Assembly (NCBI GenBank): GCA_043778225.1
Contig: JAYWGM010000093.1
Span: forward strand, 1-64,000
Reading direction: 5' to 3'
Length of the DNA: 64,000 bases
Origin: Deinococcales bacterium
GTDB taxonomy: Bacteria; Deinococcota; Deinococci; Deinococcales; JAAFIG01
This document shows positions 1-64,000 of this stretch, piece by piece (within the stretch, counting starts at the first letter, position 1; every line of letters starts with the position of its first letter). The position numbers and the translations under genes were made by a program. Below the pieces are notes generated by a model that saw only the letters and a program-made list of their open reading frames with translations, was not told where the DNA came from and did not search any database.

Positions 1-2
1 AA

Positions 3-3000
3 CCAGTATTGACACCATATGTTATCCGCAAATTTAAGATTCGTTGTGGTGGATTGATGTTCTTTAATGGAGAACGCATTGCTTTTCCTAACCAAACATT
101 TACATTCGGTGAATGTGACATAGATAATCAGGCTTTTGTGACAGGTCGCTTTCCAAATGTCAAGAATCCACGATTGTACATTCGGAGCGCTCTAAAAACA
201 CTCACACCAAATACTTATTCGTACACACTTAATCCTTCTGGTAGTGGGGGAGTTGGTCGAATTTTTCTTAAACCCTTCTTCCTGCCAGGAATTACCGATC
301 TTATTGTTGTTGATGATCCAGATGCACCCAAGATTTTTGACCATAAGAGGTATCCAATTGGATCAAAGAAAATAATTTATGATATGGCAATAGATATTGA
401 TAGTTGGGATACTTTTGGACGTTCACTTTTAGATAATCCGTGTCAGTATGGCGTAGAAGATTTCTGGCTTAACAACATTGGAAAAGCAACGGCATCAGCC
501 CGCCGCGACCCACATATTGGTACTTTCGATGGACCTAGGCATAGTGTTCACGCGCTTGGCGAATTTGATTATATTCGTCCTCAAGACCCAACAGTTAAAG
601 AACCCCGTCTACAAGTTCGCCACGAATTACAACGTGCAGGTCAACCGTTTGCAATTGCCACAGCTCTGGCTTTGAAATACCGTGGACATACTGTAGAAGT
701 TCGAGCCAATAAAACTCCGCACTTGTGGATAGATGGTGTGCCAACCGATTACAAATTTCTCGAATTGGAAAAGGGCTTCACAGTGGATGTAGACCCGAAT
801 ACTGGGTCTGGCAAAATTTACTTTGGAAATGTCATGACTGAGTTCCAAAATATTGGTGGTGCGTTTGATATTTTGGCTCGAGCCGTTCAAAAAACTCCGA
901 TTGTAGGTTTGATGGGTTCACCTGATGGTATTCCTGGCAATAACCATGTTGGACCTGATGGTAAAGATGCACCAAGCAGTGCTGGCGAAATTGCTTTTGG
1001 CGAATTATGGCGTGTTCCTGAAAATGAATCGCAATTTACCTACAATGAGGGAAGTTACACTGCATTTAACAAGAAAAATGTTTACCTGAACCAATTGCCC
1101 ACCCCAGAAGAACTCGCGCCGTTCCTCGAGCAAGCCCGTACTTTGTTAAATGGTACTTGTGATACGGGTACTTCAACTGATGCTGGTCTCGAGGAAGCTG
1201 CTCTGGACTTGTATTCGGGCATGACTCAACTCGAGATTATGGCACACCTTTGTAATTACCAAGTCTTTGGTAAGGTCAAGAATAGAAATGCGCCTGATGT
1301 GCCGTTCTTAGGTTCAGTGGTCAAGATGACCTCGACCCAACTTGGTACGTGTAGCATTGCTTCGGATGCCACAGGTTACTTTAGCTGTACCATGCCACCT
1401 AAACCGGGGGCTGGAGTTGTGCCTAAAGTTAGTTTGGAGTTGGACGGTGAACAATTTGACCTGACCTTTGACCGCCGCGCTAAACCTGGCGAGATTCTAT
1501 CCATTCAAAAAGACCTCGAAGTTTCTCCTACTACCCTGCGCTTAAAAGGCAAGGTACTCGACCCCGAAGGTCAGCCCGTGCGTTTAGCCAAAATTCAGAT
1601 TCAAGCTCCCGGGCAGTTGCGGACAGTCACCACCGACGAAAATGGCTTGTACGATTTATATATTGCTTTTGTTAAATCTCAAGCAGACCGCGATGTGCTG
1701 TACAACATCACAGTCAATTCGCCTGGTCTGCGTTTTACCAAACGGGCTGGTGTGCGTCTGATTGCAGGTGGCTTAAAAGAAGTCACTGAGGATTTGCAAC
1801 TTGTTCGTTCGATTAAATTCTCGGGGCAAGTGCAAAATGCGTTGTTGCCTGGTCATTCGCTGGGTGGTGTCCTGACCATTCGTCGGGTGGGTGGGGTGCA
1901 GTTGTGTCAGGTGGTGGTGCAGGGGCATACAAGACTTGGTTCGGATGAGATTTCGGCTTTGAATTATGTTTCAACAGGTGGAAATGGGGCTTCAGCTTCA
2001 GCAACTTACACAGTTGGTAATCAGTCTTTCCGTGAGTACAAGTATGATAATCCAGACGAAATTCCATCGCCTGCTGGTGGGTATGTATGTACAGCCGATG
2101 TTAGTACCCTTGGCGCTTTTGATGCCGATTTTGAATTAAAAGGCGATTGGGGTACGTCCGTTACTCGAGTTCAAGTGCCAGCCAAATTAGCGGGGACTTC
2201 TCAAGAAGAAGAACCGTTTGTCCAAGACCTCGAGGGTCGTCCAGCAGTGGTGCGGTTCTTGGGTCGGGTGCTGGATAATGCTGGTCAACCGCAGTCTTTG
2301 TTTGCGGGTTTGCTGACCGATAATAAGTTATTTGCGGCTGATGCTTCGTTCAGAATGGGTTTGGGGTCGGCTGGGTTTGAACTGGCGGCAGTTCTAAAAG
2401 AGGGTATCATAGCAGGTGCAGTGCGTTTGCAGTCGTCTGGGGCTGGAGCGGCTGGAATTTTATATGGCTGGAAAGAGTACCTGATTGTTGGTGCAGCCGT
2501 AAACACCGTGGTTGAATCGGTTGCTGATTTGCGTTTAGGCGAACGCACCGTGGCTTTTTCTGGTGTGCTAAAAAATGCTTTGACCAATGCGGCAATTCCT
2601 GGTGAAGTGGTCATCTCGAGTCCTCAAGCTGGGGAATTGTGCCGCGCAAGCGTGGCTTGGAAAACCCGTGATAATTTAGTACCACCTACTGTTCCAGACG
2701 GAACATACTCGTGTACAGCCACAATCAAGCAATTCGGCGATATTGATGTGATTTATCAAGCAAGGGGCGCGTGGGGGGATGCTGCTACGGCTTTGCGTAA
2801 TGTGCTTCCAGCCGCTAAATCTTCTGTGGCACAGGATATTCAGGTCAATGCTGCTGTGCTGCGGGTATCAGGTGTGGTTAAAAATCGTCTTGGTAATACT
2901 GTTTCTGGCGCATTGGTGCGAGTCCCTGAAACCAGTGAGGCTTTTGATCCGCTCTATATGGCAAGTGATAAGAGTCTTGTTGCTTCTGGGGCAGATGGTA

Positions 3001-6000
3001 ATTATGGGCTGGACTTGCTGCTTAAAGCGGGTGTGACTTCTGGTCAGTTTGATGTTGAAGCCTCGCTCGAGGGTACAAATTCCGGGTTTGGTTTTGTCAC
3101 ACCAACTTTTGCCAATGCACAACCAACTGCAAAATTACCCGTTGCTGCTAATATCGAAATTTCAAGTGGGCGGGTGGTGAAGTTTATTGGGCAAGCTAAC
3201 AATGGACACCTCGAGTCAGCCCCATTGCGTGGTCGAGTGGTGATTAAGCATATTTCTGGAACAGAAATCTGTGCGACTCAAGTTGAAATTTCGGGTCAGT
3301 ACAGTTGTACTATTGTGCTTCAGTCAGCGGCGGCATTCACAGTTACACATACCTTAACGGGTGATTGGGGCGAATCGATTAGCGAACCAACCAGCGTTCC
3401 TGAAGGTCGAGCCAACACAGTTTCAAAGAATCTCGAGGGATTGCCAACTACGGTTGAAGTGACGGGTCGGGTGCGTGATACTGGTGATGTTCAGGTTTCT
3501 GGTGGGGCGGTTACGTTACTTGGTGACACTGGTTTCTTGTCTTCGGTCAGTACCTCTGAGTACCAAACAGGTGTGCGCGGTGAGTACCGTTTGGTTTTGG
3601 TTCTTAAACCCAATGCCCCTCGAGCTAGACTTGAGGTTTTGGCACGTTACTTTAAGGCAGAGGGTAAGAATCTGATTGATATTCAAAATGTGCAAGCTGG
3701 TCAATTTAAGGTTTTCAATTTGGATTTATTGGTGGCGCGTCCAGTACAAATTGCGGGTACGATCTCAAATCGCTTTGTTCCAAGCATGACCCTACCGGGG
3801 GCTATTCGCGCAAAACTAGCTGATGGGACTGAATTATGTCAAACCACGGCTGGAACAGACGGCAAATTTAGCTGCTTTGGACGTATCACCACCAGTGGTT
3901 CTGTACAAGCCACCTATACTGTTGAATCGTTCTGGGGGGCTGCTTCGCAAACAGCAATGATTCCAGCAGGTCATGCGTATAACACCTCTGAATCCAGCCA
4001 AGACCTGAGTCTGCCAGCCACAACAGTTAAATTCGCTGGAAAACTGATTGACACCACCACCAATGGCGCACCTTACCGAGGTAAAGTCAAAATCAGTGGT
4101 TTTGGTACAGTTCCGCTCGAGCTTGATGCAGATAACACTACAGGGGCTTATGCCGGTTATTCTGCTGCCCCTGCAAACAATCCTATTAGTGTACTGTGGC
4201 AAGCTCGAGACACGGCTAACAATGTGGCGGTGAAGACGCTTGGCGTGACGGCGGCGGCGAATGTTGTAACTGAGGTTCTAGCGGATTTACGACTCGAGAC
4301 TCGCACTCCTGGTACAGCGCGTTGGGCAAACCTGACGGGTGGAAGTTTCTTAGCTGCTCCTGCGGTTGGTACAGATGGAACATTGTATTACTTGGGTGTT
4401 GCTGGTAATACATTGCGTTTGTACGCTGTGGCGATAGATGGCAGTCCGCGTTGGGAATTGGATGTTAAGGATATTTCCCCTAATTCGTCGGAGCATTCTG
4501 CGCCAATGATTGGTCGTGATGGCACGATTTATGTGGCTCATGCTGGCGAAATTATTGCGGTGCGTTCAGATGCTTCAATTCGTTGGCGATATGTGTTTGA
4601 TGTCACTCGCGGTGCATCAGGGATGTTTGCGGCTACTCGAGATAGAATTGCTTTGTTAAAGATGGCAGAGCGCAGTGACCAAACCAATGCATTGGTTTTA
4701 TTGTCATCGGCTGGAGTCGTCCAAAAAACCATTGATTTTGGCGCTGTTGCTGTTGGATATTTACGGATTGGTAATGATGGGACTATCTATCTACAAGCTG
4801 AACAACAATTATTAGCCTTTAATCCTGACGGTTCTAAGCGTTGGTCAGTCGAGAATAATTCACCACTGGCAATTGGTCATTCTGGCGAGTTGTATCTGCC
4901 AACCAGTCGTGGTCTCGAGGTTGTTTCGGCTAATTTAAGACCGCTTTGGCAAACCACTTTTGCCGCACGCCAAGTGACTGTTGGTGCAGTTGGTCAGATT
5001 TACGCTTTGAATTCAACCCAGGTCACTTCGTTACGTTCTGATGGCACAACCCGTTGGATTACAACTACTGCCAATGGCACACAATTTCGTTCAATGACAC
5101 TTGGCAACGATGATTTGTTGTATGTGGCGGCTGAACGAAATGACCCAAATACAAATGCCTCTACAGGTTTGGTGATTGCTTATAAGCCTGATGGAACAGA
5201 GGCTTGGCGTTTCTCGAGTCCCGCCCCGATGAGTCAAATCACGATGGGAGTAGATGGCACGGTTTACGGCGGCGGCGATAAACTCTATGCCATCAATTCA
5301 ACCGCCACTGCACCGTTAAATGGTGCATGGATTCAGCACTTTGCCGGAATTGGGAATCAGAATGCTGCCCCTGCCAATACCGATGCTCGTCGTTTGATCA
5401 AAATAACAGGTGTTCTGAACAATGCCAATTTGACCACTCAAGTCCTCGAGAACTATAAGGTTCAAGTGAACCGTGCTGATGGCACACTATTCTGTAATGC
5501 AGTCACTGATGCTCTGGGGCGTTATGAATGTTCGGCACTGAGTTCATTGGATGCCCAGAATCTGCAACTCGAGTTCCAAGGTATTTATGGCAATCTGCAA
5601 CGATCCATCAGCCTCGAGGCTGGCGCTGCTGATTCACAAGTGACTTCACAACAAGATGCTTCTCTTGCTGTCACAACCTTAATACTTAGTGGTCGGGTTG
5701 TTGACCATGAACAAAAGCCACTTGCCAATGCCAGTGTCAAATTGACAGGACAAATCACGGATACAAAGACGACTGACGCACAAGGTAACTTTAGTGGTAT
5801 ATACCGTTTTGCGCCTGATCGTACTCGAGTTCTAGCCTCAGTTGAAGTCAGTGATGGTGTAGCTACAGTCATCTCACCGCTTGAGGTAGTCCTAACACCT
5901 AAGGCACTGACTCGTTCAGAGCCAGTCATTACAATTAACCGATTTGCCCCTGGAATGTCTCGTTGGCGCACCAAACTTCCTGGTGATGTGATTGGCTCAC

Positions 6001-9000
6001 CCGTTACCAATTCAATTGGAATAACCTATGTCACAACCACTACCGCTAAACTTGTTGAAGTGAAAACCAGTGGGCAGATTGGTTGGATTGTGGCATTATC
6101 TGCACCTTCGAGCTTTGCACCAACTATTGCTTCAGATGGAACTGTTTATGTCAGTGTTGGAACGGCACTCGAGGCATACACCTCTGCTGGTGCGCTGAAG
6201 TGGCGCTACACTGCCTCTACAGCACTTTCAGCCCCAATTACGCTTGACCATACCGATAGACCCGTACTTGCTACTCGAGATTCGATAACAGCACTTGAAA
6301 TCACTGGCGGACTGCGTTGGAAATTTGATACCACCGATGCTCCGATTCAAATTGCTATTGGTGGCGACAGCACAATCTTTGCGCTCAGTCCAAGTGGCTC
6401 GTTGCGAGCAGTGAGCGCAACAGGGCAACCACGTTGGACTCGAGCAGGTGTTGGTTCTCAATTTGCAATTGCAGCTACTGGACATCCCGTATTTACATCC
6501 AATACGGCAATTACTTGGCTTGATTCTTATGGTGATGATGCTCGAGTTGTAACAGTTGCAGGGATAACTGGTAAGGCTCTTCTAGCGCTTAAAGATGGTC
6601 GTGTTGTAGTTACAACAATAGATCAGATTGTTATCGTTGGCTCGGATAATGTCGTTAAATCAATCAATATGACCGCTCATGGTCTGGCAATTGGAGAGGA
6701 TAACTTTATTTATGCCCTACATCCAGATCAAATTCGTGGATTTACAGCCACAGGTAGCGAAACGTGGCGGGCTACTGGAGATCCTGATTTAGTTTCTGTG
6801 CCAAGTATCAGTAATGGTCAGTTATTGGTGGTTACTGGTAAAGATACTTTGATGGCATTGAACATTTCATCGCAAGGATTGGCATCTGGTTGGAGTCGTT
6901 TTGGTGCGAATCAAATGAATGCCAGTCGTACTGAATTGCAGCCAGCCGTCCTTGGGCGAATAGTGAAGTTCACAGGTTCTGTTGCTAATCAATTTAATCT
7001 AAGCCAAAAACTAGCTGGGTATGAAATCGAAATTCGTGAATCGAGCAACCGCTTGTTGTGTCGTACCTACAGTGATGTGACTGGTACTTACCTCTGTGCT
7101 TCGCCAATTGTTCCTGCAACTTCTATTGCAACAAAATATGCCGTATCAAAGCGTTGGTCGGATACAGAACTCGACAGTGCTGAATTAATTGGTGCTGTTG
7201 ATGCAGCTTCTAATGGAGATGAAACACCAGTTGGCAAAGCTTTAGCTGTTCCACTGACGACACTTCGGGTCTTTGGTATAGTTAAGAATGGTGATGGTTT
7301 AATCCTCCCAAATGCTACTGTTTCTATTCAGTCACAAGGTGAACGCGAAACTCGAGTAACGACTGACAACGATGGTAAGTACAGCGCATATTTCTCGTTC
7401 CGTCCACAAGTTAGAGTTACTTCATTTACTGTTATCGCAACAAATGGTACTGAAAACTCGAGCCTTCAATTTGAAATCACTCCTGTTTTCCAACAACTGG
7501 TGGCAAAAGAATTAAATGTGACTATTGGTGACCGAACTGGTGGTGCATTGCGTTGGACAGTACCAAGTCGTTCTGGTGAAACTAATATTATTTTGGATTC
7601 TGCCGATGCGGTATATCTAAAAAGTGGTGTTTATACAACGGCAGGACAATTACAAAATGGTTTCTCGGGAGGCAATCCTATTGTTGTCTCCTCGGCTGGT
7701 ATTCTTGGCGAAGGATTAAGTTTGGCTCGTTCGGATGGAACGCTGCGTTGGAATTTATCAGCAACTGTCTACAGTGCGTCTCCAAGCAGTGATGGCTTTC
7801 ATGTCATTTCGATTGATTCGGCACGGCAATACCGTTACCTGAATGTTTCTGGTAATGGTGTGATTCGTGAAACAACAACCATTGACTCAGGCTGGAAAGT
7901 TCTAGGCTCACCAATTGTTCGACCAGATGGAACAGCACTTGTTATCGCCTATAGCCCCAGTGGTGTTTTACAATTTCATCGTTTTAATGCCGATGGCGCT
8001 CCTCAAATGGTTTCCCAAGCTCAACTGTTCCTTGCCCCTAATGCAACTGAAATAAATGACCCTTTAACTTTTCAACAACCAGTTCCTACCAGCGACAATG
8101 GTGTACTACTGTATACTAAAGGCGCAAGTAGTGTTCAGCTTAGTAAACTTTCGATTACGGGAGTAACCATTTGGTCAGTCTCATTATCCGACTTGCCTGT
8201 TGCTGCACCTGTCATTGCAGCTGATGGGGCGATTAAAATTGCTGTCGGAACAAGTATTCTAACTTTTGAAACTACAGGTCAAGTACGCACAACCATAAAT
8301 ATACAACCCTTGCTCAGTAACTACAGCGATATTTTTCTCCAAGGTATTGCTATTGGACAAGACCAATCATTGATTGTCACCCTCAACGCAAATGGTCGAA
8401 TGGCGTTGCTTGTATTAAAACCAACAGGTGAAAAACGCTGGAGCTATGAACGGCTTTGTGCCACCACACCACAGCAACCATCCCTTTTTGCTCGTACAAT
8501 CAGGGTGGCTCTTGATGGAACGGTACTCACAACGCTGTGTTCTGATGTAGTAGCTGTAACTGGGTCTACGCTTGGACTTGCAACCACAAACTGGGCAGCT
8601 ATTGGACGGGATAACCAGAACTCAAGTCGAATTGAAGGGGATGGTCAAAATCGCCGTACTATTCGAGTTATTGGAAAAGTCAAAAATAGCAATCTTCTAA
8701 CCCATCTCTTTACTCGTCAAAAAGTAACTGTCACAAACGAAAACAATCAAGTGATCTGTCAAGTTCTAAGCGATACAACAGGTCTGTATCGATGTGGATT
8801 TGATACTTCAAATAGGAATGCAATGACTTGGCAGGTCAAGGTAGATGATGAATATGGCATGGCAAGTCAAACGCTTACTGTTGCCGCAGGCGAATTTAAT
8901 ACCCGCACTGAACTTGAGCAAGACTTACTGATTCCTGCGAAAACATTGGTACTCAATGGAACACTTAAACTCGCAGATGGTAGTTTGGGTATTGGCAAAC

Positions 9001-12000
9001 TGGTTACTTTCAAGCTGGGCATCAATCCAGCCTTTGAAACAACCAGTGGTAATGATGGTAAGTACACTTTTACCTTTGTTTACCCCAACAATCAAATGAC
9101 CGTTACGCCAGAGCTTCGATTTAGCGATTCAGGTCAAGATGCTATCGCCAGACCATTAGTAGAATTAACTCCGCTCATAACCACGACATTTACTCAAGAC
9201 TTACAACTTGGAGTACAAGCTGGTGGTACAGAACGTTGGCGTGCAGCCCTTGCTAATGGCTCAGAACTTGCTCTTGCGCCAAACGGATCAATTCGCTTAC
9301 TAACAGATGGCTATTTGCAAGCCCTGAATCCCGATGGCTCGTTGTTATGGCGTGTACCAGAAGCTGTGGGTGATGCGAAAATCATGGTTGATATGGATAG
9401 TGTGACCTATATTGCCCGCGGCGGTTTTTGGTTTGCCTATAACCCTGATGGTACACGTAAATACTATGCAAGTAATTTGCCAAACTATCCAATTGGTATG
9501 ACTCAGAACGCGGCTCGAGGCTTTGTAATTGCATATCAAAATTCCATTGTTGCCTTGGATCGTAATGCAACCGAACAATGGCGCTATGTGCCAACCTCTG
9601 GAAATTTCACCACTGCTCCAATCTCATTGCTCAATGGAAACACGGTGGTTGGCACAACTCAATCTGTAATGACACTCAGTCCTACAGGTGCTGTTGTCTC
9701 GAGTCTGGCTACTCCATCTATACAAAATTTGATCTTGAATGGTGATAACATAATTCTAAGTGCAGGATCAGCTATTCGAGCCATCCAAGGGACAACTCAG
9801 GCTTGGATATTTAATGCTAATGCCGCCAATCTTGCTCACCTGGTTGCCGATAAAGATGGAGTTATGTACTTCAGTGAGGGTAATAACGTTGTTGCTCTTA
9901 ACAAAGATGGCTTGTTGCGTTGGCGCAAAGACCTTGGTATGGCAGTGGGTTCATTGGTTATTGGTCAAGACGGTGTACTGCACGTTGTTGGTCAGACTGC
10001 ACTCGTGAGTCTTAATCCTGATGGTAGTCTGCGTTGGACGACCCCAACTACTAATCCAAAGCTAGTTATTGCCCCAGTTATTGCGGCTGATGGAACAATC
10101 ATTCATTCGACTTCCACGCATTTTATCGCAAATTATACGGATTCTCGAGGGCTGGCTAGCACTTGGGCGCGCTATGGTGCCAATAACGCCAATACCAATA
10201 GCTTTGTTGCGGTTACAGCCCTGAATCTGCCTAGAGTTGTTAAATTCCGAGGTTCTGCCAGTAATCGCTTTATCCCTAATTCCCGCCTCGAGGGTTACGA
10301 AGTTGACATCACCACACCAGATGGACGATTACTTTGTAACGCCAAAACCAATACAAACGGTATTTATGAATGCAGTTCAATGCTCGAGGCAACAACAGTT
10401 AATGTTCAGTACCGTATTCGCGGGGTACTCACTACAGCTAATTTTACTAGCACTGTACCAATGGGTTCTGTTGCTATTGAACATACAACAAATCTTGATG
10501 TTCCAATCACAACATTAAAAATCGAAGGCACAGTGCAAGATGTTCAGCTTTCACCACAAGCCATTATAAATGCAAGTATCGCAATTCAGACACCAGCTTT
10601 AACTACAGTAACCGATTCAAGCGGCACCTATAGTTTCTATATCCCATACGCTGATGGTATAACCCAAACCAATTTGCAAATCACAGCAACATTCGCTGGG
10701 AACTCGAGCAGTAGCTCAGTAACAAATGCACTAACCGCAAACGGACTGACATCCATAAATAAGAATTTTGTACTCGACAATCGAGTTCTTGGGGCAGTTG
10801 CGCGTACTCTTGATCTTGGTGGTTCAATAATTGGTACACCGGTGATAGGCTCAAGTGGCATTATCTATGTTGGTTCAACCGCAGGTGTACACGCAATCAA
10901 TCCAGATGGTTCTGAGCGTTGGCGATACTCAACTCGTCGCCCAAACTCTCAAGTTCGTCTTGTACCAGACCAGTCAATTGTGTTCAGTGATGGCTCAAGC
11001 GTTATTAAATTGCGAACAGATGGGACACAAGATTGGTTGGCGGTTGGGCGTGCGGATGTGTTAGCAATAGCTTCAAACGGTACGATTTATACAAGAACTC
11101 GTACCCAAACAATCAATGGAATCAGTTTTAATCTGACAGCACTTAGTTCAACAGGAAGTTTAGACTGGTTATCCGATGTGCCTACCGAACCAAATGCGTT
11201 TGCAATTGCTCCAGATGGTGGTTTAATAACGGTTAGTTACCTTGGTTTGGTTATAATCAATCCAAATGGATCGAAACGCTGGTCAAAAGCATTGCCTTAC
11301 TATTTATATAATCCAACCCTAACACTTGGTAAAACAGGAATATGGTTAGTCGGCAGTGCGGGTACACTTGGATTTGACTACACTGGACAGCAAATCTGGG
11401 CTAGTTCTTCGCTTAACCAAAACAGTCCAAGCACCTCTGGGTTAGCTATAGATCAATCAGAATCAAGGCGATTTATTCAAGATGGTCAGCTTGTTTCTAC
11501 CGACGCGAGTGGTGTTGTACAATCACAAGTAACCATTCCAAATGTTCAATTGTTTACACCAACGCTAAGTGATGATGACACAACTTATGTGTTGACTACT
11601 TCTGGTGCAGTAGCTGTTGGCAGTGATAACCAAATTAAATGGACATATGTGGGTACTGTTCAATCACAATTTGCTTTACCAGTCGCTGGACGATCAGTTT
11701 TGCTCAGTCAGGGCAACAGACTTATATGGGTTAATAGCAGTTCTGCATCGCTAAAAACAAACGCAGCTTGGGCAAGTCAGCAGGGTGATACCTCAGCCTC
11801 TCGTCGCTTACCATCTGACGGTATTACACGTCGCTATTTAGAATTTAGTGGCAAGATTACTCACGCTTCGATCCCTAATTTTGCAATAGCAAATGCTACT
11901 GTTGTAGTAAAACAGAATGCTGAAGTTCTATGTTCTACAATCACTACCGCAACGGGTGATTACCGTTGTGGTAGCCCTACAAACTTGATGACCACTCTGA

Positions 12001-15000
12001 CAGCAACTCTTGAAGTTACCAGTACATTTGGGTCAGTAATAGGGAATGTCAATGTGGCGGCAGGAATTGCCAACTCGCTGACAAACACCAATACAAGTCT
12101 TACGATAAGTCCCACAACTGTTAAAATAACAGGACAAACCTTAGACTCGGCTCAACAACCAGTTGGTGGATTACAAATTAGGGTGTTGAATGTACCCGTC
12201 TCAAACATTGTCACTAAATCAGATGGAACAGTCATTCCTCTGCAATGGTCTCCACTTGACCAGACCTCAGCAATTTTGCTGGAAGGTGATGCCAATGGAA
12301 ATTTTGAAGTTTGGATTACTTTACCAAGCGATACATCAACCACAAATTTTGTTTTCAAGGCGCTTAATCCAAGTGGTGGTGGGACAGCAAATGTTACTGT
12401 GCAACAGAATCTAAGTTCTGGGGTTCTCAATACCGTTAGCGTTCCAATGACTTTGCAGCAGACAGCCCAGCGTATCTATGGGCGAATTGAAAAACCTAAT
12501 GGTCAGGCATATGCCAGCACGCCAGTACGAATTCGCTCATCGGTTTTTGTTCAAGCCATTGACGCAAGTAATCAGTCCCTTGGTACAGGATATGAGTTCA
12601 ATGTCCAGTCGAATGCGACCGGACAATACGCGATAACCTTGAATTATCTCAATGAAGTTACTTCAGATGTTCGGGTGGATTTGACCGCAAACATTGTTGG
12701 AAACTTAGTTGAGAAGTCTGTGACCTCAACGCTACAACAAGGTACTGTTTTACAAAAACCAACTGATTTTAGCTTTGATAACACAGTCTTAGGTGTATCA
12801 AATTGGCGATTAGCCCTTCCGAATCGAACAAGCAATAAATCAACTACGCCTGCAATTGCTAATGATGGAACAATTTACTCGAGCCAAGCAAATAAGCTCA
12901 TCGCTGTTGAGTCAAGTGGCATTGAAAAATGGCGAAAAGATATTGCCGTAGATTGCCGTGGAGACTATGTTACACCAAGCAATCCTGTGATACGAGATGA
13001 TGGTGTTGTGCTTGTGGTTGGCTGGTGTACTTTCAATTCTGGATTATCCAGACTGCATGCCTTCTCCTCAAGTGGGGCAGAATTGTGGACGTTTAATATT
13101 CAAGGCACAAACGGCTCACAAATCGCTCTAGGTACTAATTCAACAGCATATGTGGCTAAGAATGGACCTAACGAACTGGTTGCAATTTCTGCACTAGGAG
13201 TAGAACTTTGGTCAACCACCGTAACGCTCGAATACAATCTTCCAGGTAAACTGCTGATCGGACCAGATGAAACAATATATACGATTGGACTAGATGACGC
13301 TTACAACGGTAATTCAACAATAACTGCAATCAATCTGGACGGAAGTGTTAGATGGACTTATAGTATGATATTAGGTTTACACAGCGCAGCAATAGGAACA
13401 GATGGAACACTATTTGTAGCGGGTTCTAGGTCAGGTTACAACAACCCTGAAGTTAGTAAGTTGATTGCATTTTTACCAAGTGGAAAGCTATCTTTTACCA
13501 AAAATATCAGTAACTCAAATGGAAATCGTACTCACTCATTGATTGTCTTACCAAACAACCAGTTATTACTTGCAAGAGAACGAACATCCACAATTTATAA
13601 TTTCAATGGAGATATTGTTCAGAACCTAAATATTGGTGGCTATGCGATTGGTGCAGACGGATTAATTTATGGACGCAGCAATGATGATAATGGTACATCT
13701 GCAATGTCATTGTTAAATGTTTCCCAGTGGGAATTCTTAAAATCAGGTCAAGGGGCTATTGGCACTAATTATCTATATTTACAAACAGGTGACGAGCTTC
13801 TTGCCATCAATACAGGTGCAGTAGGACTGGCGAATACTTCATGGGCGAGTGAATACAAAAATCAATTTAATACATCACGTATTCCATCTGATGGTCTTGC
13901 GCGTCGGTTTGTAAAACTTACTGGATTAGTTAAACAAGCAGCTAACAACCTTCCTGTGGGGGGAGCAACCGTAGTGATCCAGATGGCAAATGGTGACCAA
14001 TTTTGTACCACCACATCTGATGGGAATGGAAATTATTCTTGTGGTTCGCCAACAGAAGAATTTAATGCATTTGTACTAGAAGCTCGAGTAACCCAAAGTC
14101 CATACGGAACGACGGTAGCACCTGTACAAATACCCGCAGCAGCCTCTGGAAGCACCACCCTACTCAATCAAGACCTTGCTGTAGCTCGAGCGCAAATTCG
14201 ATTCACTGGAATTGTGACCGACAGAGCGACACCACCAAATCCAATAAGTGGAGCAGTTATTCAGATTAATGGTGATATTTATGGGAATACTACAACTGAC
14301 AGTAGTGGACTCTATAGTTTGCTACTTGACGTAAATCGTACAAGTATTACCATTCAGCTAAAAGTTAATGATGCTGCTAATCAAGAAACTAGATCAATCA
14401 CGATTAGTCCTCCTGCTGGTCAGATTACAGAGCGTATTGAAAATTTCCAATTTGATCAAATGGCAATTGGAGCAGCACGTTGGGCATTTAAGACAGATGG
14501 GAATGGGTCTTTGCGGTATTCTGTACCAGCGATTGATTCTAGTGGAAATATATATTTGACAAACTCTAGTGGCTTAGTCGTTTCGCTTTCACCGACAGGT
14601 CAGGAACGTTGGCGTAAAACTTTGCAAGGGTTTATAACAACTCCTGTTATTGGAATTTCAGGCATAATTTTTGTTTCAGATACACAAAAACTTTACGCTT
14701 TTGATTCTGCGGGTATTGAAGTTTGGTCACAAAGCCTACAGAATGATGGTGCGGCTAAACTAGCGGTGACACCATCGGGTGCAGTTATTGCGTTATCAAA
14801 AACTAAAATCAGGCGTTTTTCTCAAGCAGGCTTACTTGAATGGACTCAACCTGTCTCGAATGGAGAAAGTTATTCAAGCTTTTCACCAGTTGTATTGACG
14901 AACGAACAGGTTCTATACTGTATTTCACCGTATTACTCTGGGAGCGGACTTTATGCGTTAAATGCCGACGGAAGTCAAGCATGGCGGTCAACAGTAAATT

Positions 15001-15548
15001 GTAATAGTGAAATCGCACTTGCAACTACAGAAGCATTTGTTTCAAACAGTGGAAGCCTAACTGCCGTGAGCTTAGTAGACGGGCAGCCTGCTTGGAATTA
15101 TTTAATAAGTAGTTTTTCGGGGTCAAATACATCTTCACCATTAGTTGATAGTGGTGGAAATATCACTTGGATTTCAGAACCTGGAGCAAAATCCTATTAT
15201 GGTTCTCGAGATGCAGTAATTACCACTGTTAGCTCAAATGGCAGTCTAGTGCGTAACGCATCATTTGCTACTCCGATTTTAGGTAGTCTCTTATTTGGGT
15301 CTGATGGTACGTTATTTGTGCCTACAATAAACGGCGTAGTGGCGCTAGATCAGAACTTGCAAACCCAGTGGACTTATAATTCTATCAATGAAAGTTGGGT
15401 CTACGGAACTACAATAACCTCACAAGGATTGCTGCTGGTCAACACATCTGATAAATTACTCGCAATCAATACTGGATTAACAGGATTGCTTGCAACTGCG
15501 CCTTGGGCGAAGGCTTTTGGTAATTTACAGAATATGGGGCGCAATTAG
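3..15548 (+). CDS. Giant (>5,179 aa) repetitive surface/secreted protein: N-proximal VWD-like domain, ~11 Cys-paired beta-sandwich (carboxypeptidase-regulatory-like) pairs and 7 PQQ/BamB-like beta-propeller modules; probably 5'-truncated by the window edge
   Basis: Frame is open to the window start. 'DPHIGTFDG...GLMGSPDG..N' VWD-type motifs; repeated 'LC....D..G.Y.C' units; repeated 'P.IG.DGTIY...L.A.N.DG..RW' blades, each block closed by 'GLA...W....N.N..R'. Confidence 0.85.
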   Translation, partial: PVLTPYVIRKFKIRCGGLMFFNGERIAFPNQTFTFGECDIDNQAFVTGRFPNVKNPRLYIRSALKTLTPNTYSYTLNPSGSGGVGRIFLKPFFLPGITDLIVVDDPDAPKIFDHKRYPIGSKKIIYDMAIDIDSWDTFGRSLLDNPCQYGVEDFWLNNIGKATASARRDPHIGTFDGPRHSVHALGEFDYIRPQDPTVKEPRLQVRHELQRAGQPFAIATALALKYRGHTVEVRANKTPHLWIDGVPTDYKFLELEKGFTVDVDPNTGSGKIYFGNVMTEFQNIGGAFDILARAVQKTPIVGLMGSPDGIPGNNHVGPDGKDAPSSAGEIAFGELWRVPENESQFTYNEGSYTAFNKKNVYLNQLPTPEELAPFLEQARTLLNGTCDTGTSTDAGLEEAALDLYSGMTQLEIMAHLCNYQVFGKVKNRNAPDVPFLGSVVKMTSTQLGTCSIASDATGYFSCTMPPKPGAGVVPKVSLELDGEQFDLTFDRRAKPGEILSIQKDLEVSPTTLRLKGKVLDPEGQPVRLAKIQIQAPGQLRTVTTDENGLYDLYIAFVKSQADRDVLYNITVNSPGLRFTKRAGVRLIAGGLKEVTEDLQLVRSIKFSGQVQNALLPGHSLGGVLTIRRVGGVQLCQVVVQGHTRLGSDEISALNYVSTGGNGASASATYTVGNQSFREYKYDNPDEIPSPAGGYVCTADVSTLGAFDADFELKGDWGTSVTRVQVPAKLAGTSQEEEPFVQDLEGRPAVVRFLGRVLDNAGQPQSLFAGLLTDNKLFAADASFRMGLGSAGFELAAVLKEGIIAGAVRLQSSGAGAAGILYGWKEYLIVGAAVNTVVESVADLRLGERTVAFSGVLKNALTNAAIPGEVVISSPQAGELCRASVAWKTRDNLVPPTVPDGTYSCTATIKQFGDIDVIYQARGAWGDAATALRNVLPAAKSSVAQDIQVNAAVLRVSGVVKNRLGNTVSGALVRVPETSEAFDPLYMASDKSLVASGADGNYGLDLLLKAGVTSGQFDVEASLEGTNSGFGFVTPTFANAQPTAKLPVAANIEISSGRVVKFIGQANNGHLESAPLRGRVVIKHISGTEICATQVEISGQYSCTIVLQSAAAFTVTHTLTGDWGESISEPTSVPEGRANTVSKNLEGLPTTVEVTGRVRDTGDVQVSGGAVTLLGDTGFLSSVSTSEYQTGVRGEYRLVLVLKPNAPRARLEVLARYFKAEGKNLIDIQNVQAGQFKVFNLDLLVARPVQIAGTISNRFVPSMTLPGAIRAKLADGTELCQTTAGTDGKFSCFGRITTSGSVQATYTVESFWGAASQTAMIPAGHAYNTSESSQDLSLPATTVKFAGKLIDTTTNGAPYRGKVKISGFGTVPLELDADNTTGAYAGYSAAPANNPISVLWQARDTANNVAVKTLGVTAAANVVTEVLADLRLETRTPGTARWANLTGGSFLAAPAVGTDGTLYYLGVAGNTLRLYAVAIDGSPRWELDVKDISPNSSEHSAPMIGRDGTIYVAHAGEIIAVRSDASIRWRYVFDVTRGASGMFAATRDRIALLKMAERSDQTNALVLLSSAGVVQKTIDFGAVAVGYLRIGNDGTIYLQAEQQLLAFNPDGSKRWSVENNSPLAIGHSGELYLPTSRGLEVVSANLRPLWQTTFAARQVTVGAVGQIYALNSTQVTSLRSDGTTRWITTTANGTQFRSMTLGNDDLLYVAAERNDPNTNASTGLVIAYKPDGTEAWRFSSPAPMSQITMGVDGTVYGGGDKLYAINSTATAPLNGAWIQHFAGIGNQNAAPANTDARRLIKITGVLNNANLTTQVLENYKVQVNRADGTLFCNAVTDALGRYECSALSSLDAQNLQLEFQGIYGNLQRSISLEAGAADSQVTSQQDASLAVTTLILSGRVVDHEQKPLANASVKLTGQITDTKTTDAQGNFSGIYRFAPDRTRVLASVEVSDGVATVISPLEVVLTPKALTRSEPVITINRFAPGMSRWRTKLPGDVIGSPVTNSIGITYVTTTTAKLVEVKTSGQIGWIVALSAPSSFAPTIASDGTVYVSVGTALEAYTSAGALKWRYTASTALSAPITLDHTDRPVLATRDSITALEITGGLRWKFDTTDAPIQIAIGGDSTIFALSPSGSLRAVSATGQPRWTRAGVGSQFAIAATGHPVFTSNTAITWLDSYGDDARVVTVAGITGKALLALKDGRVVVTTIDQIVIVGSDNVVKSINMTAHGLAIGEDNFIYALHPDQIRGFTATGSETWRATGDPDLVSVPSISNGQLLVVTGKDTLMALNISSQGLASGWSRFGANQMNASRTELQPAVLGRIVKFTGSVANQFNLSQKLAGYEIEIRESSNRLLCRTYSDVTGTYLCASPIVPATSIATKYAVSKRWSDTELDSAELIGAVDAASNGDETPVGKALAVPLTTLRVFGIVKNGDGLILPNATVSIQSQGERETRVTTDNDGKYSAYFSFRPQVRVTSFTVIATNGTENSSLQFEITPVFQQLVAKELNVTIGDRTGGALRWTVPSRSGETNIILDSADAVYLKSGVYTTAGQLQNGFSGGNPIVVSSAGILGEGLSLARSDGTLRWNLSATVYSASPSSDGFHVISIDSARQYRYLNVSGNGVIRETTTIDSGWKVLGSPIVRPDGTALVIAYSPSGVLQFHRFNADGAPQMVSQAQLFLAPNATEINDPLTFQQPVPTSDNGVLLYTKGASSVQLSKLSITGVTIWSVSLSDLPVAAPVIAADGAIKIAVGTSILTFETTGQVRTTINIQPLLSNYSDIFLQGIAIGQDQSLIVTLNANGRMALLVLKPTGEKRWSYERLCATTPQQPSLFARTIRVALDGTVLTTLCSDVVAVTGSTLGLATTNWAAIGRDNQNSSRIEGDGQNRRTIRVIGKVKNSNLLTHLFTRQKVTVTNENNQVICQVLSDTTGLYRCGFDTSNRNAMTWQVKVDDEYGMASQTLTVAAGEFNTRTELEQDLLIPAKTLVLNGTLKLADGSLGIGKLVTFKLGINPAFETTSGNDGKYTFTFVYPNNQMTVTPELRFSDSGQDAIARPLVELTPLITTTFTQDLQLGVQAGGTERWRAALANGSELALAPNGSIRLLTDGYLQALNPDGSLLWRVPEAVGDAKIMVDMDSVTYIARGGFWFAYNPDGTRKYYASNLPNYPIGMTQNAARGFVIAYQNSIVALDRNATEQWRYVPTSGNFTTAPISLLNGNTVVGTTQSVMTLSPTGAVVSSLATPSIQNLILNGDNIILSAGSAIRAIQGTTQAWIFNANAANLAHLVADKDGVMYFSEGNNVVALNKDGLLRWRKDLGMAVGSLVIGQDGVLHVVGQTALVSLNPDGSLRWTTPTTNPKLVIAPVIAADGTIIHSTSTHFIANYTDSRGLASTWARYGANNANTNSFVAVTALNLPRVVKFRGSASNRFIPNSRLEGYEVDITTPDGRLLCNAKTNTNGIYECSSMLEATTVNVQYRIRGVLTTANFTSTVPMGSVAIEHTTNLDVPITTLKIEGTVQDVQLSPQAIINASIAIQTPALTTVTDSSGTYSFYIPYADGITQTNLQITATFAGNSSSSSVTNALTANGLTSINKNFVLDNRVLGAVARTLDLGGSIIGTPVIGSSGIIYVGSTAGVHAINPDGSERWRYSTRRPNSQVRLVPDQSIVFSDGSSVIKLRTDGTQDWLAVGRADVLAIASNGTIYTRTRTQTINGISFNLTALSSTGSLDWLSDVPTEPNAFAIAPDGGLITVSYLGLVIINPNGSKRWSKALPYYLYNPTLTLGKTGIWLVGSAGTLGFDYTGQQIWASSSLNQNSPSTSGLAIDQSESRRFIQDGQLVSTDASGVVQSQVTIPNVQLFTPTLSDDDTTYVLTTSGAVAVGSDNQIKWTYVGTVQSQFALPVAGRSVLLSQGNRLIWVNSSSASLKTNAAWASQQGDTSASRRLPSDGITRRYLEFSGKITHASIPNFAIANATVVVKQNAEVLCSTITTATGDYRCGSPTNLMTTLTATLEVTSTFGSVIGNVNVAAGIANSLTNTNTSLTISPTTVKITGQTLDSAQQPVGGLQIRVLNVPVSNIVTKSDGTVIPLQWSPLDQTSAILLEGDANGNFEVWITLPSDTSTTNFVFKALNPSGGGTANVTVQQNLSSGVLNTVSVPMTLQQTAQRIYGRIEKPNGQAYASTPVRIRSSVFVQAIDASNQSLGTGYEFNVQSNATGQYAITLNYLNEVTSDVRVDLTANIVGNLVEKSVTSTLQQGTVLQKPTDFSFDNTVLGVSNWRLALPNRTSNKSTTPAIANDGTIYSSQANKLIAVESSGIEKWRKDIAVDCRGDYVTPSNPVIRDDGVVLVVGWCTFNSGLSRLHAFSSSGAELWTFNIQGTNGSQIALGTNSTAYVAKNGPNELVAISALGVELWSTTVTLEYNLPGKLLIGPDETIYTIGLDDAYNGNSTITAINLDGSVRWTYSMILGLHSAAIGTDGTLFVAGSRSGYNNPEVSKLIAFLPSGKLSFTKNISNSNGNRTHSLIVLPNNQLLLARERTSTIYNFNGDIVQNLNIGGYAIGADGLIYGRSNDDNGTSAMSLLNVSQWEFLKSGQGAIGTNYLYLQTGDELLAINTGAVGLANTSWASEYKNQFNTSRIPSDGLARRFVKLTGLVKQAANNLPVGGATVVIQMANGDQFCTTTSDGNGNYSCGSPTEEFNAFVLEARVTQSPYGTTVAPVQIPAAASGSTTLLNQDLAVARAQIRFTGIVTDRATPPNPISGAVIQINGDIYGNTTTDSSGLYSLLLDVNRTSITIQLKVNDAANQETRSITISPPAGQITERIENFQFDQMAIGAARWAFKTDGNGSLRYSVPAIDSSGNIYLTNSSGLVVSLSPTGQERWRKTLQGFITTPVIGISGIIFVSDTQKLYAFDSAGIEVWSQSLQNDGAAKLAVTPSGAVIALSKTKIRRFSQAGLLEWTQPVSNGESYSSFSPVVLTNEQVLYCISPYYSGSGLYALNADGSQAWRSTVNCNSEIALATTEAFVSNSGSLTAVSLVDGQPAWNYLISSFSGSNTSSPLVDSGGNITWISEPGAKSYYGSRDAVITTVSSNGSLVRNASFATPILGSLLFGSDGTLFVPTINGVVALDQNLQTQWTYNSINESWVYGTTITSQGLLLVNTSDKLLAINTGLTGLLATAPWAKAFGNLQNMGRN

Positions 15549-15602
15549 AAAGCATTTTGGGATTTGTCGTAATACTTCTCTTGATTTAATAATGTGACAA
15601 TC

Positions 15603-15648
15603 CATTCTTGTTCAGAGCGGACACAATAGTCTGCTTTGAACAAGAATG
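15603..15648 (+). terminator. Long hairpin after the giant gene, probable bidirectional terminator
   Basis: cattcttgttcagagcggac / gtctgctttgaacaagaatg, a 20-bp stem with two G-U pairs, between convergent genes. Confidence 0.65.
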
Positions 15649-15764
15649 AAGGACTGGCAATAAATTTAATGTAAACCTGTTTTTCCGTTACCCAATACTT
15701 GTCAAAAAATAATGAGAAACCAATATGCCTTTGGTCATTTCGATGTTCTCGAGCAGGGTTTAAG

Positions 15765-16046
15765 CTAGACCTTGTTGTACATCGCTAACCAAGTCTCGAG
15801 GTCAAAAAGGCTTTCGAGTCCTCGTGCTTTGCGGCGTAGGTAATGCTCGAGTCGCATATGCACTGCTTGACTCTCGAACAAAACCAAATTCTCAACCATA
15901 TTGCTGCTTGGATCACCGTCCAAGTGATGAACCACTTCGTTATCCTCGAGTAATCGTCCGAGTTTAATGGACATCACAATTCGGTGCTGATAAGCCCCGC
16001 TTTTGGTGATTGGATGAATACTGCGTTTGTAATGACGTTTATTCAT
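15765..16046 (-). CDS. Small HNH endonuclease-domain protein
   Basis: 'YQHRIVM...GRLL...EVVHHLDGDPSSNMVENL...H' is a typical HNH_3 signature. Confidence 0.8.
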   Translation of the reverse strand: MNKRHYKRSIHPITKSGAYQHRIVMSIKLGRLLEDNEVVHHLDGDPSSNMVENLVLFESQAVHMRLEHYLRRKARGLESLFDLETWLAMYNKV

Positions 16047-16107
16047 GACTGGTTTCCGTAGTTATGGCTCGAGAGAATCAATAAACTTGATGTATATGCT
16101 ATAGATT

Positions 16108-16130
16108 ATATTAGCATAGTATGCTAACAT
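16108..16130. promoter_or_regulatory. Palindromic operator-like site between the divergent HNH and relaxase-like genes
   Basis: ttagcata-g-tatgctaa perfect inverted repeat (16111-16127) in an AT-rich intergenic region. Confidence 0.45.
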
Positions 16131-16218
16131 ATGTACAATCAAATTCTATGTATTCCCTGTCAGTCACCATCTCATACCAACTTTTCATTCCGTAGCCATA
16201 ACGCACACATGGAGTCTA

Positions 16219-16998
16219 ATGTTACTTTCCGACGATGCCCGAAGATACGCAGCCAATCAACTAAAAATTGTGCTACGAACCGATCCTGTACTGCCGATCA
16301 ATCACCTCGAGCATCGCCGTGACTTAACGGTTACTCGAGAACGGTTGCACCTATCAGAGCAAGAATGGCTTGATCTATGCCTTGAAGCGCAAATCCATAC
16401 CGCATTGCGCGACACCACCTTAAGTAAAGGCTCGAGAATACGGGAAAAACACTTTTTTGCTTGTGCCTCGAGTAAAACTGCTCAATTAACCCATTGGAAT
16501 ATGCGTCAGCTATCGGGTATGGCAGGAATCCGTTTTAGTTTGGGTATTCACCCCGACCATTGGGAACTAACTGCCTTGCGCCGAACCAATACCCCCAATG
16601 AACCAATCCCCGATGCCATCATCCATCTCGAGCCACGTTGTTTACTCGATAGTAAAAAAACACGAAGCTGGCATGATGCAGGTTTTACTTATTCTGAGGA
16701 TATTGCTGTGGAATGGGATTCTGGTAGTGCCGTCCGCACTCAACTCGAGGCGAAAGTATTGGCATACAAATATGTGGCGTACTACCAACTGTGGGTTGCG
16801 CCAACCCTAGCTCGAGCGATAACACTCCAAGCAATTTGCCTAAAGGTACTTGGAGACGCGACTCGAGTTGGGGTTATGGTGGTGGATTGGCGCACTGGTA
16901 TTTGTAGTGCCGCCACCCTACCAAAACGAGGCACCCGTCTATCCAGCATTCTCGAGCCGACCATGCGGGAGGTGCATAACGCATGGAAATGGAAGTAA
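16219..16998 (+). CDS. Replication-relaxation (Replic_Relax / MOB_C-like) PD-(D/E)xK nuclease
   Basis: 'IPDAII...IAVEWDSGS...QLEAKVLAY' matches the PD...ExD.G...K..Y pattern of this family. Confidence 0.6.
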   Translation: MLLSDDARRYAANQLKIVLRTDPVLPINHLEHRRDLTVTRERLHLSEQEWLDLCLEAQIHTALRDTTLSKGSRIREKHFFACASSKTAQLTHWNMRQLSGMAGIRFSLGIHPDHWELTALRRTNTPNEPIPDAIIHLEPRCLLDSKKTRSWHDAGFTYSEDIAVEWDSGSAVRTQLEAKVLAYKYVAYYQLWVAPTLARAITLQAICLKVLGDATRVGVMVVDWRTGICSAATLPKRGTRLSSILEPTMREVHNAWKWK

Positions 16999-17049
16999 AT
17001 CACTTGCTCTCGAGGATGCTCAGGATCACCGATGACATCGGGGCAACGA

Positions 17050-17257
17050 ATCGGAGACCCGTCGGAGGTAAGGTCGGGTGTTTGAAACTCAAGAGCTTGC
17101 TTCCGCACAGAGCCTTAAACATCCTATTTTGGAAACAAAAGTACCTAAAAACCTGTGGAAATCAGTGTTCTCGAGCAAGTAGTGACTCGAGTCTCCGACT
17201 AACCTCCGATACCCCAAAGTGCATCATCGGAGGTCAATCAGAGGTTAATCGGAGGTC
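17050..17257. repeat. Array of seven RTCRGAGRY boxes in 11-bp register, direct and inverted
   Basis: atcggagac 17050, gtcggaggt 17061; inverted copies at 17191 and 17202; atcggaggtc 17226, atcagaggtt 17237, atcggaggtc 17248. Confidence 0.75.
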
Positions 17258-17388
17258 ATTTCGACCTGTTTTTACTGGTCTCCATGCTAATCAGATAGGT
17301 GAAACACCTTTATCGTCGGCTCGAGAATGTGGTGTTGACATCAGTTTCTCGAGCCAAGAAACTTTTTTTAATTTTGATTGGAGGGCGT

Positions 17389-18198
17389 ATGCCAAGCACG
17401 ACTGATCTTGCCTTAAAGCTGAATTTTGCTAAATCAACTGCTGTGCTATGGTGTGATGCGTTTGATCTGTATGCGACTGAACCGATTAGCCGTGTTGGTG
17501 CTAAACGTGTTCGAAAAATTTCTGATCGTCAATTAGAATTGATTTTTTTGTGCCATCGAGCTTACTCGAATAATCCAATTGCTGGAACTATAGGGACTCA
17601 AATTTGCTCAACACTGGGACAGGAAAGATTCTTGAAAGCTGATTTGCAAAAGGTTTTTGATGCCGAAATGAAAACTCGAGAAAATTCAAAAGCCCCAATT
17701 CAAAGCAAACCAAGCAGCCAAATCCAAGTGCCAAGTCAAGCTGTACAGCCCAGTGTTTCTAGGTCTCGAGGTACGGTCACAGAAATCTCGAGGAGTCAAT
17801 CTGGTTCGGAGAGTCAACAGTTATTTCGGAATTTATTCCAAGAATTTCAGGAACACAGTTCAAAGCAAGCGGCTGGTTTTCAACAAACCATGATTGGGGT
17901 GCTCGAGAAATTCCATACTTTGATCATTGGAGCTGAGGAATCACCCAAACCTCGAGCTAATCAGGAATTAGTGGAGTTCAAAGAAGAGGTTAAATTAGTG
18001 GAATTGGCTTTTAGAAAAAAAGTCTTATTGAACGAAAAAGCTAAGTTTGAACGACGTAATACCCCGTTTGGGCAATGGCTTGACTTCGTGGCGTATCGGG
18101 CATTGCAGTTTTTTGTGATTGGTGTTGTTGTGGTTTTTGCCATTGGAGTACCAGTATTTTTGTATTTCTTAATTGCAGTGTTGTCTCGAGGTCAATAA
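17389..18198 (+). CDS. MerR-like HTH + low-complexity linker + coiled-coil + C-terminal transmembrane protein
   Basis: SD ggaggg before ATG 17389; N-terminal 'TTDLALKLNFAKSTAVLWCDAF...R.RKISDRQLE'; hydrophobic C-terminus 'FFVIGVVVVFAIGVPVFLYFLIAV'. Confidence 0.65.
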   Translation: MPSTTDLALKLNFAKSTAVLWCDAFDLYATEPISRVGAKRVRKISDRQLELIFLCHRAYSNNPIAGTIGTQICSTLGQERFLKADLQKVFDAEMKTRENSKAPIQSKPSSQIQVPSQAVQPSVSRSRGTVTEISRSQSGSESQQLFRNLFQEFQEHSSKQAAGFQQTMIGVLEKFHTLIIGAEESPKPRANQELVEFKEEVKLVELAFRKKVLLNEKAKFERRNTPFGQWLDFVAYRALQFFVIGVVVVFAIGVPVFLYFLIAVLSRGQ

Positions 18199-18254
18199 AT
18201 TGAGCTAAGTAATCCAGCAGTCCAACAAGCAATCATCCCCAAGAAGTGTGACCA

Positions 18255-18557
18255 TCAACGAAAAGGATGCTTAGGTAATTCAAACCCACCTGTTTCAGTT
18301 ACCCCAAGTAACCAGTCGGTACTGACTCCAAGGGCTTGTGCCAGTGCAATGACTTCAAAGTCGTAAACACTGCGGGCATTGGATTCGATTTTACTAATCG
18401 CATTGGTTTGAACTTCAACCCCAATAATATTAGCAATGGCATTGCTTAAATCTTCTTGGGAGAGGGCTGGGAGGTGCATTGACCGGGCGAAACGTAATCG
18501 TTGGGCGATGACGTTGGCTTGTTGTTGGTTGCGTTTTAGTCCGTGTTGTTTTGCCAC
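18255..18557 (-). CDS. XRE-family HTH transcriptional regulator
   Basis: 'IAQRLRFAR...LSQEDLS...AISKIE...R...E..ALAQALGVSTDWLLG'. Confidence 0.9.
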   Translation of the reverse strand: MAKQHGLKRNQQQANVIAQRLRFARSMHLPALSQEDLSNAIANIIGVEVQTNAISKIESNARSVYDFEVIALAQALGVSTDWLLGVTETGGFELPKHPFR

Positions 18558-18664
18558 ACTTGAAACTACAAAGCAATCAAACGAAAATATATGCTTGATA
18601 CGCTGTAATATACTTATGTGGTATATTTTATTATCTTGTTACAAGATTTTTCGTGGAGGACATT

Positions 18665-20623
18665 ATGAACAAAGCAGGGATACTCGTACTGAGCTTACTC
18701 ATCGCATTTGCCTTATCGCTAACCCAAGGACAAGCCCAAACCACCCCACTGACCACCACGCTGACTACCGCCCAAACCACCACATTAACCGCAAAACTCG
18801 AGCGTCAAATCGGACAGGGGCTACTGCTTGATCTGATCTTCTTGAAGGATAATAAAACAATTGTTTCAAGCGGTACTCGAGGACTAACCTATTGGGATGT
18901 TGCCACGCAAAAATTGATTAGAACCATTGATATGGATATGGATGGTTATGTTATGCAAATCACGGTTTCTGAGAATGGCAAGTGGTTAGCCACAGCTAGC
19001 AGTTCAGGGATTGGGTTGTACGAAGCTGCGACTGGGAAACTGATCAGTAAGCTCTTTGAGATCAGTTCTCAAGTCGTGACCTTTAGTCCAGATAATAAGT
19101 GGTTAGCCACAGGCAGTGATGATGGCATTGTTCGCTTGTGGAACATGGCAACCCTTAAGGCATCAGCCCTTGCCGAGTTTTACATTGAAGGCATGGGCAA
19201 AGGTGCGTATCAGGTTAAGCACATTGGTTTTGATCGCCTGTCCAGCTTTTTAATATGTGATGCTGCACCAACCTTTGCTAAGAACTACAATGCTGCTTTT
19301 TTTGCAACTCGCCTTGATAAACGCCAATTTGAACGGGTTAAAGGTGAAGTGGTTGAAGTGGTTGGTATTTTTGAATTTCGTTCCTACCCAACCAATTATG
19401 CTTTTAGTCCAGATAACAAATTGATTTTTGGTGAAGGTACATTATATTCGTATCCTGAATTTGATCAATTATACGAATTTAAAGATTATCTTTACTTTAG
19501 TCCTGATTGGAAAATTGCTGTTCTCAAAAACGGTACGATTGTCAACCCAGCCAATTATCAAAGCATCCTAAGCCTATCCATGCCTGGCTTGGATGGAGTG
19601 CGAAACCGTGAGAAATACATTGGGAATTGGGCGTTTAGTGCAGATGGTCGTTACCTCATCGCCCGGCTTTTGGATCAACGAATGCTGATTTATGATGCCA
19701 AGCGCTTTGTTTTACTCAACGAAATCAAAGGTCATCAACCACCCATGACGACCATTGCCATGCACCCTAAACTGCCCATTGCCGCGCTTTGGGGTCGAAC
19801 CAATGAATTGCGATTCGTTCACCTCGAGACGGGAGAACAACAAGTCCAAACCATTGATCCAGCCTTGGGCTTAAATCTGAACCTACCGATTTTATTCTCA
19901 CCGCAAGGACAGATTTTAACCTCAAGCACTTATGCTTTTAACTTTACTCCAATGAACATTGATACTGATCGTTCAACCATGCCAGTTGAATTACCTGATG
20001 TTGAATGTCCTCGGGCTTGGACGCATGATGAAACACAACTCTTATTTCATTGCGACAACATGATTTATTCAAAAGCAACTGGTTTATACGCTAAAGCCAC
20101 CAATACCCAAGCCACCAGCACACAATTCCAAGCCCGTGAATTCGCCTCGACTGAAGGGGCTGGTTTAGCCAACATCACCACTTCAAAAGACGGGAAATAC
20201 GTGGCTGTAGCCGGTCAAGATGGGGTCGCTCGAGTTTATGATTACGCCACTCAAAAGCTAGTCAGTCGTTTAATTCACCCTTCATCTGTCATTGACGTGG
20301 CATTTTCGAGTAATTCCAAAGAACTCTACACCCGTTCAGTCAATGGTGTCAGTAAGTGGAGCGTAGGAACTTGGAATGAAATCGGTAAGCTAATACTGGA
20401 CCGTAAAACCACGGCTTTTGCCCTTGGAAACAGTAATCTGATTGCCTTAGCGATAGACCTGCGTGGTGAGAATGTATGGTTAGTATCAACGGAAACCATG
20501 AAAATCGTGGGGACCATACGCAATAATTCAAGTGTTTTTGCCTTAGGATTCTCGGCTGATGACCAACGACTGATCGTCTCCTATGACGATGCCAACATTC
20601 GTATTTGGCGTTTACAACGATAG
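18665..20623 (+). CDS. Secreted WD40-repeat beta-propeller protein
   Basis: SD ggagg before ATG 18665; signal peptide; Thr-rich linker; 'FSPDNKWLATGSDDGIVRLWN' WD40 repeats. Confidence 0.85.
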   Translation: MNKAGILVLSLLIAFALSLTQGQAQTTPLTTTLTTAQTTTLTAKLERQIGQGLLLDLIFLKDNKTIVSSGTRGLTYWDVATQKLIRTIDMDMDGYVMQITVSENGKWLATASSSGIGLYEAATGKLISKLFEISSQVVTFSPDNKWLATGSDDGIVRLWNMATLKASALAEFYIEGMGKGAYQVKHIGFDRLSSFLICDAAPTFAKNYNAAFFATRLDKRQFERVKGEVVEVVGIFEFRSYPTNYAFSPDNKLIFGEGTLYSYPEFDQLYEFKDYLYFSPDWKIAVLKNGTIVNPANYQSILSLSMPGLDGVRNREKYIGNWAFSADGRYLIARLLDQRMLIYDAKRFVLLNEIKGHQPPMTTIAMHPKLPIAALWGRTNELRFVHLETGEQQVQTIDPALGLNLNLPILFSPQGQILTSSTYAFNFTPMNIDTDRSTMPVELPDVECPRAWTHDETQLLFHCDNMIYSKATGLYAKATNTQATSTQFQAREFASTEGAGLANITTSKDGKYVAVAGQDGVARVYDYATQKLVSRLIHPSSVIDVAFSSNSKELYTRSVNGVSKWSVGTWNEIGKLILDRKTTAFALGNSNLIALAIDLRGENVWLVSTETMKIVGTIRNNSSVFALGFSADDQRLIVSYDDANIRIWRLQR

Positions 20624-20769
20624 AAACAAGCACCAGTTCGTCAGCCCTTAGATGATCAACAAAGTAAGTACATAAGAAAGACCCAAAGAAACAATTACTT
20701 TTAGGAGGTCAATATGAATTAGAAAACCTGCACGAACTGCTGCACTTAAACTAAATCCACTTAAAACCC

Positions 20770-20842
20770 ATCCCTGTAAACTCGAGACCACCTTGCGTTC
20801 ACAGGGATTTTTCTTTGCCACTCTGCTCGAGTGGCTTTTTTT
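20770..20842 (+). terminator. Two tandem hairpins, the second an intrinsic terminator just upstream of the TnpB-like gene RBS
   Basis: atccctgtaaac...gttcacagggat (20770-20808); gccactc-tgctc-gagtggc followed by T7 (20817-20842). Confidence 0.65.
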
Positions 20843-20859
20843 ATGCCCCTAGGAGAACA

Positions 20860-21684
20860 ATGCCCAATCATCACGTCCAAAGTAATCTGTTTACCACGCC
20901 TCCCTCGAGTCAATTCGAGCCTTCAATCCCACGCCAAGTACCAATTCAACAGCTCAGTGAGTCTGGTATCAATAGCCTAATTCAAACTGCTTTAATCCCG
21001 CCTAAAGCCAGGGTCACTTGGAAGGGTCAGATTCAAAGCAGTCTCGATGGGAAAGTTTCCCATGCCTTCAAACAAGTTCTCGAGCAGATGAAAGCCTATC
21101 CTGATGTCCTGGTTGTAGATTTTAATTGGACGAACTTTGCAACGTTCTTTAATCATGATTCATGGGGAATGATTGGTAATCTTCATCCTCATAATTGCGT
21201 CAAAGATCGTAGGCAGAACCTGCAACAACTGCTGCTACAACCCTACAATACGGCTCAAAGAACCATTCTCGAGCAAGCCTTAACCATTAATGCCTTAAAT
21301 TCGTATCGCTTGAGCATTCGTAATGCAATGCTCGAGAAACTGGTTGAAGTAGCAAAGGATTATCGTGTGGTGGTCACTGAAACCCTGGATGTTGAGACCT
21401 TACACCAAGCAGCCTGCAAGCAAACAGTCATCAAGGACTTAGGCTGGCTTAATCTACTCGAGGATTTCAAGGGTTTACTCGAGGATCAAGGTACTGAATT
21501 GGTGTTGCTCGAGCGGATGTACAAGAGTTTAACCTGTCCAAATTGTCAGCACTCGAGTCGAGAAAATCGCAATGGAAATTCTTTTTATTGTCTTCGATGT
21601 GGTTTTGGTGGACTACCAGACTTTATGGCTGGGATGAACATGTGGACAGATTGGCTTTCTCGAGCCAAGACGAACCAATTTTAG
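20860..21684 (+). CDS. Truncated/mini TnpB-like RuvC + zinc-ribbon protein (274 aa)
   Basis: SD aggag; RuvC-I-like VLVVD87FNWTNFAT, RuvC-II VVTE174TLDV, 'IKDLGW', CPNC...FYCLRCG zinc finger, RuvC-III PD254FMAGMN. Confidence 0.7.
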   Translation: MPNHHVQSNLFTTPPSSQFEPSIPRQVPIQQLSESGINSLIQTALIPPKARVTWKGQIQSSLDGKVSHAFKQVLEQMKAYPDVLVVDFNWTNFATFFNHDSWGMIGNLHPHNCVKDRRQNLQQLLLQPYNTAQRTILEQALTINALNSYRLSIRNAMLEKLVEVAKDYRVVVTETLDVETLHQAACKQTVIKDLGWLNLLEDFKGLLEDQGTELVLLERMYKSLTCPNCQHSSRENRNGNSFYCLRCGFGGLPDFMAGMNMWTDWLSRAKTNQF

Positions 21685-21725
21685 AAAATAGTTTCAAGGC
21701 ATTAGAAGGTATTAGGAGAACAACA

Positions 21726-22229
21726 ATGAAACAGCTTATTGATTATCTTGGTGCGTTACAAAGCACATTTGAAGTGGCTCGAGCCTTTAATCGTCGTAAA
21801 GACTTAACGTTCATGTTGACTAAAGTCACTTGGGCGTTTTATCTCAATCCGCCAAGTACAAAACGCGAACCAGGTGAATTGAACTTATCAACTTGTAAGG
21901 ATGCCAGTCCAGACTTGGTGTTGATTGAACTAGCCGTGGGTCACCAAGGTTTTGGTGGACCACCGGTTGGAGTCCCAATTCAAGTGTTTAAGACTGCCCT
22001 CGAGCAGGCAATAACAACTTGTTTAGAAACCTTTGATTTGAACTCTGTGGGTGTGGGTGACTTTGATTCAAGCCAAGGTCAAATCATGGTTGGGTTTATG
22101 ATCAACCTAGAAGATCAATTGGAGTTCACCCAAGCCACTCGAGTATCGGAGCATGATGTGATTCACAGGCTAACATTTAGCACTAAACTCAAAGGTCGGT
22201 CCAAGCGGAAAGGTAGGAAAAACGCTTAG
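21726..22229 (+). CDS. Hypothetical protein, co-oriented with the TnpB-like gene
   Basis: Open frame; shares the RBS string taggagaacaa with the preceding gene. Confidence 0.6.
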   Translation: MKQLIDYLGALQSTFEVARAFNRRKDLTFMLTKVTWAFYLNPPSTKREPGELNLSTCKDASPDLVLIELAVGHQGFGGPPVGVPIQVFKTALEQAITTCLETFDLNSVGVGDFDSSQGQIMVGFMINLEDQLEFTQATRVSEHDVIHRLTFSTKLKGRSKRKGRKNA

Positions 22230-22548
22230 ACCAGAATTGAAGTTAAACATGGTCAATGAAATCCTCGAGCCTAGCAACCGATCTGATGATGACCGATTTG
22301 ATGCTGTGGCTCGAGAATCTCAACCGATAATTGCCATAAAACCGAGCCTCAAGCAGCAGTTTACTCGAGCGAACGTAAAGCAGTTTAACGTGTTTAAATG
22401 ACCAATACTCGAGTCTAGATAATTGCAACAAGAACAGTTTTTACTGTGTCTGATGTGGCTTTGGTAGCGTACCAGATTTTACGGTGGCTATGACACTGTG
22501 AGCCGACTGGCTCTCTCGAGCTAAGGGCAATTCGAGTGTGGAGGATAA

Positions 22549-22989
22549 ATGAAGCATTACGAACCGAGTATTTTAGACCTTCAAGCAACTCGAGCATTAT
22601 TGTTTCAAACCATCAAGCAAATTGAAGCTCGAGTCTCGAGGAGATTCAAATGGCAATTAGGCAGTATGGTTGGTATGACCCTCATCAGCCAAGAGTTTCA
22701 AAGCTCGAGTCTCGCAAACCTAAGACTTTTACTGTGTGTCATGAGTTTTGTGCTCTTATGTAGTGCCATGGTGCTATGGATGAGGGTTAGTGCATCAATA
22801 CCGATTCTTGTGAATTCTCGAATAGAGTTTGACGAGATAAGTATTAAAAAGGCTTTGGAAGAGCAGATTCGACGCATGGATGATTGGATTGTAACCGCAA
22901 TCCAACAAGAAAGATTGGTTAATACTTTTGGCTGGATAGGTACTCTACTGACGGTTTTGAGTGCCGTTGGTTTTTTGGTTGGAATTTAA
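22549..22989 (+). CDS. Hypothetical membrane protein
   Basis: SD ggagg before ATG; two to three hydrophobic segments. Confidence 0.6.
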   Translation: MKHYEPSILDLQATRALLFQTIKQIEARVSRRFKWQLGSMVGMTLISQEFQSSSLANLRLLLCVMSFVLLCSAMVLWMRVSASIPILVNSRIEFDEISIKKALEEQIRRMDDWIVTAIQQERLVNTFGWIGTLLTVLSAVGFLVGI

Positions 22990-23102
22990 CAGTATTTAAA
23001 TAGGTATTTTGCGTTAGAAATGCTCAAAATTATTTCTCAATGCTTAGATAAGTAATACTAACTTTATATATAGTAATTAATCTTTGTATAACCATAAGAA
23101 AC

Positions 23103-23131
23103 TTGACAATGCCGTACCTGTATGCTATTGT
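23103..23131 (+). promoter_or_regulatory. Sigma70-type promoter, probably giving a leaderless mRNA from ATG 23139
   Basis: TTGACA-N17-TATTGT with extended TG, 7 nt before ATG. Confidence 0.65.
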
Positions 23132-23138
23132 ATATCCC

Positions 23139-23708
23139 ATGCAATCCCGCGCCGTACCTTGCTTTGCTGATGCACCAATTAAGGTGGTCCCTAATCATTA
23201 TCTATTGGGGCAACCAGTACACGGTGATAGCCCGGCGAACGGTGTTGCGGCTTACGGATCAAATCCCGAACTACAGCAAGATATCGATAGCGAAAATGTA
23301 AAAATAAGATTGGCGAGTTTGGTGTTTGGAACTGCGGGTGCTGCCTGGGTTGGCTCGGTTTTGGCAATCGATCTAGATGCCAGATTTGCGTTTGTCAGCT
23401 TCGTTATTTTGCCATTAATCTTGCTGTTATTTTTTTACTGTATGCGTGCTAAAAGCGATTTTTCCGTACAAAGTGGATCTATTCGCACAAAAATCGCCCA
23501 CTTGCAAGCCAAATTTTTTGCAAAATTACATCGCGTTTTTTCATGTGTTCCTAGGTTTTTATTGGCTTTTTTTAAGTTATTTTTTGCGGATTTTGCATCA
23601 AAAAATCGCCGCGAACTAGATTTTCAAAGGCTAATTTTTTGCCAAATCCGACAGCTTTTCAGAGTCGTTTTGAAAAAAATCACAAACCAAAATCCTCCAT
23701 CCTACTAG
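23139..23708 (+). CDS. Hypothetical membrane protein at the start of the satellite-like module
   Basis: Open frame directly behind a canonical promoter; two hydrophobic helices; AT-rich C-terminus is less convincing. Confidence 0.45.
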   Translation: MQSRAVPCFADAPIKVVPNHYLLGQPVHGDSPANGVAAYGSNPELQQDIDSENVKIRLASLVFGTAGAAWVGSVLAIDLDARFAFVSFVILPLILLLFFYCMRAKSDFSVQSGSIRTKIAHLQAKFFAKLHRVFSCVPRFLLAFFKLFFADFASKNRRELDFQRLIFCQIRQLFRVVLKKITNQNPPSY

Positions 23709-23769
23709 CGAGAGGCGGCTTGAGATGGTCTCGAGCCAAACTACTCGCTGGTACGATGGGGTTTTTTCT

Positions 23770-23970
23770 ATGCAAAATATCAGTATAAACAGTGTTGAAC
23801 GGATTACACTAAATCCGCACGAGGCAGCAGCCATAGCAGGTGTGGGACACAACCGAATCCGTGAATGGGTAAATTCGGGTGCATTACCCGCTTTACCTGG
23901 AAAACGAATCCTAATCGTTAGGAAAACGCTAATTGCATTTCTCGAGTCGCAATCTCGAGGGCGGAAATAA
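23770..23970 (+). CDS. Excisionase-like HTH DNA-binding protein
   Basis: 'LNPHEAAAIAGVGHNRIREWVNSGALPA..GKRILIVRKTLIAFLE' HTH_17/Xis pattern; stop overlaps the primase ATG. Confidence 0.85.
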   Translation: MQNISINSVERITLNPHEAAAIAGVGHNRIREWVNSGALPALPGKRILIVRKTLIAFLESQSRGRK

Positions 23971-26876
23971 TGTCGCCCCGTGTTAGCGGCACGGGGCAGA
24001 ACAACAAAATCTCATCCGAAATTGTACAACAAAATGCACCCGATTGTGCAGATTTGAACCACAATTTCGTTACGGATTCGTTGTCAATTGCCCAACCGAA
24101 TTTCACAGAAGCAAGTCGGTTTTTAGATATTATTGCGCTCCCCAACGAACCAATCACGTTTCAGACGTTCGATGATTCTCCTAAAAAACGCTCAAAACTG
24201 ATTTCGCTACACACTGGAACACTCGAGTCTCAAAAAACACGTCTCAGGCAGCTAAATTTACAGGGGGCAGGCGTTTTTGTTACCGTAAATTGTCAGGACA
24301 AACCGCACATCAGAAATGCGGTCAATACCACGCGGGTACGGGCATTATTTGCCGATCTGGACGGTGTATCACTCGATACGATACGAAAAATCGCGCTACT
24401 ACCAACAATGATCACAGAATCGTCAGATAATCGATTTCATGTCTACTGGTGTGTTGATGATGTCCCAGTCAACCAATTCAAAATGTTGCAAAAACGCATT
24501 GCAGCGATCCTGAACAGCGATTCATCGGTATGCGATTTGCCACGAGTGATGCGTTTGCCCGGGTTTCTACACAACAAAGCAATTCCGTTTCAAACCCGAA
24601 TTCTCGAGATTTATCGTGAACGACGGTATACTCTCGACAAATTTGAGAATGCCCTGACTATCAGCGAAAATACGCCTCGAGTGGACAAAATCAATGTTCA
24701 GAATCACCTCAAACGTACTATTGCGGCGATAAAAAACGCAAAAAAATCAACTCGTAACAGTACATTAAACAAACAGGCATTTCATATGGGTCAAATCAGC
24801 GTAAATAGCACACTAGATACGCAAAAAACCATTGAATTGCTCGAGAATGCTGGGGTTGAATCAGGGTTGTCTCGAGACGAGGCTCAATCAACTGTTCGCA
24901 GTGGTTTTGAGGCTGGACAACGTACTCCACACCAATCGTTCAATACTAAACCCGAGCAACAATATGATTCACTCGAGCGGTTTCAGGTTGCGGATGGTTG
25001 TATTTGCGAGGTTCGCAAAACCCCGAATGGCGACACTGAGCGTATACCATTGTGTAATTTTATTGCCACTATTAAAACTGAATTGTTGTGCGACGACGGT
25101 ATCAATCAGCATCGAGTGTTTCAGATTAGCGGGAAACTGCGTGATGGGCGCGATTTGCCAGAATGCGAAATTGCCGCAGAACAATTTGGGGCAATGCAAT
25201 GGATTGTTCCCAGTTGGGGTGCAGCAGCAATTGTTGCAACTGGTGCAGGTACTCGAGACAAACTGCGACAAGCAATTCAGCAATTGAGTGCTGAAAAAAT
25301 CACGTTTCAGACACAATATACGTATACTGGTTGGCGAAAAATTGGTAGGAATTGGGTATATTTGAGTGCATCGGGGGGCGTTGGTGCAGATGGTACTGTG
25401 CCAGGAATCGCCGTGAAACTCACCGCTGCCCTCGAGAAATACACCCTGCCAGCACCCCCTACATCACAGCAGGAAATTCGTCGCACAGTTCGCGCCAGTT
25501 TAGCCTGCCTCGATGTTGCTCCTCGAGAAATCACGCTGTTGTTGTGGTTAGCAGCATATCGGGCTGTAATTGATACGCCACGTTTTAGCGTGTATCTGTA
25601 CGGACTGACGGGTGCGATAAAATCTGGTGTAGCAGCAATGGCACTACAACATTTTGCGCCAACAGCCCATTACGATGCCCTGACCGTACAATGGGAATCC
25701 ACGGGCAACGCACTCGAGCGATTATTGTTTGAGGCACAGCATACCGTAACCGTAATTGATGATTTTCAACCGCAGGGAACGAGGCAAAATGTCAACGAAC
25801 TGAATACTCGATCAAATCGTGTGCTACGCGCACAGGGCAATGGTGGTGGGCGCTCGAGAATGGGTGCAGATTTACGTCTGCGCCCAGATTTTCCGCCGCG
25901 AGGGATGACCATTTCCACAGGGGAGGATGTTCCCAGTGGAACGAGTCTACGTGCGCGGCTGCTGATTCTCGAGATTCCAAAAAATGTGGTGACGCTCGAG
26001 CGATTACGGGCAGTATCGAAAATTGGACGAGAGGGGGTATTGGCTGGTGCAATGGCAGCATTTATCCAGTGGTTAGCGCGAGATTTAGATGGCTATCGTC
26101 AGCAGTTCGAAATTGAAGCTAACAATGCAGAATCGGTTTTTGTGGCATCGCACCGCCGAAATACCACAGCCGCGTCAGAAATGTTGGCAACGTTCCAATT
26201 GTGGTCAAAATTTGCACTCGAGATGGATTGTCTCGAGCCAGTAGAACTGGACAACCTAGAACATCAATTACTTACAGCACTGCAAAAAATTATTGCTGCA
26301 CAGGTTGAACAACATGCTGTGACTGATCCAGCCACGCGATTTCCTAGCCTGATTCGTGGGATGCTGTTATCTGGCAGGATTCACCTCCTGAGCGCTGATT
26401 CGGGTCTCGAGACACCAACCGTCCCCGAACATTGGGGTTGGCGCAGCCAAACTATCGGACTGGGTGAACAGTCACTAATAGAGTGGCAGCCGCGTGGTCG
26501 ATGTGTTGGCTGGGTGCGACAACCAACTACACAGGACGATCCAAATGTTTATTTTGATCCAAACGCAGTTTATGCGGAATTGATCCGATACTCTGTTTCG
26601 GTTGGTGACGCAATTGTGCGTACACCTCCAACCTTTTGGCGTGAGATTGCTGCCAAACGATTGATATATACTGATGTAAACTCCAACACAGTAAAACGTA
26701 CAATCCGAGGTGACAAACACCGTGTTGTACATGTTACTCCAGATTGTGTTTCGCAAATCCTGACGGGTGATCGCGCAGAAAACACTGGGACTGATGGGAC
26801 TCATGGGACTGCTACGTTAAATACACAGTTAATTGAAACCAGAACCAATTATTGGCTCGAGCAATTCCCAGCTTAA
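23970..26876 (+). CDS. RepB-type primase fused to a DUF927-like/P-loop helicase domain
   Basis: 'GVFVTVN...VRALFADLD...ESS..RFHVYW...D.SVCDLPRVMRLPGFLH.K' primase motifs; Walker A-like GLTGAIKS; Walker B 'VIDD'. Confidence 0.8.
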   Translation: MSPRVSGTGQNNKISSEIVQQNAPDCADLNHNFVTDSLSIAQPNFTEASRFLDIIALPNEPITFQTFDDSPKKRSKLISLHTGTLESQKTRLRQLNLQGAGVFVTVNCQDKPHIRNAVNTTRVRALFADLDGVSLDTIRKIALLPTMITESSDNRFHVYWCVDDVPVNQFKMLQKRIAAILNSDSSVCDLPRVMRLPGFLHNKAIPFQTRILEIYRERRYTLDKFENALTISENTPRVDKINVQNHLKRTIAAIKNAKKSTRNSTLNKQAFHMGQISVNSTLDTQKTIELLENAGVESGLSRDEAQSTVRSGFEAGQRTPHQSFNTKPEQQYDSLERFQVADGCICEVRKTPNGDTERIPLCNFIATIKTELLCDDGINQHRVFQISGKLRDGRDLPECEIAAEQFGAMQWIVPSWGAAAIVATGAGTRDKLRQAIQQLSAEKITFQTQYTYTGWRKIGRNWVYLSASGGVGADGTVPGIAVKLTAALEKYTLPAPPTSQQEIRRTVRASLACLDVAPREITLLLWLAAYRAVIDTPRFSVYLYGLTGAIKSGVAAMALQHFAPTAHYDALTVQWESTGNALERLLFEAQHTVTVIDDFQPQGTRQNVNELNTRSNRVLRAQGNGGGRSRMGADLRLRPDFPPRGMTISTGEDVPSGTSLRARLLILEIPKNVVTLERLRAVSKIGREGVLAGAMAAFIQWLARDLDGYRQQFEIEANNAESVFVASHRRNTTAASEMLATFQLWSKFALEMDCLEPVELDNLEHQLLTALQKIIAAQVEQHAVTDPATRFPSLIRGMLLSGRIHLLSADSGLETPTVPEHWGWRSQTIGLGEQSLIEWQPRGRCVGWVRQPTTQDDPNVYFDPNAVYAELIRYSVSVGDAIVRTPPTFWREIAAKRLIYTDVNSNTVKRTIRGDKHRVVHVTPDCVSQILTGDRAENTGTDGTHGTATLNTQLIETRTNYWLEQFPA

Positions 26877-26960
26877 ATCTCAGCATTTAGATTACTGGGA
26901 GATAGATTTAATCTGTGATTAACAGGTAAATCCCACATCTCCCAGTAATCCCAACAACTG
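26784..26960. repeat. Putative replication origin with TGGGA iterons and a 14-bp inverted repeat
   Basis: actgggactgatgggactcatgggact; gattactgggagat (26890-26903) / atctcccagtaatc (26937-26950); extra tccca copies. Confidence 0.6.
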
Positions 26961-27054
26961 GAAACTTGACTTTAAGTTGGATGTGGAACTCAAAATAATT
27001 CTGCCTTCAAAAGAATATAATAAATAAAATTATCTATTTACGAACAGGAGCAGT

Positions 27055-28410
27055 ATGCCTAAAAAACAAAAAAGTGGGCTTCCCGAGGGAATTGATCTCT
27101 TACCAAGTGGCTTGTACCGATGGCGTTCACCTGTTGGATACAAAAATGGCAAACAAGTCCGCGTCAGTGGCACGACAACCAGCCTAAAAACAGCAAAGAT
27201 GGAACGTGCAAAAGCGCTGACAGATCGCGCTCGTGGCAAATTGGCAATGCCAGAAAACACAACAGTCAGAGAATATGCCAAGCTATGGTTAGATAGAAAG
27301 AAAAACATTACCATTAACACGCGAAATCGCTATGAAGAACACTTGAAAGCCGCCTGTAACGCTGGGCTGGGTGAAATTAAACTGCAAAGTGTCAGAACAC
27401 ATCATATTAAAGAAGCCCTCTCGAGTCTTGCCGATAAAGTTATGACAAGTGGTTTGGGTAAAGGGCGTGTCATGAGTTCTGCAACCCTTGCTAACATTCG
27501 TATGTTACTCAGAACTATGTTCAAAGAAGCCTATGGTGAAGATGGCGTGATCGCATTTAACCCTGCTGATATGGTTAGGCGAGTGAAGCCGCTCAAAACT
27601 GAACATGGTGGTATCTCACTAGACTTTTCAGAGGTTGCCCAATTATATGAACTGGGAGAGGCATTGTACGCAGGCGGTAATTTGCGTTTGTGGCTTGCAT
27701 TGTTTACGTGTATTTCAATCGGATTAAGACGCGGTGAGGTAATGGGATTGAGGTGGTGCGATATTGACCTCGAAAAAGGCTTACTTCGCGTTGAAAAAAA
27801 CCTATCTGCACCCAAAAGTGTTCTAACCCTTGGAGACACAAAAACCGATGGCTCGAGGCGCGAAATTCTCATACCACCGAGTCTTAAAGCGGCACTCAAT
27901 CGGCAAAGAGCAGCAATGGAGTATGAAGCCAATCTCCGAGGTGAAACAGTACGCCCCGAAATGCCTGTTTTTGCCAATGTACATGGCGGTCATGGCTACC
28001 CCGAGCATTTACACCGAGCTTTAAAATGGTTATTAGATTGGTCACACGCACCAACGATTCAAACCAAAGCCGATGGTGGACTCGAGACACCCCAAGAAGC
28101 TGAAAGTCGATTTAAGCGGCGATTTATCAGCATCAAAAAAGAACACCAGGCACAACTCGAGCGTCTAATCCGAAATAGTACCCCTTTGCAACGCATATCA
28201 CCACACGATCTTCGCCATACGGCAGGAACACTCATGCTCCGACGTGGTGTGCCAATTGAAGTGGTTTCTAAAACCCTAGGTCATAAAGACATTACCGTGA
28301 CGTATAGAGTTTACCGCCATGTTCTCGAGTCAGAGAAACGCGCACATCTTGTGGATTTATTCGAGAATTTTAACTTGGTTCAAACAACGACTACCCAGCC
28401 TTTGAATTGA
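27055..28410 (+). CDS. int: Tyrosine recombinase / phage-type integrase
   Basis: Catalytic R (GLRRGE), HDLRH, LGH and Y (VYRH); adjacent to a tRNA 3' end. Confidence 0.95.
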   Translation: MPKKQKSGLPEGIDLLPSGLYRWRSPVGYKNGKQVRVSGTTTSLKTAKMERAKALTDRARGKLAMPENTTVREYAKLWLDRKKNITINTRNRYEEHLKAACNAGLGEIKLQSVRTHHIKEALSSLADKVMTSGLGKGRVMSSATLANIRMLLRTMFKEAYGEDGVIAFNPADMVRRVKPLKTEHGGISLDFSEVAQLYELGEALYAGGNLRLWLALFTCISIGLRRGEVMGLRWCDIDLEKGLLRVEKNLSAPKSVLTLGDTKTDGSRREILIPPSLKAALNRQRAAMEYEANLRGETVRPEMPVFANVHGGHGYPEHLHRALKWLLDWSHAPTIQTKADGGLETPQEAESRFKRRFISIKKEHQAQLERLIRNSTPLQRISPHDLRHTAGTLMLRRGVPIEVVSKTLGHKDITVTYRVYRHVLESEKRAHLVDLFENFNLVQTTTTQPLN

Positions 28411-28436
28411 GCAATTTTGTCGGTTTTTTGAATTTG

Positions 28437-28490
28437 AGGTCACAGCAAGGTCACAGAGAATCACCGAAGCATCAAATCGCTTCGGTGATT
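28437..28490 (+). promoter_or_regulatory. att-proximal arm-type direct repeats and a hairpin/terminator
   Basis: aggtcacag twice in 11-bp register; aatcaccgaagc / gcttcggtgatt 12-bp perfect stem. Confidence 0.55.
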
Positions 28491-28521
28491 TCATTTTATA
28501 GCGTTCTGCACGCTATTTACT

Positions 28522-28598
28522 TGGCGCACCCAGAGAGGCTCGAACTCCCGACCCGCGAGTTAGAAGCTCGCTGCTCTATCCGGCTGAGCTATGGGTGC
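28522..28598 (-). tRNA. tRNA-Arg (anticodon TCT)
   Basis: Reverse complement gcacccatagctcagccggatagagca-gcgag-cttctaa-ctcgc-...-gttcga-...-gggtgcgcca; cloverleaf with encoded CCA. Confidence 0.97.
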
Positions 28599-28674
28599 AT
28601 CAGCGCTTGAGGATTGTAAGGCTCAAAGCTCGAGAAACGCAAGTGTAGTTTATTGGGCGCTCTAAGTGCATGGT

Positions 28675-29073
28675 TTATTGGGCGCTCTCGAGGTCTGGGC
28701 GCAAGACAACTGCGCCGCGCAAATAGACGTGCTTAATTTCCCGTTGGCTTTTATTGGTATTCAAATGCAGCATTACCCGAATAGCACGCTCGAGCCGATT
28801 AGGCACATGAATCTCGAGGGCGTTTAAGAGCGGCACAAACTTCATCCCCAGTCCATTTCGGGCAGCCTCGGCAGGAAAGGCTGCATCCAAGTCTTTAGTG
28901 ACAGTAAAGATGATGCTACAGACAGCTTCGAGTTCTTCAAAGGTTGGATTTTTGGCATCGGCACAAAGGCGGTTGACATCAAGTATTTCGACCAACAACT
29001 CTTGGGTTGCTTCAAAAATTGCTGTAGCTGTGTTTTCTGTTACGGTCGTTGCGCCGCGAACCCCTCGAATCAT
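28675..29073 (-). CDS. aroH: Chorismate mutase, AroH type
   Basis: '[11 protein letters not shown]...[13 protein letters not shown]...IRVMLH...[13 protein letters not shown]'. Confidence 0.95.
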
Positions 29074-29102
29074 GGCTCGAGTGTAACATGACTCGTTAGA
29101 TT

Positions 29103-30578
29103 TTATTTGGAGAATCCTAGGGTCGCCTCGAATCCTTTTTGATAACTGTCAAAGGCAGTATCTAGGCTCGAGTCTAGGCTGATTTCAAATGGTTCGGTGC
29201 TTGGCGCTGTGGCTTTTAGAGCAGTCACCACATCGGGATAAAGACCCGCACCGACTAACCCAAGAATCGCCGCACCACGGGCAGGTCCTTCTTCAAGGGC
29301 GGGTTTCTCGAGTGGCAACCCGAGCGCATTGCCAACAATGTCTAACCAGAGGCTCGAGCGTGTGCCGCCGCCAACTGCTAAAAGTTTTTGGGCTTTGGCA
29401 ATCGGGTTCATGACTTCTAAGGTTTGGCGCAAGCTAAAGGCAACACCCTCGAGAATGGCTCGAGTTAGGTGTCCTCGGGTGTGGGCAAGGCTCAGTCCTA
29501 GCCATGCACCGCGCAAGTCTGGATTAAGATGCGGACTGCGTTCGCCAGCCAAATACGGCATAAAAGTCAATCCATCCGAGCCACTTGGCACATCGGCTGC
29601 CTCGAGCATCAGTTCATTAAACGGTACGTTTTTAGCAAGGGTATCTCTAAACCACTGTAAACTGCCTGCCGCGCTCAGGGTGCAACCCAAAAAGAAGTAA
29701 CCACCATCGGCATGGCAAAATAAATGTACCCGTCCATTGGGTTCAGAAATTGGTTGCTCGAGTGGCACTACAATCACCCCACTTGTGCCAAGACTGACAC
29801 TGCCCAGCCCAAGATTTTGGCTCGAGACCCCCAAGCCAATCTGTGCGCCAGCATTATCGCCAGCCCCAGCCACGACTGGAATCCCGACCGGCAAGCCCGT
29901 TTGGGTTGCCCAGTTTGGGCTGATTTGCCCAATAACCGTATGCGAGGCTTGAACGCCCGAAAAGAACCTGACGGGGATATTTAGGGCGCTTAAAATATCG
30001 GTATCCCAATCTCGTTTGGCAAGATTTAACGCCCCAACGCCACTGGCATCGGACGGGTCAGTGGCAAGCTGACCTGTCAACATAAAATTCAGATAATCCT
30101 TGGGCAACAAAACATGGCGTACTTTGGCAAAGTGTTCAGGTTCGGCTTGGCGCAACCACAAAAGTTTAGGCAACTGAAAACCAGTCACGGCGGGGTTGCC
30201 AGTGCGCTGAATTAACTCGAGCCGTGGAATTGCCACCTCCATCTCGAGACAGGCGGCAGCCGTGCGCTGGTCGTTCCAGAGTGGGGCTGGGCGAATCACT
30301 TTCTGGCTTGCGTCCAGAAAAACTGCACCGTGCATCTGACCAGCCACACCAATCGCAATCGGGGTGTACTTATGCTCGAGTTGCGTTGTCAGGGCTTTGA
30401 GGGCTGTCTGAACCCCCTCGAGCCAATCGGCTGGATGTTGTTCTGTCCAACCGGGTTGCGGCGTTAAAAGCGGGTAGGTGGCGCTAGACTCGGCAACGCT
30501 TACGCCATTGGCGTTAAGGGCAATAACTTTTACACCACTTGTGCCGAGGTCAATGCCTATCGAGACGGGTTCAGTCAT
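29103..30578 (-). CDS. xylB: Xylulokinase
   Basis: FGGY kinase motifs [32 protein letters not shown]; start placed at the ATG near 30578 is an estimate. Confidence 0.92.
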
Positions 30579-32187
30579 GGTTTCCTTGGTATTCAAAGTA
30601 ATCAAAATCGGCTTGAATTTTTGTCCCAGCTAAATCCTGAGCGCAAAGGGCAATAAACAAACCCGTAAAGGATAAGCCGTTGCAATAATCATCGGACAGT
30701 TTATAAGTTTCAAAATCGCTGCCAATCCGTTGCCATGTGCTGCCATCGCTCGAGTAGGCAAAATAAAATTTCTGGCGCTCAAAGACCAGCCGCAAATGCA
30801 CCGCGCCCTGAATCGGCACTTCCTGCTCGAGTGGTTCGGAATACACGCCAGCATCCAAAACCAATAAACTCAGGGTTTTACCAAGTTGTTCGTCGCTCGA
30901 GACCCGCAGATAGACCCAGTGCTGATTGTCGTAAAAGGCGGCTAAGCCAGCCATCTGTTGAAAATGCTGTGGTTCAAATTCTAATTTTGTGCTGGCAGTG
31001 GCATTAAAGTGTTGCAAGCGCCGTCCAATTAGGCTTTGGTTGTGGTTGCTAATCAGGCTTTCGCGCCCATATAAGCGCAAAAAATCTGGGCGCTCGGTCA
31101 AACTGAGCCAACTTGAATCTATTGGCAGACGTAAACTCTGCCAATCAAGCCGCAAATCTGGCTGGTCAAAATCGTCTCGAGACAGCGCACTTTCCCAGAC
31201 TTGAGGCTCGAGTAGTGGCGCAGCCACCAGACTGTATGGCGAATTACCATCACCGCGCAAGTAGAGCCAGTCGTCTTCGCGCCATTCCATGGCTTGCAAA
31301 CTGGTTTCGCGCCCAAGCGGACAAAAACCACGCTCTAGGGTTGGCTCGAGTGGACGACCACACAAGTGCGCCAAATACCATTCGCCGTTTTGGGTTTCGA
31401 CCAGACTGGCATGACCGGCTTTACGAAGCTCGAGCAAGGGTTTTTCCCAAGAGGTCAGCACTGGATTATTGGGATGGATTTCATATTCGCCATCGAGGGT
31501 TCTCGAGCGGGCAAGGCTGACCGCGTGTTCATAACTTGTGCCGCCCTCGGCGGTCAGCAGGTGATACCAGCCGTTGTATTTATAAATATGCGGACCCTCG
31601 ACCAGCCCGAGCGGTGTCCCCGAGAAAATATTTTTCACTTGACCGACCAATTTTTGTTCTTTTGGGTCGTATTCTTGCAACATTATCCCCGAAAACTGGT
31701 TTTTGCCAGCGCGGTGGTCCCAGCGCATATTCAGCAGCCACTTACGCCCGTCGGTATCGTGGAACAAACTTGGGTCAAAACCACTCGAGTTTAAGTAAAT
31801 CGGCTCTGACCACTCGCCTTGTATGTCGGTCGCCGTGACCAAATAATTGTGGCTGTCTTTGAACGGACCCGAATTCCAAGTTTTGACATCGGTGTAAATC
31901 AGATGAAACTTTTCGCCGTCGTGGCTTAAACACGGTGCCCAAATACCACAAGAATTTGGATTGCCAGTCATATCAAGTTGGCTCGAGCGACGCAAAGGCG
32001 CTTGTAAGGTGCGCCAATGCACAAGGTCGCGGCTGTGGTGAATCCGCACCCCGGGAAACCATTCAAAAGTGCTGGTGGCAAGGTAATAATCCTGATTTAC
32101 CCGCAAAATACTTGGGTCGGGATGAAACCCTGTCAGGACTGGATTTTGTATCTGGGTAGCTGTTGGCGGCTCGAGTACACTGGTCAT
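30571..32187 (-). CDS. GH43 beta-xylosidase
   Basis: '[13 protein letters not shown]...STFEWFPG...WAP...FDPS...EGPH' plus C-terminal beta-sandwich. Confidence 0.93.
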
Positions 32188-32206
32188 CAATAAACTCCTT
32201 TGCTTG

Positions 32207-33556
32207 TTATCCCTTTAGGAAATCTCCAAACCACTGTCCAGACTGCTTCATCGTGCGCTGTTGGGTCAAGAAATCCACATGGGTTAAGCCAAAGCGTTTT
32301 TCGTACCCTTCTGCCCATTCAAAATTATCCAAAAAGCTCCAAGCAAAATACCCATCCAGTTTAACACCCTGCTGTATTGCCTCGAGACACGCCTCGAGAT
32401 GGCTTTGGAAATAAGCGATGCGCTCGGTGTCCAAAATTTGACCATCTGGCTCGAGTGTATCTTGGTAGGTCGCGCCGTTTTCGGTAATCAGAATACTTTT
32501 TGGGTTGTAATCTTGCTGTAAGCGCCGTAAAAAATCCGATAAACCACTCGGGTAAACTTCCCAATCAAAAAAAGTCCGTGGCACATTTGGCAGATACACA
32601 TGGTTGTAACCAAGTAGCCCTTCGGGGCTGAGGATTTGGCGCACTGGCACAGCTTTCACAATGGTGCGCGAATAGTAATTGATACCGATAAAATCGAGTG
32701 GCGCTGCGATAATTTCGAGGTCGGTGCTGTGGATTTTTGGTGCAGACTGCCCATAAGCCGCTAAAATATCAGATGGGTAGCCTTGACCAAAAACGGGGTC
32801 AAAGTACCAACGGTTCTGGAAGCCATCGGCACGGTGCGCGGCGGCTCTATCCTCGCTCGAGTCAGAAGCTGGATAAACTGGGGAGGGATTCAAGACGATT
32901 CCAGCGTGGACATCGGTCACATTCTGGCGAATAATCGGCATTGCCAGTCCGTGCGCCAAAAGTAAATGATGGGTGGCTTGCAACGAAGCCGCAAAATCGG
33001 TTTTGCCGGGGGCATGAATTCCGATACCATAACCAAGGTACGCCGAACACCACGGCTCATTGAGGGTTGTCCAATTTTTTAGGCGGTCGCCAATAGCTTG
33101 GGTCAGAACATCGGTGTATTCGACAAAAGCATCGGCAGTATCGCGGTTTAACCAACCGCCTTTGTCCTCGAGAATCTGCGGTAAATCCCAGTGGTACAAG
33201 GTGATGTACGGTTTGATGTTGCGCTCGAGTAAGGCATCCACAAGACGGTCATAAAATGCCAGACCAGCTGCATTGACTTGTCCGCGCCCATTGGGCAGGA
33301 CTCGAGACCACGAAGCCGAAAAGCGGTAGGCATCAAAACCGAGTTGCTGCATCAGGTCAAAGTCGGCTTCATAACGGTGGTAGTGGTCGCAAGCCACATC
33401 TCCCGTATCGCCGTTTTTCACTTTGCCAGCAGTTTTTGCAAAAGTATCCCAGATGCTTGGGGTGCGTCCCTCGAGTGTGGTTGCGCCTTCGATTTGATAC
33501 GAGGCGGTGGCGGTTCCCCAAATAAAATTCTTCGGGAAGGCAGATTTTTTAATCAT
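32207..33556 (-). CDS. GH1 beta-glucosidase
   Basis: FIWGTATASYQIEG, TLNEP and ITENG catalytic motifs. Confidence 0.96.
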   Translation of the reverse strand: MIKKSAFPKNFIWGTATASYQIEGATTLEGRTPSIWDTFAKTAGKVKNGDTGDVACDHYHRYEADFDLMQQLGFDAYRFSASWSRVLPNGRGQVNAAGLAFYDRLVDALLERNIKPYITLYHWDLPQILEDKGGWLNRDTADAFVEYTDVLTQAIGDRLKNWTTLNEPWCSAYLGYGIGIHAPGKTDFAASLQATHHLLLAHGLAMPIIRQNVTDVHAGIVLNPSPVYPASDSSEDRAAAHRADGFQNRWYFDPVFGQGYPSDILAAYGQSAPKIHSTDLEIIAAPLDFIGINYYSRTIVKAVPVRQILSPEGLLGYNHVYLPNVPRTFFDWEVYPSGLSDFLRRLQQDYNPKSILITENGATYQDTLEPDGQILDTERIAYFQSHLEACLEAIQQGVKLDGYFAWSFLDNFEWAEGYEKRFGLTHVDFLTQQRTMKQSGQWFGDFLKG

Positions 33557-36500
33557 GGTTTGACCTCTTGGCTGATTTGGGCATAACGATGTGGCGGCAT
33601 GGCTAAAACCACGCCATCCGTGAAGGTGGCAGTTTGATTTTGCGAACTTGGATTATAGGCAAAATACGTGCGGATATTTTGGTGTTGCAATACCGCAAAC
33701 TGTGCCACATCCGCGCCAATTTGTTGCAAAGGTGTGCCAAACTGCCCGAGGCTCGAAAGCCAATGCAGGGTTTGAACTCGAGCATTGCCAAATTCTGGCG
33801 GCAGTTCGGGGTTGTAGGCTTGTTGACCAGCTTTTGGATTGCCCAAGGCTAAATACATCGCTGCCAAGTCATTCCAATAGCGCTCAAGCTTAAATTGTTG
33901 GAAGTTTTGTTCAATAAACTTGGGTTCTCGAGCCAAGTACAAACTTGCACCGGTCAAAGGCAAGGCGTTAATCAGATGAATTGCGCCTTTTGCGCCAGTC
34001 CACCATGTGCCGTACTGCCCACCGTCGCCCCACAGAATCCCAATGGCGGTTGGCTTAAACTGCGGCGGAAAGTTACCACCCACCGCCAACCAATACTGCC
34101 AAACGGCATCGGTCTCGAGGGCATACATTCCAATTGCCCGTTCGAGCAGCGCCGTATTTTGGCTGACTTGGGCATAGCGAATCAGCCCCGCCCAAGCATT
34201 GATGGCTTCGCTTGAACTCTCTTGATTTGCACCGCGCATTCGCCCTCGATTGTCGCCACTTGCCCATGAATGCCCAGCGTAAGCATCAAAATTGCGGGTT
34301 TTTGTAAACGAAGCATCGGCTTCTCCTGCCGCGATTTCTCGAGCGAGGACTTCCAATACGGCATGGTTTTTCTCAAGCCATTCAGGTTTGTGTTCGCCAA
34401 GGCTGGCGGCGGCTTGTAAAAAATAACCAAAATTAAAATGATGGTCGTTAAGTTGGTAATCTGCGCCGTGCGAGGCTGGCACAGGAATAATCGTTCCCCA
34501 ACGTCCATCCCACAACAGTGCATGAGGTGGGGCTGGGTCAAACCATTCCTCAAGCCGAGTTTCGATAGCGCTTAAAATAACTTGTGCTGCACTTTCTTCC
34601 TCGAGTTGTTTGGCAACCTCGAGCATCTGGGTTAAGCGCCCAAAATTACGCGCATCGGTGTAGGCATCAGTGATGCGAATGGACTCCGGCGAAAGCGGAA
34701 AAAACTGCTTGCGAGCCACATACTTGAGTAATTCTGCCCGAATTTCGCTTTGAGGCATGGCTGTGGCAATTGGCAGATTTGGCAAAATACCGGTGTAAGC
34801 TGTGTTGGTGATAAACGAATTGGTGGCAGCCAAGCGAATTTGCCCTCGAGCCGAAACATAACTCCACGGCGAAAGCGGCTGACTCGAGTTTTTCCATTGG
34901 TGTGGATATAAACCCATGACTGCACCGCCAAAAAGCTGATGGCTGGTTTCGACCAGACTGGTTTTGGCAAGCCATCGCCAACTGACTCGAGAATTGGTTG
35001 GCAAGTTATGGTGTTGGCGCAAAAATGCAACCGCTTCGCGCCTTAGCCGAGGGTCTTGTTGGGCTTCTTCGGGCAGGGCTGCTACCACCAGTGTAGCCGC
35101 CTGTACGGTTCTCGAGTTGCCAGAGCCGCGCCAAGTGGCAGGGTCGAGGGTCAAAAAGACATAATCACGTCCACCGACCCGAATACCAAGTGCATCACAA
35201 GAAGTGCATGGGCGCAGCCAAATTTCAGGTGGCTCGAGAAACGAGATTTGAAATGGCTGACCATTGCTTTGAAACCATGCAAAAGGTAAACCTCGACCAA
35301 AAGTGGCTTGGAGAGCTTTATTATTTGCCGCAAACTCGGTTCGCACCAAAAAATCCGAAGCGGCATCGACTCGAGCGTCTGGAAAAGTAAGACCCTCGAG
35401 TCCGACGGTTATTTCTGGCTTAAATGGTGTCGAAAAACCATCTTCTGTTACCTCGAGTTTCGGGTAATTGAGCGCCATACCATTTTTGGTGGCTTGTAGC
35501 GCCAACGGTTGCGCCAGCAGCGCCCCCGAGAATTTTTCCCACAAGAGCGAACCCCACCACGCATTGGTCGGATACGGTGCAGCCAAACTGGCGGTTTTGA
35601 ATTCTGGTGGCGGTGGCGCACGATAATTACCTTCGTTCCAGACGGTTGGCAAATTTAGAAGTGGCTTGGTTGCCAAAACTTGCTTGCGATACACCAAACG
35701 CCAAAAACTCTGGGCGGATAACTCGAGTTGTGGCTTTAATGCCAGTGCCATATCTGGTTTTTCTTCTTGCACCACAGCATCAGTAAAGCCCTTAATGCCA
35801 ATCAGTTCCCAGCCGCTTAAAGCAGTCTCGAGACTTTGGACAGTTTCAGTCGGATTGCTGGCAATCAACATTAAACGGTTTTCTTGTTGGGCGGCATGAA
35901 GCCAGACATTGGGGTTGCTCGAGATAACCTCCAAGGCTTGCCCTAAAAAATGAGTCAAATGCCGGTAAGCATAAAAAGTGGCTTTGGGAACACCAGAAAT
36001 ATCGAGTGTGCCATGCCCACCAATCCCTTGCAAAGCAAAATACGTGTTCAGGGTCGCACCAGCCGTTGCCATTCGCAGGCTTGTTTCGGCAGCCCAAAGC
36101 GCTGCTAACTGGTCGCCAATATGGCGGTTGCTTTCGGTGCGATACGACAGTCCAAATTCGGTTAAACCAAAGCCAACTTGTTTTTGGTATGCCAATGGGT
36201 TTTGAAGTGGATCTTTCCAGAGTGCCATATACTGTTGGCGTTCGCTGTCCACTCGAGCAATGCTGGCTATCGCTGCTTGGTTACTTGCCCGACCATCGGT
36301 TGGATAAACGTGCCAGGTTAAAACATCTATTTGGTCACCACAAAGCCGTACAAACTCTGTCAAAAAAGCCGCGTCTCCAGTTGTGCTAGGACCAACAAAC
36401 TTGGCATTGGGCTGAACCGCCAGAATAGCTTTTCGGTGTGCCTGAAAAGTCTGACAGTATTTTTGGGCAGTCCACGACTTATCACCTCGAGTTACGGCGT

Positions 36501-36936
36501 ATAAATTGGGTTCGTTGCCAACGCTCCAATAATCCACCCGAATGCCAAGCCCGAGCGCCAAACGAGCGGCATTGGCGGCATCTTCGGCTCGATTTTTGCC
36601 GTCGCCACGAGCGCCCTGAAAAGCTCGAGTCTGGATAATCAGTTGCGGCTGAACGCCGTTTTGCTCGAGTAGTTTGAGGTTAATCGCCAGAATTTTGAGG
36701 CTCGAGGCATTCAAATCTTGGTCATCGCCAACATTGCCCGCCGGAAAGCGCAAGAGGCTTGGTTTTAACTCGAGCAGGGCTTTTTTATTTTCAACAATGT
36801 TCATCATATTGCCCAAGTTAAAACCCGAGATGGCTTGGGGCTGAATTTGCGCCAAAGGCATTCCTAGCTTGAGCTTTTCGCCCTGTGCCGATGAACCAAA
36901 ACAGCAACAAATGAGTGCAAACAAGAATTTTTTCAT
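33553..36936 (-). CDS. Secreted two-catalytic-domain glycosidase: N-terminal clan GH-A domain fused to a GH81 endo-1,3-beta-glucanase
   Basis: Signal peptide; 'WSVGNEP' and 'LTEFG' (GH-A acid/base and nucleophile); 'PTNAWW', 'LNDHHFNFGY', 'NQESSSEA' (GH81). Confidence 0.8.
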   Translation of the reverse strand: MKKFLFALICCCFGSSAQGEKLKLGMPLAQIQPQAISGFNLGNMMNIVENKKALLELKPSLLRFPAGNVGDDQDLNASSLKILAINLKLLEQNGVQPQLIIQTRAFQGARGDGKNRAEDAANAARLALGLGIRVDYWSVGNEPNLYAVTRGDKSWTAQKYCQTFQAHRKAILAVQPNAKFVGPSTTGDAAFLTEFVRLCGDQIDVLTWHVYPTDGRASNQAAIASIARVDSERQQYMALWKDPLQNPLAYQKQVGFGLTEFGLSYRTESNRHIGDQLAALWAAETSLRMATAGATLNTYFALQGIGGHGTLDISGVPKATFYAYRHLTHFLGQALEVISSNPNVWLHAAQQENRLMLIASNPTETVQSLETALSGWELIGIKGFTDAVVQEEKPDMALALKPQLELSAQSFWRLVYRKQVLATKPLLNLPTVWNEGNYRAPPPPEFKTASLAAPYPTNAWWGSLLWEKFSGALLAQPLALQATKNGMALNYPKLEVTEDGFSTPFKPEITVGLEGLTFPDARVDAASDFLVRTEFAANNKALQATFGRGLPFAWFQSNGQPFQISFLEPPEIWLRPCTSCDALGIRVGGRDYVFLTLDPATWRGSGNSRTVQAATLVVAALPEEAQQDPRLRREAVAFLRQHHNLPTNSRVSWRWLAKTSLVETSHQLFGGAVMGLYPHQWKNSSQPLSPWSYVSARGQIRLAATNSFITNTAYTGILPNLPIATAMPQSEIRAELLKYVARKQFFPLSPESIRITDAYTDARNFGRLTQMLEVAKQLEEESAAQVILSAIETRLEEWFDPAPPHALLWDGRWGTIIPVPASHGADYQLNDHHFNFGYFLQAAASLGEHKPEWLEKNHAVLEVLAREIAAGEADASFTKTRNFDAYAGHSWASGDNRGRMRGANQESSSEAINAWAGLIRYAQVSQNTALLERAIGMYALETDAVWQYWLAVGGNFPPQFKPTAIGILWGDGGQYGTWWTGAKGAIHLINALPLTGASLYLAREPKFIEQNFQQFKLERYWNDLAAMYLALGNPKAGQQAYNPELPPEFGNARVQTLHWLSSLGQFGTPLQQIGADVAQFAVLQHQNIRTYFAYNPSSQNQTATFTDGVVLAMPPHRYAQISQEVKP

Positions 36937-36955
36937 GCTTCAGTACCCCATTTCA

Positions 36956-36987
36956 AGGTTTGAACTTGAGGTCTCGAGTTCAAACCT
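36956..36987. other. Intergenic stem-loop inside the sugar operon
   Basis: aggtttgaacttgag-gt-ctcgagttcaaacct. Confidence 0.6.
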
Positions 36988-36993
36988 ACCATT

Positions 36994-37839
36994 TTAACTC
37001 TTGACCGACCCAGCCGTTAAGCCAGAAATCAATTGCTTAGAAGTGAAAATAAAAATAATCAGCAACGGTAAAACCGTCAGGGCTGTTCCCATCATGTAAC
37101 CACCATAATCAACGTTGGTGACAGTTGTTCCACCCGAAATGGTACGAATTAGGGTTTGTAAAGTTCGGGTTTCGGCAGTCCTAAAAATCAGGCTTTGCAA
37201 AACAAATTCATTCCATGTGCCAATAAACACCAGCAAACCAAGTGTTCCAAGGGCTGGGCGCACCAAAGGCAGAATAATTCGCCAAAAAATACCAAACTCG
37301 GTGCAACCATCGACCCTTGCTGCATCCATCAATTCTCGAGGAATGGCGCTTTGAATGTATTGGCGGGTTAAGAAAATCCCAAAAGCACTTGCCATACCGG
37401 GAAACCACAAGGCTCGAGGTTTATCTATCCAACCAATAAAATTCATGATTAAAAAGAACGGAATTAAATTGAGCGAGGCTGGAATCGCTTGGGTCGCCAC
37501 CACCACCAAGAAAAAACCATTTTTGCCCTTAAAATCATACATTGCAAAGCCATAACCCGCCAAAGTTGAAAAAAACAAGGTCGTGATGGTAGCAATACTT
37601 GCCAGATAACTGCTGTTCCAAAAAACCCGCCAGAACAAACCCTTGGTGGCTTCCATTAAGGCATTGTAATTGCTGACAATTTGGTCAAAGCTGCCGGGGA
37701 TTAAAGGCGGTGGAAAGCTCTGAATAATCGTGCTGCTTTGGGTTGCAAAAACCAGCATAAAGTACAGTGGCAACGCCATCAGGACACCGCCAAAAATAAT
37801 CAGTGGATAAATAATCAAATTGGATAGGGGAAATTTCAT
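36994..37839 (-). CDS. Carbohydrate ABC transporter permease (MalG-type)
   Basis: EAA loop 'IPRELMDAARVDG'; C-terminal 'GLTAGSVK'. Confidence 0.95.
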   Translation of the reverse strand: MKFPLSNLIIYPLIIFGGVLMALPLYFMLVFATQSSTIIQSFPPPLIPGSFDQIVSNYNALMEATKGLFWRVFWNSSYLASIATITTLFFSTLAGYGFAMYDFKGKNGFFLVVVATQAIPASLNLIPFFLIMNFIGWIDKPRALWFPGMASAFGIFLTRQYIQSAIPRELMDAARVDGCTEFGIFWRIILPLVRPALGTLGLLVFIGTWNEFVLQSLIFRTAETRTLQTLIRTISGGTTVTNVDYGGYMMGTALTVLPLLIIFIFTSKQLISGLTAGSVKS

Positions 37840-37853
37840 GATTTATTTTCCTT

Positions 37854-38840
37854 TTAATCGTTGCGAATCTTTGAAAAGATAAAATTATTGACTAAGGTTA
37901 AGAGCATAATCACGGCAAAAAGTACCCATGTCTGGGCGGCTGCATCACCGAACAATAAATTATTAAAGGCGTTATCGAATAAGTACATCACCGATGTGCG
38001 CCCAGCATTGTTGTTGCCACCGCCAGCATTGACCAACAAAAATGGTTCGGCAAACAACTGCATACCGCCAAGAATCGAAAAAGTAATCGCGGTGAACATC
38101 GTTGGGCGTAAAAGTGGCAAAGTGATGTAGCGAAAACGTTCAAAAGTTGTTGCCCCGTCCACTTCGGCGGCTTCGTATAAGTCTTGGGGAATGGCTTGCA
38201 AGCCAGCCAAGTATAAAATTGTGTTAAAACCTGTAAAGCGCCAAACCACCAGAATCGAAATTGAAATTGGAATCATATCGCGGTTGCCCAACCATTTTAT
38301 GGGTTCATCGCTGATGATTGTATTGAGCAGTGGAATTTTATTTAAGACCTCGAGGAAAAACCAATTCAAAAAACCACTGCGCTCCGAGTACAACGTTCCA
38401 AAAACTGCCGAAATAGCCGCCACTGAGGTCACAAAAGGTGCAAAATAAACAGCCGTGACAATTGCTTGATAGCGCTTTAAGCTGGTCTGAATAATAAAAG
38501 CCAAGGGAATGGCAATTAAATGCTGTGGCAGACTCGAGATAAGGGCAATATAAGCAGTTTGCCTAACCGCTTTCCAGAAATCGGTGTCGCCGTTGGCTGG
38601 GTCGAAAAGACCATCAAGAATAAATTTATAGTTGCTTAACCCCACAAATTTCATCCCGCCCAAACCAGAGACCGCATCCCAACTGGTTAAGGAGACATAA
38701 ATCGAAAAAAACATCGGGAACAAGGTAAAAACAAGAAACAAAATAAAAAACGGACTGATAAAAACATACGGTGCTAACAGACGTTGCCATCGTGTGTAGC
38801 TCTGTGTCCAATGTTGTGATTTTTGTATATGGCTGTTCAA
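37854..38840 (-). CDS. Carbohydrate ABC transporter permease (MalF-type); start uncertain
   Basis: 'YLAGLQAIPQDLYEAAEVDGA...ITLPLLRP'; the longer ORF start runs through intergenic hairpins. Confidence 0.9.
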   Translation of the reverse strand: MNSHIQKSQHWTQSYTRWQRLLAPYVFISPFFILFLVFTLFPMFFSIYVSLTSWDAVSGLGGMKFVGLSNYKFILDGLFDPANGDTDFWKAVRQTAYIALISSLPQHLIAIPLAFIIQTSLKRYQAIVTAVYFAPFVTSVAAISAVFGTLYSERSGFLNWFFLEVLNKIPLLNTIISDEPIKWLGNRDMIPISISILVVWRFTGFNTILYLAGLQAIPQDLYEAAEVDGATTFERFRYITLPLLRPTMFTAITFSILGGMQLFAEPFLLVNAGGGNNNAGRTSVMYLFDNAFNNLLFGDAAAQTWVLFAVIMLLTLVNNFIFSKIRND

Positions 38841-38925
38841 GGCAAACCCCTTAAAGTCAAGGCTCGAGATAACCTCGAGCCTTTGGAGGAGGTGTGGTGA
38901 GCAAGCCCACCACAAGAAGAAGTCT

Positions 38926-40185
38926 TTAACGGCGAGCGCGTTTTTCGATTTCGGCTCGAGCTTCGGTCAGTGCCGCTTTGATGTCTTTGCCTTCGTCAAG
39001 AACAGCCGTTAGTTGGGTTGTGACAATTGTTTCGGCTACACTGTCGTACTTGTTGACATCGAGGGCTTTGATTTTCTGAGCTGCGTTCTTCCAGAGTTGA
39101 CGGGCTTTTTGACCGCCCAAGAATTCGACTGGTTCGTTAAAGCTGGCATCGCCCCAAGCGGCTTTGAGGCTTGGGAATGCGCCGTTGCCTTTGAAAGCTG
39201 CGATTTGTTGCTTGCGGTCGGTTGCCAAGAACTTGATGATTTCATAGGCTTCTTTTTTATTCTTAGAAGCAGTTGGAATGGTGTAGAAACTGCCGCCCCA
39301 TGGGGCATATGCGCCATCTGGCAAGTCTTGAACACGCCACAGTCCTTTGGTGTCTGGTGCCATCCAGTTTTGGAAGTGACCCTGTAACCAAGCACCGCTA
39401 AATTGGGTTGCCACTGTACCGGACTTAAAGCCTTCGTACCATTCGTTGCTCCACTCGCCGATTTTTGCGTCCAGTTTGGCATCGCGGATTTGCTTAGCAA
39501 TCGTAAAGGCTTTGACCCAACGGGCGCTGTCTGGTCCGACCAGCACTTTGTTGTCTTTAGAAAAGAAAATGCCTTCGCCGGCTGGGATGTTCGAGCGCCA
39601 AATCAGACCTGCGGCACTGGCAGCGCTGTTAATCAGGAAGACATTTTTGTCTTTGGCTTGGATTTTCTTACCAGCCGCAATGTAGCCTTCCCATGTGGTT
39701 AGGTCGGCAGCACTGACACCGGCTTTCTCGAGAACATCTTTGCGATAAAAAGTTGTACCCGGTCCGATGTCGGCTGGGATGCCAATAAAACGACCATCAG
39801 AAGCCGTGGCTTGACCAATGGTGTAGTCCACAAAAAGGCTCTTTAAGGATTTGGCGTTGTATGGAGCTTTGTTCAAATCCTCGAGTCCACCGCCTTCAGC
39901 AAACTTACCAACAAAGCCAATCTCAACGGCTTCGATGTCGTGTAAGCCTTGTCCAGTTGCTAAAGCCGTGGTCAAAGCCTGATGGTGGTCGCCGTACTGC
40001 AAAGCCACCAATTCAATCTGGTAATTGGGGAACTTGGCTTTTAAGGCGGGCATGGCAATTTTGACAGCTTCATCGAGGCTTGGAAAAGCAGCGATGCTAA
40101 TTTTTTTCATGCTGCCCTGAGCGCTGACTAAACCGGCAACAGCAATCGCGGTGATTCCTAGGGCAATGAGTGTACGAGTTTTCAT
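38926..40185 (-). CDS. Carbohydrate ABC transporter substrate-binding protein
   Basis: Signal peptide, SD ggagg, SBP family 1 motifs 'GIPADIGP..FYRKD', 'WGGS'. Confidence 0.93.
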   Translation of the reverse strand: MKTRTLIALGITAIAVAGLVSAQGSMKKISIAAFPSLDEAVKIAMPALKAKFPNYQIELVALQYGDHHQALTTALATGQGLHDIEAVEIGFVGKFAEGGGLEDLNKAPYNAKSLKSLFVDYTIGQATASDGRFIGIPADIGPGTTFYRKDVLEKAGVSAADLTTWEGYIAAGKKIQAKDKNVFLINSAASAAGLIWRSNIPAGEGIFFSKDNKVLVGPDSARWVKAFTIAKQIRDAKLDAKIGEWSNEWYEGFKSGTVATQFSGAWLQGHFQNWMAPDTKGLWRVQDLPDGAYAPWGGSFYTIPTASKNKKEAYEIIKFLATDRKQQIAAFKGNGAFPSLKAAWGDASFNEPVEFLGGQKARQLWKNAAQKIKALDVNKYDSVAETIVTTQLTAVLDEGKDIKAALTEARAEIEKRARR

Positions 40186-40222
40186 GGTTTCCTCCTTGTG
40201 AGGTGAATGGTGGCTTAATTTA

Positions 40223-40236
40223 TGAAACCGCTTTCA
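40223..40236. promoter_or_regulatory. LacI-family operator upstream of the SBP gene
   Basis: tgaaaccgctttca, one mismatch from the palindrome TGAAAGCGCTTTCA. Confidence 0.75.
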
Positions 40237-40278
40237 AGATTACTCAAATCCTCCTTGTGGCTGTACTGATGAGCAAGG

Positions 40279-41283
40279 TCAGCGTCTCAGGCGAGCCGTT
40301 GACTCACGAATAATCAAACTGGGAACAGGGGTGGGAATTTGCAACTGATGCCCCTCGAGTAAATTCAAAACCATTTTGGCTGCTCCAATCCCCATTTCTT
40401 CGCCTGGTTGGCGGATGGTGGTTAAAGGCGGCGTGGTAAAGCCTGCCGAAAACAAATCGTCAAAACCAATTAAGCTCATGTCTTCTGGGACACGAATCCC
40501 ACGGCGGTACAATGCCAAACGCGCTCCAAAACACATCTGGTCGTTAGCGGCAAAAACGGCGGTGATGTCGGTATGGCGAGCCAAAAGCTGTTCCATGGCG
40601 AGTAAACCACTGCGTTCTTGGAAATTGCCCTCGACCACCAAGTCGGCATCAAACTCGAGACCAAAATTGGTCAGGGCTTGCTGATAGCCAGCTAAGCGTT
40701 CACTCGAGTCACGGTGGGTGCTTGGTCCAGCAATATGGGCAATACGCCGATGCCCTAAGCCAATCAGGTGTTGTACGGCTTCGTAAGCCCCATGAATTTG
40801 GTCAATCGTTAGGCACTGATGTTCGAGTTGTGGGATGGTGCGCCCAACCGCCACGACCGGAACGCGCTGGGCTAACTCGAGCAAATAGGCATCCTCGAGG
40901 TTCCCGCCAAGCGTGATGATGCCATCCACCCGCCGTGCCATCAAAATTTCGATCGCTTCACGCTCGGATTCGGCACGCCAATAGCCAGAAATAAACATTG
41001 GATGAAACTGAGTATCGGTAAATCCCTGCTCGATACCCGCCAAGGTCTCGGCATAAAAAGGGCTGGAAATGGCTTGGGTCACGACTCCAACAATCATTGA
41101 ACGCCCTCTTGCAAGCCCTTGCGCCAGAACATTGGGGCGATAGCCCAACTCGGCAATTGCATTTTCGACCAAAACACGCTTTTCGGGGCTGACGGTTGCC
41201 GAGCCATTGAGGATTCTCGAGACCGTACTGGGCGAGACTCTGGCAATTTTAGCAACATCGTTAAGCGTTCGAGGCTGAGACAC
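40279..41283 (-). CDS. LacI-family transcriptional regulator
   Basis: 'TLNDVAKIARVSPSTVSRILN' HTH plus sugar-binding domain. Confidence 0.96.
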   Translation of the reverse strand: MSQPRTLNDVAKIARVSPSTVSRILNGSATVSPEKRVLVENAIAELGYRPNVLAQGLARGRSMIVGVVTQAISSPFYAETLAGIEQGFTDTQFHPMFISGYWRAESEREAIEILMARRVDGIITLGGNLEDAYLLELAQRVPVVAVGRTIPQLEHQCLTIDQIHGAYEAVQHLIGLGHRRIAHIAGPSTHRDSSERLAGYQQALTNFGLEFDADLVVEGNFQERSGLLAMEQLLARHTDITAVFAANDQMCFGARLALYRRGIRVPEDMSLIGFDDLFSAGFTTPPLTTIRQPGEEMGIGAAKMVLNLLEGHQLQIPTPVPSLIIRESTARLRR

Positions 41284-41335
41284 AAGCGCTCCTTTTTTGT
41301 TTGGTTATTTTGGTGAAGGGCAGCATAGCAATTCT

Positions 41336-41349
41336 TGAAAGCGCTGTCA
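41336..41349. promoter_or_regulatory. LacI-family operator upstream of the regulator (autoregulation)
   Basis: tgaaagcgctgtca. Confidence 0.72.
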
Positions 41350-41406
41350 AGAGTGCCAGTGTCGGGGTATTTATTCAAGTTTACTTTAGAAACTCGAGCA
41401 ACCAAT

Positions 41407-44400
41407 TTATTTCTGCTCAAGAAACGGCGCTTCGATGTGCTTATAGGACAAAGCCGCAGCAAGATACGCCAACGCCAACCCAAGACCAGCCAGCCAGAAA
41501 AACTCGAGTGAATTTTGAATCCCGCCATAGCGAAAATCGCTGTTGTGTAGTAAACGAATAAGCTCGAGAATCGGATAGTGCCAGATATAAAGTCCAAAAG
41601 AAATTTTAGCGGTGTATCTAAAAAAAGTATTGTCCAGAACACGCCCAAAGACTCGAGAAAACGGCAAGGTCATCAGCATCAGGGCAATGGTCAGTGGAAA
41701 CCATGGAAAGCGGTAGGGCTGGGCTTGGAAACTTGCACCAAAGTCTCCTGCGCCGCGTAAAAACCATAAAACACCAAGCATTGCCGTAAAAGCCAGAACG
41801 GCAATCATATCAAAGGCAGCACTAGCCGCCGCCAAACGATTTTTTCTGTCGACAATAAAACCAGCCGCCAAAACTCCAAGCAAATAATGGGCAAACATTC
41901 CGACGGCGTTGTAGTTGGGCATCCAGTATTTTGCACCACCAATTAAGCCGTTATCCCAGCCGCGATTGACGTTATCTGGTACAAGTCCCTCGAGAATCAG
42001 ATGATTGACAATAAAGACCACACCCAAAACACCAAGCCAGTACAACAGCGCAAAACCAAAGCCTCGGCGCGGGAACTGCACAAACAAAAACCACATCAAA
42101 AATGGCATTAAGGCGTAACAAAAAATCTCAAAGCCAATGCTCCAAAGTGGTCCATTTAATTCGGCAGGAAACAGGGTGACATACGAAAAAGCCGAGGTAA
42201 AAGTAAGTGCTGAGACCAATCTCAGCCAGATAAAATCGCCACCAACAGCAAAAAATAGACCCAATAAAACACTGACAATGGTGCTGGCATAAAACCCCGG
42301 TACAATCCGCACCGCCCGACGGCGCACAAACTCTGGCATATTTGGCATTGGCTTGTGCGCTAAATAATTGCGCCAAAACGGAATCGAAAGCAGCATTCCC
42401 GACAAGACAAAAAAAGCACTGACCCCGGCACTTCCCTGCTCGAGTAGTGCATCAAAAAACTTCAGGCTGTCAGAAGCCCCATTCGCATCAAAACGCTGCC
42501 AAAGATGATGCAGAATCACCATCAAACAAGCGATGGCACGAATCCCATCCGCACCACTCAGGGTTGTGGCAATCGGAATGACCGCTACTCGAGCCGTTGG
42601 AATGACCGCCATGCCAGACCATCTGGCTCGAGACCACCACGGCAATTGTGTCTGCGGCACAGCGATATTGAGTGCCAAACTGATTTGCCTAGCAAAAACC
42701 AAAAAGACCACAAGCGGCACAAGGCTCGAGATGGCTGTACCAATTTGATATGCCCCATCTGCCCCAGTTTTGGCATTCATGTATGCCAGAATTTGTGAGA
42801 CCATTTGCTGGTCTGGGCTTTTTAAGAGCGCTAACGCCACCGAATTATTATTCCAGACAGTCACAAAGGTCATCAAGCCAAGCGTTACCAAAGCTGGATG
42901 CGCCAACGGTAGCATGATTTGCCAATAAATTCGTAAGTCCGAAGCACCATCAATTCGGGCAGCCTCGAGCAAAGACTTTGGCACAGCACTCTGAACATAC
43001 TGGCGCACCAAAAAGACCCCAAAAGCACTGACTGTGGCTGGGACCCAGACGGCTCTGGCTTGGTCAATCCAACCGAGCAGCGCCATATTTAAGGCGGTTG
43101 GAATCAGGTTCATCAAGCCCGGAAAAAGCATCACGCTCAGCACCAGTCCGTACAAAATGGCTTTACCACGAAACTCCAGCAGCGCAAAAGCAAAACCAGC
43201 CAGACTCGAGACCACAACCGCACCTAGGGTTGCCAGCAGTCCAATATAGGTGCTGTTCCAAAGATTGCGCCAAAACGTCGGTTGTGCCTCGAGCAGCAGG
43301 GCATAGTTGCCAGCCCATGAATCGCCGACGCTCAGCCATTGGTCGGAATAACTGCGGGTTGGGGACAGCAGCAAATTAAAAACTGGAATCAGGCACAGCG
43401 CCAAACCGCCAAGCAGCACAAATTTCATGGCAATTCGAGCAGTCTTTGAGAATTTTAACGGCGAGCTATCGGCTTCGTGTAAAGCAGTCGTCTCGAGGGC
43501 AGTAAAGTTGCGCCCAAAGACTTGATAGAAAATAAACACCACCAAAGCAATACCCATAAAAAACAGCCAAGTCTGAGCGCTGGCAAGTCCAAAATCGCCA
43601 TCCCAAAAAGCAGTGCGAATGATATAGGTCGGTAAATCAATGCCACGAATATCGCTGACCTGACCAAACCACTGCCCAACACTGGTTTGTGTCCCACGCA
43701 AAAAACTCATTGTAAAAGCCACAAAAATCATCGGGCGCATCAGTGGCAAGGCAATATGCCAAAATAAACGCCAAAAACTTGCGCCATCGAGTTGGGCGGC
43801 TTCGTATAAGCTGCGTGGCACGATATTTAAGACCATCAGGTACAACAGCACATTCCAGCCCGTGACATTCCAAAGTTGGGTAAAAGCGGCGGCGGCTTCG
43901 ACGCTCGCAATGGACGGGATACTCGAGCCAACAAGCGGTAGGGCTTGTAAAAAGTCGGTGATTTGCACGGGAATTGCCCAGAAAATTGCAAAAATGGCTG
44001 CCAGCACCGCGCCAGCCGCCAGACTCGAGGTCATAAACGGCAAAAATAAAACCGTGGCAATTGCGCCTTGGATTGGCTTAAAAGCAATGTGCAGCATAAA
44101 TGCCAACGGAATGGCAATCAGGTGTTGCCCAAAAGCGGTCAGCAGCGCCAAGCGCAACGAGCGCCACCAGCCCTGCCAAAAAATCGGGTCTTGGATGGTG
44201 TAATTAAATGCCCATAAGCCATCAAAACGCATTCCAGAAAGACCACTGCTTGGATTCCATTCCATCAAAGAGACCACCAAAGAAAGCAGCAATGGTGCAA
44301 AAGCAAACAGCGTCAGCAACACAAAAAATGGGGCAATAAACCAATAGGCTTGGCTCGAGCCAAGCACGGCGGTTTTTTGGCGCAGACGCTGGCGCAAACG

Positions 44401-44421
44401 AGGCAGCGAAGGATTGGTCAT
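41407..44421 (-). CDS. Fusion protein: MalF-type permease + MalG-type permease + acyltransferase-3 (OafA/OpgC-like) domain
   Basis: Two EAA loops (YEAAQLDGAS, LEAARIDGAS), then 'DGIRAIACLMVILHH', 'GVSAFFVLSG', 'LWSIGFE', 'ISFGLYIWHYPI'. Confidence 0.85.
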   Translation of the reverse strand: MTNPSLPRLRQRLRQKTAVLGSSQAYWFIAPFFVLLTLFAFAPLLLSLVVSLMEWNPSSGLSGMRFDGLWAFNYTIQDPIFWQGWWRSLRLALLTAFGQHLIAIPLAFMLHIAFKPIQGAIATVLFLPFMTSSLAAGAVLAAIFAIFWAIPVQITDFLQALPLVGSSIPSIASVEAAAAFTQLWNVTGWNVLLYLMVLNIVPRSLYEAAQLDGASFWRLFWHIALPLMRPMIFVAFTMSFLRGTQTSVGQWFGQVSDIRGIDLPTYIIRTAFWDGDFGLASAQTWLFFMGIALVVFIFYQVFGRNFTALETTALHEADSSPLKFSKTARIAMKFVLLGGLALCLIPVFNLLLSPTRSYSDQWLSVGDSWAGNYALLLEAQPTFWRNLWNSTYIGLLATLGAVVVSSLAGFAFALLEFRGKAILYGLVLSVMLFPGLMNLIPTALNMALLGWIDQARAVWVPATVSAFGVFLVRQYVQSAVPKSLLEAARIDGASDLRIYWQIMLPLAHPALVTLGLMTFVTVWNNNSVALALLKSPDQQMVSQILAYMNAKTGADGAYQIGTAISSLVPLVVFLVFARQISLALNIAVPQTQLPWWSRARWSGMAVIPTARVAVIPIATTLSGADGIRAIACLMVILHHLWQRFDANGASDSLKFFDALLEQGSAGVSAFFVLSGMLLSIPFWRNYLAHKPMPNMPEFVRRRAVRIVPGFYASTIVSVLLGLFFAVGGDFIWLRLVSALTFTSAFSYVTLFPAELNGPLWSIGFEIFCYALMPFLMWFLFVQFPRRGFGFALLYWLGVLGVVFIVNHLILEGLVPDNVNRGWDNGLIGGAKYWMPNYNAVGMFAHYLLGVLAAGFIVDRKNRLAAASAAFDMIAVLAFTAMLGVLWFLRGAGDFGASFQAQPYRFPWFPLTIALMLMTLPFSRVFGRVLDNTFFRYTAKISFGLYIWHYPILELIRLLHNSDFRYGGIQNSLEFFWLAGLGLALAYLAAALSYKHIEAPFLEQK

Positions 44422-44440
44422 GATGGTGGCTATTGAACCC

Positions 44441-44454
44441 TGAAAGGGCTTTCA
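44441..44454. promoter_or_regulatory. LacI-family operator upstream of the fusion gene
   Basis: tgaaagggctttca, 20 bp upstream of the fusion start codon. Confidence 0.7.
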
Positions 44455-44524
44455 AAGTGTGTCAGAAATATGACATAGCACCAGACTGAACCATCCCAGT
44501 CCACAAAGACGTAAACTAGACAGC

Positions 44525-46432
44525 GTGATTGGAACTCAGATTTTGCATTACCGCATCCTGCGAAAACTTGGGGCTGGAGGTATGGGCGTGGTCTATGAAG
44601 CGCTTGACACCAAACTCGAGCGCAATGTTGCCTTAAAATTCTTGTTGGACGGCGTGATTCATAACCCACAAGCGATGCAGCGCTTTGAGCGCGAAGCCAA
44701 AGCCATCTCGAGACTAGACCACCCGAACATTGGTGCGGTTTTTGCGCTCGAACAGAACTTTGAGCAAACTTTTTTAGCCATGGCACTCTACCAAGGCGCA
44801 ACCCTCGCCGAACGGCTCGAGCAAAAACGCCTGAGTCAAAGCGATGCCATCCGGATTGCGCTCGAGATTGCCCGTGGCTTAGAACACGCCCACGAACAAA
44901 GTGTGATTCACCGCGATATTAAACCTGCTAATCTGTATTTGGCGCGAATGTCCAATGGCACAGAACTCTTAAAAATTCTCGATTTTGGTTTGGCACGGCT
45001 CGAGGATGCCAGCCGCCAACTGACCCGCCCGGGTGCAACCACTGGCACACTGTTGTATATGTCCCCCGAACAATTATCGGGTAAAGCCGATGCCCTCTCC
45101 GACATTTGGGCTTGGGGCGCGGTGGTCTACGAGATGCTGGCTGGACACACGCCTTTTCAGGTGGATGGTATCGGCGCACTGCTGCACGCGATTCTCAATG
45201 CTGACCCAACGCCACTCGAGCCAAGCACCCCCAAGACTTTAGCCGATTTGGTGCTACAAGCCTTGCAAAAAGACCCAAACACCCGCCCACAAAGCATGAC
45301 CCAGATTGTGGCGACCCTCGAGACAATGTTGACCAACAGTGGCGAACGACCCATCTCGAGCAGCCAAAATGCCAGCGTTTCGTTAGCCGAAAAGTCTTTG
45401 TCTGAAAAAATTTTGTCCGAGAAACCAATGGAGGTCTTGTCCGAGAAACCAATGGGGGTCTCGTCCGAGCAACCAGCACTGCCAGCCACACAAGCCGATT
45501 CGTTGCTTTTTGAGAACCCCTCGAGTTGGGATAAAAGCTCGAGTCCAGTGATTGATACCACTGCCGACAGTCTGGTGATTAGCATTCCACGCCGTCGTTT
45601 TCCGTGGTTGTTGGCAATTCCTGTGGTGGCTGGTCTGGTGGTTGCGGCGTGGTTTCTTGTGCCGCGCACCCCAGCCCTCGAGAAGTGCGAACCGCTCAAC
45701 AACACTGGCGCGATGATTGACAGTGCCATAAAATGGGCAGCACCGCTCATTCCACTCGAGAATTGTGGTTCTTTTGGTTATGGGGCTGGCAGTGCCACCG
45801 CCGAGTACGATGGCGCACTCGAGGTCAAACGCCAAGTGCTGGCGCTGCTGCCGGGAACGGTACTGATTGCCGACGCGGTGCGTTACGCCGAAAACCGCAG
45901 GCTGCGAACCATGCTCGGCTTAAAAGGTGCAGCCAGTCAAAATACGGCTTACCAAGGAAGCGGCATACAATTTCAAATCGGCAAACAAAAAGCCTTGACT
46001 GCGCTTTACCCCTCGAGTCTCGAGGCAACGGTTTCTGGGGAGGCTGTGGCGTTGTCTGGCAACGAAACCGCCAAACAAATTCTGGCACTCAATGTTTTTC
46101 AGGTCAACGAAGTGGACACCGAAATCCAGAGGCTCGATGTAACAACTTCGGATGAACACAGTCAGAACTTTGTTGGCGCACTTTTTGGCTCTAAAACCGC
46201 CGTATTTTTAGGCATTGGCTCGAGTGCCAGCGCCGCCAACTTTAATGTCAATGTACCGCTTGGCATCACCAGGTATATCATTACGGGGCTTGCGCCCGGC
46301 AAGAGCTACGACATGGAATTTGAACCCGACCGAGGCTGGAATTACATCACCTTAAAATCTGGAAAATCTGGCACAGTCAATAGTGCTGGTGTACTGGTCT
46401 TGGGCGAAGGAATGCAGCCTTTAAAAAAGTAA
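44525..46432 (+). CDS. Membrane-anchored Hanks-type Ser/Thr protein kinase
   Basis: LGAGGMGVVY, VALK, HRDIKPAN, DFG, YMSPE motifs; TM helix; extracytoplasmic C-terminal domain. Confidence 0.93.
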   Translation: MIGTQILHYRILRKLGAGGMGVVYEALDTKLERNVALKFLLDGVIHNPQAMQRFEREAKAISRLDHPNIGAVFALEQNFEQTFLAMALYQGATLAERLEQKRLSQSDAIRIALEIARGLEHAHEQSVIHRDIKPANLYLARMSNGTELLKILDFGLARLEDASRQLTRPGATTGTLLYMSPEQLSGKADALSDIWAWGAVVYEMLAGHTPFQVDGIGALLHAILNADPTPLEPSTPKTLADLVLQALQKDPNTRPQSMTQIVATLETMLTNSGERPISSSQNASVSLAEKSLSEKILSEKPMEVLSEKPMGVSSEQPALPATQADSLLFENPSSWDKSSSPVIDTTADSLVISIPRRRFPWLLAIPVVAGLVVAAWFLVPRTPALEKCEPLNNTGAMIDSAIKWAAPLIPLENCGSFGYGAGSATAEYDGALEVKRQVLALLPGTVLIADAVRYAENRRLRTMLGLKGAASQNTAYQGSGIQFQIGKQKALTALYPSSLEATVSGEAVALSGNETAKQILALNVFQVNEVDTEIQRLDVTTSDEHSQNFVGALFGSKTAVFLGIGSSASAANFNVNVPLGITRYIITGLAPGKSYDMEFEPDRGWNYITLKSGKSGTVNSAGVLVLGEGMQPLKK

Positions 46433-46480
46433 AGTTCTTGCATAAGTAGAAGAATATTTTCTCACACAGGTGGGTACAAA

Positions 46481-46739
46481 CCATTGACTCCGACTTAATC
46501 AAGAAATTCGTGTACAACACAAAAAGACCTCCCCTGCCGTTAGGTAGGGGAGGTGGCACGAGTGTAACGAGTGACGGAGGGGTCTGCAACAGGTAGACGC
46601 TGTGCAAGACCCCTCCGACGCGCTTCGCTTGCCACCTCCCCTGCTTCGCGGGGAGGACAAAAACTAAGTGCCATGCGATAAGTCAGGAAATTAAACTTTT
46701 CGTCAAGAACAGTAAAAACGATTAAGTCGGGGTGTATGG
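46481..46739. mobile_element. MITE-like non-coding element with 20-bp imperfect terminal inverted repeats and a GC-rich palindromic core
   Basis: ccattgactccgacttaatc / gattaagtcggggtgtatgg (17/20); core cctcccctgc...ggggaggtggc...ggaggggtc...gacccctcc...gccacctcccc...ggggagg. Confidence 0.6.
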
Positions 46740-46756
46740 GACAAGGAATGCAGCGA

Positions 46757-47245
46757 TTAAAGAAGTAAAGCCTGATAAGCGGCTTTGGTTTTTACGTCGA
46801 ATACCACAAAAATAACTCGCTGGAGACTCCCTTGAAACTGCTTTGTTGTATTAACCGCAATCTCTGCTGCAAGCTCGAGCGGAAAGCGGTAAATTCCTGT
46901 GCTAATTGCAGGAAAAGCAAGACTTTGTACTCCAAGCCCATTGGCAAGTTCAAGACAACGACGATAACATGACTCGAGCAAGGCAACTTCGTTATAATTT
47001 CCACCATTCCAAACGGGTCCAACAGTATGAATAATCCATTTGGCTGGAAGGTCATAACCTTTTGTTACTTTGGCATCACCCGTTTTACAACCACCAAGCA
47101 AACGGCACTCATGCACCAATTCTTTACCTGCTGCACGGTGAATTGCACCATCTACACCACCGCCGCCAAGTAAACTCGAGTTAGCAGCATTAACAATTGC
47201 GTCCACAGCAAGTTTGGTAATGTCACCATGCCAAACCTCAAGCAT
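46757..47245 (-). CDS. Macro-domain O-acetyl-ADP-ribose deacetylase (YmdB-like)
   Basis: [31 protein letters not shown] motifs. Confidence 0.93.
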
Positions 47246-47532
47246 TAACGTTTGCCACGTTTAAGTCGTTCTTCGGGATACTCGCCAATAATACACCCAC
47301 GCATATAAGCACCCACCGAATCGGACTCGAGCAGATTCTTAAATTCCCGAAATGGTACACCAGTGTATGCCCAACGGTCTCCAGAGTTAAACCAAGCCTC
47401 GAGTGTTTTTGAGTCTGGGTTGTACTTAATAGCCGCCAGCATACTCGAGTCAACCTCAATCAGTCTGTTCAAAATGGCGGCATCGGCTTGGGTCGGAAGC
47501 AAATCTTCTTGGTCATCATCATCTTCAAACAT
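47245..47532 (-). CDS. KTSC-domain protein
   Basis: '[42 protein letters not shown]' KTSC pattern. Confidence 0.85.
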
Positions 47533-47541
47533 GGTTCTCTC

Positions 47542-49047
47542 CTATTCTGGACGGTACTCTCCCCACAGTTGGCGCAGCACGCCGCAGATTTCGCCCAAGG
47601 TGGCATTGGCTCGAAAAGCAGCCATGACCCACGGAAAAAGATTGTCTTGGCTCGAGGCGGCTTTTTTTAAGTTCTCGAGTGCCAACTGTGTGGCGCTGTT
47701 GTCTCGAGCCGCACGGTAGGCTTGAACTTGGGCGCAGCGCTGGGCTTCCATTTCTGGGTTGATGATTTGAATTGGCACACTGTTTGCTTCTTGACTTTGG
47801 AACTTATTGACTCCAACCACAATTCGATTGCCAGATTCAATCTCTTTTTGGAATCTGTAGGCGGCTTCTTCGATTTCGTTTTGAATAAACCCCGCTTCGA
47901 TGGCTGCCACACTACCACCAAGGTTTTGGATTTGCTCGAGCATATCGGTCGCTTGTTGCTCGAGTTCATTGGTCAAACGCTCGATATAATAACTGCCGCC
48001 GAGTGGGTCGGGTTCTTTGGTCACACCACTTTCAAACGCCAAGACCTGTTGGGTTCGCAAAGCAAGTTTGGCACTGGATTCAGTCGGCAGTCCAAGCGCC
48101 TCGTCAAAAGCATTGGTGTGCAGGCTTTGTGTGCCGCCCAGCACCGCCGCCAAAGCCTGATAAGCGGTTCGCACAATGTTGACCTCGGGTTGCTGGGCAG
48201 TCAGGGTGCTGCCGCCTGTTTGGGTATGAAAACGCAGCATCCACGATTTAGGATTTTGTGCGCCAAATTCATCCTTGGCAATTCGCGCCCACATCCGCCG
48301 GGCTGCCCTAAACTTAGCGGTTTCCTCGAGAATATCATTGTGGCAAGCAAAGAAAAAACTCAGACGCGGTGCAAAATTATCTAGACTTAGCCCAGTCTCG
48401 AGTGCCGCCCGCACATAGGCTTTGGCGTTGGCAAGCGTAAAAGCAATCTCTTGAGCGGCGGTGCTGCCTGCTTCGCGGATGTGATAGCCCGAAATGCTAA
48501 TCGTGTTCCATTTTGGAATCTGCGCCGCACAATAAGAAAAAGTATCGGTAATCAGGCGCATACTTTGTTTGGGCGGATAAATATACGTGCCTCTGGCAAT
48601 ATATTCTTTCAATATATCGTTTTGAATTGTGCCACCAATCTGGCTGAAAGCCACGCCTTGGCTTTCGGCAACCAAGGCGTAAAGCGCCAAAAGCATCATG
48701 GCTGGGGCGTTGATTGTCATGCTGGTGGTAACTTCCTCGAGTGGGATGTTGGCAAACAGTTTTTTCATGTCTTCTAAAGTCGCAATGCTGACCCCGACTC
48801 TGCCGACCTCACCAAGCGCCAAAGGGTCGTCTGGGTCTAGCCCCAATTGGGTTGGCAAATCAAACGCCACCGATAAACCGGTTGTGCCTTGGGCTAACAA
48901 ATAGCGGTAACGCTGATTGGATTCTTCGGCACTGCCAAAACCGGCATATTGGCGCATTGTCCAAGCCCGAGATTTATACATTTCGGGGTGAATGCCTCGA
49001 GTAAACGGATACTGCCCAGATTGCAAGCTGTTCATGGTGAGCATCAT
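47542..49047 (-). CDS. Methylmalonyl-CoA mutase, substrate-binding subunit
   Basis: 'YPFTRG', 'WTMRQYAGF' (Tyr at the specificity position), 'QNDILKEY', '[11 protein letters not shown]'; no B12-binding domain. Confidence 0.92.
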
Positions 49048-49050
49048 AAC

Positions 49051-49866
49051 TTACTTAATCATTTTACTGGCTTCAAGACGTACTTGATTAGGGTTTAAGC
49101 CAGCCCCAAAGAACTTACTTTCGTTCTCGAGCCAAATTTCAAAAAGCAGCCGAGCATTATTTTTTGTGCCGCGTGCGCCATCGGCTGTACCACTGTTGCC
49201 CACAAAACCAATAATATCGCCGCGTTTAATCTGGCTGGCATAGGTTAAATTTGGATTGAGGCTCGAGAGATGCCCATAGCGGGTAATCATGCCGTTTTCG
49301 TGCAGCAACGAAACTTGTCTGCCGCGCAGTAAATTTAAGTCGTTTTGACTTGCGCCATCTTTAACTTTGACTAAAAGCGCCTGAAATTCTTGAGGTGTGA
49401 GTTCCTTAAAGTTTGCTGTCAGTAATTTAACTTTGGCATCAGCCACCGCCAAGACTGGCATCGCAAATTGAACTTGTACGCCAGCATCTACGCCCGTAAA
49501 AACAAACCCCTGCGAAACTCCACGGCGGTAGACTCGAGGCGCATTTGGCAGGTTCTCGGGGCTTTTGGGGAGGCTTGCGCCTGCAATTGGCAAACTAAAC
49601 TTGGCATTCTCGAGCAAAGCTGCTTTGTCAAAAACCTCGAGCTTGGTTTTGGCGGTCTCGAGTTGGGCTGCTACGTTTTGCCATTGGATGGTCGCAAAAA
49701 GCGCATACAGCACCAAACCAGCCAGCAAGTACCAGCCGGGACGGATTTTATCCCAAGGTACACGCCTCAAAAACCGTTGTGCCTCGAGCCACCAAAGTGC
49801 TGCACTGCGCTGACCGCGCCGCCAAAGGGCTTTGAGGCGATTGAACAACTCGGCTCGAGTATCCAT
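49051..49866 (-). CDS. M23-family peptidase-like membrane protein, probably lacking full zinc ligands
   Basis: TM helix; 'TRYGHLS...GDIIGFVGNSG'; the HxxxD and HxH motifs appear replaced (SQGFVF, RLLFEI). Confidence 0.75.
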   Translation of the reverse strand: MDTRAELFNRLKALWRRGQRSAALWWLEAQRFLRRVPWDKIRPGWYLLAGLVLYALFATIQWQNVAAQLETAKTKLEVFDKAALLENAKFSLPIAGASLPKSPENLPNAPRVYRRGVSQGFVFTGVDAGVQVQFAMPVLAVADAKVKLLTANFKELTPQEFQALLVKVKDGASQNDLNLLRGRQVSLLHENGMITRYGHLSSLNPNLTYASQIKRGDIIGFVGNSGTADGARGTKNNARLLFEIWLENESKFFGAGLNPNQVRLEASKMIK

Positions 49867-49908
49867 GCGGTCTATTGTACGTCATTACAAACTCGGTGAG
49901 GGCTAGGG

Positions 49909-49972
49909 CGCGGGTTGTTCGTGCCACCAAACACGCGGGTTGTTCGTGCTGCCAAACACGCGGGTTGTTCGT
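49909..49972. repeat. 25-bp tandem repeat (~2.6 copies) in a divergent promoter region
   Basis: cgcgggttgttcgtgc(ca/tg)ccaaaca at 49909 and 49934, partial copy at 49959. Confidence 0.85.
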
Positions 49973-50020
49973 CCTCGAGAAAAGGGCTATACTCCTAGGC
50001 AGTTGTTCCTCGAATCCTTC

Positions 50021-50052
50021 GAGGCGGGTTTCTGACCCGCCTTGTTTTTTTT
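50021..50052 (+). terminator. rimP-leader attenuator hairpin
   Basis: aggcgggt-ttctg-acccgcct followed by a T-tract, downstream of a tatact -10 box (49988-49993) and upstream of rimP-nusA-infB. Confidence 0.75.
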
Positions 50053-50101
50053 CGGATGACACAGGCTCGAGAAAAACTTGGGCTTAAAAGTGAGGTGAGT
50101 T

Positions 50102-50551
50102 ATCGCAGACATTTTAACAATCGCAAAAAGTGTTCTCGAGCCACTTGGTTATGAGGTTCTCGAGGTGCAAATCTCGGGTGGGAAGCAGAGTACGACGGTT
50201 TTAATTCGGATCGATAAATTCGATGAAACACCAGTCGCCACCGCCGATTTGGAGCGTGCCAGTCGGGTCGTTAGTCTTGAGTTTGACCGTGTAGACCCGA
50301 TTACTTCCGAATACCGGCTCGAGTTTGAATCACCGGGTGGCAAGCGCCCACTGTTGCGCCAACGGCATTTTGAACGGATGCTTGGACTCAAAGCCAAAGT
50401 CAAAGTGGCAGGTGTTGGAGGTTTTGTCGGCAAAATTATCGAAGTCAGCGCCACAACCGTTACACTCGAGGGCGATGCCGCCGAACAGCGCAGTTTTGCG
50501 TTATTGGGCATAGACGCACACTTAACCGAATTCCCAGATAGGCATAGGTAA
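50102..50551 (+). CDS. rimP: Ribosome maturation factor RimP (probable non-canonical ATC start)
   Basis: 'LEPLGYEVLEV...IRID...DPI..EYRLEFESPG..RPL'; first gene of the nusA-infB operon. Confidence 0.88.
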   Translation: MADILTIAKSVLEPLGYEVLEVQISGGKQSTTVLIRIDKFDETPVATADLERASRVVSLEFDRVDPITSEYRLEFESPGGKRPLLRQRHFERMLGLKAKVKVAGVGGFVGKIIEVSATTVTLEGDAAEQRSFALLGIDAHLTEFPDRHR

Positions 50552-50624
50552 AAGGCAAGGTTAAAAGGGAAAAAGGTTAAAAGTCTTTTATGAGACCACA
50601 CAATTCAATAAGGAGGAGGGCTTT

Positions 50625-51833
50625 TTGGCGCAATGCCGACAGCCCCACAACATGACCAAAGACCAGCAGAAAGAATTTATTACCGCCCTCGAAGAACTTG
50701 CAATTTCTCGAGGTATGGACAAAATGGCGCTTGTTAAAGCCTTTGAAGAGGCACTGCAAGACACCTACATGAAACGGGTCGAGCAGGGCAAACGAGTCGA
50801 GGTTTCTTTAGACCCCGACAGTGGTTCGCTCGAGGTCTTAATCATTAAAGAAGTGGTCGAGAAAGTCGAAGACGAAAACACCCAGATTTCCTTAGCCGAT
50901 GCGCTCGAGTTAGACAGCGATGTCGAATTGGGTATGGAGATGGAATTTCCAGTGCCGCCCGAAAACTTTAGCCGTATTGCACTGCAAAACGCTAAACAAG
51001 TTTTAACCCAAAAAATGCGTGAAGCTGAGCGCAGTGTGGTTTATAACGAGTACAAAGACCGCGAAGGCGAAGTCTTGACCGCCAGTGTGGCAAGGGTAGA
51101 CAACAAGGGCAATATCTTTGTTGAACTTGGGCGCGGCGAAGCGATTATGCCACCCAAAGAGCAAATTCCCGGCGAGCGCTTGGTCGGTGGAGCGCGTACT
51201 AAAATTTACCTTAAAGAAGTCGCCATGACCAACCGTGGTCCAAGTATTTTGGCTTCGCGTGGTGCGCCTGAACTGCTGATGCACCTTTTGCGCCAAGAAG
51301 TGCCAGAAGTTGCCGATGGCACAGTCGAAGTCAAAGCGATTGCTCGAGAAGCTGGTCAACGTTCTAAAATTGCCGTCAGCAGCCGCAACAGCAATGTTGA
51401 CCCAATTGGAGCGTGTATCGGACACCGTGGCAACCGAATCCAAGCTGTGACCGCCGAAATTGGGCGCGAGCGGGTGGATGTGATTCAGTACGACACCAAT
51501 GCTCGAGAGTTTATTAAAAATGCACTTTCTCCAGCCAAAGTTGGCAACATCGAAATAGACACCGAGACCAAAGAAGCCCGTGTAACCGTGACTGCCGACC
51601 AATTGTCCTTAGCCATCGGTAAGGGTGGTCAGAATGTGCGTTTAGCCGCCAAGCTGACTGGTTACAAAATAGATTTACAAGAAACCGCCAATGTTTCTGA
51701 CCTCGATGCCGCCATGGAAAAAGCCTCCCAAGATGGTGCAAAAGGCGGCTCTGGCGCTCGAGACCGCTTTGCGGCGCTTTTTAGTGCCAGTCCAGACGGC
51801 GAAATCAAAGACTCGAGAGAGGTTAAAGGCTAA
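50625..51833 (+). CDS. nusA: Transcription factor NusA
   Basis: S1 and KH domains; 'AREAGQRSKIAV', 'GACIG', 'AIGKGGQNVRLAAKLTG'. Confidence 0.97.
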   Translation: MAQCRQPHNMTKDQQKEFITALEELAISRGMDKMALVKAFEEALQDTYMKRVEQGKRVEVSLDPDSGSLEVLIIKEVVEKVEDENTQISLADALELDSDVELGMEMEFPVPPENFSRIALQNAKQVLTQKMREAERSVVYNEYKDREGEVLTASVARVDNKGNIFVELGRGEAIMPPKEQIPGERLVGGARTKIYLKEVAMTNRGPSILASRGAPELLMHLLRQEVPEVADGTVEVKAIAREAGQRSKIAVSSRNSNVDPIGACIGHRGNRIQAVTAEIGRERVDVIQYDTNAREFIKNALSPAKVGNIEIDTETKEARVTVTADQLSLAIGKGGQNVRLAAKLTGYKIDLQETANVSDLDAAMEKASQDGAKGGSGARDRFAALFSASPDGEIKDSREVKG

Positions 51834-51927
51834 GGGCGGGTAAAAAGGCAAAAAGGTGAAAAGGGAAAAAGTAAGTCCTTCAAACCTTTTAACCTTTTAA
51901 CCCTTTGACCTTTTCACCCGAGTTCCT

Positions 51928-52215
51928 ATGAAACCGCCTCGCGCTGCCCACACCCAATACACTGAATCTGGAGAACGCATCCCGATTCGCACCTGTGTGG
52001 TTTGTCGCGCTCGTTTGCCACAAGTTGCGGTGTTGCGCCTTGGTAAAGACCCAAGTGGCAGTTGGCAGCTTGACCCACGGCGGCGCATGGTCGGGCGCGG
52101 TGTCTATGTTTGCCCGAGTGCAACTTGCCAGACACCCAAAGCCCTGATGCGCCTTTCTCGAGCCGATGCCGCCCGCTTGGCAGCCGAACTCGAGATTCAC
52201 TCTAAGCCCTTATGA
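51928..52215 (+). CDS. ylxR: YlxR/DUF448 RNA-binding protein
   Basis: 'PIRTCVVCR...LRL...GRGVYVC...C'; conserved position between nusA and infB. Confidence 0.9.
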   Translation: MKPPRAAHTQYTESGERIPIRTCVVCRARLPQVAVLRLGKDPSGSWQLDPRRRMVGRGVYVCPSATCQTPKALMRLSRADAARLAAELEIHSKPL

Positions 52216-52404
52216 AGAACATTTAGGTCTGTTACCTGACCTCGAGAATCCCATGAGAAACTAATCTTTTTTGCAGGAAAAAAGCGAAAAGCGAAAAAAC
52301 CAAAAGTGACAGCACTTTTAACCTTCTTGACCATAAACATGCACCTATCGGGCATGGTCGCTTTTAACCCTTTGACCTTTTAACCCTGACCCTCCGGAGG
52401 AACT

Positions 52405-54162
52405 ATGTCCAAAATTCGCATTTTCGCGCTTGCCAAAGACTTAAACGTAGACAGTAAGCGAATGCTCGAGATTCTGCACGAAATGGGTGTGGATGCCAAA
52501 ACCGCCTCGAGTACCATTGATGATGAAACCGCAGAACTGGTTAAGCAATTGATTGCCGACGAAAATAAACCTGTTCCAGAACCGGTTGTGGTCGTCGAGC
52601 CAGTTATTCAAAAAGAAATCCCGCATCGTCCGCCGGTCGTAACCATCATGGGACACGTAGACCACGGCAAAACCAGTTTATTGGATTATATTCGTAAAAC
52701 CAAAGTTGCCGAAAAAGAAGCTGGTGGTATCACTCAGCACGTTGGTGCATTTGAAGCGATTACCTCGGGTGGCAAGGTTGTTTTTATTGACACCCCCGGT
52801 CACGAGGCGTTTACCAGCATCCGCGCTCGAGGTGCAAGTGTAGCGGACGTTGCCGTGATCGTGATTGCCGCTTCTGAAAGCCTGATGCCGCAAACCCGCG
52901 AAGCAATTGCCCACGCCAAAGCCGCCAAAGTGCCGATTATTGTGGCAATCAACAAAATAGACCTGCCAAACGCCAATGTGGATAAAGTCATGACCGACTT
53001 AATGCAGGTTGAGCTTGTGCCAGAAGCCTTTGGTGGCGAAACGATTGCTGTGCCAATCAGCGCCCGTACTGGCGAAGGTGTGGACAAACTCCTCGAGAAT
53101 ATTTTGCTTTTAGCCGAACTCGAGGATTTACGTGCCGACCCAGACGGCGAATTTAAGGGCGTGATTATCGAAGCCAAAGTGGACAAACAAGCCGGTGTGC
53201 TGGCAACCGTGCTGGTTCAAGCGGGTACACTCGAGGTTTCAGATTTTGTTGTGGTAGACGAACTTTATGGTAAAATTCGTGCCATGACCGATGGCTTTGG
53301 CGAACGGGTCAATGCCGCCACGCCCGGTACAGCCGTGCAGATTTTGGGCTTTAGCGAAACCCCAGTGGCTGGCGAATTGGTGGCTCGAGCTAAAAACGAA
53401 CACCAAGCCCGAGAAATCATCGAAAGCACCAAGCAAAAACGGGTGGACACCGCCAGTGCCAAGGCGGCTGCCAAGCGCTTACAAAGCCAAAGTGCAGCCA
53501 TGTCGCTTGAGCAGTTGCTCGGTAAACCCGGCGAGATTCCACTCGAGAAGCGGGTCGTGACCTTGGTGGTTCGTGCTGACACCCAAGGCTCACTCGAGGC
53601 GTTAAACGGCATTCTGGCTCGAGAAAACAAAGCCGATGTTGAGGTCAATGTGCTGCTGGCTGGGATTGGTGCGCCAACCGAAGGCGATGTGCTGCTTGCC
53701 AGTACCGCCGAAGGTGCAAAAATCATGTGCTTTAGCGTTGTACCATCGGGCGGGGTCAAGAAAATGGCAGACCTGAAAAAAGTCGAAATCAAGACTTACC
53801 GCATTATTTATGAACTCATCGAAGATGTCCAAAAAATGATTCGTGGCACAATCGAACCCGTTTTCGAGGAGCGCCTGATTGGTAAAGCCGAAGTCCGCAT
53901 GATTATTAAAGTGCCAAAAGCTGGCGGCAACATTGCGGGTTCGTATGTTCTCGAGGGCAAGCTGATGCGAAATGGCAAAGCCAAAGTGATACGTGCCAAA
54001 AAAGAAATCTGGAAAGGCACAATTGCTGGGCTTAAACGCTTCAAAGACGATGTGCGCGAAGTGCTGCAAGGCTACGAATGCGGCATTAACCTAAACGGCT
54101 TTGATGAATTTGAACCGGGCGATATGATTGAAGTTTCGGAAGTGGTCGAAGTCAACGCTTAG
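52405..54162 (+). CDS. infB: Translation initiation factor IF-2 (short form)
   Basis: RPPVVTIMGHVDHGKT, GGITQH, DTPGH, NKID motifs. Confidence 0.98.
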   Translation: MSKIRIFALAKDLNVDSKRMLEILHEMGVDAKTASSTIDDETAELVKQLIADENKPVPEPVVVVEPVIQKEIPHRPPVVTIMGHVDHGKTSLLDYIRKTKVAEKEAGGITQHVGAFEAITSGGKVVFIDTPGHEAFTSIRARGASVADVAVIVIAASESLMPQTREAIAHAKAAKVPIIVAINKIDLPNANVDKVMTDLMQVELVPEAFGGETIAVPISARTGEGVDKLLENILLLAELEDLRADPDGEFKGVIIEAKVDKQAGVLATVLVQAGTLEVSDFVVVDELYGKIRAMTDGFGERVNAATPGTAVQILGFSETPVAGELVARAKNEHQAREIIESTKQKRVDTASAKAAAKRLQSQSAAMSLEQLLGKPGEIPLEKRVVTLVVRADTQGSLEALNGILARENKADVEVNVLLAGIGAPTEGDVLLASTAEGAKIMCFSVVPSGGVKKMADLKKVEIKTYRIIYELIEDVQKMIRGTIEPVFEERLIGKAEVRMIIKVPKAGGNIAGSYVLEGKLMRNGKAKVIRAKKEIWKGTIAGLKRFKDDVREVLQGYECGINLNGFDEFEPGDMIEVSEVVEVNA

Positions 54163-54231
54163 GAACACTAGAGAAAGAGAAAAGAGGAAGGAGAAAAGAG
54201 GAAAAATGCAGGATGTGTCGTTTTTCTCTTT

Positions 54232-54774
54232 TCACTTTTCTCTGCTCTTCCAAACACCAGACTCGAGAACCAAGTGAGTCATCAAAACATCATGCGTCTC
54301 GAGCGGTAAAGACTCGAGAATAAAATCTGCTCGAGTGACACCAAGCAAGGCACAGTCGGGGCGCAGTTGTGGCAACAGGCGGTCATAGAAACCACCGCCG
54401 TAGCCCAAGCGCCCGCCGGCTCGAGTAAATGCCAGACCGGGAATCAGAGCAACGTCCACCAAGGTTGGAGTAACGATAGGGGTATCATCTGGTGGCTCGA
54501 GAATGCCGTATTTGTTGGGCGTGGTTGCCAGTGCAAAATCGTGTAGGGTTAGGCTTTTTTGCCAGACTCGGGTGGTTAAAAAACGGATTTGCGGTAACTG
54601 CTCGATTAGACTGCCGAGCGAAATTTCTGAACCAAACGCCTGATACGCCAAAATAGTTTTTGCCCCAGATGCCTCGAGCCACGGCAAAAGCACAACACAG
54701 ATTTGACTCGAGACATCAGGCAGTACATCGCGTTTGGCGCGTTGCTCGAGCCGCAGTTGTGATTTAGCGACCAT
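54232..54774 (-). CDS. 5-formyltetrahydrofolate cyclo-ligase
   Basis: 'GILEP...IPGLAF...G.RLGYGGGFYDRLL...HDV.M'. Confidence 0.92.
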   Translation of the reverse strand: MVAKSQLRLEQRAKRDVLPDVSSQICVVLLPWLEASGAKTILAYQAFGSEISLGSLIEQLPQIRFLTTRVWQKSLTLHDFALATTPNKYGILEPPDDTPIVTPTLVDVALIPGLAFTRAGGRLGYGGGFYDRLLPQLRPDCALLGVTRADFILESLPLETHDVLMTHLVLESGVWKSREK

Positions 54775-54776
54775 GG

Positions 54777-54911
54777 TTAGAGTAAGGCAAGGGTTTTCAG
54801 CAATTTACTATCGCGTTTAACCTGTTGGTCAATTAAACGATCCATAGCTTCCCAAGTCATTTCTTTGACTCGAGGTTCTTTGGTTTTTTGCGTATTTGAC
54901 TTGACTTTCAT
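54777..54911 (-). CDS. Small 44-aa protein not in the ORF track
   Basis: MKVKSNTQKTKEPRVKEMTWEAMDRLIDQQVKRDSKLLKTLALL; TAGAAT 6 nt before ATG; stop 2 nt before the next ATG. Confidence 0.6.
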   Translation of the reverse strand: MKVKSNTQKTKEPRVKEMTWEAMDRLIDQQVKRDSKLLKTLALL

Positions 54912-54997
54912 GTTGTAATTCTAGCACTCAAGCCTAAAAAATTAAATGACACAACTGGCTTATCGCTGCCACATCTCAAAACCATTAAAATAGCGCC

Positions 54998-55675
54998 ATG
55001 AACATTCTGATTACTGGGGCATCAAAAGGCTTAGGCGAAAGTTTTGCGCGTCATTTAGGGCGCGAAGGCGATACGCTTTGGCTGGTCTCGAGAAGCCGCC
55101 CAAGCACCCTAGACCAGACCGACGGTATTGCAAGGCATTGGCTCGAGGCAGACCTAACCGCCACGGGTGTACACCAAAACATCGCGTCTCGAGTCCCCGC
55201 GCTCGATGTTTTGATTCACAATGCCGCCACTTGGGAGAGCATGGCTTTTTCGCATCAGTTTGATTTTTTGGCTGTGCCAGAAGTCGAGACCCGAGCGATT
55301 ATTGAACTGAATTTAACCGCGCCAATTTTATTAACCCAAGCGCTTTTACCAGTTCTAAAAACCTCGAGCAACCCCAAAATTATTTTGATTGGCAGCATCA
55401 ATGGACTCGAGAATTCTGGAATGCCCGAAGTGGCTTACAACGCCACAAAATTTGGTTTGCGTGGCATGGCTCATGCGCTGCGCGAAACGCTTCGCGCCGA
55501 CCGCATTGGAGTCAGCATCATCAACCCCGGCAGCATTGGTTGGGATGGCACAGCCCAAGATTTTTTGATTCCACCGATGGATATTGTCAACCTGACCCGC
55601 ACGATTCTCGAGTCGAGCCGCTTTGGTGTGATTAAAGAAATTGATATGCCCGCGATGATGGATATGCAGGTTTAG
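54998..55675 (+). CDS. Short-chain dehydrogenase/reductase
   Basis: TGASKGLG, HNA, YNATK motifs. Confidence 0.93.
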   Translation: MNILITGASKGLGESFARHLGREGDTLWLVSRSRPSTLDQTDGIARHWLEADLTATGVHQNIASRVPALDVLIHNAATWESMAFSHQFDFLAVPEVETRAIIELNLTAPILLTQALLPVLKTSSNPKIILIGSINGLENSGMPEVAYNATKFGLRGMAHALRETLRADRIGVSIINPGSIGWDGTAQDFLIPPMDIVNLTRTILESSRFGVIKEIDMPAMMDMQV

Positions 55676-55700
55676 ACGCGGCTGGCTTATACTGTTGCAC

Positions 55701-58700
55701 ATGGATTCTACCGCGATTCGAGTTGCCTTGCAGCAGCTTTCGGCAACCCTCGGAACTCGTAATCCGACCGAAGACGACGTAGAAAAAAGTTTTGTTGGGA
55801 TTTACCACGCCCTTGGTTACGCCGTATCTGGACGTGATTACCGAAATAAAACCAGAGACGCTTCGGGGATTCCAGATGTCCTGCTGCACAATTCAGACCG
55901 TTCGATTCAAGTGATTGTTGAACTTAAAAAACCAAGCGAAAACTTAGAACAGCACACCGCACAATTAGCCAATTACTTAAAATCTTTGCGCGAAGCTCGT
56001 TGGGGCTTACTGTCGAACGGCAAAAGCTGGCGAGCCTATCAGCGCGATGGTCAGAGCATCGATTTGGTTTGGGAATGCAGCCTCGAGCAACTGATAACCG
56101 ATGCAACTTTGCTCGAGGCGTTTGCACGGCAACAAATCGAAGTGACTGATTACCAGCAAATTGCAGAGCGCCTAAGCCACGCCAACCGTGAAGGACTAGC
56201 GCCACAGGGCTTAAACGACTTAGCAACCGAAGAATTTTTATTTACTTTTAGCCTCAAAGAAGGCAGCCCCTTTGCCGCCTTGGTCGGTGCAACCCAAGAT
56301 TTACTGACTGGACTCGAGCGGGATTCAGATTTTGTGCGCGGTGCATACGATTTTTGGAAAAAAGTTTACGCTCGAGAAATCGCCACCGATGCTATTCCTA
56401 AGCTCTGGTTAGCAAGTAAACTAACCATCAGCGCCACGAAAGAAGGTTTATTTGCGTTTTCCTATGCCTTAGAAACTGCGTATACCCTCACCGCCCGTTT
56501 AATTCTAGCCAAAGCAATTCAGGATAAAGACGTAAACCACACGGTGATTCAGACCAACCTTGCCGAGCGTTTACTCGAACACCTAAAAAGTAAGCGCAAT
56601 CTTCGCACTAATTTGCTCGAGCCAGAAAGTTACCTCGAGGCGACCGAAGATTTATTTGATGATTATGCCCGAACCCTGTTTACCAGCATTTATGCCAAAG
56701 ACATTTTTGATTGGTGGCGCGATTATGGTCTGGCAGCCGCCGCGCCGCGTTTAGCCTTTGCTCGAGCCGTGGCTGACCTTGAAATTGCCTTGTTGCGCTT
56801 TGACTTCAAGACGCTTGAGGGGGATTTATTGGGCGAGATGTACCAGCGCTATTTTGACCCCGAAACCCGCAAAGCGCTTGGCGAATTTTATACGCCTAAA
56901 GCCGTGGTGGACTTTATTCTCGATGAAGTTGGTTACGACGGCAACGGCGCGTTGCTCGACCCTGCCACGGGCAGCGGCACGTTTATTGTCAGTGCTTTGC
57001 GGCGTTACTTGCGCTTAAACGCCAACAAAGACCCGGTGCAAACCTTGCGCGGTATCACCGAAGAATTTAAGTTGGTGGCTTTGGATGTCAACCCGTTTGC
57101 GGTGATTATGGCGCAAATTGGTTTTGCCTCCGAATTGTTGCCACTGTACAGTAAGGCAATTCAAAAGGATAAAAATTTTGTGCTGCGCCGCCTACCGATT
57201 ATTCGTACCGATTCGCTGCGCCAAGAAATTATTGAAGGCGAGCAACTGGCAAAAGATGGGCAGCTTGGCTTTGCTTTTGAAGAGCGCGAAATAAAAGCCA
57301 AACTCGAGCTACCCGTTAAAATCGGCACAGAATTCTTGAGTGTCGAAGTGACTTTTCCGCGTTTAGAAACCGCCAAAAACGATGGTGTGGTCAGCAATGT
57401 GCGCCAGTGGCTACAAGCATTGCAAAGTGTTTTTGCGGCAGTCGAGGTACTGAGCCAAGCCATAGATAAAAATAAAAAACCACCCAAACTCGAGACCGAA
57501 CTCAAGCACCAACTGGCAATTTTGCACAGCCAAACCAAAGAATTGCTTAACTACTTATTGCCCTACGCCCAAAAAGTCTGGGAGACGCTGCTGGACTTAA
57601 AAACAAACCATGGCGACGGCAGGTTCTTAAAGACTTTAGAAGATTTAATGCTCGGCTTGGTCTTAAAGCACTATATGCGTTACAGCTTTGTGGTCGGCAA
57701 CCCGCCGTATGTTCGGGTGCAGAATATCCCCGAGTTCCAGCGCCGTTATTGGGAAAAAAATTATGCGTGGGTCGAAAAAAACTTTGATATTTTTATTCCA
57801 TTTATCGAACGCGCTCTACACGGCAACAAAAACCGTACTTCGGAAGAATCTTGTTGGCTCGAGGAAGGCGGACGGATGGGTTTTATTGTGCCAAACCGTT
57901 TTAGTAATGTCGAGTACGCCAGCACCTTCCGCGCCCAGTTACCCAGCAGCGCCACAATTTTAAGCATTACCGATTTTAAGGCGATTAAATTTAAGCCACC
58001 ACACGCCAGCAAAGCCGAAAGTATTTTTGCCGAAGCCAGTGTCTACCCCGCGATTCTGATTGCCGAAAATACAATTCCGACCGCCGAGTACCATTTTCGA
58101 GCCACCAGAATGTACCCAGTCCAAGCCACAATTACTCCAACCGAAGCCTTAAAAGCGATTCGCAACGCCAACCTCAGCCCAAGTGCCAACCGCGCCGCCC
58201 TGATGGCAGGAGGACAAGAATACGCTGATGTTTTTTTGCAAAGCAGCCAGCATTTAAGCGCCAACGGCTGGTTTTTAATGCCCAGCAGCGAACGAACTGT
58301 ATTTCATAAGCTCCAAGCAATTGCCCAAAGCCTAGACAGCAACTTGCCAAAAAACACCGACCAAAAAAGGCGCTTAGAAAATTACACCACAACCTCGAGC
58401 GGTGGATTTCAGGGAATTGCCACAGGTTTAGATGATGTATTTGTACTTAAAGAACTCGAGCGAGACGATAAAAACGGTTTAATTCTGGTTTACCCCAAAG
58501 GCGGCACACCCGCCGATGCAGTTTGGCTCGAGCAAGAAGTTTTGCGCCCATTTTTGTTTGGGCGCGATGTGCAACGCTGGAATGTTGGTTGGGATAAATG
58601 GTGGGTGATTTTCCCGTATTTCCGCCACGAAGATAGGTTACTTTTGTTGCCCTGCACTGATTATTGGGAGTTTGAAATTACAACTGGAAAAGGTAAAACT

Positions 58701-59720
58701 GCCAAACCGCGCCGCATATTTGACCCCGAAAAGTACCCAGAACCAAGCCCAATGTTAGACAAAAATTTCCCCAAACTTTGGGCATATCTCAAGAATCATG
58801 AAACGGCTTTACGCGCTCGAGAAAAAGGACGTTATAAAGTTGGAGAAGAAGAATGGCGTTGGTACGATTTGGCTCGTCCACAAAGTTTGGAGTATTTTGA
58901 ACCAGAAAAAATAGTTTTACAAGTCACTTCAAACCGCTCTAATTTCTGTTTTGACTTTGGCAAACACTTTTTTGCGGCTGGTGGTACTTCTGGAGTTTAC
59001 GGATTGAGCCTGACCTCGAGCCTCGACGTAAAATCAATGGCTGGGTTTCTAAATTCCCACGTTTATGACTTTAGAATTAAGCAAACGGCTTCTATGTTTG
59101 GAAGTGGTTATTATTCATATGGCGACCAATTTATTCGAGACCTACCGATTCCTGACGTTTCAAAAAAAGACCAAGCCACCATTGGCAAATTCTCTGAATC
59201 CCTAACCACCAAGGCAGCTTTGGCTCGAGCTTTGGCGCTGGATATTTTGGCTTTCCCAGACAGTGTACACCGCCAAAAACGCAGCGCGGGCAAACTCCCC
59301 GACCTTGAAAGTTTGGAGCAACTCCTGACCACCCAAAGCCTGAGTGCCGAAATCGCGTGGGATAAAAATGCCACGCTAAACCAAGATTTGCTGGGCGAAT
59401 GGGTTTTGAGTCTGCCGCGTGGCAAAAGTGCCAGCACCGAGTTTCGTAGTCAAAACAAAACCTTGCTCGAGTTGGTGCAAGTTATTCTCGAGCAGCGCAA
59501 GAAAATAAGTCGGACGGCATTGCTGGAATTGCGCCTACCAGAACGTCAAACTGCTCAGGCACAATACCTCGAGATGCTGCGAACTTGGCAAAGCGAGCTT
59601 GTGCAGACTCGGCAGGAAATAATAGAACTCGAGGGTAAACTCAACGACCTTGTGTACAGTGTTTTTGGACTGAGCAGCCAAGACCGCAAGACCATAGAAG
59701 CCTTCTTAGAACGGTTTTAA
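55701..59720 (+). CDS. Fused restriction-modification enzyme (type IIG / Eco57I-like): nuclease + N6-adenine MTase + TRD
   Basis: N-terminal PD...ELK; GEFYTP, LDPATGSGTF, GNPPY; TaqI-like C-terminal region; coiled-coil tail. Confidence 0.88.
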   Translation: MDSTAIRVALQQLSATLGTRNPTEDDVEKSFVGIYHALGYAVSGRDYRNKTRDASGIPDVLLHNSDRSIQVIVELKKPSENLEQHTAQLANYLKSLREARWGLLSNGKSWRAYQRDGQSIDLVWECSLEQLITDATLLEAFARQQIEVTDYQQIAERLSHANREGLAPQGLNDLATEEFLFTFSLKEGSPFAALVGATQDLLTGLERDSDFVRGAYDFWKKVYAREIATDAIPKLWLASKLTISATKEGLFAFSYALETAYTLTARLILAKAIQDKDVNHTVIQTNLAERLLEHLKSKRNLRTNLLEPESYLEATEDLFDDYARTLFTSIYAKDIFDWWRDYGLAAAAPRLAFARAVADLEIALLRFDFKTLEGDLLGEMYQRYFDPETRKALGEFYTPKAVVDFILDEVGYDGNGALLDPATGSGTFIVSALRRYLRLNANKDPVQTLRGITEEFKLVALDVNPFAVIMAQIGFASELLPLYSKAIQKDKNFVLRRLPIIRTDSLRQEIIEGEQLAKDGQLGFAFEEREIKAKLELPVKIGTEFLSVEVTFPRLETAKNDGVVSNVRQWLQALQSVFAAVEVLSQAIDKNKKPPKLETELKHQLAILHSQTKELLNYLLPYAQKVWETLLDLKTNHGDGRFLKTLEDLMLGLVLKHYMRYSFVVGNPPYVRVQNIPEFQRRYWEKNYAWVEKNFDIFIPFIERALHGNKNRTSEESCWLEEGGRMGFIVPNRFSNVEYASTFRAQLPSSATILSITDFKAIKFKPPHASKAESIFAEASVYPAILIAENTIPTAEYHFRATRMYPVQATITPTEALKAIRNANLSPSANRAALMAGGQEYADVFLQSSQHLSANGWFLMPSSERTVFHKLQAIAQSLDSNLPKNTDQKRRLENYTTTSSGGFQGIATGLDDVFVLKELERDDKNGLILVYPKGGTPADAVWLEQEVLRPFLFGRDVQRWNVGWDKWWVIFPYFRHEDRLLLLPCTDYWEFEITTGKGKTAKPRRIFDPEKYPEPSPMLDKNFPKLWAYLKNHETALRAREKGRYKVGEEEWRWYDLARPQSLEYFEPEKIVLQVTSNRSNFCFDFGKHFFAAGGTSGVYGLSLTSSLDVKSMAGFLNSHVYDFRIKQTASMFGSGYYSYGDQFIRDLPIPDVSKKDQATIGKFSESLTTKAALARALALDILAFPDSVHRQKRSAGKLPDLESLEQLLTTQSLSAEIAWDKNATLNQDLLGEWVLSLPRGKSASTEFRSQNKTLLELVQVILEQRKKISRTALLELRLPERQTAQAQYLEMLRTWQSELVQTRQEIIELEGKLNDLVYSVFGLSSQDRKTIEAFLERF

Positions 59721-59741
59721 TAACTGTGCTAGACTTTTGTT

Positions 59742-59951
59742 ATGACCCAAGTTCTGCAACAAGCCTTTGATTCGCTGCAAACACTGCCCGAAGCACAACA
59801 GCACGAAATTGCACTGCGTTTACTCGAGGAAATCGAAGAGGCAAAATGGCAGGCTTCATTTGCACGTTCTGAATCATTTTTACTGGCGATGTCAGAAAAA
59901 GTCAGGGCTGAACGACGTGCAGGGGCAACACTACCTATTGAGTGCGAATGA
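59742..59951 (+). CDS. Putative antitoxin
   Basis: 69-aa acidic protein 'LPEAQQHEIA..LLEEIEEAKWQASF' of a type usually found before RelE/ParE-like toxins. Confidence 0.75.
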   Translation: MTQVLQQAFDSLQTLPEAQQHEIALRLLEEIEEAKWQASFARSESFLLAMSEKVRAERRAGATLPIECE

Positions 59952-60218
59952 CTTGGAGATACAACCACGGATTTTTGGAAAGCCTACCGAGCTTTACCTG
60001 TCCAAGTTCGGGAACAAGCGCAGGCTGCTTATCAGTTATTTTGTCTGAATCCTCGGCATCCAAGTTTGCATTTTAAGTGCGTGAACGAGAAGAGTTTGAC
60101 CTATTCGGCTCGAGTTGGATTGGGTCATCGGGCTGTGGGTTTGCTCGAAGATGATGTTATGACTTGGTGGTGGATTGGGACTCATGCAGATTACGATCGA
60201 CTTTTGCGGATGCTTTAA
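59948..60218 (+). pseudogene. RelE/ParE-like toxin with an apparent +1 frameshift just after its ATG
   Basis: Frame from 59961 reads TTTDFWKAYRALP...AYQLF..NPRHPSLHFK...SARVG..HRAVG...WWWIGTHADYDRL, but ATG 59948 is in another frame. Confidence 0.75.
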
Positions 60219-60294
60219 GTACGTTTAAACCCGAGCTAAACCAACATCAGCTTTTCCTCAGCCTCCCCTCAGCCGAGCGGTTTGAAATATCTTT

Positions 60295-61224
60295 ATGAAT
60301 GCCAAACTGATTTGGAATGCCAATGCCAGCAACACCACCAACGACCCCAACAGCATTATCGAGGCACTTAAAAATGTTGGCATAATCCCCGAGCTTTGCC
60401 AAACAGAATGCTTAGAGGATTTAGACCTTGTTCTCGAGCAAAACGAGGATGCGGTCATTGTGGCTGGCGGCGATGGTTCTTTGCGTCAGGTTGTGAAGCG
60501 CTTACGAGGGCGCGATATTCCGATTATTCTGTTGCCGCTTGGCACTGCCAATAATTTTGCAGGAGCTTTAGGGGTGCGCCGCGACCCATTTGAACTGATT
60601 GCTGCGCTCGAGCATCGGACAACCCGCCAAGTGGATTTAGGCGTGGTGCGTTTTAACGAACAAGAGGATGTCTTTCTCGAGGGGGCTGGGGTGGGTTTGT
60701 TTGCTCATGCGATGCTCAGTTATGGCGAAGACCACGGCAAAAGTGTACTGCGGGCGCTGCACGCGATTACCAAAACAATTACCCTCGCCCCAAAAATTCA
60801 AATGGGTTTTCGGGCAACGCTCGAGGACAACAGCATCGAGACATTTTCTGGCAATTTATCGCTGTTTGAAGTTATGAATACCACAGCGCTGGGTCCGCGT
60901 TTGCCGCTTGTGCCAAGTGCCGACTTGAGTGATGGCTTACTCGACCTCCTGACGATTGAACCAGATGGCAGCACCGGATTTTTGAATTATGCAATCAATG
61001 CCTTGAGTGGTTCGCTCGAGAGCCTCGAGAATGTGACTTTACGACGAATCAAGGAAGTTCAACTCGATTTTTCTGGCGGAGCGCTGCATTTTGACGGCGA
61101 CAGTTGCCAATTGCCAATCAGCCATGTTGAGTTTTGGATTGAACCAAACGCAATAACGATGATTGTGCCGCAAGACATGACCCAAGCTGTGCCGCAAGAG
61201 ACTGAGAATCCAGATGCGAATTGA
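60295..61224 (+). CDS. Diacylglycerol/lipid kinase family protein
   Basis: VAGGDGS, LPLGTANNFA, DGLLD motifs. Confidence 0.9.
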   Translation: MNAKLIWNANASNTTNDPNSIIEALKNVGIIPELCQTECLEDLDLVLEQNEDAVIVAGGDGSLRQVVKRLRGRDIPIILLPLGTANNFAGALGVRRDPFELIAALEHRTTRQVDLGVVRFNEQEDVFLEGAGVGLFAHAMLSYGEDHGKSVLRALHAITKTITLAPKIQMGFRATLEDNSIETFSGNLSLFEVMNTTALGPRLPLVPSADLSDGLLDLLTIEPDGSTGFLNYAINALSGSLESLENVTLRRIKEVQLDFSGGALHFDGDSCQLPISHVEFWIEPNAITMIVPQDMTQAVPQETENPDAN

Positions 61225-61849
61225 TTTACATTGCCATACTTTGGCTTCATATGATTGTAAAACCAGTTTAGAAGCTGTGGTGCTGGCTTGTCAGCACAAA
61301 AAGCTCGATGTGTTGGCAATTACCGACCACAACGAAATTTGGGCGGCTCAAGAATTGGCGGCTCTTGGTTTGACTACGCCGCAGTTTATTGTTGGCGAAG
61401 AAGTTTACACCAACGAAGGCGAAATTATTGGCTTATTTTTACAACAAAAAATTGCTCGAGGACAAAGCCCAGAGCGCACCCTGTCCGAAATCCATGAGCA
61501 GGGCGGCTTGGCATTATTGCCACATGGTTTTGACCACTGGAAGCCCTCGACCCTTAAAGCCATGGCTCGAGAACGGATTCGCGCCAGTTTAGACATCATC
61601 GAAGCCTTTAACGGACACACCGCCCAAGCCAGAAGCAACCACCGCGCTCGAGTCTGGGCTGCCAGCCATGATTTACCCATCAGTGGTGGCTCGGATGCCC
61701 ACCGCGCGGCGGATATTGGTTCGGTCTATCTCGAGACCGCGACTCGGGTGATAGAAAACCCCGCAGATTTACTCGAAGCCCTCAAAGCCGGAAAAATCGT
61801 CGGGCGCAGGCGCAATCCGATTCTTTCTTTTTTGCGTGAACAGTTTTAG
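61214..61849 (+). CDS. PHP-domain phosphoesterase
   Basis: DLHCHT..S.D, ITDHN, GEE, PH, GGSDAH motifs. Confidence 0.92.
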   Translation: MRIDLHCHTLASYDCKTSLEAVVLACQHKKLDVLAITDHNEIWAAQELAALGLTTPQFIVGEEVYTNEGEIIGLFLQQKIARGQSPERTLSEIHEQGGLALLPHGFDHWKPSTLKAMARERIRASLDIIEAFNGHTAQARSNHRARVWAASHDLPISGGSDAHRAADIGSVYLETATRVIENPADLLEALKAGKIVGRRRNPILSFLREQF

Positions 61850-62520
61850 ACCGTTCGCAGCACATAACCCACATTGCGAATGGTTTGCAACAGCCTTGGC
61901 TCGCCGTTTTCCTCGAGTTTCTGGCGCAGTTGTGACATAAAAACTTCGACCACATTATCGTCGCCAAAAAAGTCGTTGCCCCAAACTCGGTCGAGCAGAT
62001 AGGTTTTACTCATGACCCGTTCGGGTTGCTCGAGAAATTCTTGGAGTAACTTAAATTCTCGGCTGGTTAAATTCAGGTTGCGGCTACCGCGCTTTGCCCC
62101 AAAGGCACGCACATCCATCTGTAAATCGTCAAAGCGCAAGACATTGGAGACTGTGCCGCCCATGCGGCGTTGAATGGCGCGGATTCTTGCCATCAGCACA
62201 TCAAAATTGACGGGCTTAATCACATAATCATCTGCCCCAATGTTTAAGCCTTCCATTTGGGCTTCTGGGGCATCGTTGGCGGTCAGCATAATGACCGGCA
62301 AATTTGGGTCGGCAGCGCGGAGGCGACGCAGCACCTCAAAGCCATCAATCCCGGGCATCATCAGGTCAAGAATCATCATGTGCGGAGCGCGATCCAAAAC
62401 CGCCCGCAAGCCCAATTCGCCATTTTCGGCGGTCTCGACCTGAAAACCTTCAAACGACAGACCGCGTTTTAAGAAACTACAGACACTTGCGTCGTCATCT
62501 ACCACCAGAATTCTTTGCAT
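61846..62520 (-). CDS. OmpR/PhoB-family response regulator (no kinase adjacent)
   Basis: 'MQRILVVDDD...ILDLMMP...GADDYVIKP...LTSREF...TIRNVGY'. Confidence 0.95.
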   Translation of the reverse strand: MQRILVVDDDASVCSFLKRGLSFEGFQVETAENGELGLRAVLDRAPHMMILDLMMPGIDGFEVLRRLRAADPNLPVIMLTANDAPEAQMEGLNIGADDYVIKPVNFDVLMARIRAIQRRMGGTVSNVLRFDDLQMDVRAFGAKRGSRNLNLTSREFKLLQEFLEQPERVMSKTYLLDRVWGNDFFGDDNVVEVFMSQLRQKLEENGEPRLLQTIRNVGYVLRTV

Positions 62521-62680
62521 ATGGTTAAGATTACAACCTAAACCTAAGATGACTTGAAGGCAAACTGAAGGCAAGCTGAAGAATGCTTGAGCTAACCCAA
62601 AGTCACTCAGCCAGTCTTCAAGCTGCCATGAGAGGGCGCTCAGTCCAGAACGATATAAATGCTGGACTAAGGAGCTACCC

Positions 62681-63226
62681 ATGACCTCGAGATTTTTATT
62701 TGTGTTTGACCAGCACGACCCGTGGGAAAGAAGTATTCAGAGCCTTGTTGACTTGGCAGCTTTGCGCCATTCGCAAATCGGGTTACTCGAGACCAGTGCG
62801 TCGTCCGATGGCTCATTGGCGCTTTTGGCGGCTCGACTGAGCATGATGGGGCAAAGTACGCTCGGGGCATGGTTGCCACAATTTGACCGCAGCCAATTGG
62901 CGAGTTATGCCAAAAGCCAAGGCGCAAGTTGTGTGGTGCTGCTCGAACAAGAATTCCCACGCAATTTGTCGCAGCGCCAACAGCGCTTACTGCTCGAGAA
63001 GACGGGGCTAGAAGTGATTATTTTACCGCGTGAAAAACCGCTTGTGTCGCGTGAAAGTCCGCTTGTGTCGCGTGAAAGTCCGCTTGTGTCGCGTGAGAAA
63101 CCGCTTGTGCCGCGTGAAAGTCCGCTTGTGTCGCGTGAAAAACCGCTTGTGTCGCGTGAAAGTCCAGCCCTTGCGCCGAGTCAATTGGCTCGAGAACCAT
63201 TTTTAAGACAGAAGGTGCTTGTATGA
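62681..63226 (+). CDS. Hypothetical protein (possibly universal-stress-like fold) with heptapeptide repeat tail
   Basis: SD aggag; PLVSRE(K/S) repeats. Confidence 0.55.
   Translation: MTSRFLFVFDQHDPWERSIQSLVDLAALRHSQIGLLETSASSDGSLALLAARLSMMGQSTLGAWLPQFDRSQLASYAKSQGASCVVLLEQEFPRNLSQRQQRLLLEKTGLEVIILPREKPLVSRESPLVSRESPLVSREKPLVPRESPLVSREKPLVSRESPALAPSQLAREPFLRQKVLV
63027..63165. repeat. 21-bp tandem repeat, 6 full copies plus a partial copy
   Basis: Unit cgcgtgaaa(aa/gt)ccgcttgtgt. Confidence 0.95.
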
Positions 63227-63423
63227 AACCTATTCAACCCGTGCCAGCCCAAGACCCACCATTGCCATTTGAACCCGAAAGAATCGAATTGCCAGTACCC
63301 CCCGAGTACCTGCCAGAGCCGGAACAACCCGAGCCAGAACCCGAGCCAGAGCCAGAACCTTCAGGTCTGATTCAGCCAAGCAGCAGTCTAACCATAAGCC
63401 CCGATTTTAAGCTGAGGGTATGA
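63223..63423 (+). CDS. Small Pro/Glu-rich hypothetical protein
   Basis: ATGA overlaps with both neighbours; PEPEPE repeats. Confidence 0.55.
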   Translation: MKPIQPVPAQDPPLPFEPERIELPVPPEYLPEPEQPEPEPEPEPEPSGLIQPSSSLTISPDFKLRV

Positions 63424-63740
63424 AAACCAATTTTGCGGTCTTTCTGGTGCTGCTTGCCTTTTTAGGTGCAGCCACAATTGCGCTGGCTGCCTTGCCAACC
63501 AATCAGTCAACGGCGCTTCAGACCTACCGTTGTTTGAATGGGCGAGTGGTGCTGTTCTATAGCAATGGTCGTTCGGTCAGACTTGCTTTGTCTGGGCGTG
63601 AGCATCTGCTGCTTTGGCAAACGCCAGCCCGTGCCAGCAATGCCAGTTTTGAGTGGCGCTTAAAAGGCGACAGTGCCGATTTATACCGCATCTCGAGCGG
63701 TTTGCCTGTGGTTCGTCAGTGTAGAATAGCAAAAATATAA
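63420..63740 (+). CDS. Small secreted protein, possibly MliC/PliC-like
   Basis: Signal peptide; 'YRC.NG...V.F', 'W..KGD.A.L', terminal Cys. Confidence 0.5.
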   Translation: MKTNFAVFLVLLAFLGAATIALAALPTNQSTALQTYRCLNGRVVLFYSNGRSVRLALSGREHLLLWQTPARASNASFEWRLKGDSADLYRISSGLPVVRQCRIAKI

Positions 63741-63753
63741 TTTCGGAGGATTT

Positions 63754-64000
63754 ATGTCCAAAACAAGTAAAAGTAGCCCCGTCAGCATTGACCTCAAGCC
63801 CAAAATCCGTGAACCGATGATTGCACTCTTAAATGCGCGGCTTGCCGATTGCCTAGATTTGTATTCGCACTTGAAGCAAGCCCACTGGAATGTCAAAGGA
63901 ATGCAATTTATTGCGATTCATGAATTGTTTGATCGCTTGGCGGCGGAGTTTTTAGCCTACACCGACGAACTTGCCGAACGCATTACTGCCCTTGGCGGTT
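63754..64000 (+). CDS. dps: Dps DNA-protection protein (3'-truncated by the window)
   Basis: SD ggagg; 'KQAHWNVKGMQFIAIHELFD...DELAERITALGG'. Confidence 0.95.
   Translation, partial: MSKTSKSSPVSIDLKPKIREPMIALLNARLADCLDLYSHLKQAHWNVKGMQFIAIHELFDRLAAEFLAYTDELAERITALGG

Follow-up and report, generated by a model that had tools for sequence, protein, structure and literature searches.

The window analyzed here is a 64-kb stretch of DNA from a Deinococcales bacterium, whose minus strand carries one uninterrupted open reading frame (P0001) that joins two ABC sugar permease domains (TMD1 and TMD2) to an acyltransferase-3 (AT3) domain. Alongside it, as an earlier note on this DNA had described, a separate permease pair and a solute-binding protein (SBP) were found, both on the minus strand together with a LacI-family repressor. 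The features of the locus are as follows:

29103..36936, minus strand: downstream catabolic genes (GH81 enzyme, GH1, GH43, XylB)
36994..38915, minus strand: ordinary unfused permease pair (genes 37854-38915 and 36994-37839)
38926..40185, minus strand: solute-binding protein (SBP_bac_1); the locus has no other SBP
40223..40236, minus strand: operator copy upstream of the SBP gene (motif match)
40279..41283, minus strand: LacI-family repressor (LacI HTH + Peripla_BP_1/3)
41336..41349, minus strand: operator copy upstream of LacI; a TTGACA -35-like hexamer overlaps it
41407..44421, minus strand: whole fusion ORF P0001, 1,004 aa + stop, order TMD1-TMD2-AT3
41410..42555, minus strand: AT3 (Acyl_transf_3, PF01757) domain, residues 623-1004
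41908..41985, minus strand: conserved aromatic-rich loop of AT3 helices 5/6, residues 813-838
42307..42318, minus strand: RXXR motif of AT3 helix 3, R702-A-V-R705
42505..42540, minus strand: R-X10-H motif of AT3 helix 1, R628 ... H639, RAIACLMVILHH
42556..42666, minus strand: Linker 2, residues 586-622, disordered in the model and fast-evolving
42667..43446, minus strand: TMD2, MalG/SugB-like permease domain (BPD_transp_1), residues 326-585, six helices in the model
42895..42966, minus strand: EAA coupling loop of TMD2, residues 486-509, read from the sequence, EAARIDGASDLRIYWQIMLPLAHP
43447..43506, minus strand: Linker 1, residues 306-325, low model confidence
43507..44370, minus strand: TMD1, MalF/SugA-like permease domain (BPD_transp_1), residues 18-305, six helices in the model
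43732..43803, minus strand: EAA coupling loop of TMD1, residues 207-230, read from the sequence, EAAQLDGASFWRLFWHIALPLMRP
44441..44454, no strand assigned: palindromic LacI-type operator TGAAAGCCCTTTCA, 20 nt upstream of the fusion ATG

The unfused permeases are the nearest unfused relatives of the fused TMDs in this genome, with 33% identity between TMD1 and the product of 37854-38915 and 36% between TMD2 and that of 36994-37839. The SBP is presumed to be used jointly with the fusion; its best named solved relatives bind cellobiose (8bfy), and the rest carry names no more specific than sugar- or solute-binding protein. Downstream lie genes for a GH81-containing enzyme of 1,127 aa, a GH1 beta-glucosidase, a GH43 enzyme of the beta-xylosidase type and the xylulokinase XylB, with scores for TIGR03356 (BGL) and TIGR01312 (XylB) exceeding their cut-offs. 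One MalK-type ATPase (G000:C66; ABC_tran + OB_MalK + TOBE_2) was found in the genome, unlinked to the fusion.

The three-module composition proposed for the 1,004-aa ORF, with two EAA loops and a complete AT3 domain, was borne out by the reading frame, Pfam matches, loops and motifs. BPD_transp_1 matched in two stretches (75.3 bits against a cut-off of 26.4), and Acyl_transf_3 matched residues 623-989 with 111.4 bits (cut-off 31, E 6.2e-32), spanning profile positions 3-325 of 326. An AlphaFold 2 (AF2) model of all 1,004 residues reached a mean pLDDT of 86.2 and a pTM of 0.83, and predicts 22 transmembrane helices in total (6 + 6 + 10). In structural comparisons that included a Foldseek search, modeled TMD1 (18-302) superposed on SugA (7cad_A; Z 18.7, rmsd 4.0, 264 aligned) and modeled TMD2 (324-589) on MalG (2r6g_G; Z 19.0, rmsd 3.6, 259 aligned). 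Model residues 37-583 superposed on the two-domain FbpB chain, which suggests that the predicted TMDs pack like a heterodimer. Partial NCBIfam matches to UgpA, MalF and GlcT models (residues 24-300) and to UgpE, MalG and GlcU models (residues 376-579) all fell below the equivalog cut-offs. The EAA loop consensus is EAA-X3-G-X9-I-X-LP, and P0001 residues 207-226 and 486-505 fit it; across 62 aligned sequences, E207, A208, G213, P226 and P230 are invariant in TMD1, as are E486, D491, G492, A493 and P509 in TMD2. Model confidence drops at the linkers, with mean pLDDTs of 70 and 52 for two 10-residue blocks over 301-320 in the Linker 1 region and values below 50 at 601-615 in Linker 2.

From residue 624 to residue 1000 the AT3 model shows ten long helices, and it contains the TmAT fold core. 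Residues 619-998 matched HGSNAT, the heparan-alpha-glucosaminide N-acetyltransferase (8jkv_A, Z 16.4, rmsd 5.4, 315 aligned; 8tu9_B, Z 14.8) and, at Z 11.5, GWT1, and a sequence search of the PDB gave no match at E up to 1. Both residues of the R/K-X10-H motif, as defined for AT3 helix 1 in the portions available of PMC9833829 and PMC7448272, are invariant in the 62 sequences (R628 and H639), as are both arginines of the RXXR motif described in the same part of PMC9833829 (R702 and R705). R820, W822, G828, G829, K831, W833, Y837 and N838 of the 813-838 loop are likewise invariant, and this loop, which helix counting in the model would place on the outer face, is also conserved in the AT3-TMD2 fusions introduced below (alignment A2). 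No Pfam match to an SGNH/GDSL domain was found in P0001, and the protein ends 4 residues past helix 10. Judged by their residues, the ATPase-coupling loops and the acyl-CoA-site motifs are intact. When AT3 and the TMD pair were docked as two chains, ipSAE was 0.48 against 0.00 for the best of 3 controls, a mark of "weak support" that 116/157 solved complexes and 2/215 mismatched pairs reach, with only 18/157 solved complexes, plus both mismatches that passed, lying at ipSAE 0.60 or below. Docking runs shared at least 92% of contacts, with a partner pLDDT of at least 81.

In the architecture check proposed earlier (BPD_transp_1 x2 + Acyl_transf_3), both Pfam families occurred together in 66 of 71 matching clusters, of which 63, query included, share the architecture of P0001 at lengths of 955-1,188 aa. 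Fusions, full-length or contig-cut, were present in 9 of 60 sampled Deinococcota genera, and 16 of the 18 genomes of the window's own family contained a match. The hosts of the fusion gene are freshwater Deinococcus relatives. Estimates of dN/dS were 0.085-0.14 for TMD1, 0.045-0.08 for TMD2 and 0.083-0.13 for AT3, values that are rough as dS was saturated (1.1-2.6), and all three modules are under purifying selection; Linker 2 reached 0.19-0.65, compared with 0.05-0.14 in the domains. The earlier note had named a singleton under relaxed selection as a reason for doubt, and this doubt falls away with the cluster and genus counts and with dN/dS of about 0.05-0.14 in the modules. Its other doubt, that the junctions might be assembly errors, was also removed. 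Logan contigs of two runs each span 41300-44560 in one piece with zero differences and zero joints; these runs belong to one study that is possibly the source of this DNA and are therefore not independent evidence, which comes instead from dozens of other assemblies that have this architecture too.

The claim that the fusion gene has the same LacI-type operator upstream as its neighbors also held. The pattern TGAMAGSSSTTTCA occurs at three places in the window, upstream of the fusion, LacI and SBP genes, compared with a mean of 0.02 matches in shuffled sequence (observed number equalled in 0/100), and the rest of the 4.03-Mb genome contains no further match. Because the pattern was written from those three sites, counting it in the window is by itself circular; independent support comes from its recurrence in other genomes. 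Orthologues in L001-L004, L016 and L057-L060 have the motif immediately upstream of them; in the last of these sets, from four Deinococcus species, the fusion gene sits between aro genes and rplM-rpsI and has still kept the operator. Genome G113 has four sites, one at the fusion, one at a LacI-SBP-permease pair opposite ROK-XylB-XylA-mutarotase, one at a LacI gene opposite GH9-GH8 and one within a GH3 operon. The fusion gene shares its operator with genes for xylo- and cello-oligosaccharide utilization. Taken jointly, this regulon membership and the architecture of P0001, a single-chain, CUT1-type membrane unit of a binding-protein-dependent ABC sugar importer with AT3 at its cytoplasmic C-terminus, can be regarded as close to certain.

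Among the clade-A loci, 9/15 have glycoside hydrolases within six genes, and four of the six without sugar genes nearby carry the operator. The clade-B loci have LacI in 6/6 and GH2 directly upstream in 5/6, with a CE7 esterase (AXE1) between GH2 and fusion in 2/6, and a paralogue in the same genome as P0001 follows genes for beta-mannosidase (GH2) and acetyl esterase (CE7). A divergent member (L062) neighbors FabH, ACP, P450 and SDR genes. The enzymes of the locus and regulon comprise GH81 and GH10 (both with signal peptides), GH43, GH1, GH3, GH9, GH8, xylose isomerase and xylulokinase. All neighbors and regulon members scanned were catabolic, transport or regulatory genes, with no biosynthetic glucan genes among the neighbors, and the locus and regulon are catabolic, directed at outside polysaccharides. 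The example given in the earlier note, a machine making or recycling acylated periplasmic beta-glucans, is thus unsupported.

Members of the same AT3 subfamily are joined to CUT1 permeases in at least three orders besides TMD1-TMD2-AT3, namely TMD1-AT3-TMD2 (P0102), TMD1-AT3 (P0101, P0115) and AT3-TMD2 (P0065, P0066, P0103). Three metagenome loci (L076, L078, L082) have TMD1 followed by AT3-TMD2 and an AGE-family epimerase, and AT3 and TMD2 are separate ORFs in L085. L078, L082 and L085 showed no SBP gene at a distance of up to five genes from their AT3-TMD2 fusions, and dependence on an SBP is therefore not general. In a quick tree of AT3 domains, three fusion types fell into three separate subclades, with SH-aLRT values of 97 for AT3-TMD, 98 for TMD-AT3 and 94 for a 24-row set holding the TMD-TMD-AT3 rows. 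The nearest stand-alone AT3 relatives in Deinococcota (49-53% identity) have an M20 peptidase, a tRNA-editing protein, ArgRS and HtrA as neighbors and no sugar genes. Farther out in the AT3 set there are fusions to Wzy_C (O-antigen ligase-like) and VanZ domains.

On balance, the AT3 domain is slightly more likely than not to act on the transported oligosaccharide, in one direction or the other. This retains the core of the earlier proposal, transport-coupled acylation or deacylation of oligosaccharides, as the best reading once its beta-glucan example is set aside, and two findings strengthen this reading: fusions of AT3 to permeases occur in other domain orders as well, and the gene stays in the regulon where it is unlinked. 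The shared operator, which extends to unlinked genes, the paralogue beside beta-mannosidase and CE7 genes and the other domain orders are new here. In line with the statement that no described example was known, our literature search found no description of an importer-AT3 fusion; the proteins are already in public databases under automatic names.

The best explanation, offered tentatively, is that imported oligosaccharides are O-acylated as they are taken up. The fused TMD pair would form a second translocon, working with the only SBP of the locus and the unlinked MsiK/MalK-type ATPase of the genome. The SBP would deliver a beta-linked oligosaccharide to the outer mouth of this translocon while the AT3 pore presents cytoplasmic acyl-CoA, the donor being, at a guess, most likely acetyl-CoA. 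H639 would then catalyze O-acylation of the cargo, which would be imported in modified form. Acylation is preferred over its reverse solely because every characterized AT3/TmAT enzyme runs in that direction, and HGSNAT offers a precedent for transmembrane acetylation in a degradative pathway (PMC11357348, as far as its accessible text goes). Against it, acylation has no obvious benefit in a catabolic pathway, and in the paralogue's operon acetylation would be a futile cycle with the CE7 esterase encoded there. Cello- and beta-1,3-gluco-oligosaccharides, in which acylation has no role known to us, also fall under the regulon. The housekeeping neighborhoods of stand-alone AT3 relatives, the 6/15 clade-A loci without sugar genes, the setting of L062, the AT3-TMD2 fusions with no SBP nearby and the weak docking result likewise speak against acylation of the cargo.

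Acyl transfer might instead run from sugar to CoA, which we consider unlikely. The fused translocon would import natively O-acetylated xylo- or manno-oligosaccharides while AT3 strips acetyl at the outer face and hands it over either to CoA in the cytoplasm (acetyl salvage) or to water, and ATP-driven import of the deacetylated sugar would pull the otherwise unfavorable reaction forward. In such a scheme there is a reason for AT3 to need physical attachment to an importer, which forward acylation does not require. Xylan and mannan are the main naturally acetylated hemicelluloses, and the fusions are tied to both (GH10, GH43 and XylAB; GH2 beta-mannosidase, GH5 and AGE-type epimerase). A CE7 acetyl esterase precedes the fusion in the paralogue's operon (L017, L067) and a GDSL esterase lies near it in L064, so that the handling of acetyl groups is a theme here. 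The neighbors scanned in clade-A loci included no esterase, which would leave a place for AT3 in that role. The accessible part of PMC6344601 mentions acetylated galactoglucomannan and arabinoglucuronoxylan. Against this direction, the regulon also serves non-acetylated cello-oligosaccharides (GH9, GH8, GH1). Ester-to-thioester transfer is uphill by roughly 10 kJ/mol, and we know of no AT3/TmAT enzyme that runs in reverse or acts as an esterase. The reviews searched, in the parts available, give only transfer from acyl-CoA to an acceptor. If deacylation did occur, the cell would gain acetyl-CoA directly from plant-fiber acetyl esters, P0001 would be the first AT3 to act in reverse and in catabolism, and its coupling of group transfer to transport would be of a new form.

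It also seems rather improbable that AT3 acylates something other than the cargo, such as a cell-envelope glycan, with the permease pair an ordinary importer or an anchor fused for co-expression. The housekeeping contexts of close stand-alone relatives and the distant Wzy_C and VanZ fusions fit this idea, and all characterized bacterial AT3 proteins modify cell-surface or secreted glycans according to the part available of PMC9558356. However, the joining of AT3 to permease domains is seen repeatedly, in four domain orders or more and across lineages whose GC contents differ greatly, a pattern difficult to account for if the two had no common task. Even unlinked copies of the gene keep the catabolic operator, the sugar-linked loci scanned showed no genes for envelope biosynthesis, and both EAA loops have invariant residues.

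Quite improbable is a regulatory module, in which AT3 would bind cytoplasmic acyl-CoA and gate the importer by the acetyl-CoA pool, leaving the sugar unmodified, by analogy with inducer exclusion. The invariant CoA-binding arginines R628, R702 and R705, which the published AT3 model places toward the cytoplasm (PMC9833829, in the portion available), and the tethering of AT3 to the TMD that contacts the ATPase are in its favor; a pure sensor would nevertheless have no need of the catalytic H639 or of the presumably outward-facing 813-838 loop, both also invariant, and no precedent was found. A chimeric assembly or a recent, functionless fusion is refuted, although an in-frame TGA splits the gene of one relative (G134; L026/L053) into 499 + 539 aa, by dozens of independent assemblies with the same architecture, junctions inside single contigs, dN/dS of about 0.1 per module and invariant functional motifs, and its probability is negligible.

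Overall, P0001 is unstudied as a design; it may attach acyl groups to sugars, or take them off, as these are imported. Like the CUT1 importers MalFGK2, LpqY-SugABC and alginate AlgM1M2SS, it has two BPD_transp_1 domains with EAA loops, matches their folds (MalG, Z 19.0; SugA, Z 18.7; AlgM2, Z 17.0), and has an adjacent SBP gene and a MalK/MsiK-type ATPase elsewhere in the genome. In contrast to them, its halves form one chain with a third, enzymatic membrane domain, and it lies beside an ordinary unfused pair, with no SBP or ATPase evidently dedicated to it. Both membrane halves also share one polypeptide in FbpB of Thermus thermophilus FbpBC (9j4r_A), the structure closest to residues 37-583 (Z 25.0, rmsd 3.9, 470 aligned), but FbpB belongs to an iron importer of another ABC family, has 15% identity and lacks an acyltransferase domain. 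LacA and Maa are acetyl-CoA-dependent sugar acetyltransferases often encoded by the last gene of repressor-controlled sugar uptake operons; unlike P0001, they are soluble left-handed beta-helix proteins of unrelated fold that are not fused to a transporter. With the AT3 enzymes Oac, OafA/OafB, OatA, OpgC and NodX, P0001 shares PF01757, ten helices, the R-X10-H and RXXR motifs and a presumed acyl-CoA pore open to the cytoplasm. The targets of those enzymes are surface or secreted glycans of the cell itself, and their contexts are biosynthetic, whereas P0001 is fused to importer domains and controlled with catabolic genes, and it differs from the AT3-SGNH enzymes (OafA, OafB, OatA, PglI) in having neither an SGNH domain nor an eleventh helix. 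The words "ABC" and "permease" are absent from the available parts of the AT3 reviews searched. The best solved structural relative of residues 619-998 is lysosomal HGSNAT of the TmAT superfamily, a eukaryotic N-acetyltransferase with 11-12% identity and no attached transporter, which resembles the proposed activity in that its transmembrane, acetyl-CoA-dependent acetylation serves glycan breakdown (PMC11357348, accessible text).

By sequence, motif and fold features, the window fusion (P0001) is a member of both the AT3 (Acyl_transf_3) family and the CUT1-type ABC permease family, with two permease domains (TMD1, MalF/SugA-like; TMD2, MalG/SugB-like) preceding the acyltransferase.

41407-44421, minus strand: fusion P0001, encoded by one open frame (1,004 codons)

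Pfam identified BPD_transp_1 in two stretches (75.3 bits against a cut-off of 26.4) and a single Acyl_transf_3 domain at residues 623-989 (111.4 bits against a cut-off of 31), and both EAA coupling loops are present in the sequence (residues 207-230 and 486-509). The AT3 part carries R-X10-H in helix 1 (R628, H639) and RXXR in helix 3 (R702, R705), motifs treated as essential in the passages of the AT3 literature that define them (PMC9833829, PMC7448272). P0001 is not of the AT3-SGNH type, having neither an SGNH domain nor an eleventh helix. NCBIfam contains no model for the fusion, and P0001 gave sub-threshold matches to permease equivalogs only.

An AlphaFold2 model of P0001 built with 62 homologues (mean pLDDT 86.2, pTM 0.83) presented 6 + 6 + 10 long helices and was weak at the N-terminus (pLDDT below 50, residues 1-17), in the first linker (block means of 70 and 52 over residues 301-320) and in the second (below 50 at 601-615). 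Residues 37-583 superposed on the single-chain two-domain permease FbpB (9j4r_A; Z 25.0, rmsd 3.9, 470 aligned), residues 18-302 on SugA (Z 18.7), residues 324-589 on MalG (Z 19.0), and residues 619-998 on human HGSNAT (Z 16.4 and 14.8) and GWT1 (Z 11.5). The HGSNAT and GWT1 matches surfaced solely in a wide structural search: Foldseek of the PDB with the model listed ABC permeases alone and no AT3 relative, and a sequence search of the PDB with the AT3 part returned 0 matches at E up to 1. By helix counting all junctions would be cytoplasmic, so the three modules appear topologically compatible. An aromatic-rich loop (813-838; R820, W822, K831, W833, Y837, N838) is invariant in the alignments, is also retained in AT3-TMD2 fusions and, predicted by helix counting to lie on the outer face, is a candidate sugar site.

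The earlier note had allowed that the fusion might be an assembly error or a singleton under relaxed selection, and neither is the case. A word-indexed search with P0001 returned 71 proteins; 66 clusters have both Pfam families, and 63 of these, query included, share the architecture at 955-1,188 aa, with identity from 82% down to 37%. Two fusion clusters were named by their sources (Deinococcus sonorensis and Meiothermus sp.), and a Deinococcus metalli member is annotated merely as "acyltransferase family protein"; D. metalli and D. sonorensis are carriers that are in culture and harmless. Matches to P0001 at E <= 1e-60 occurred in 47 of 364 Deinococcota genomes, a count that takes in stand-alone AT3 genes and neighbouring permease pairs, and full-length or contig-truncated fusions were found in 9 of 60 genera in the match table; the window's own family had a match in 16 of 18 genomes. 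Logan contigs of two runs crossed both junctions with no differences and were given no independent weight, as they possibly derive from the source sample. Invariant across the alignment (62 of 64 candidates; P0005 and P0013 omitted) were the EAA residues, R628, H639, FFVLS (670-674), R702 and R705, with G675 nearly so, and dN/dS was low in all three modules.

dN/dS by module (Nei-Gojobori; P0001 against three orthologues, plus two orthologues against each other; figures are rough because dS was saturated, 1.1-2.6)
TMD1: 0.085-0.14
TMD2: 0.045-0.08
AT3: 0.083-0.13
Second linker: 0.19-0.65

One candidate locus (L055, genome G114) was dropped, having no BLAST match to P0001 and an anomalous composition; in the genome search G114 gave an implausible open frame of 3,837 aa. 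Separately, in three genomes of one genus (g11), a single uninterrupted frame of ~616-645 aa encodes MalF-like and MalG-like domains and lacks AT3; it resembles a permease pair that is fused yet carries no acyltransferase.

Permease-pair frames of genus g11
G119:C5:68330-70045
G120:C47:5357-7027
G121:C21:77927-79603

On the same strand, 3' of the window fusion, lie genes for a LacI repressor, one solute-binding protein (SBP) and an ordinary permease pair, together with four enzyme genes. One of these encodes a protein of 1,127 aa that has a start resembling a signal peptide and GH81 as its C-terminal domain; the others encode a GH1 beta-glucosidase that scores over the TIGR03356 cut-off, an enzyme of the GH43 beta-xylosidase type and a xylulokinase that scores over the TIGR01312 cut-off. 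Among unfused proteins of the genome, the adjacent permeases are closest to the fused TMDs (36-38% identity in the genome search, 33-36% by pairwise BLASTP). The best named solved relative of the SBP binds cellobiose, others being generically named. No ATPase gene was present in the window locus; the genome has one MalK/MsiK-type ATPase, away from it, on which the ordinary permease pair must also depend. Three further features of the window were recorded.

27055-28598: tyrosine recombinase (Phage_integrase family, 451 aa) adjoining tRNA-Arg(tct) at the far end of the sugar locus, which may be the edge of an integrated element
33553-36936, minus strand: N-terminal module with a weak match to GH39 (E 4e-5 to 1e-7), also at L009:5830-8046 and L054:15158-16432; the window copy is joined to GH81, the L009 copy is joined to GH10 and the L054 copy stands alone. 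The module probably represents an unclassified glycanase of TIM-barrel fold travelling with the regulon
44525-46432, plus strand, divergent from the fusion: Ser/Thr protein kinase of 635 aa for which a membrane segment is predicted and whose C-terminal half (~250 aa) lacks a Pfam match; a 620-aa ORF has the same position in L001, an orthologous locus

The window contains a palindrome-like motif of 14 bp at three sites and no others: 5' of the fusion, of the LacI gene and of the SBP gene. The 4.03-Mb genome has no further match, shuffles averaged 0.02 matches, and the reversed control pattern had zero matches in all four genomes scanned, the window's included. The same window-derived motif lies directly 5' of orthologous fusions in L001-L004 and L016, and of the fusion in 4/4 Deinococcus loci with housekeeping neighbours. 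Genome G113 has four sites. One is at the fusion, one is within a GH3 operon, and two are intergenic: the first separates LacI-SBP-permease-permease from a divergent ROK-XylB-XylA-mutarotase operon, the second separates another LacI from GH9-GH8 genes. In G075, a LacI-SBP-permease-...-GH43 operon opposite ROK-XylB-XylA-mutarotase has a site on each side of its LacI gene. LacI repressors probably bind these sites, and the motif footprint places the fusion in a conserved xylo-/cello-oligosaccharide regulon, the scanned part of which holds one SBP and one ordinary permease pair. A promoter scan found no sigma-70-like site 5' of the fusion, the sole intergenic match being at the LacI gene, and no RNA data set was listed as containing the stretch.

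In the fusion's own clade (clade A), glycoside hydrolases lay within six genes at 9 of the 15 loci examined. The window and two near-orthologues share a common gene order (for the two, by ORF sizes and BLAST only).

Gene orders at other clade A loci
L005: GH81-GH1-...-GH43-XylA-XylB-fusion
L009, L050: LacI-SBP-permeases-GH10-GH43-fusion
L051: GH43-fusion
L054: SBP-permeases-GH39-like-GH1-GH3-fusion
L061: LacI-SBP-permease-GH10-GH1-GH43-fusion

Sugar genes were absent nearby at the other six: L053, L056 (unrelated neighbours) and four Deinococcus species, where the fusion lies between aroC/aroB/aroQ genes and rplM-rpsI (aroK was seen in L060). The L026/L053 orthologue (G134:C209) has one in-frame TGA, giving ORFs of 499 and 539 aa; this may reflect a sequencing error, decay into a pseudogene or a gene that is naturally split. 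A divergent member of 39% identity (L062:8428-11556; G136:C75) has FabH, ACP, cytochrome P450, malonyl-CoA:ACP transacylase-like and SDR neighbours rather than sugar genes, which hints at a different acyl donor or acceptor on that branch.

The window's genome also encodes a paralogous TMD1-TMD2-AT3 fusion of 1,058 aa (~41% identity), representing a second clade (clade B).

G000:C101, about 87840-91016 (L017:9840-13016), minus strand: paralogue

It is the last gene of an operon with a GH2 beta-mannosidase-type enzyme and a CE7 acetyl xylan esterase (AXE1, E 3.3e-115), divergent to LacI, SBP and ordinary permease pair genes; this SBP had weak matches only among solved relatives. Across clade B (n=6), LacI was present at 6/6 loci, GH2 directly upstream of the fusion at five, divergent SBP and permeases at five, a CE7 esterase at two and a GDSL esterase nearby at one. 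The paralogue converges on an M20 peptidase gene (L017:8783-9886), and stand-alone AT3 genes in L069, L070, L094, L098 and L100 likewise adjoin one, often with a tRNA-editing-domain gene; this adjacency may be a remnant of ancestral synteny.

A phmmer search with the AT3 part alone gave 123 cluster representatives at E <= 1e-30, mostly stand-alone proteins of ~400 aa, alongside several other architectures.

Other architectures containing the AT3 domain
TMD1-AT3-TMD2, one chain: P0102
TMD1-AT3: P0101, P0115
MalG-like TMD then AT3: P0106
AT3-TMD2: P0065, P0066, P0103
VanZ-AT3-PHP: P0201, P0203, P0223
(VanZ-)Wzy_C-AT3: P0186, P0224
AT3-DUF2141: P0089

On metagenome contigs of 35-49% GC, a conserved set comprises a MalF-like permease, an AT3-MalG fusion and an AGE-family protein (cellobiose or N-acylglucosamine 2-epimerase-like), Pfam-confirmed in L076, L078 and L082 and recognized by ORF sizes elsewhere. 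The Pfam scans omitted L071 and about half of the AT3-TMD2 loci (L077 in part, L079-L081, L083, L084 and L092), as their synteny repeats their neighbours'. The AGE-family protein (~505 aa, bigger than typical family members) is always directly downstream in L076, L078, L082 and L085. A divergent AraC-type regulator occurs in L082 and L085, a GH5 gene adjoins the set in L082, and a further ordinary permease pair accompanies it in L076; L085 encodes the AT3 and MalG-like domains as separate ORFs. A stand-alone AT3 of the same subfamily (L095:1597-6185) adjoins a BglG-type antiterminator and a beta-glucoside-type PTS EIIBCA, a further AT3-sugar-transporter neighbourhood, here with a PTS. In a quick maximum-likelihood tree of AT3 domains (IQ-TREE; P0217 omitted), the three fusion types fell in three separate subclades with stand-alone proteins interleaved; the tree is unrooted and so gives no count or order of fusion or fission events.

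P0001 is a conserved AT3-importer unit with intact ATPase-coupling loops and intact catalytic and CoA-site motifs, co-regulated with hemicellulose/cellulose oligosaccharide catabolism. We propose that it would serve as a second translocon on the shared SBP and a MalK-type ATPase, and that its AT3 domain may act on the oligosaccharide under uptake. Acyl transfer on imported cargo, in either direction, seems to us somewhat the better bet. Against it count the housekeeping contexts of the closest stand-alone AT3 relatives in Deinococcota, the missing SBPs near AT3-TMD2 fusions and the weak docking score of the AT3 part, as a separate chain, on the TMD pair (ipSAE 0.48, best of three controls 0.00; rated "weak support" by the tool). 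The docking runs had at least 92% contact agreement and a partner pLDDT of at least 81; the tool's mark is reached by 116 of 157 solved complexes and 2 of 215 mismatched pairs, and at ipSAE 0.60 or under by 18 of the 157 and both passing mismatches. Of the two directions, transfer from acyl-CoA to the sugar is tentatively the likelier, though short of an even chance, since every characterised AT3 and HGSNAT work that way. The reverse, deacetylating direction would account for the tie to naturally acetylated xylan and mannan, for the CE7 esterase in the paralogue's operon and for the need of physical coupling to an ATP-driven importer, but it is without precedent and thermodynamically uphill, and we regard it as unlikely. 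An AT3 acceptor other than the cargo is distinctly improbable, and a purely regulatory AT3 domain very improbable. The earlier note's example of acylated periplasmic beta-glucans was abandoned, as the neighbours and regulon members scanned are catabolic, transport or regulatory genes.

Binding-protein-dependent ABC importers are seen as pure transporters, and AT3 proteins as enzymes that modify glycans on the cell's own surface. This fusion unites a whole importer membrane unit with an intact AT3 domain in one conserved protein, which is co-regulated with the catabolism of oligosaccharides from xylan, cellulose and mannan. AT3-permease joining recurs in several domain orders and unrelated lineages. 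These findings suggest that in some bacteria oligosaccharides are chemically edited while being taken up. Acetyl groups are a recognised obstacle in hemicellulose use, and uptake-coupled acyl editing, if real, would be a new mode of transport-linked chemistry, adding a step to hemicellulose-use models, offering AT3 biochemistry a soluble, defined small acceptor and providing a bacterial counterpart of lysosomal HGSNAT.

No description of an AT3-ABC-importer fusion was found in the open full-text literature (that is, outside subscription journals and supplementary files), where both Pfam accessions occur together in a single paper, on an EPS cluster; the fusions named in AT3 reviews are confined to SGNH, alanine-racemase and unnamed eukaryotic ones. 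New here are the evidence on operator and regulon, the paralogue linked to CE7, the selection figures, and the other domain orders together with the epimerase and GH5 genes around them. Single-chain TMD pairs have a precedent in the permease FbpB. The closest functional analogies to the fusion are HGSNAT, which acetylates across a membrane as part of a degradative pathway, and LacA/Maa, soluble acetyltransferases encoded in sugar operons.
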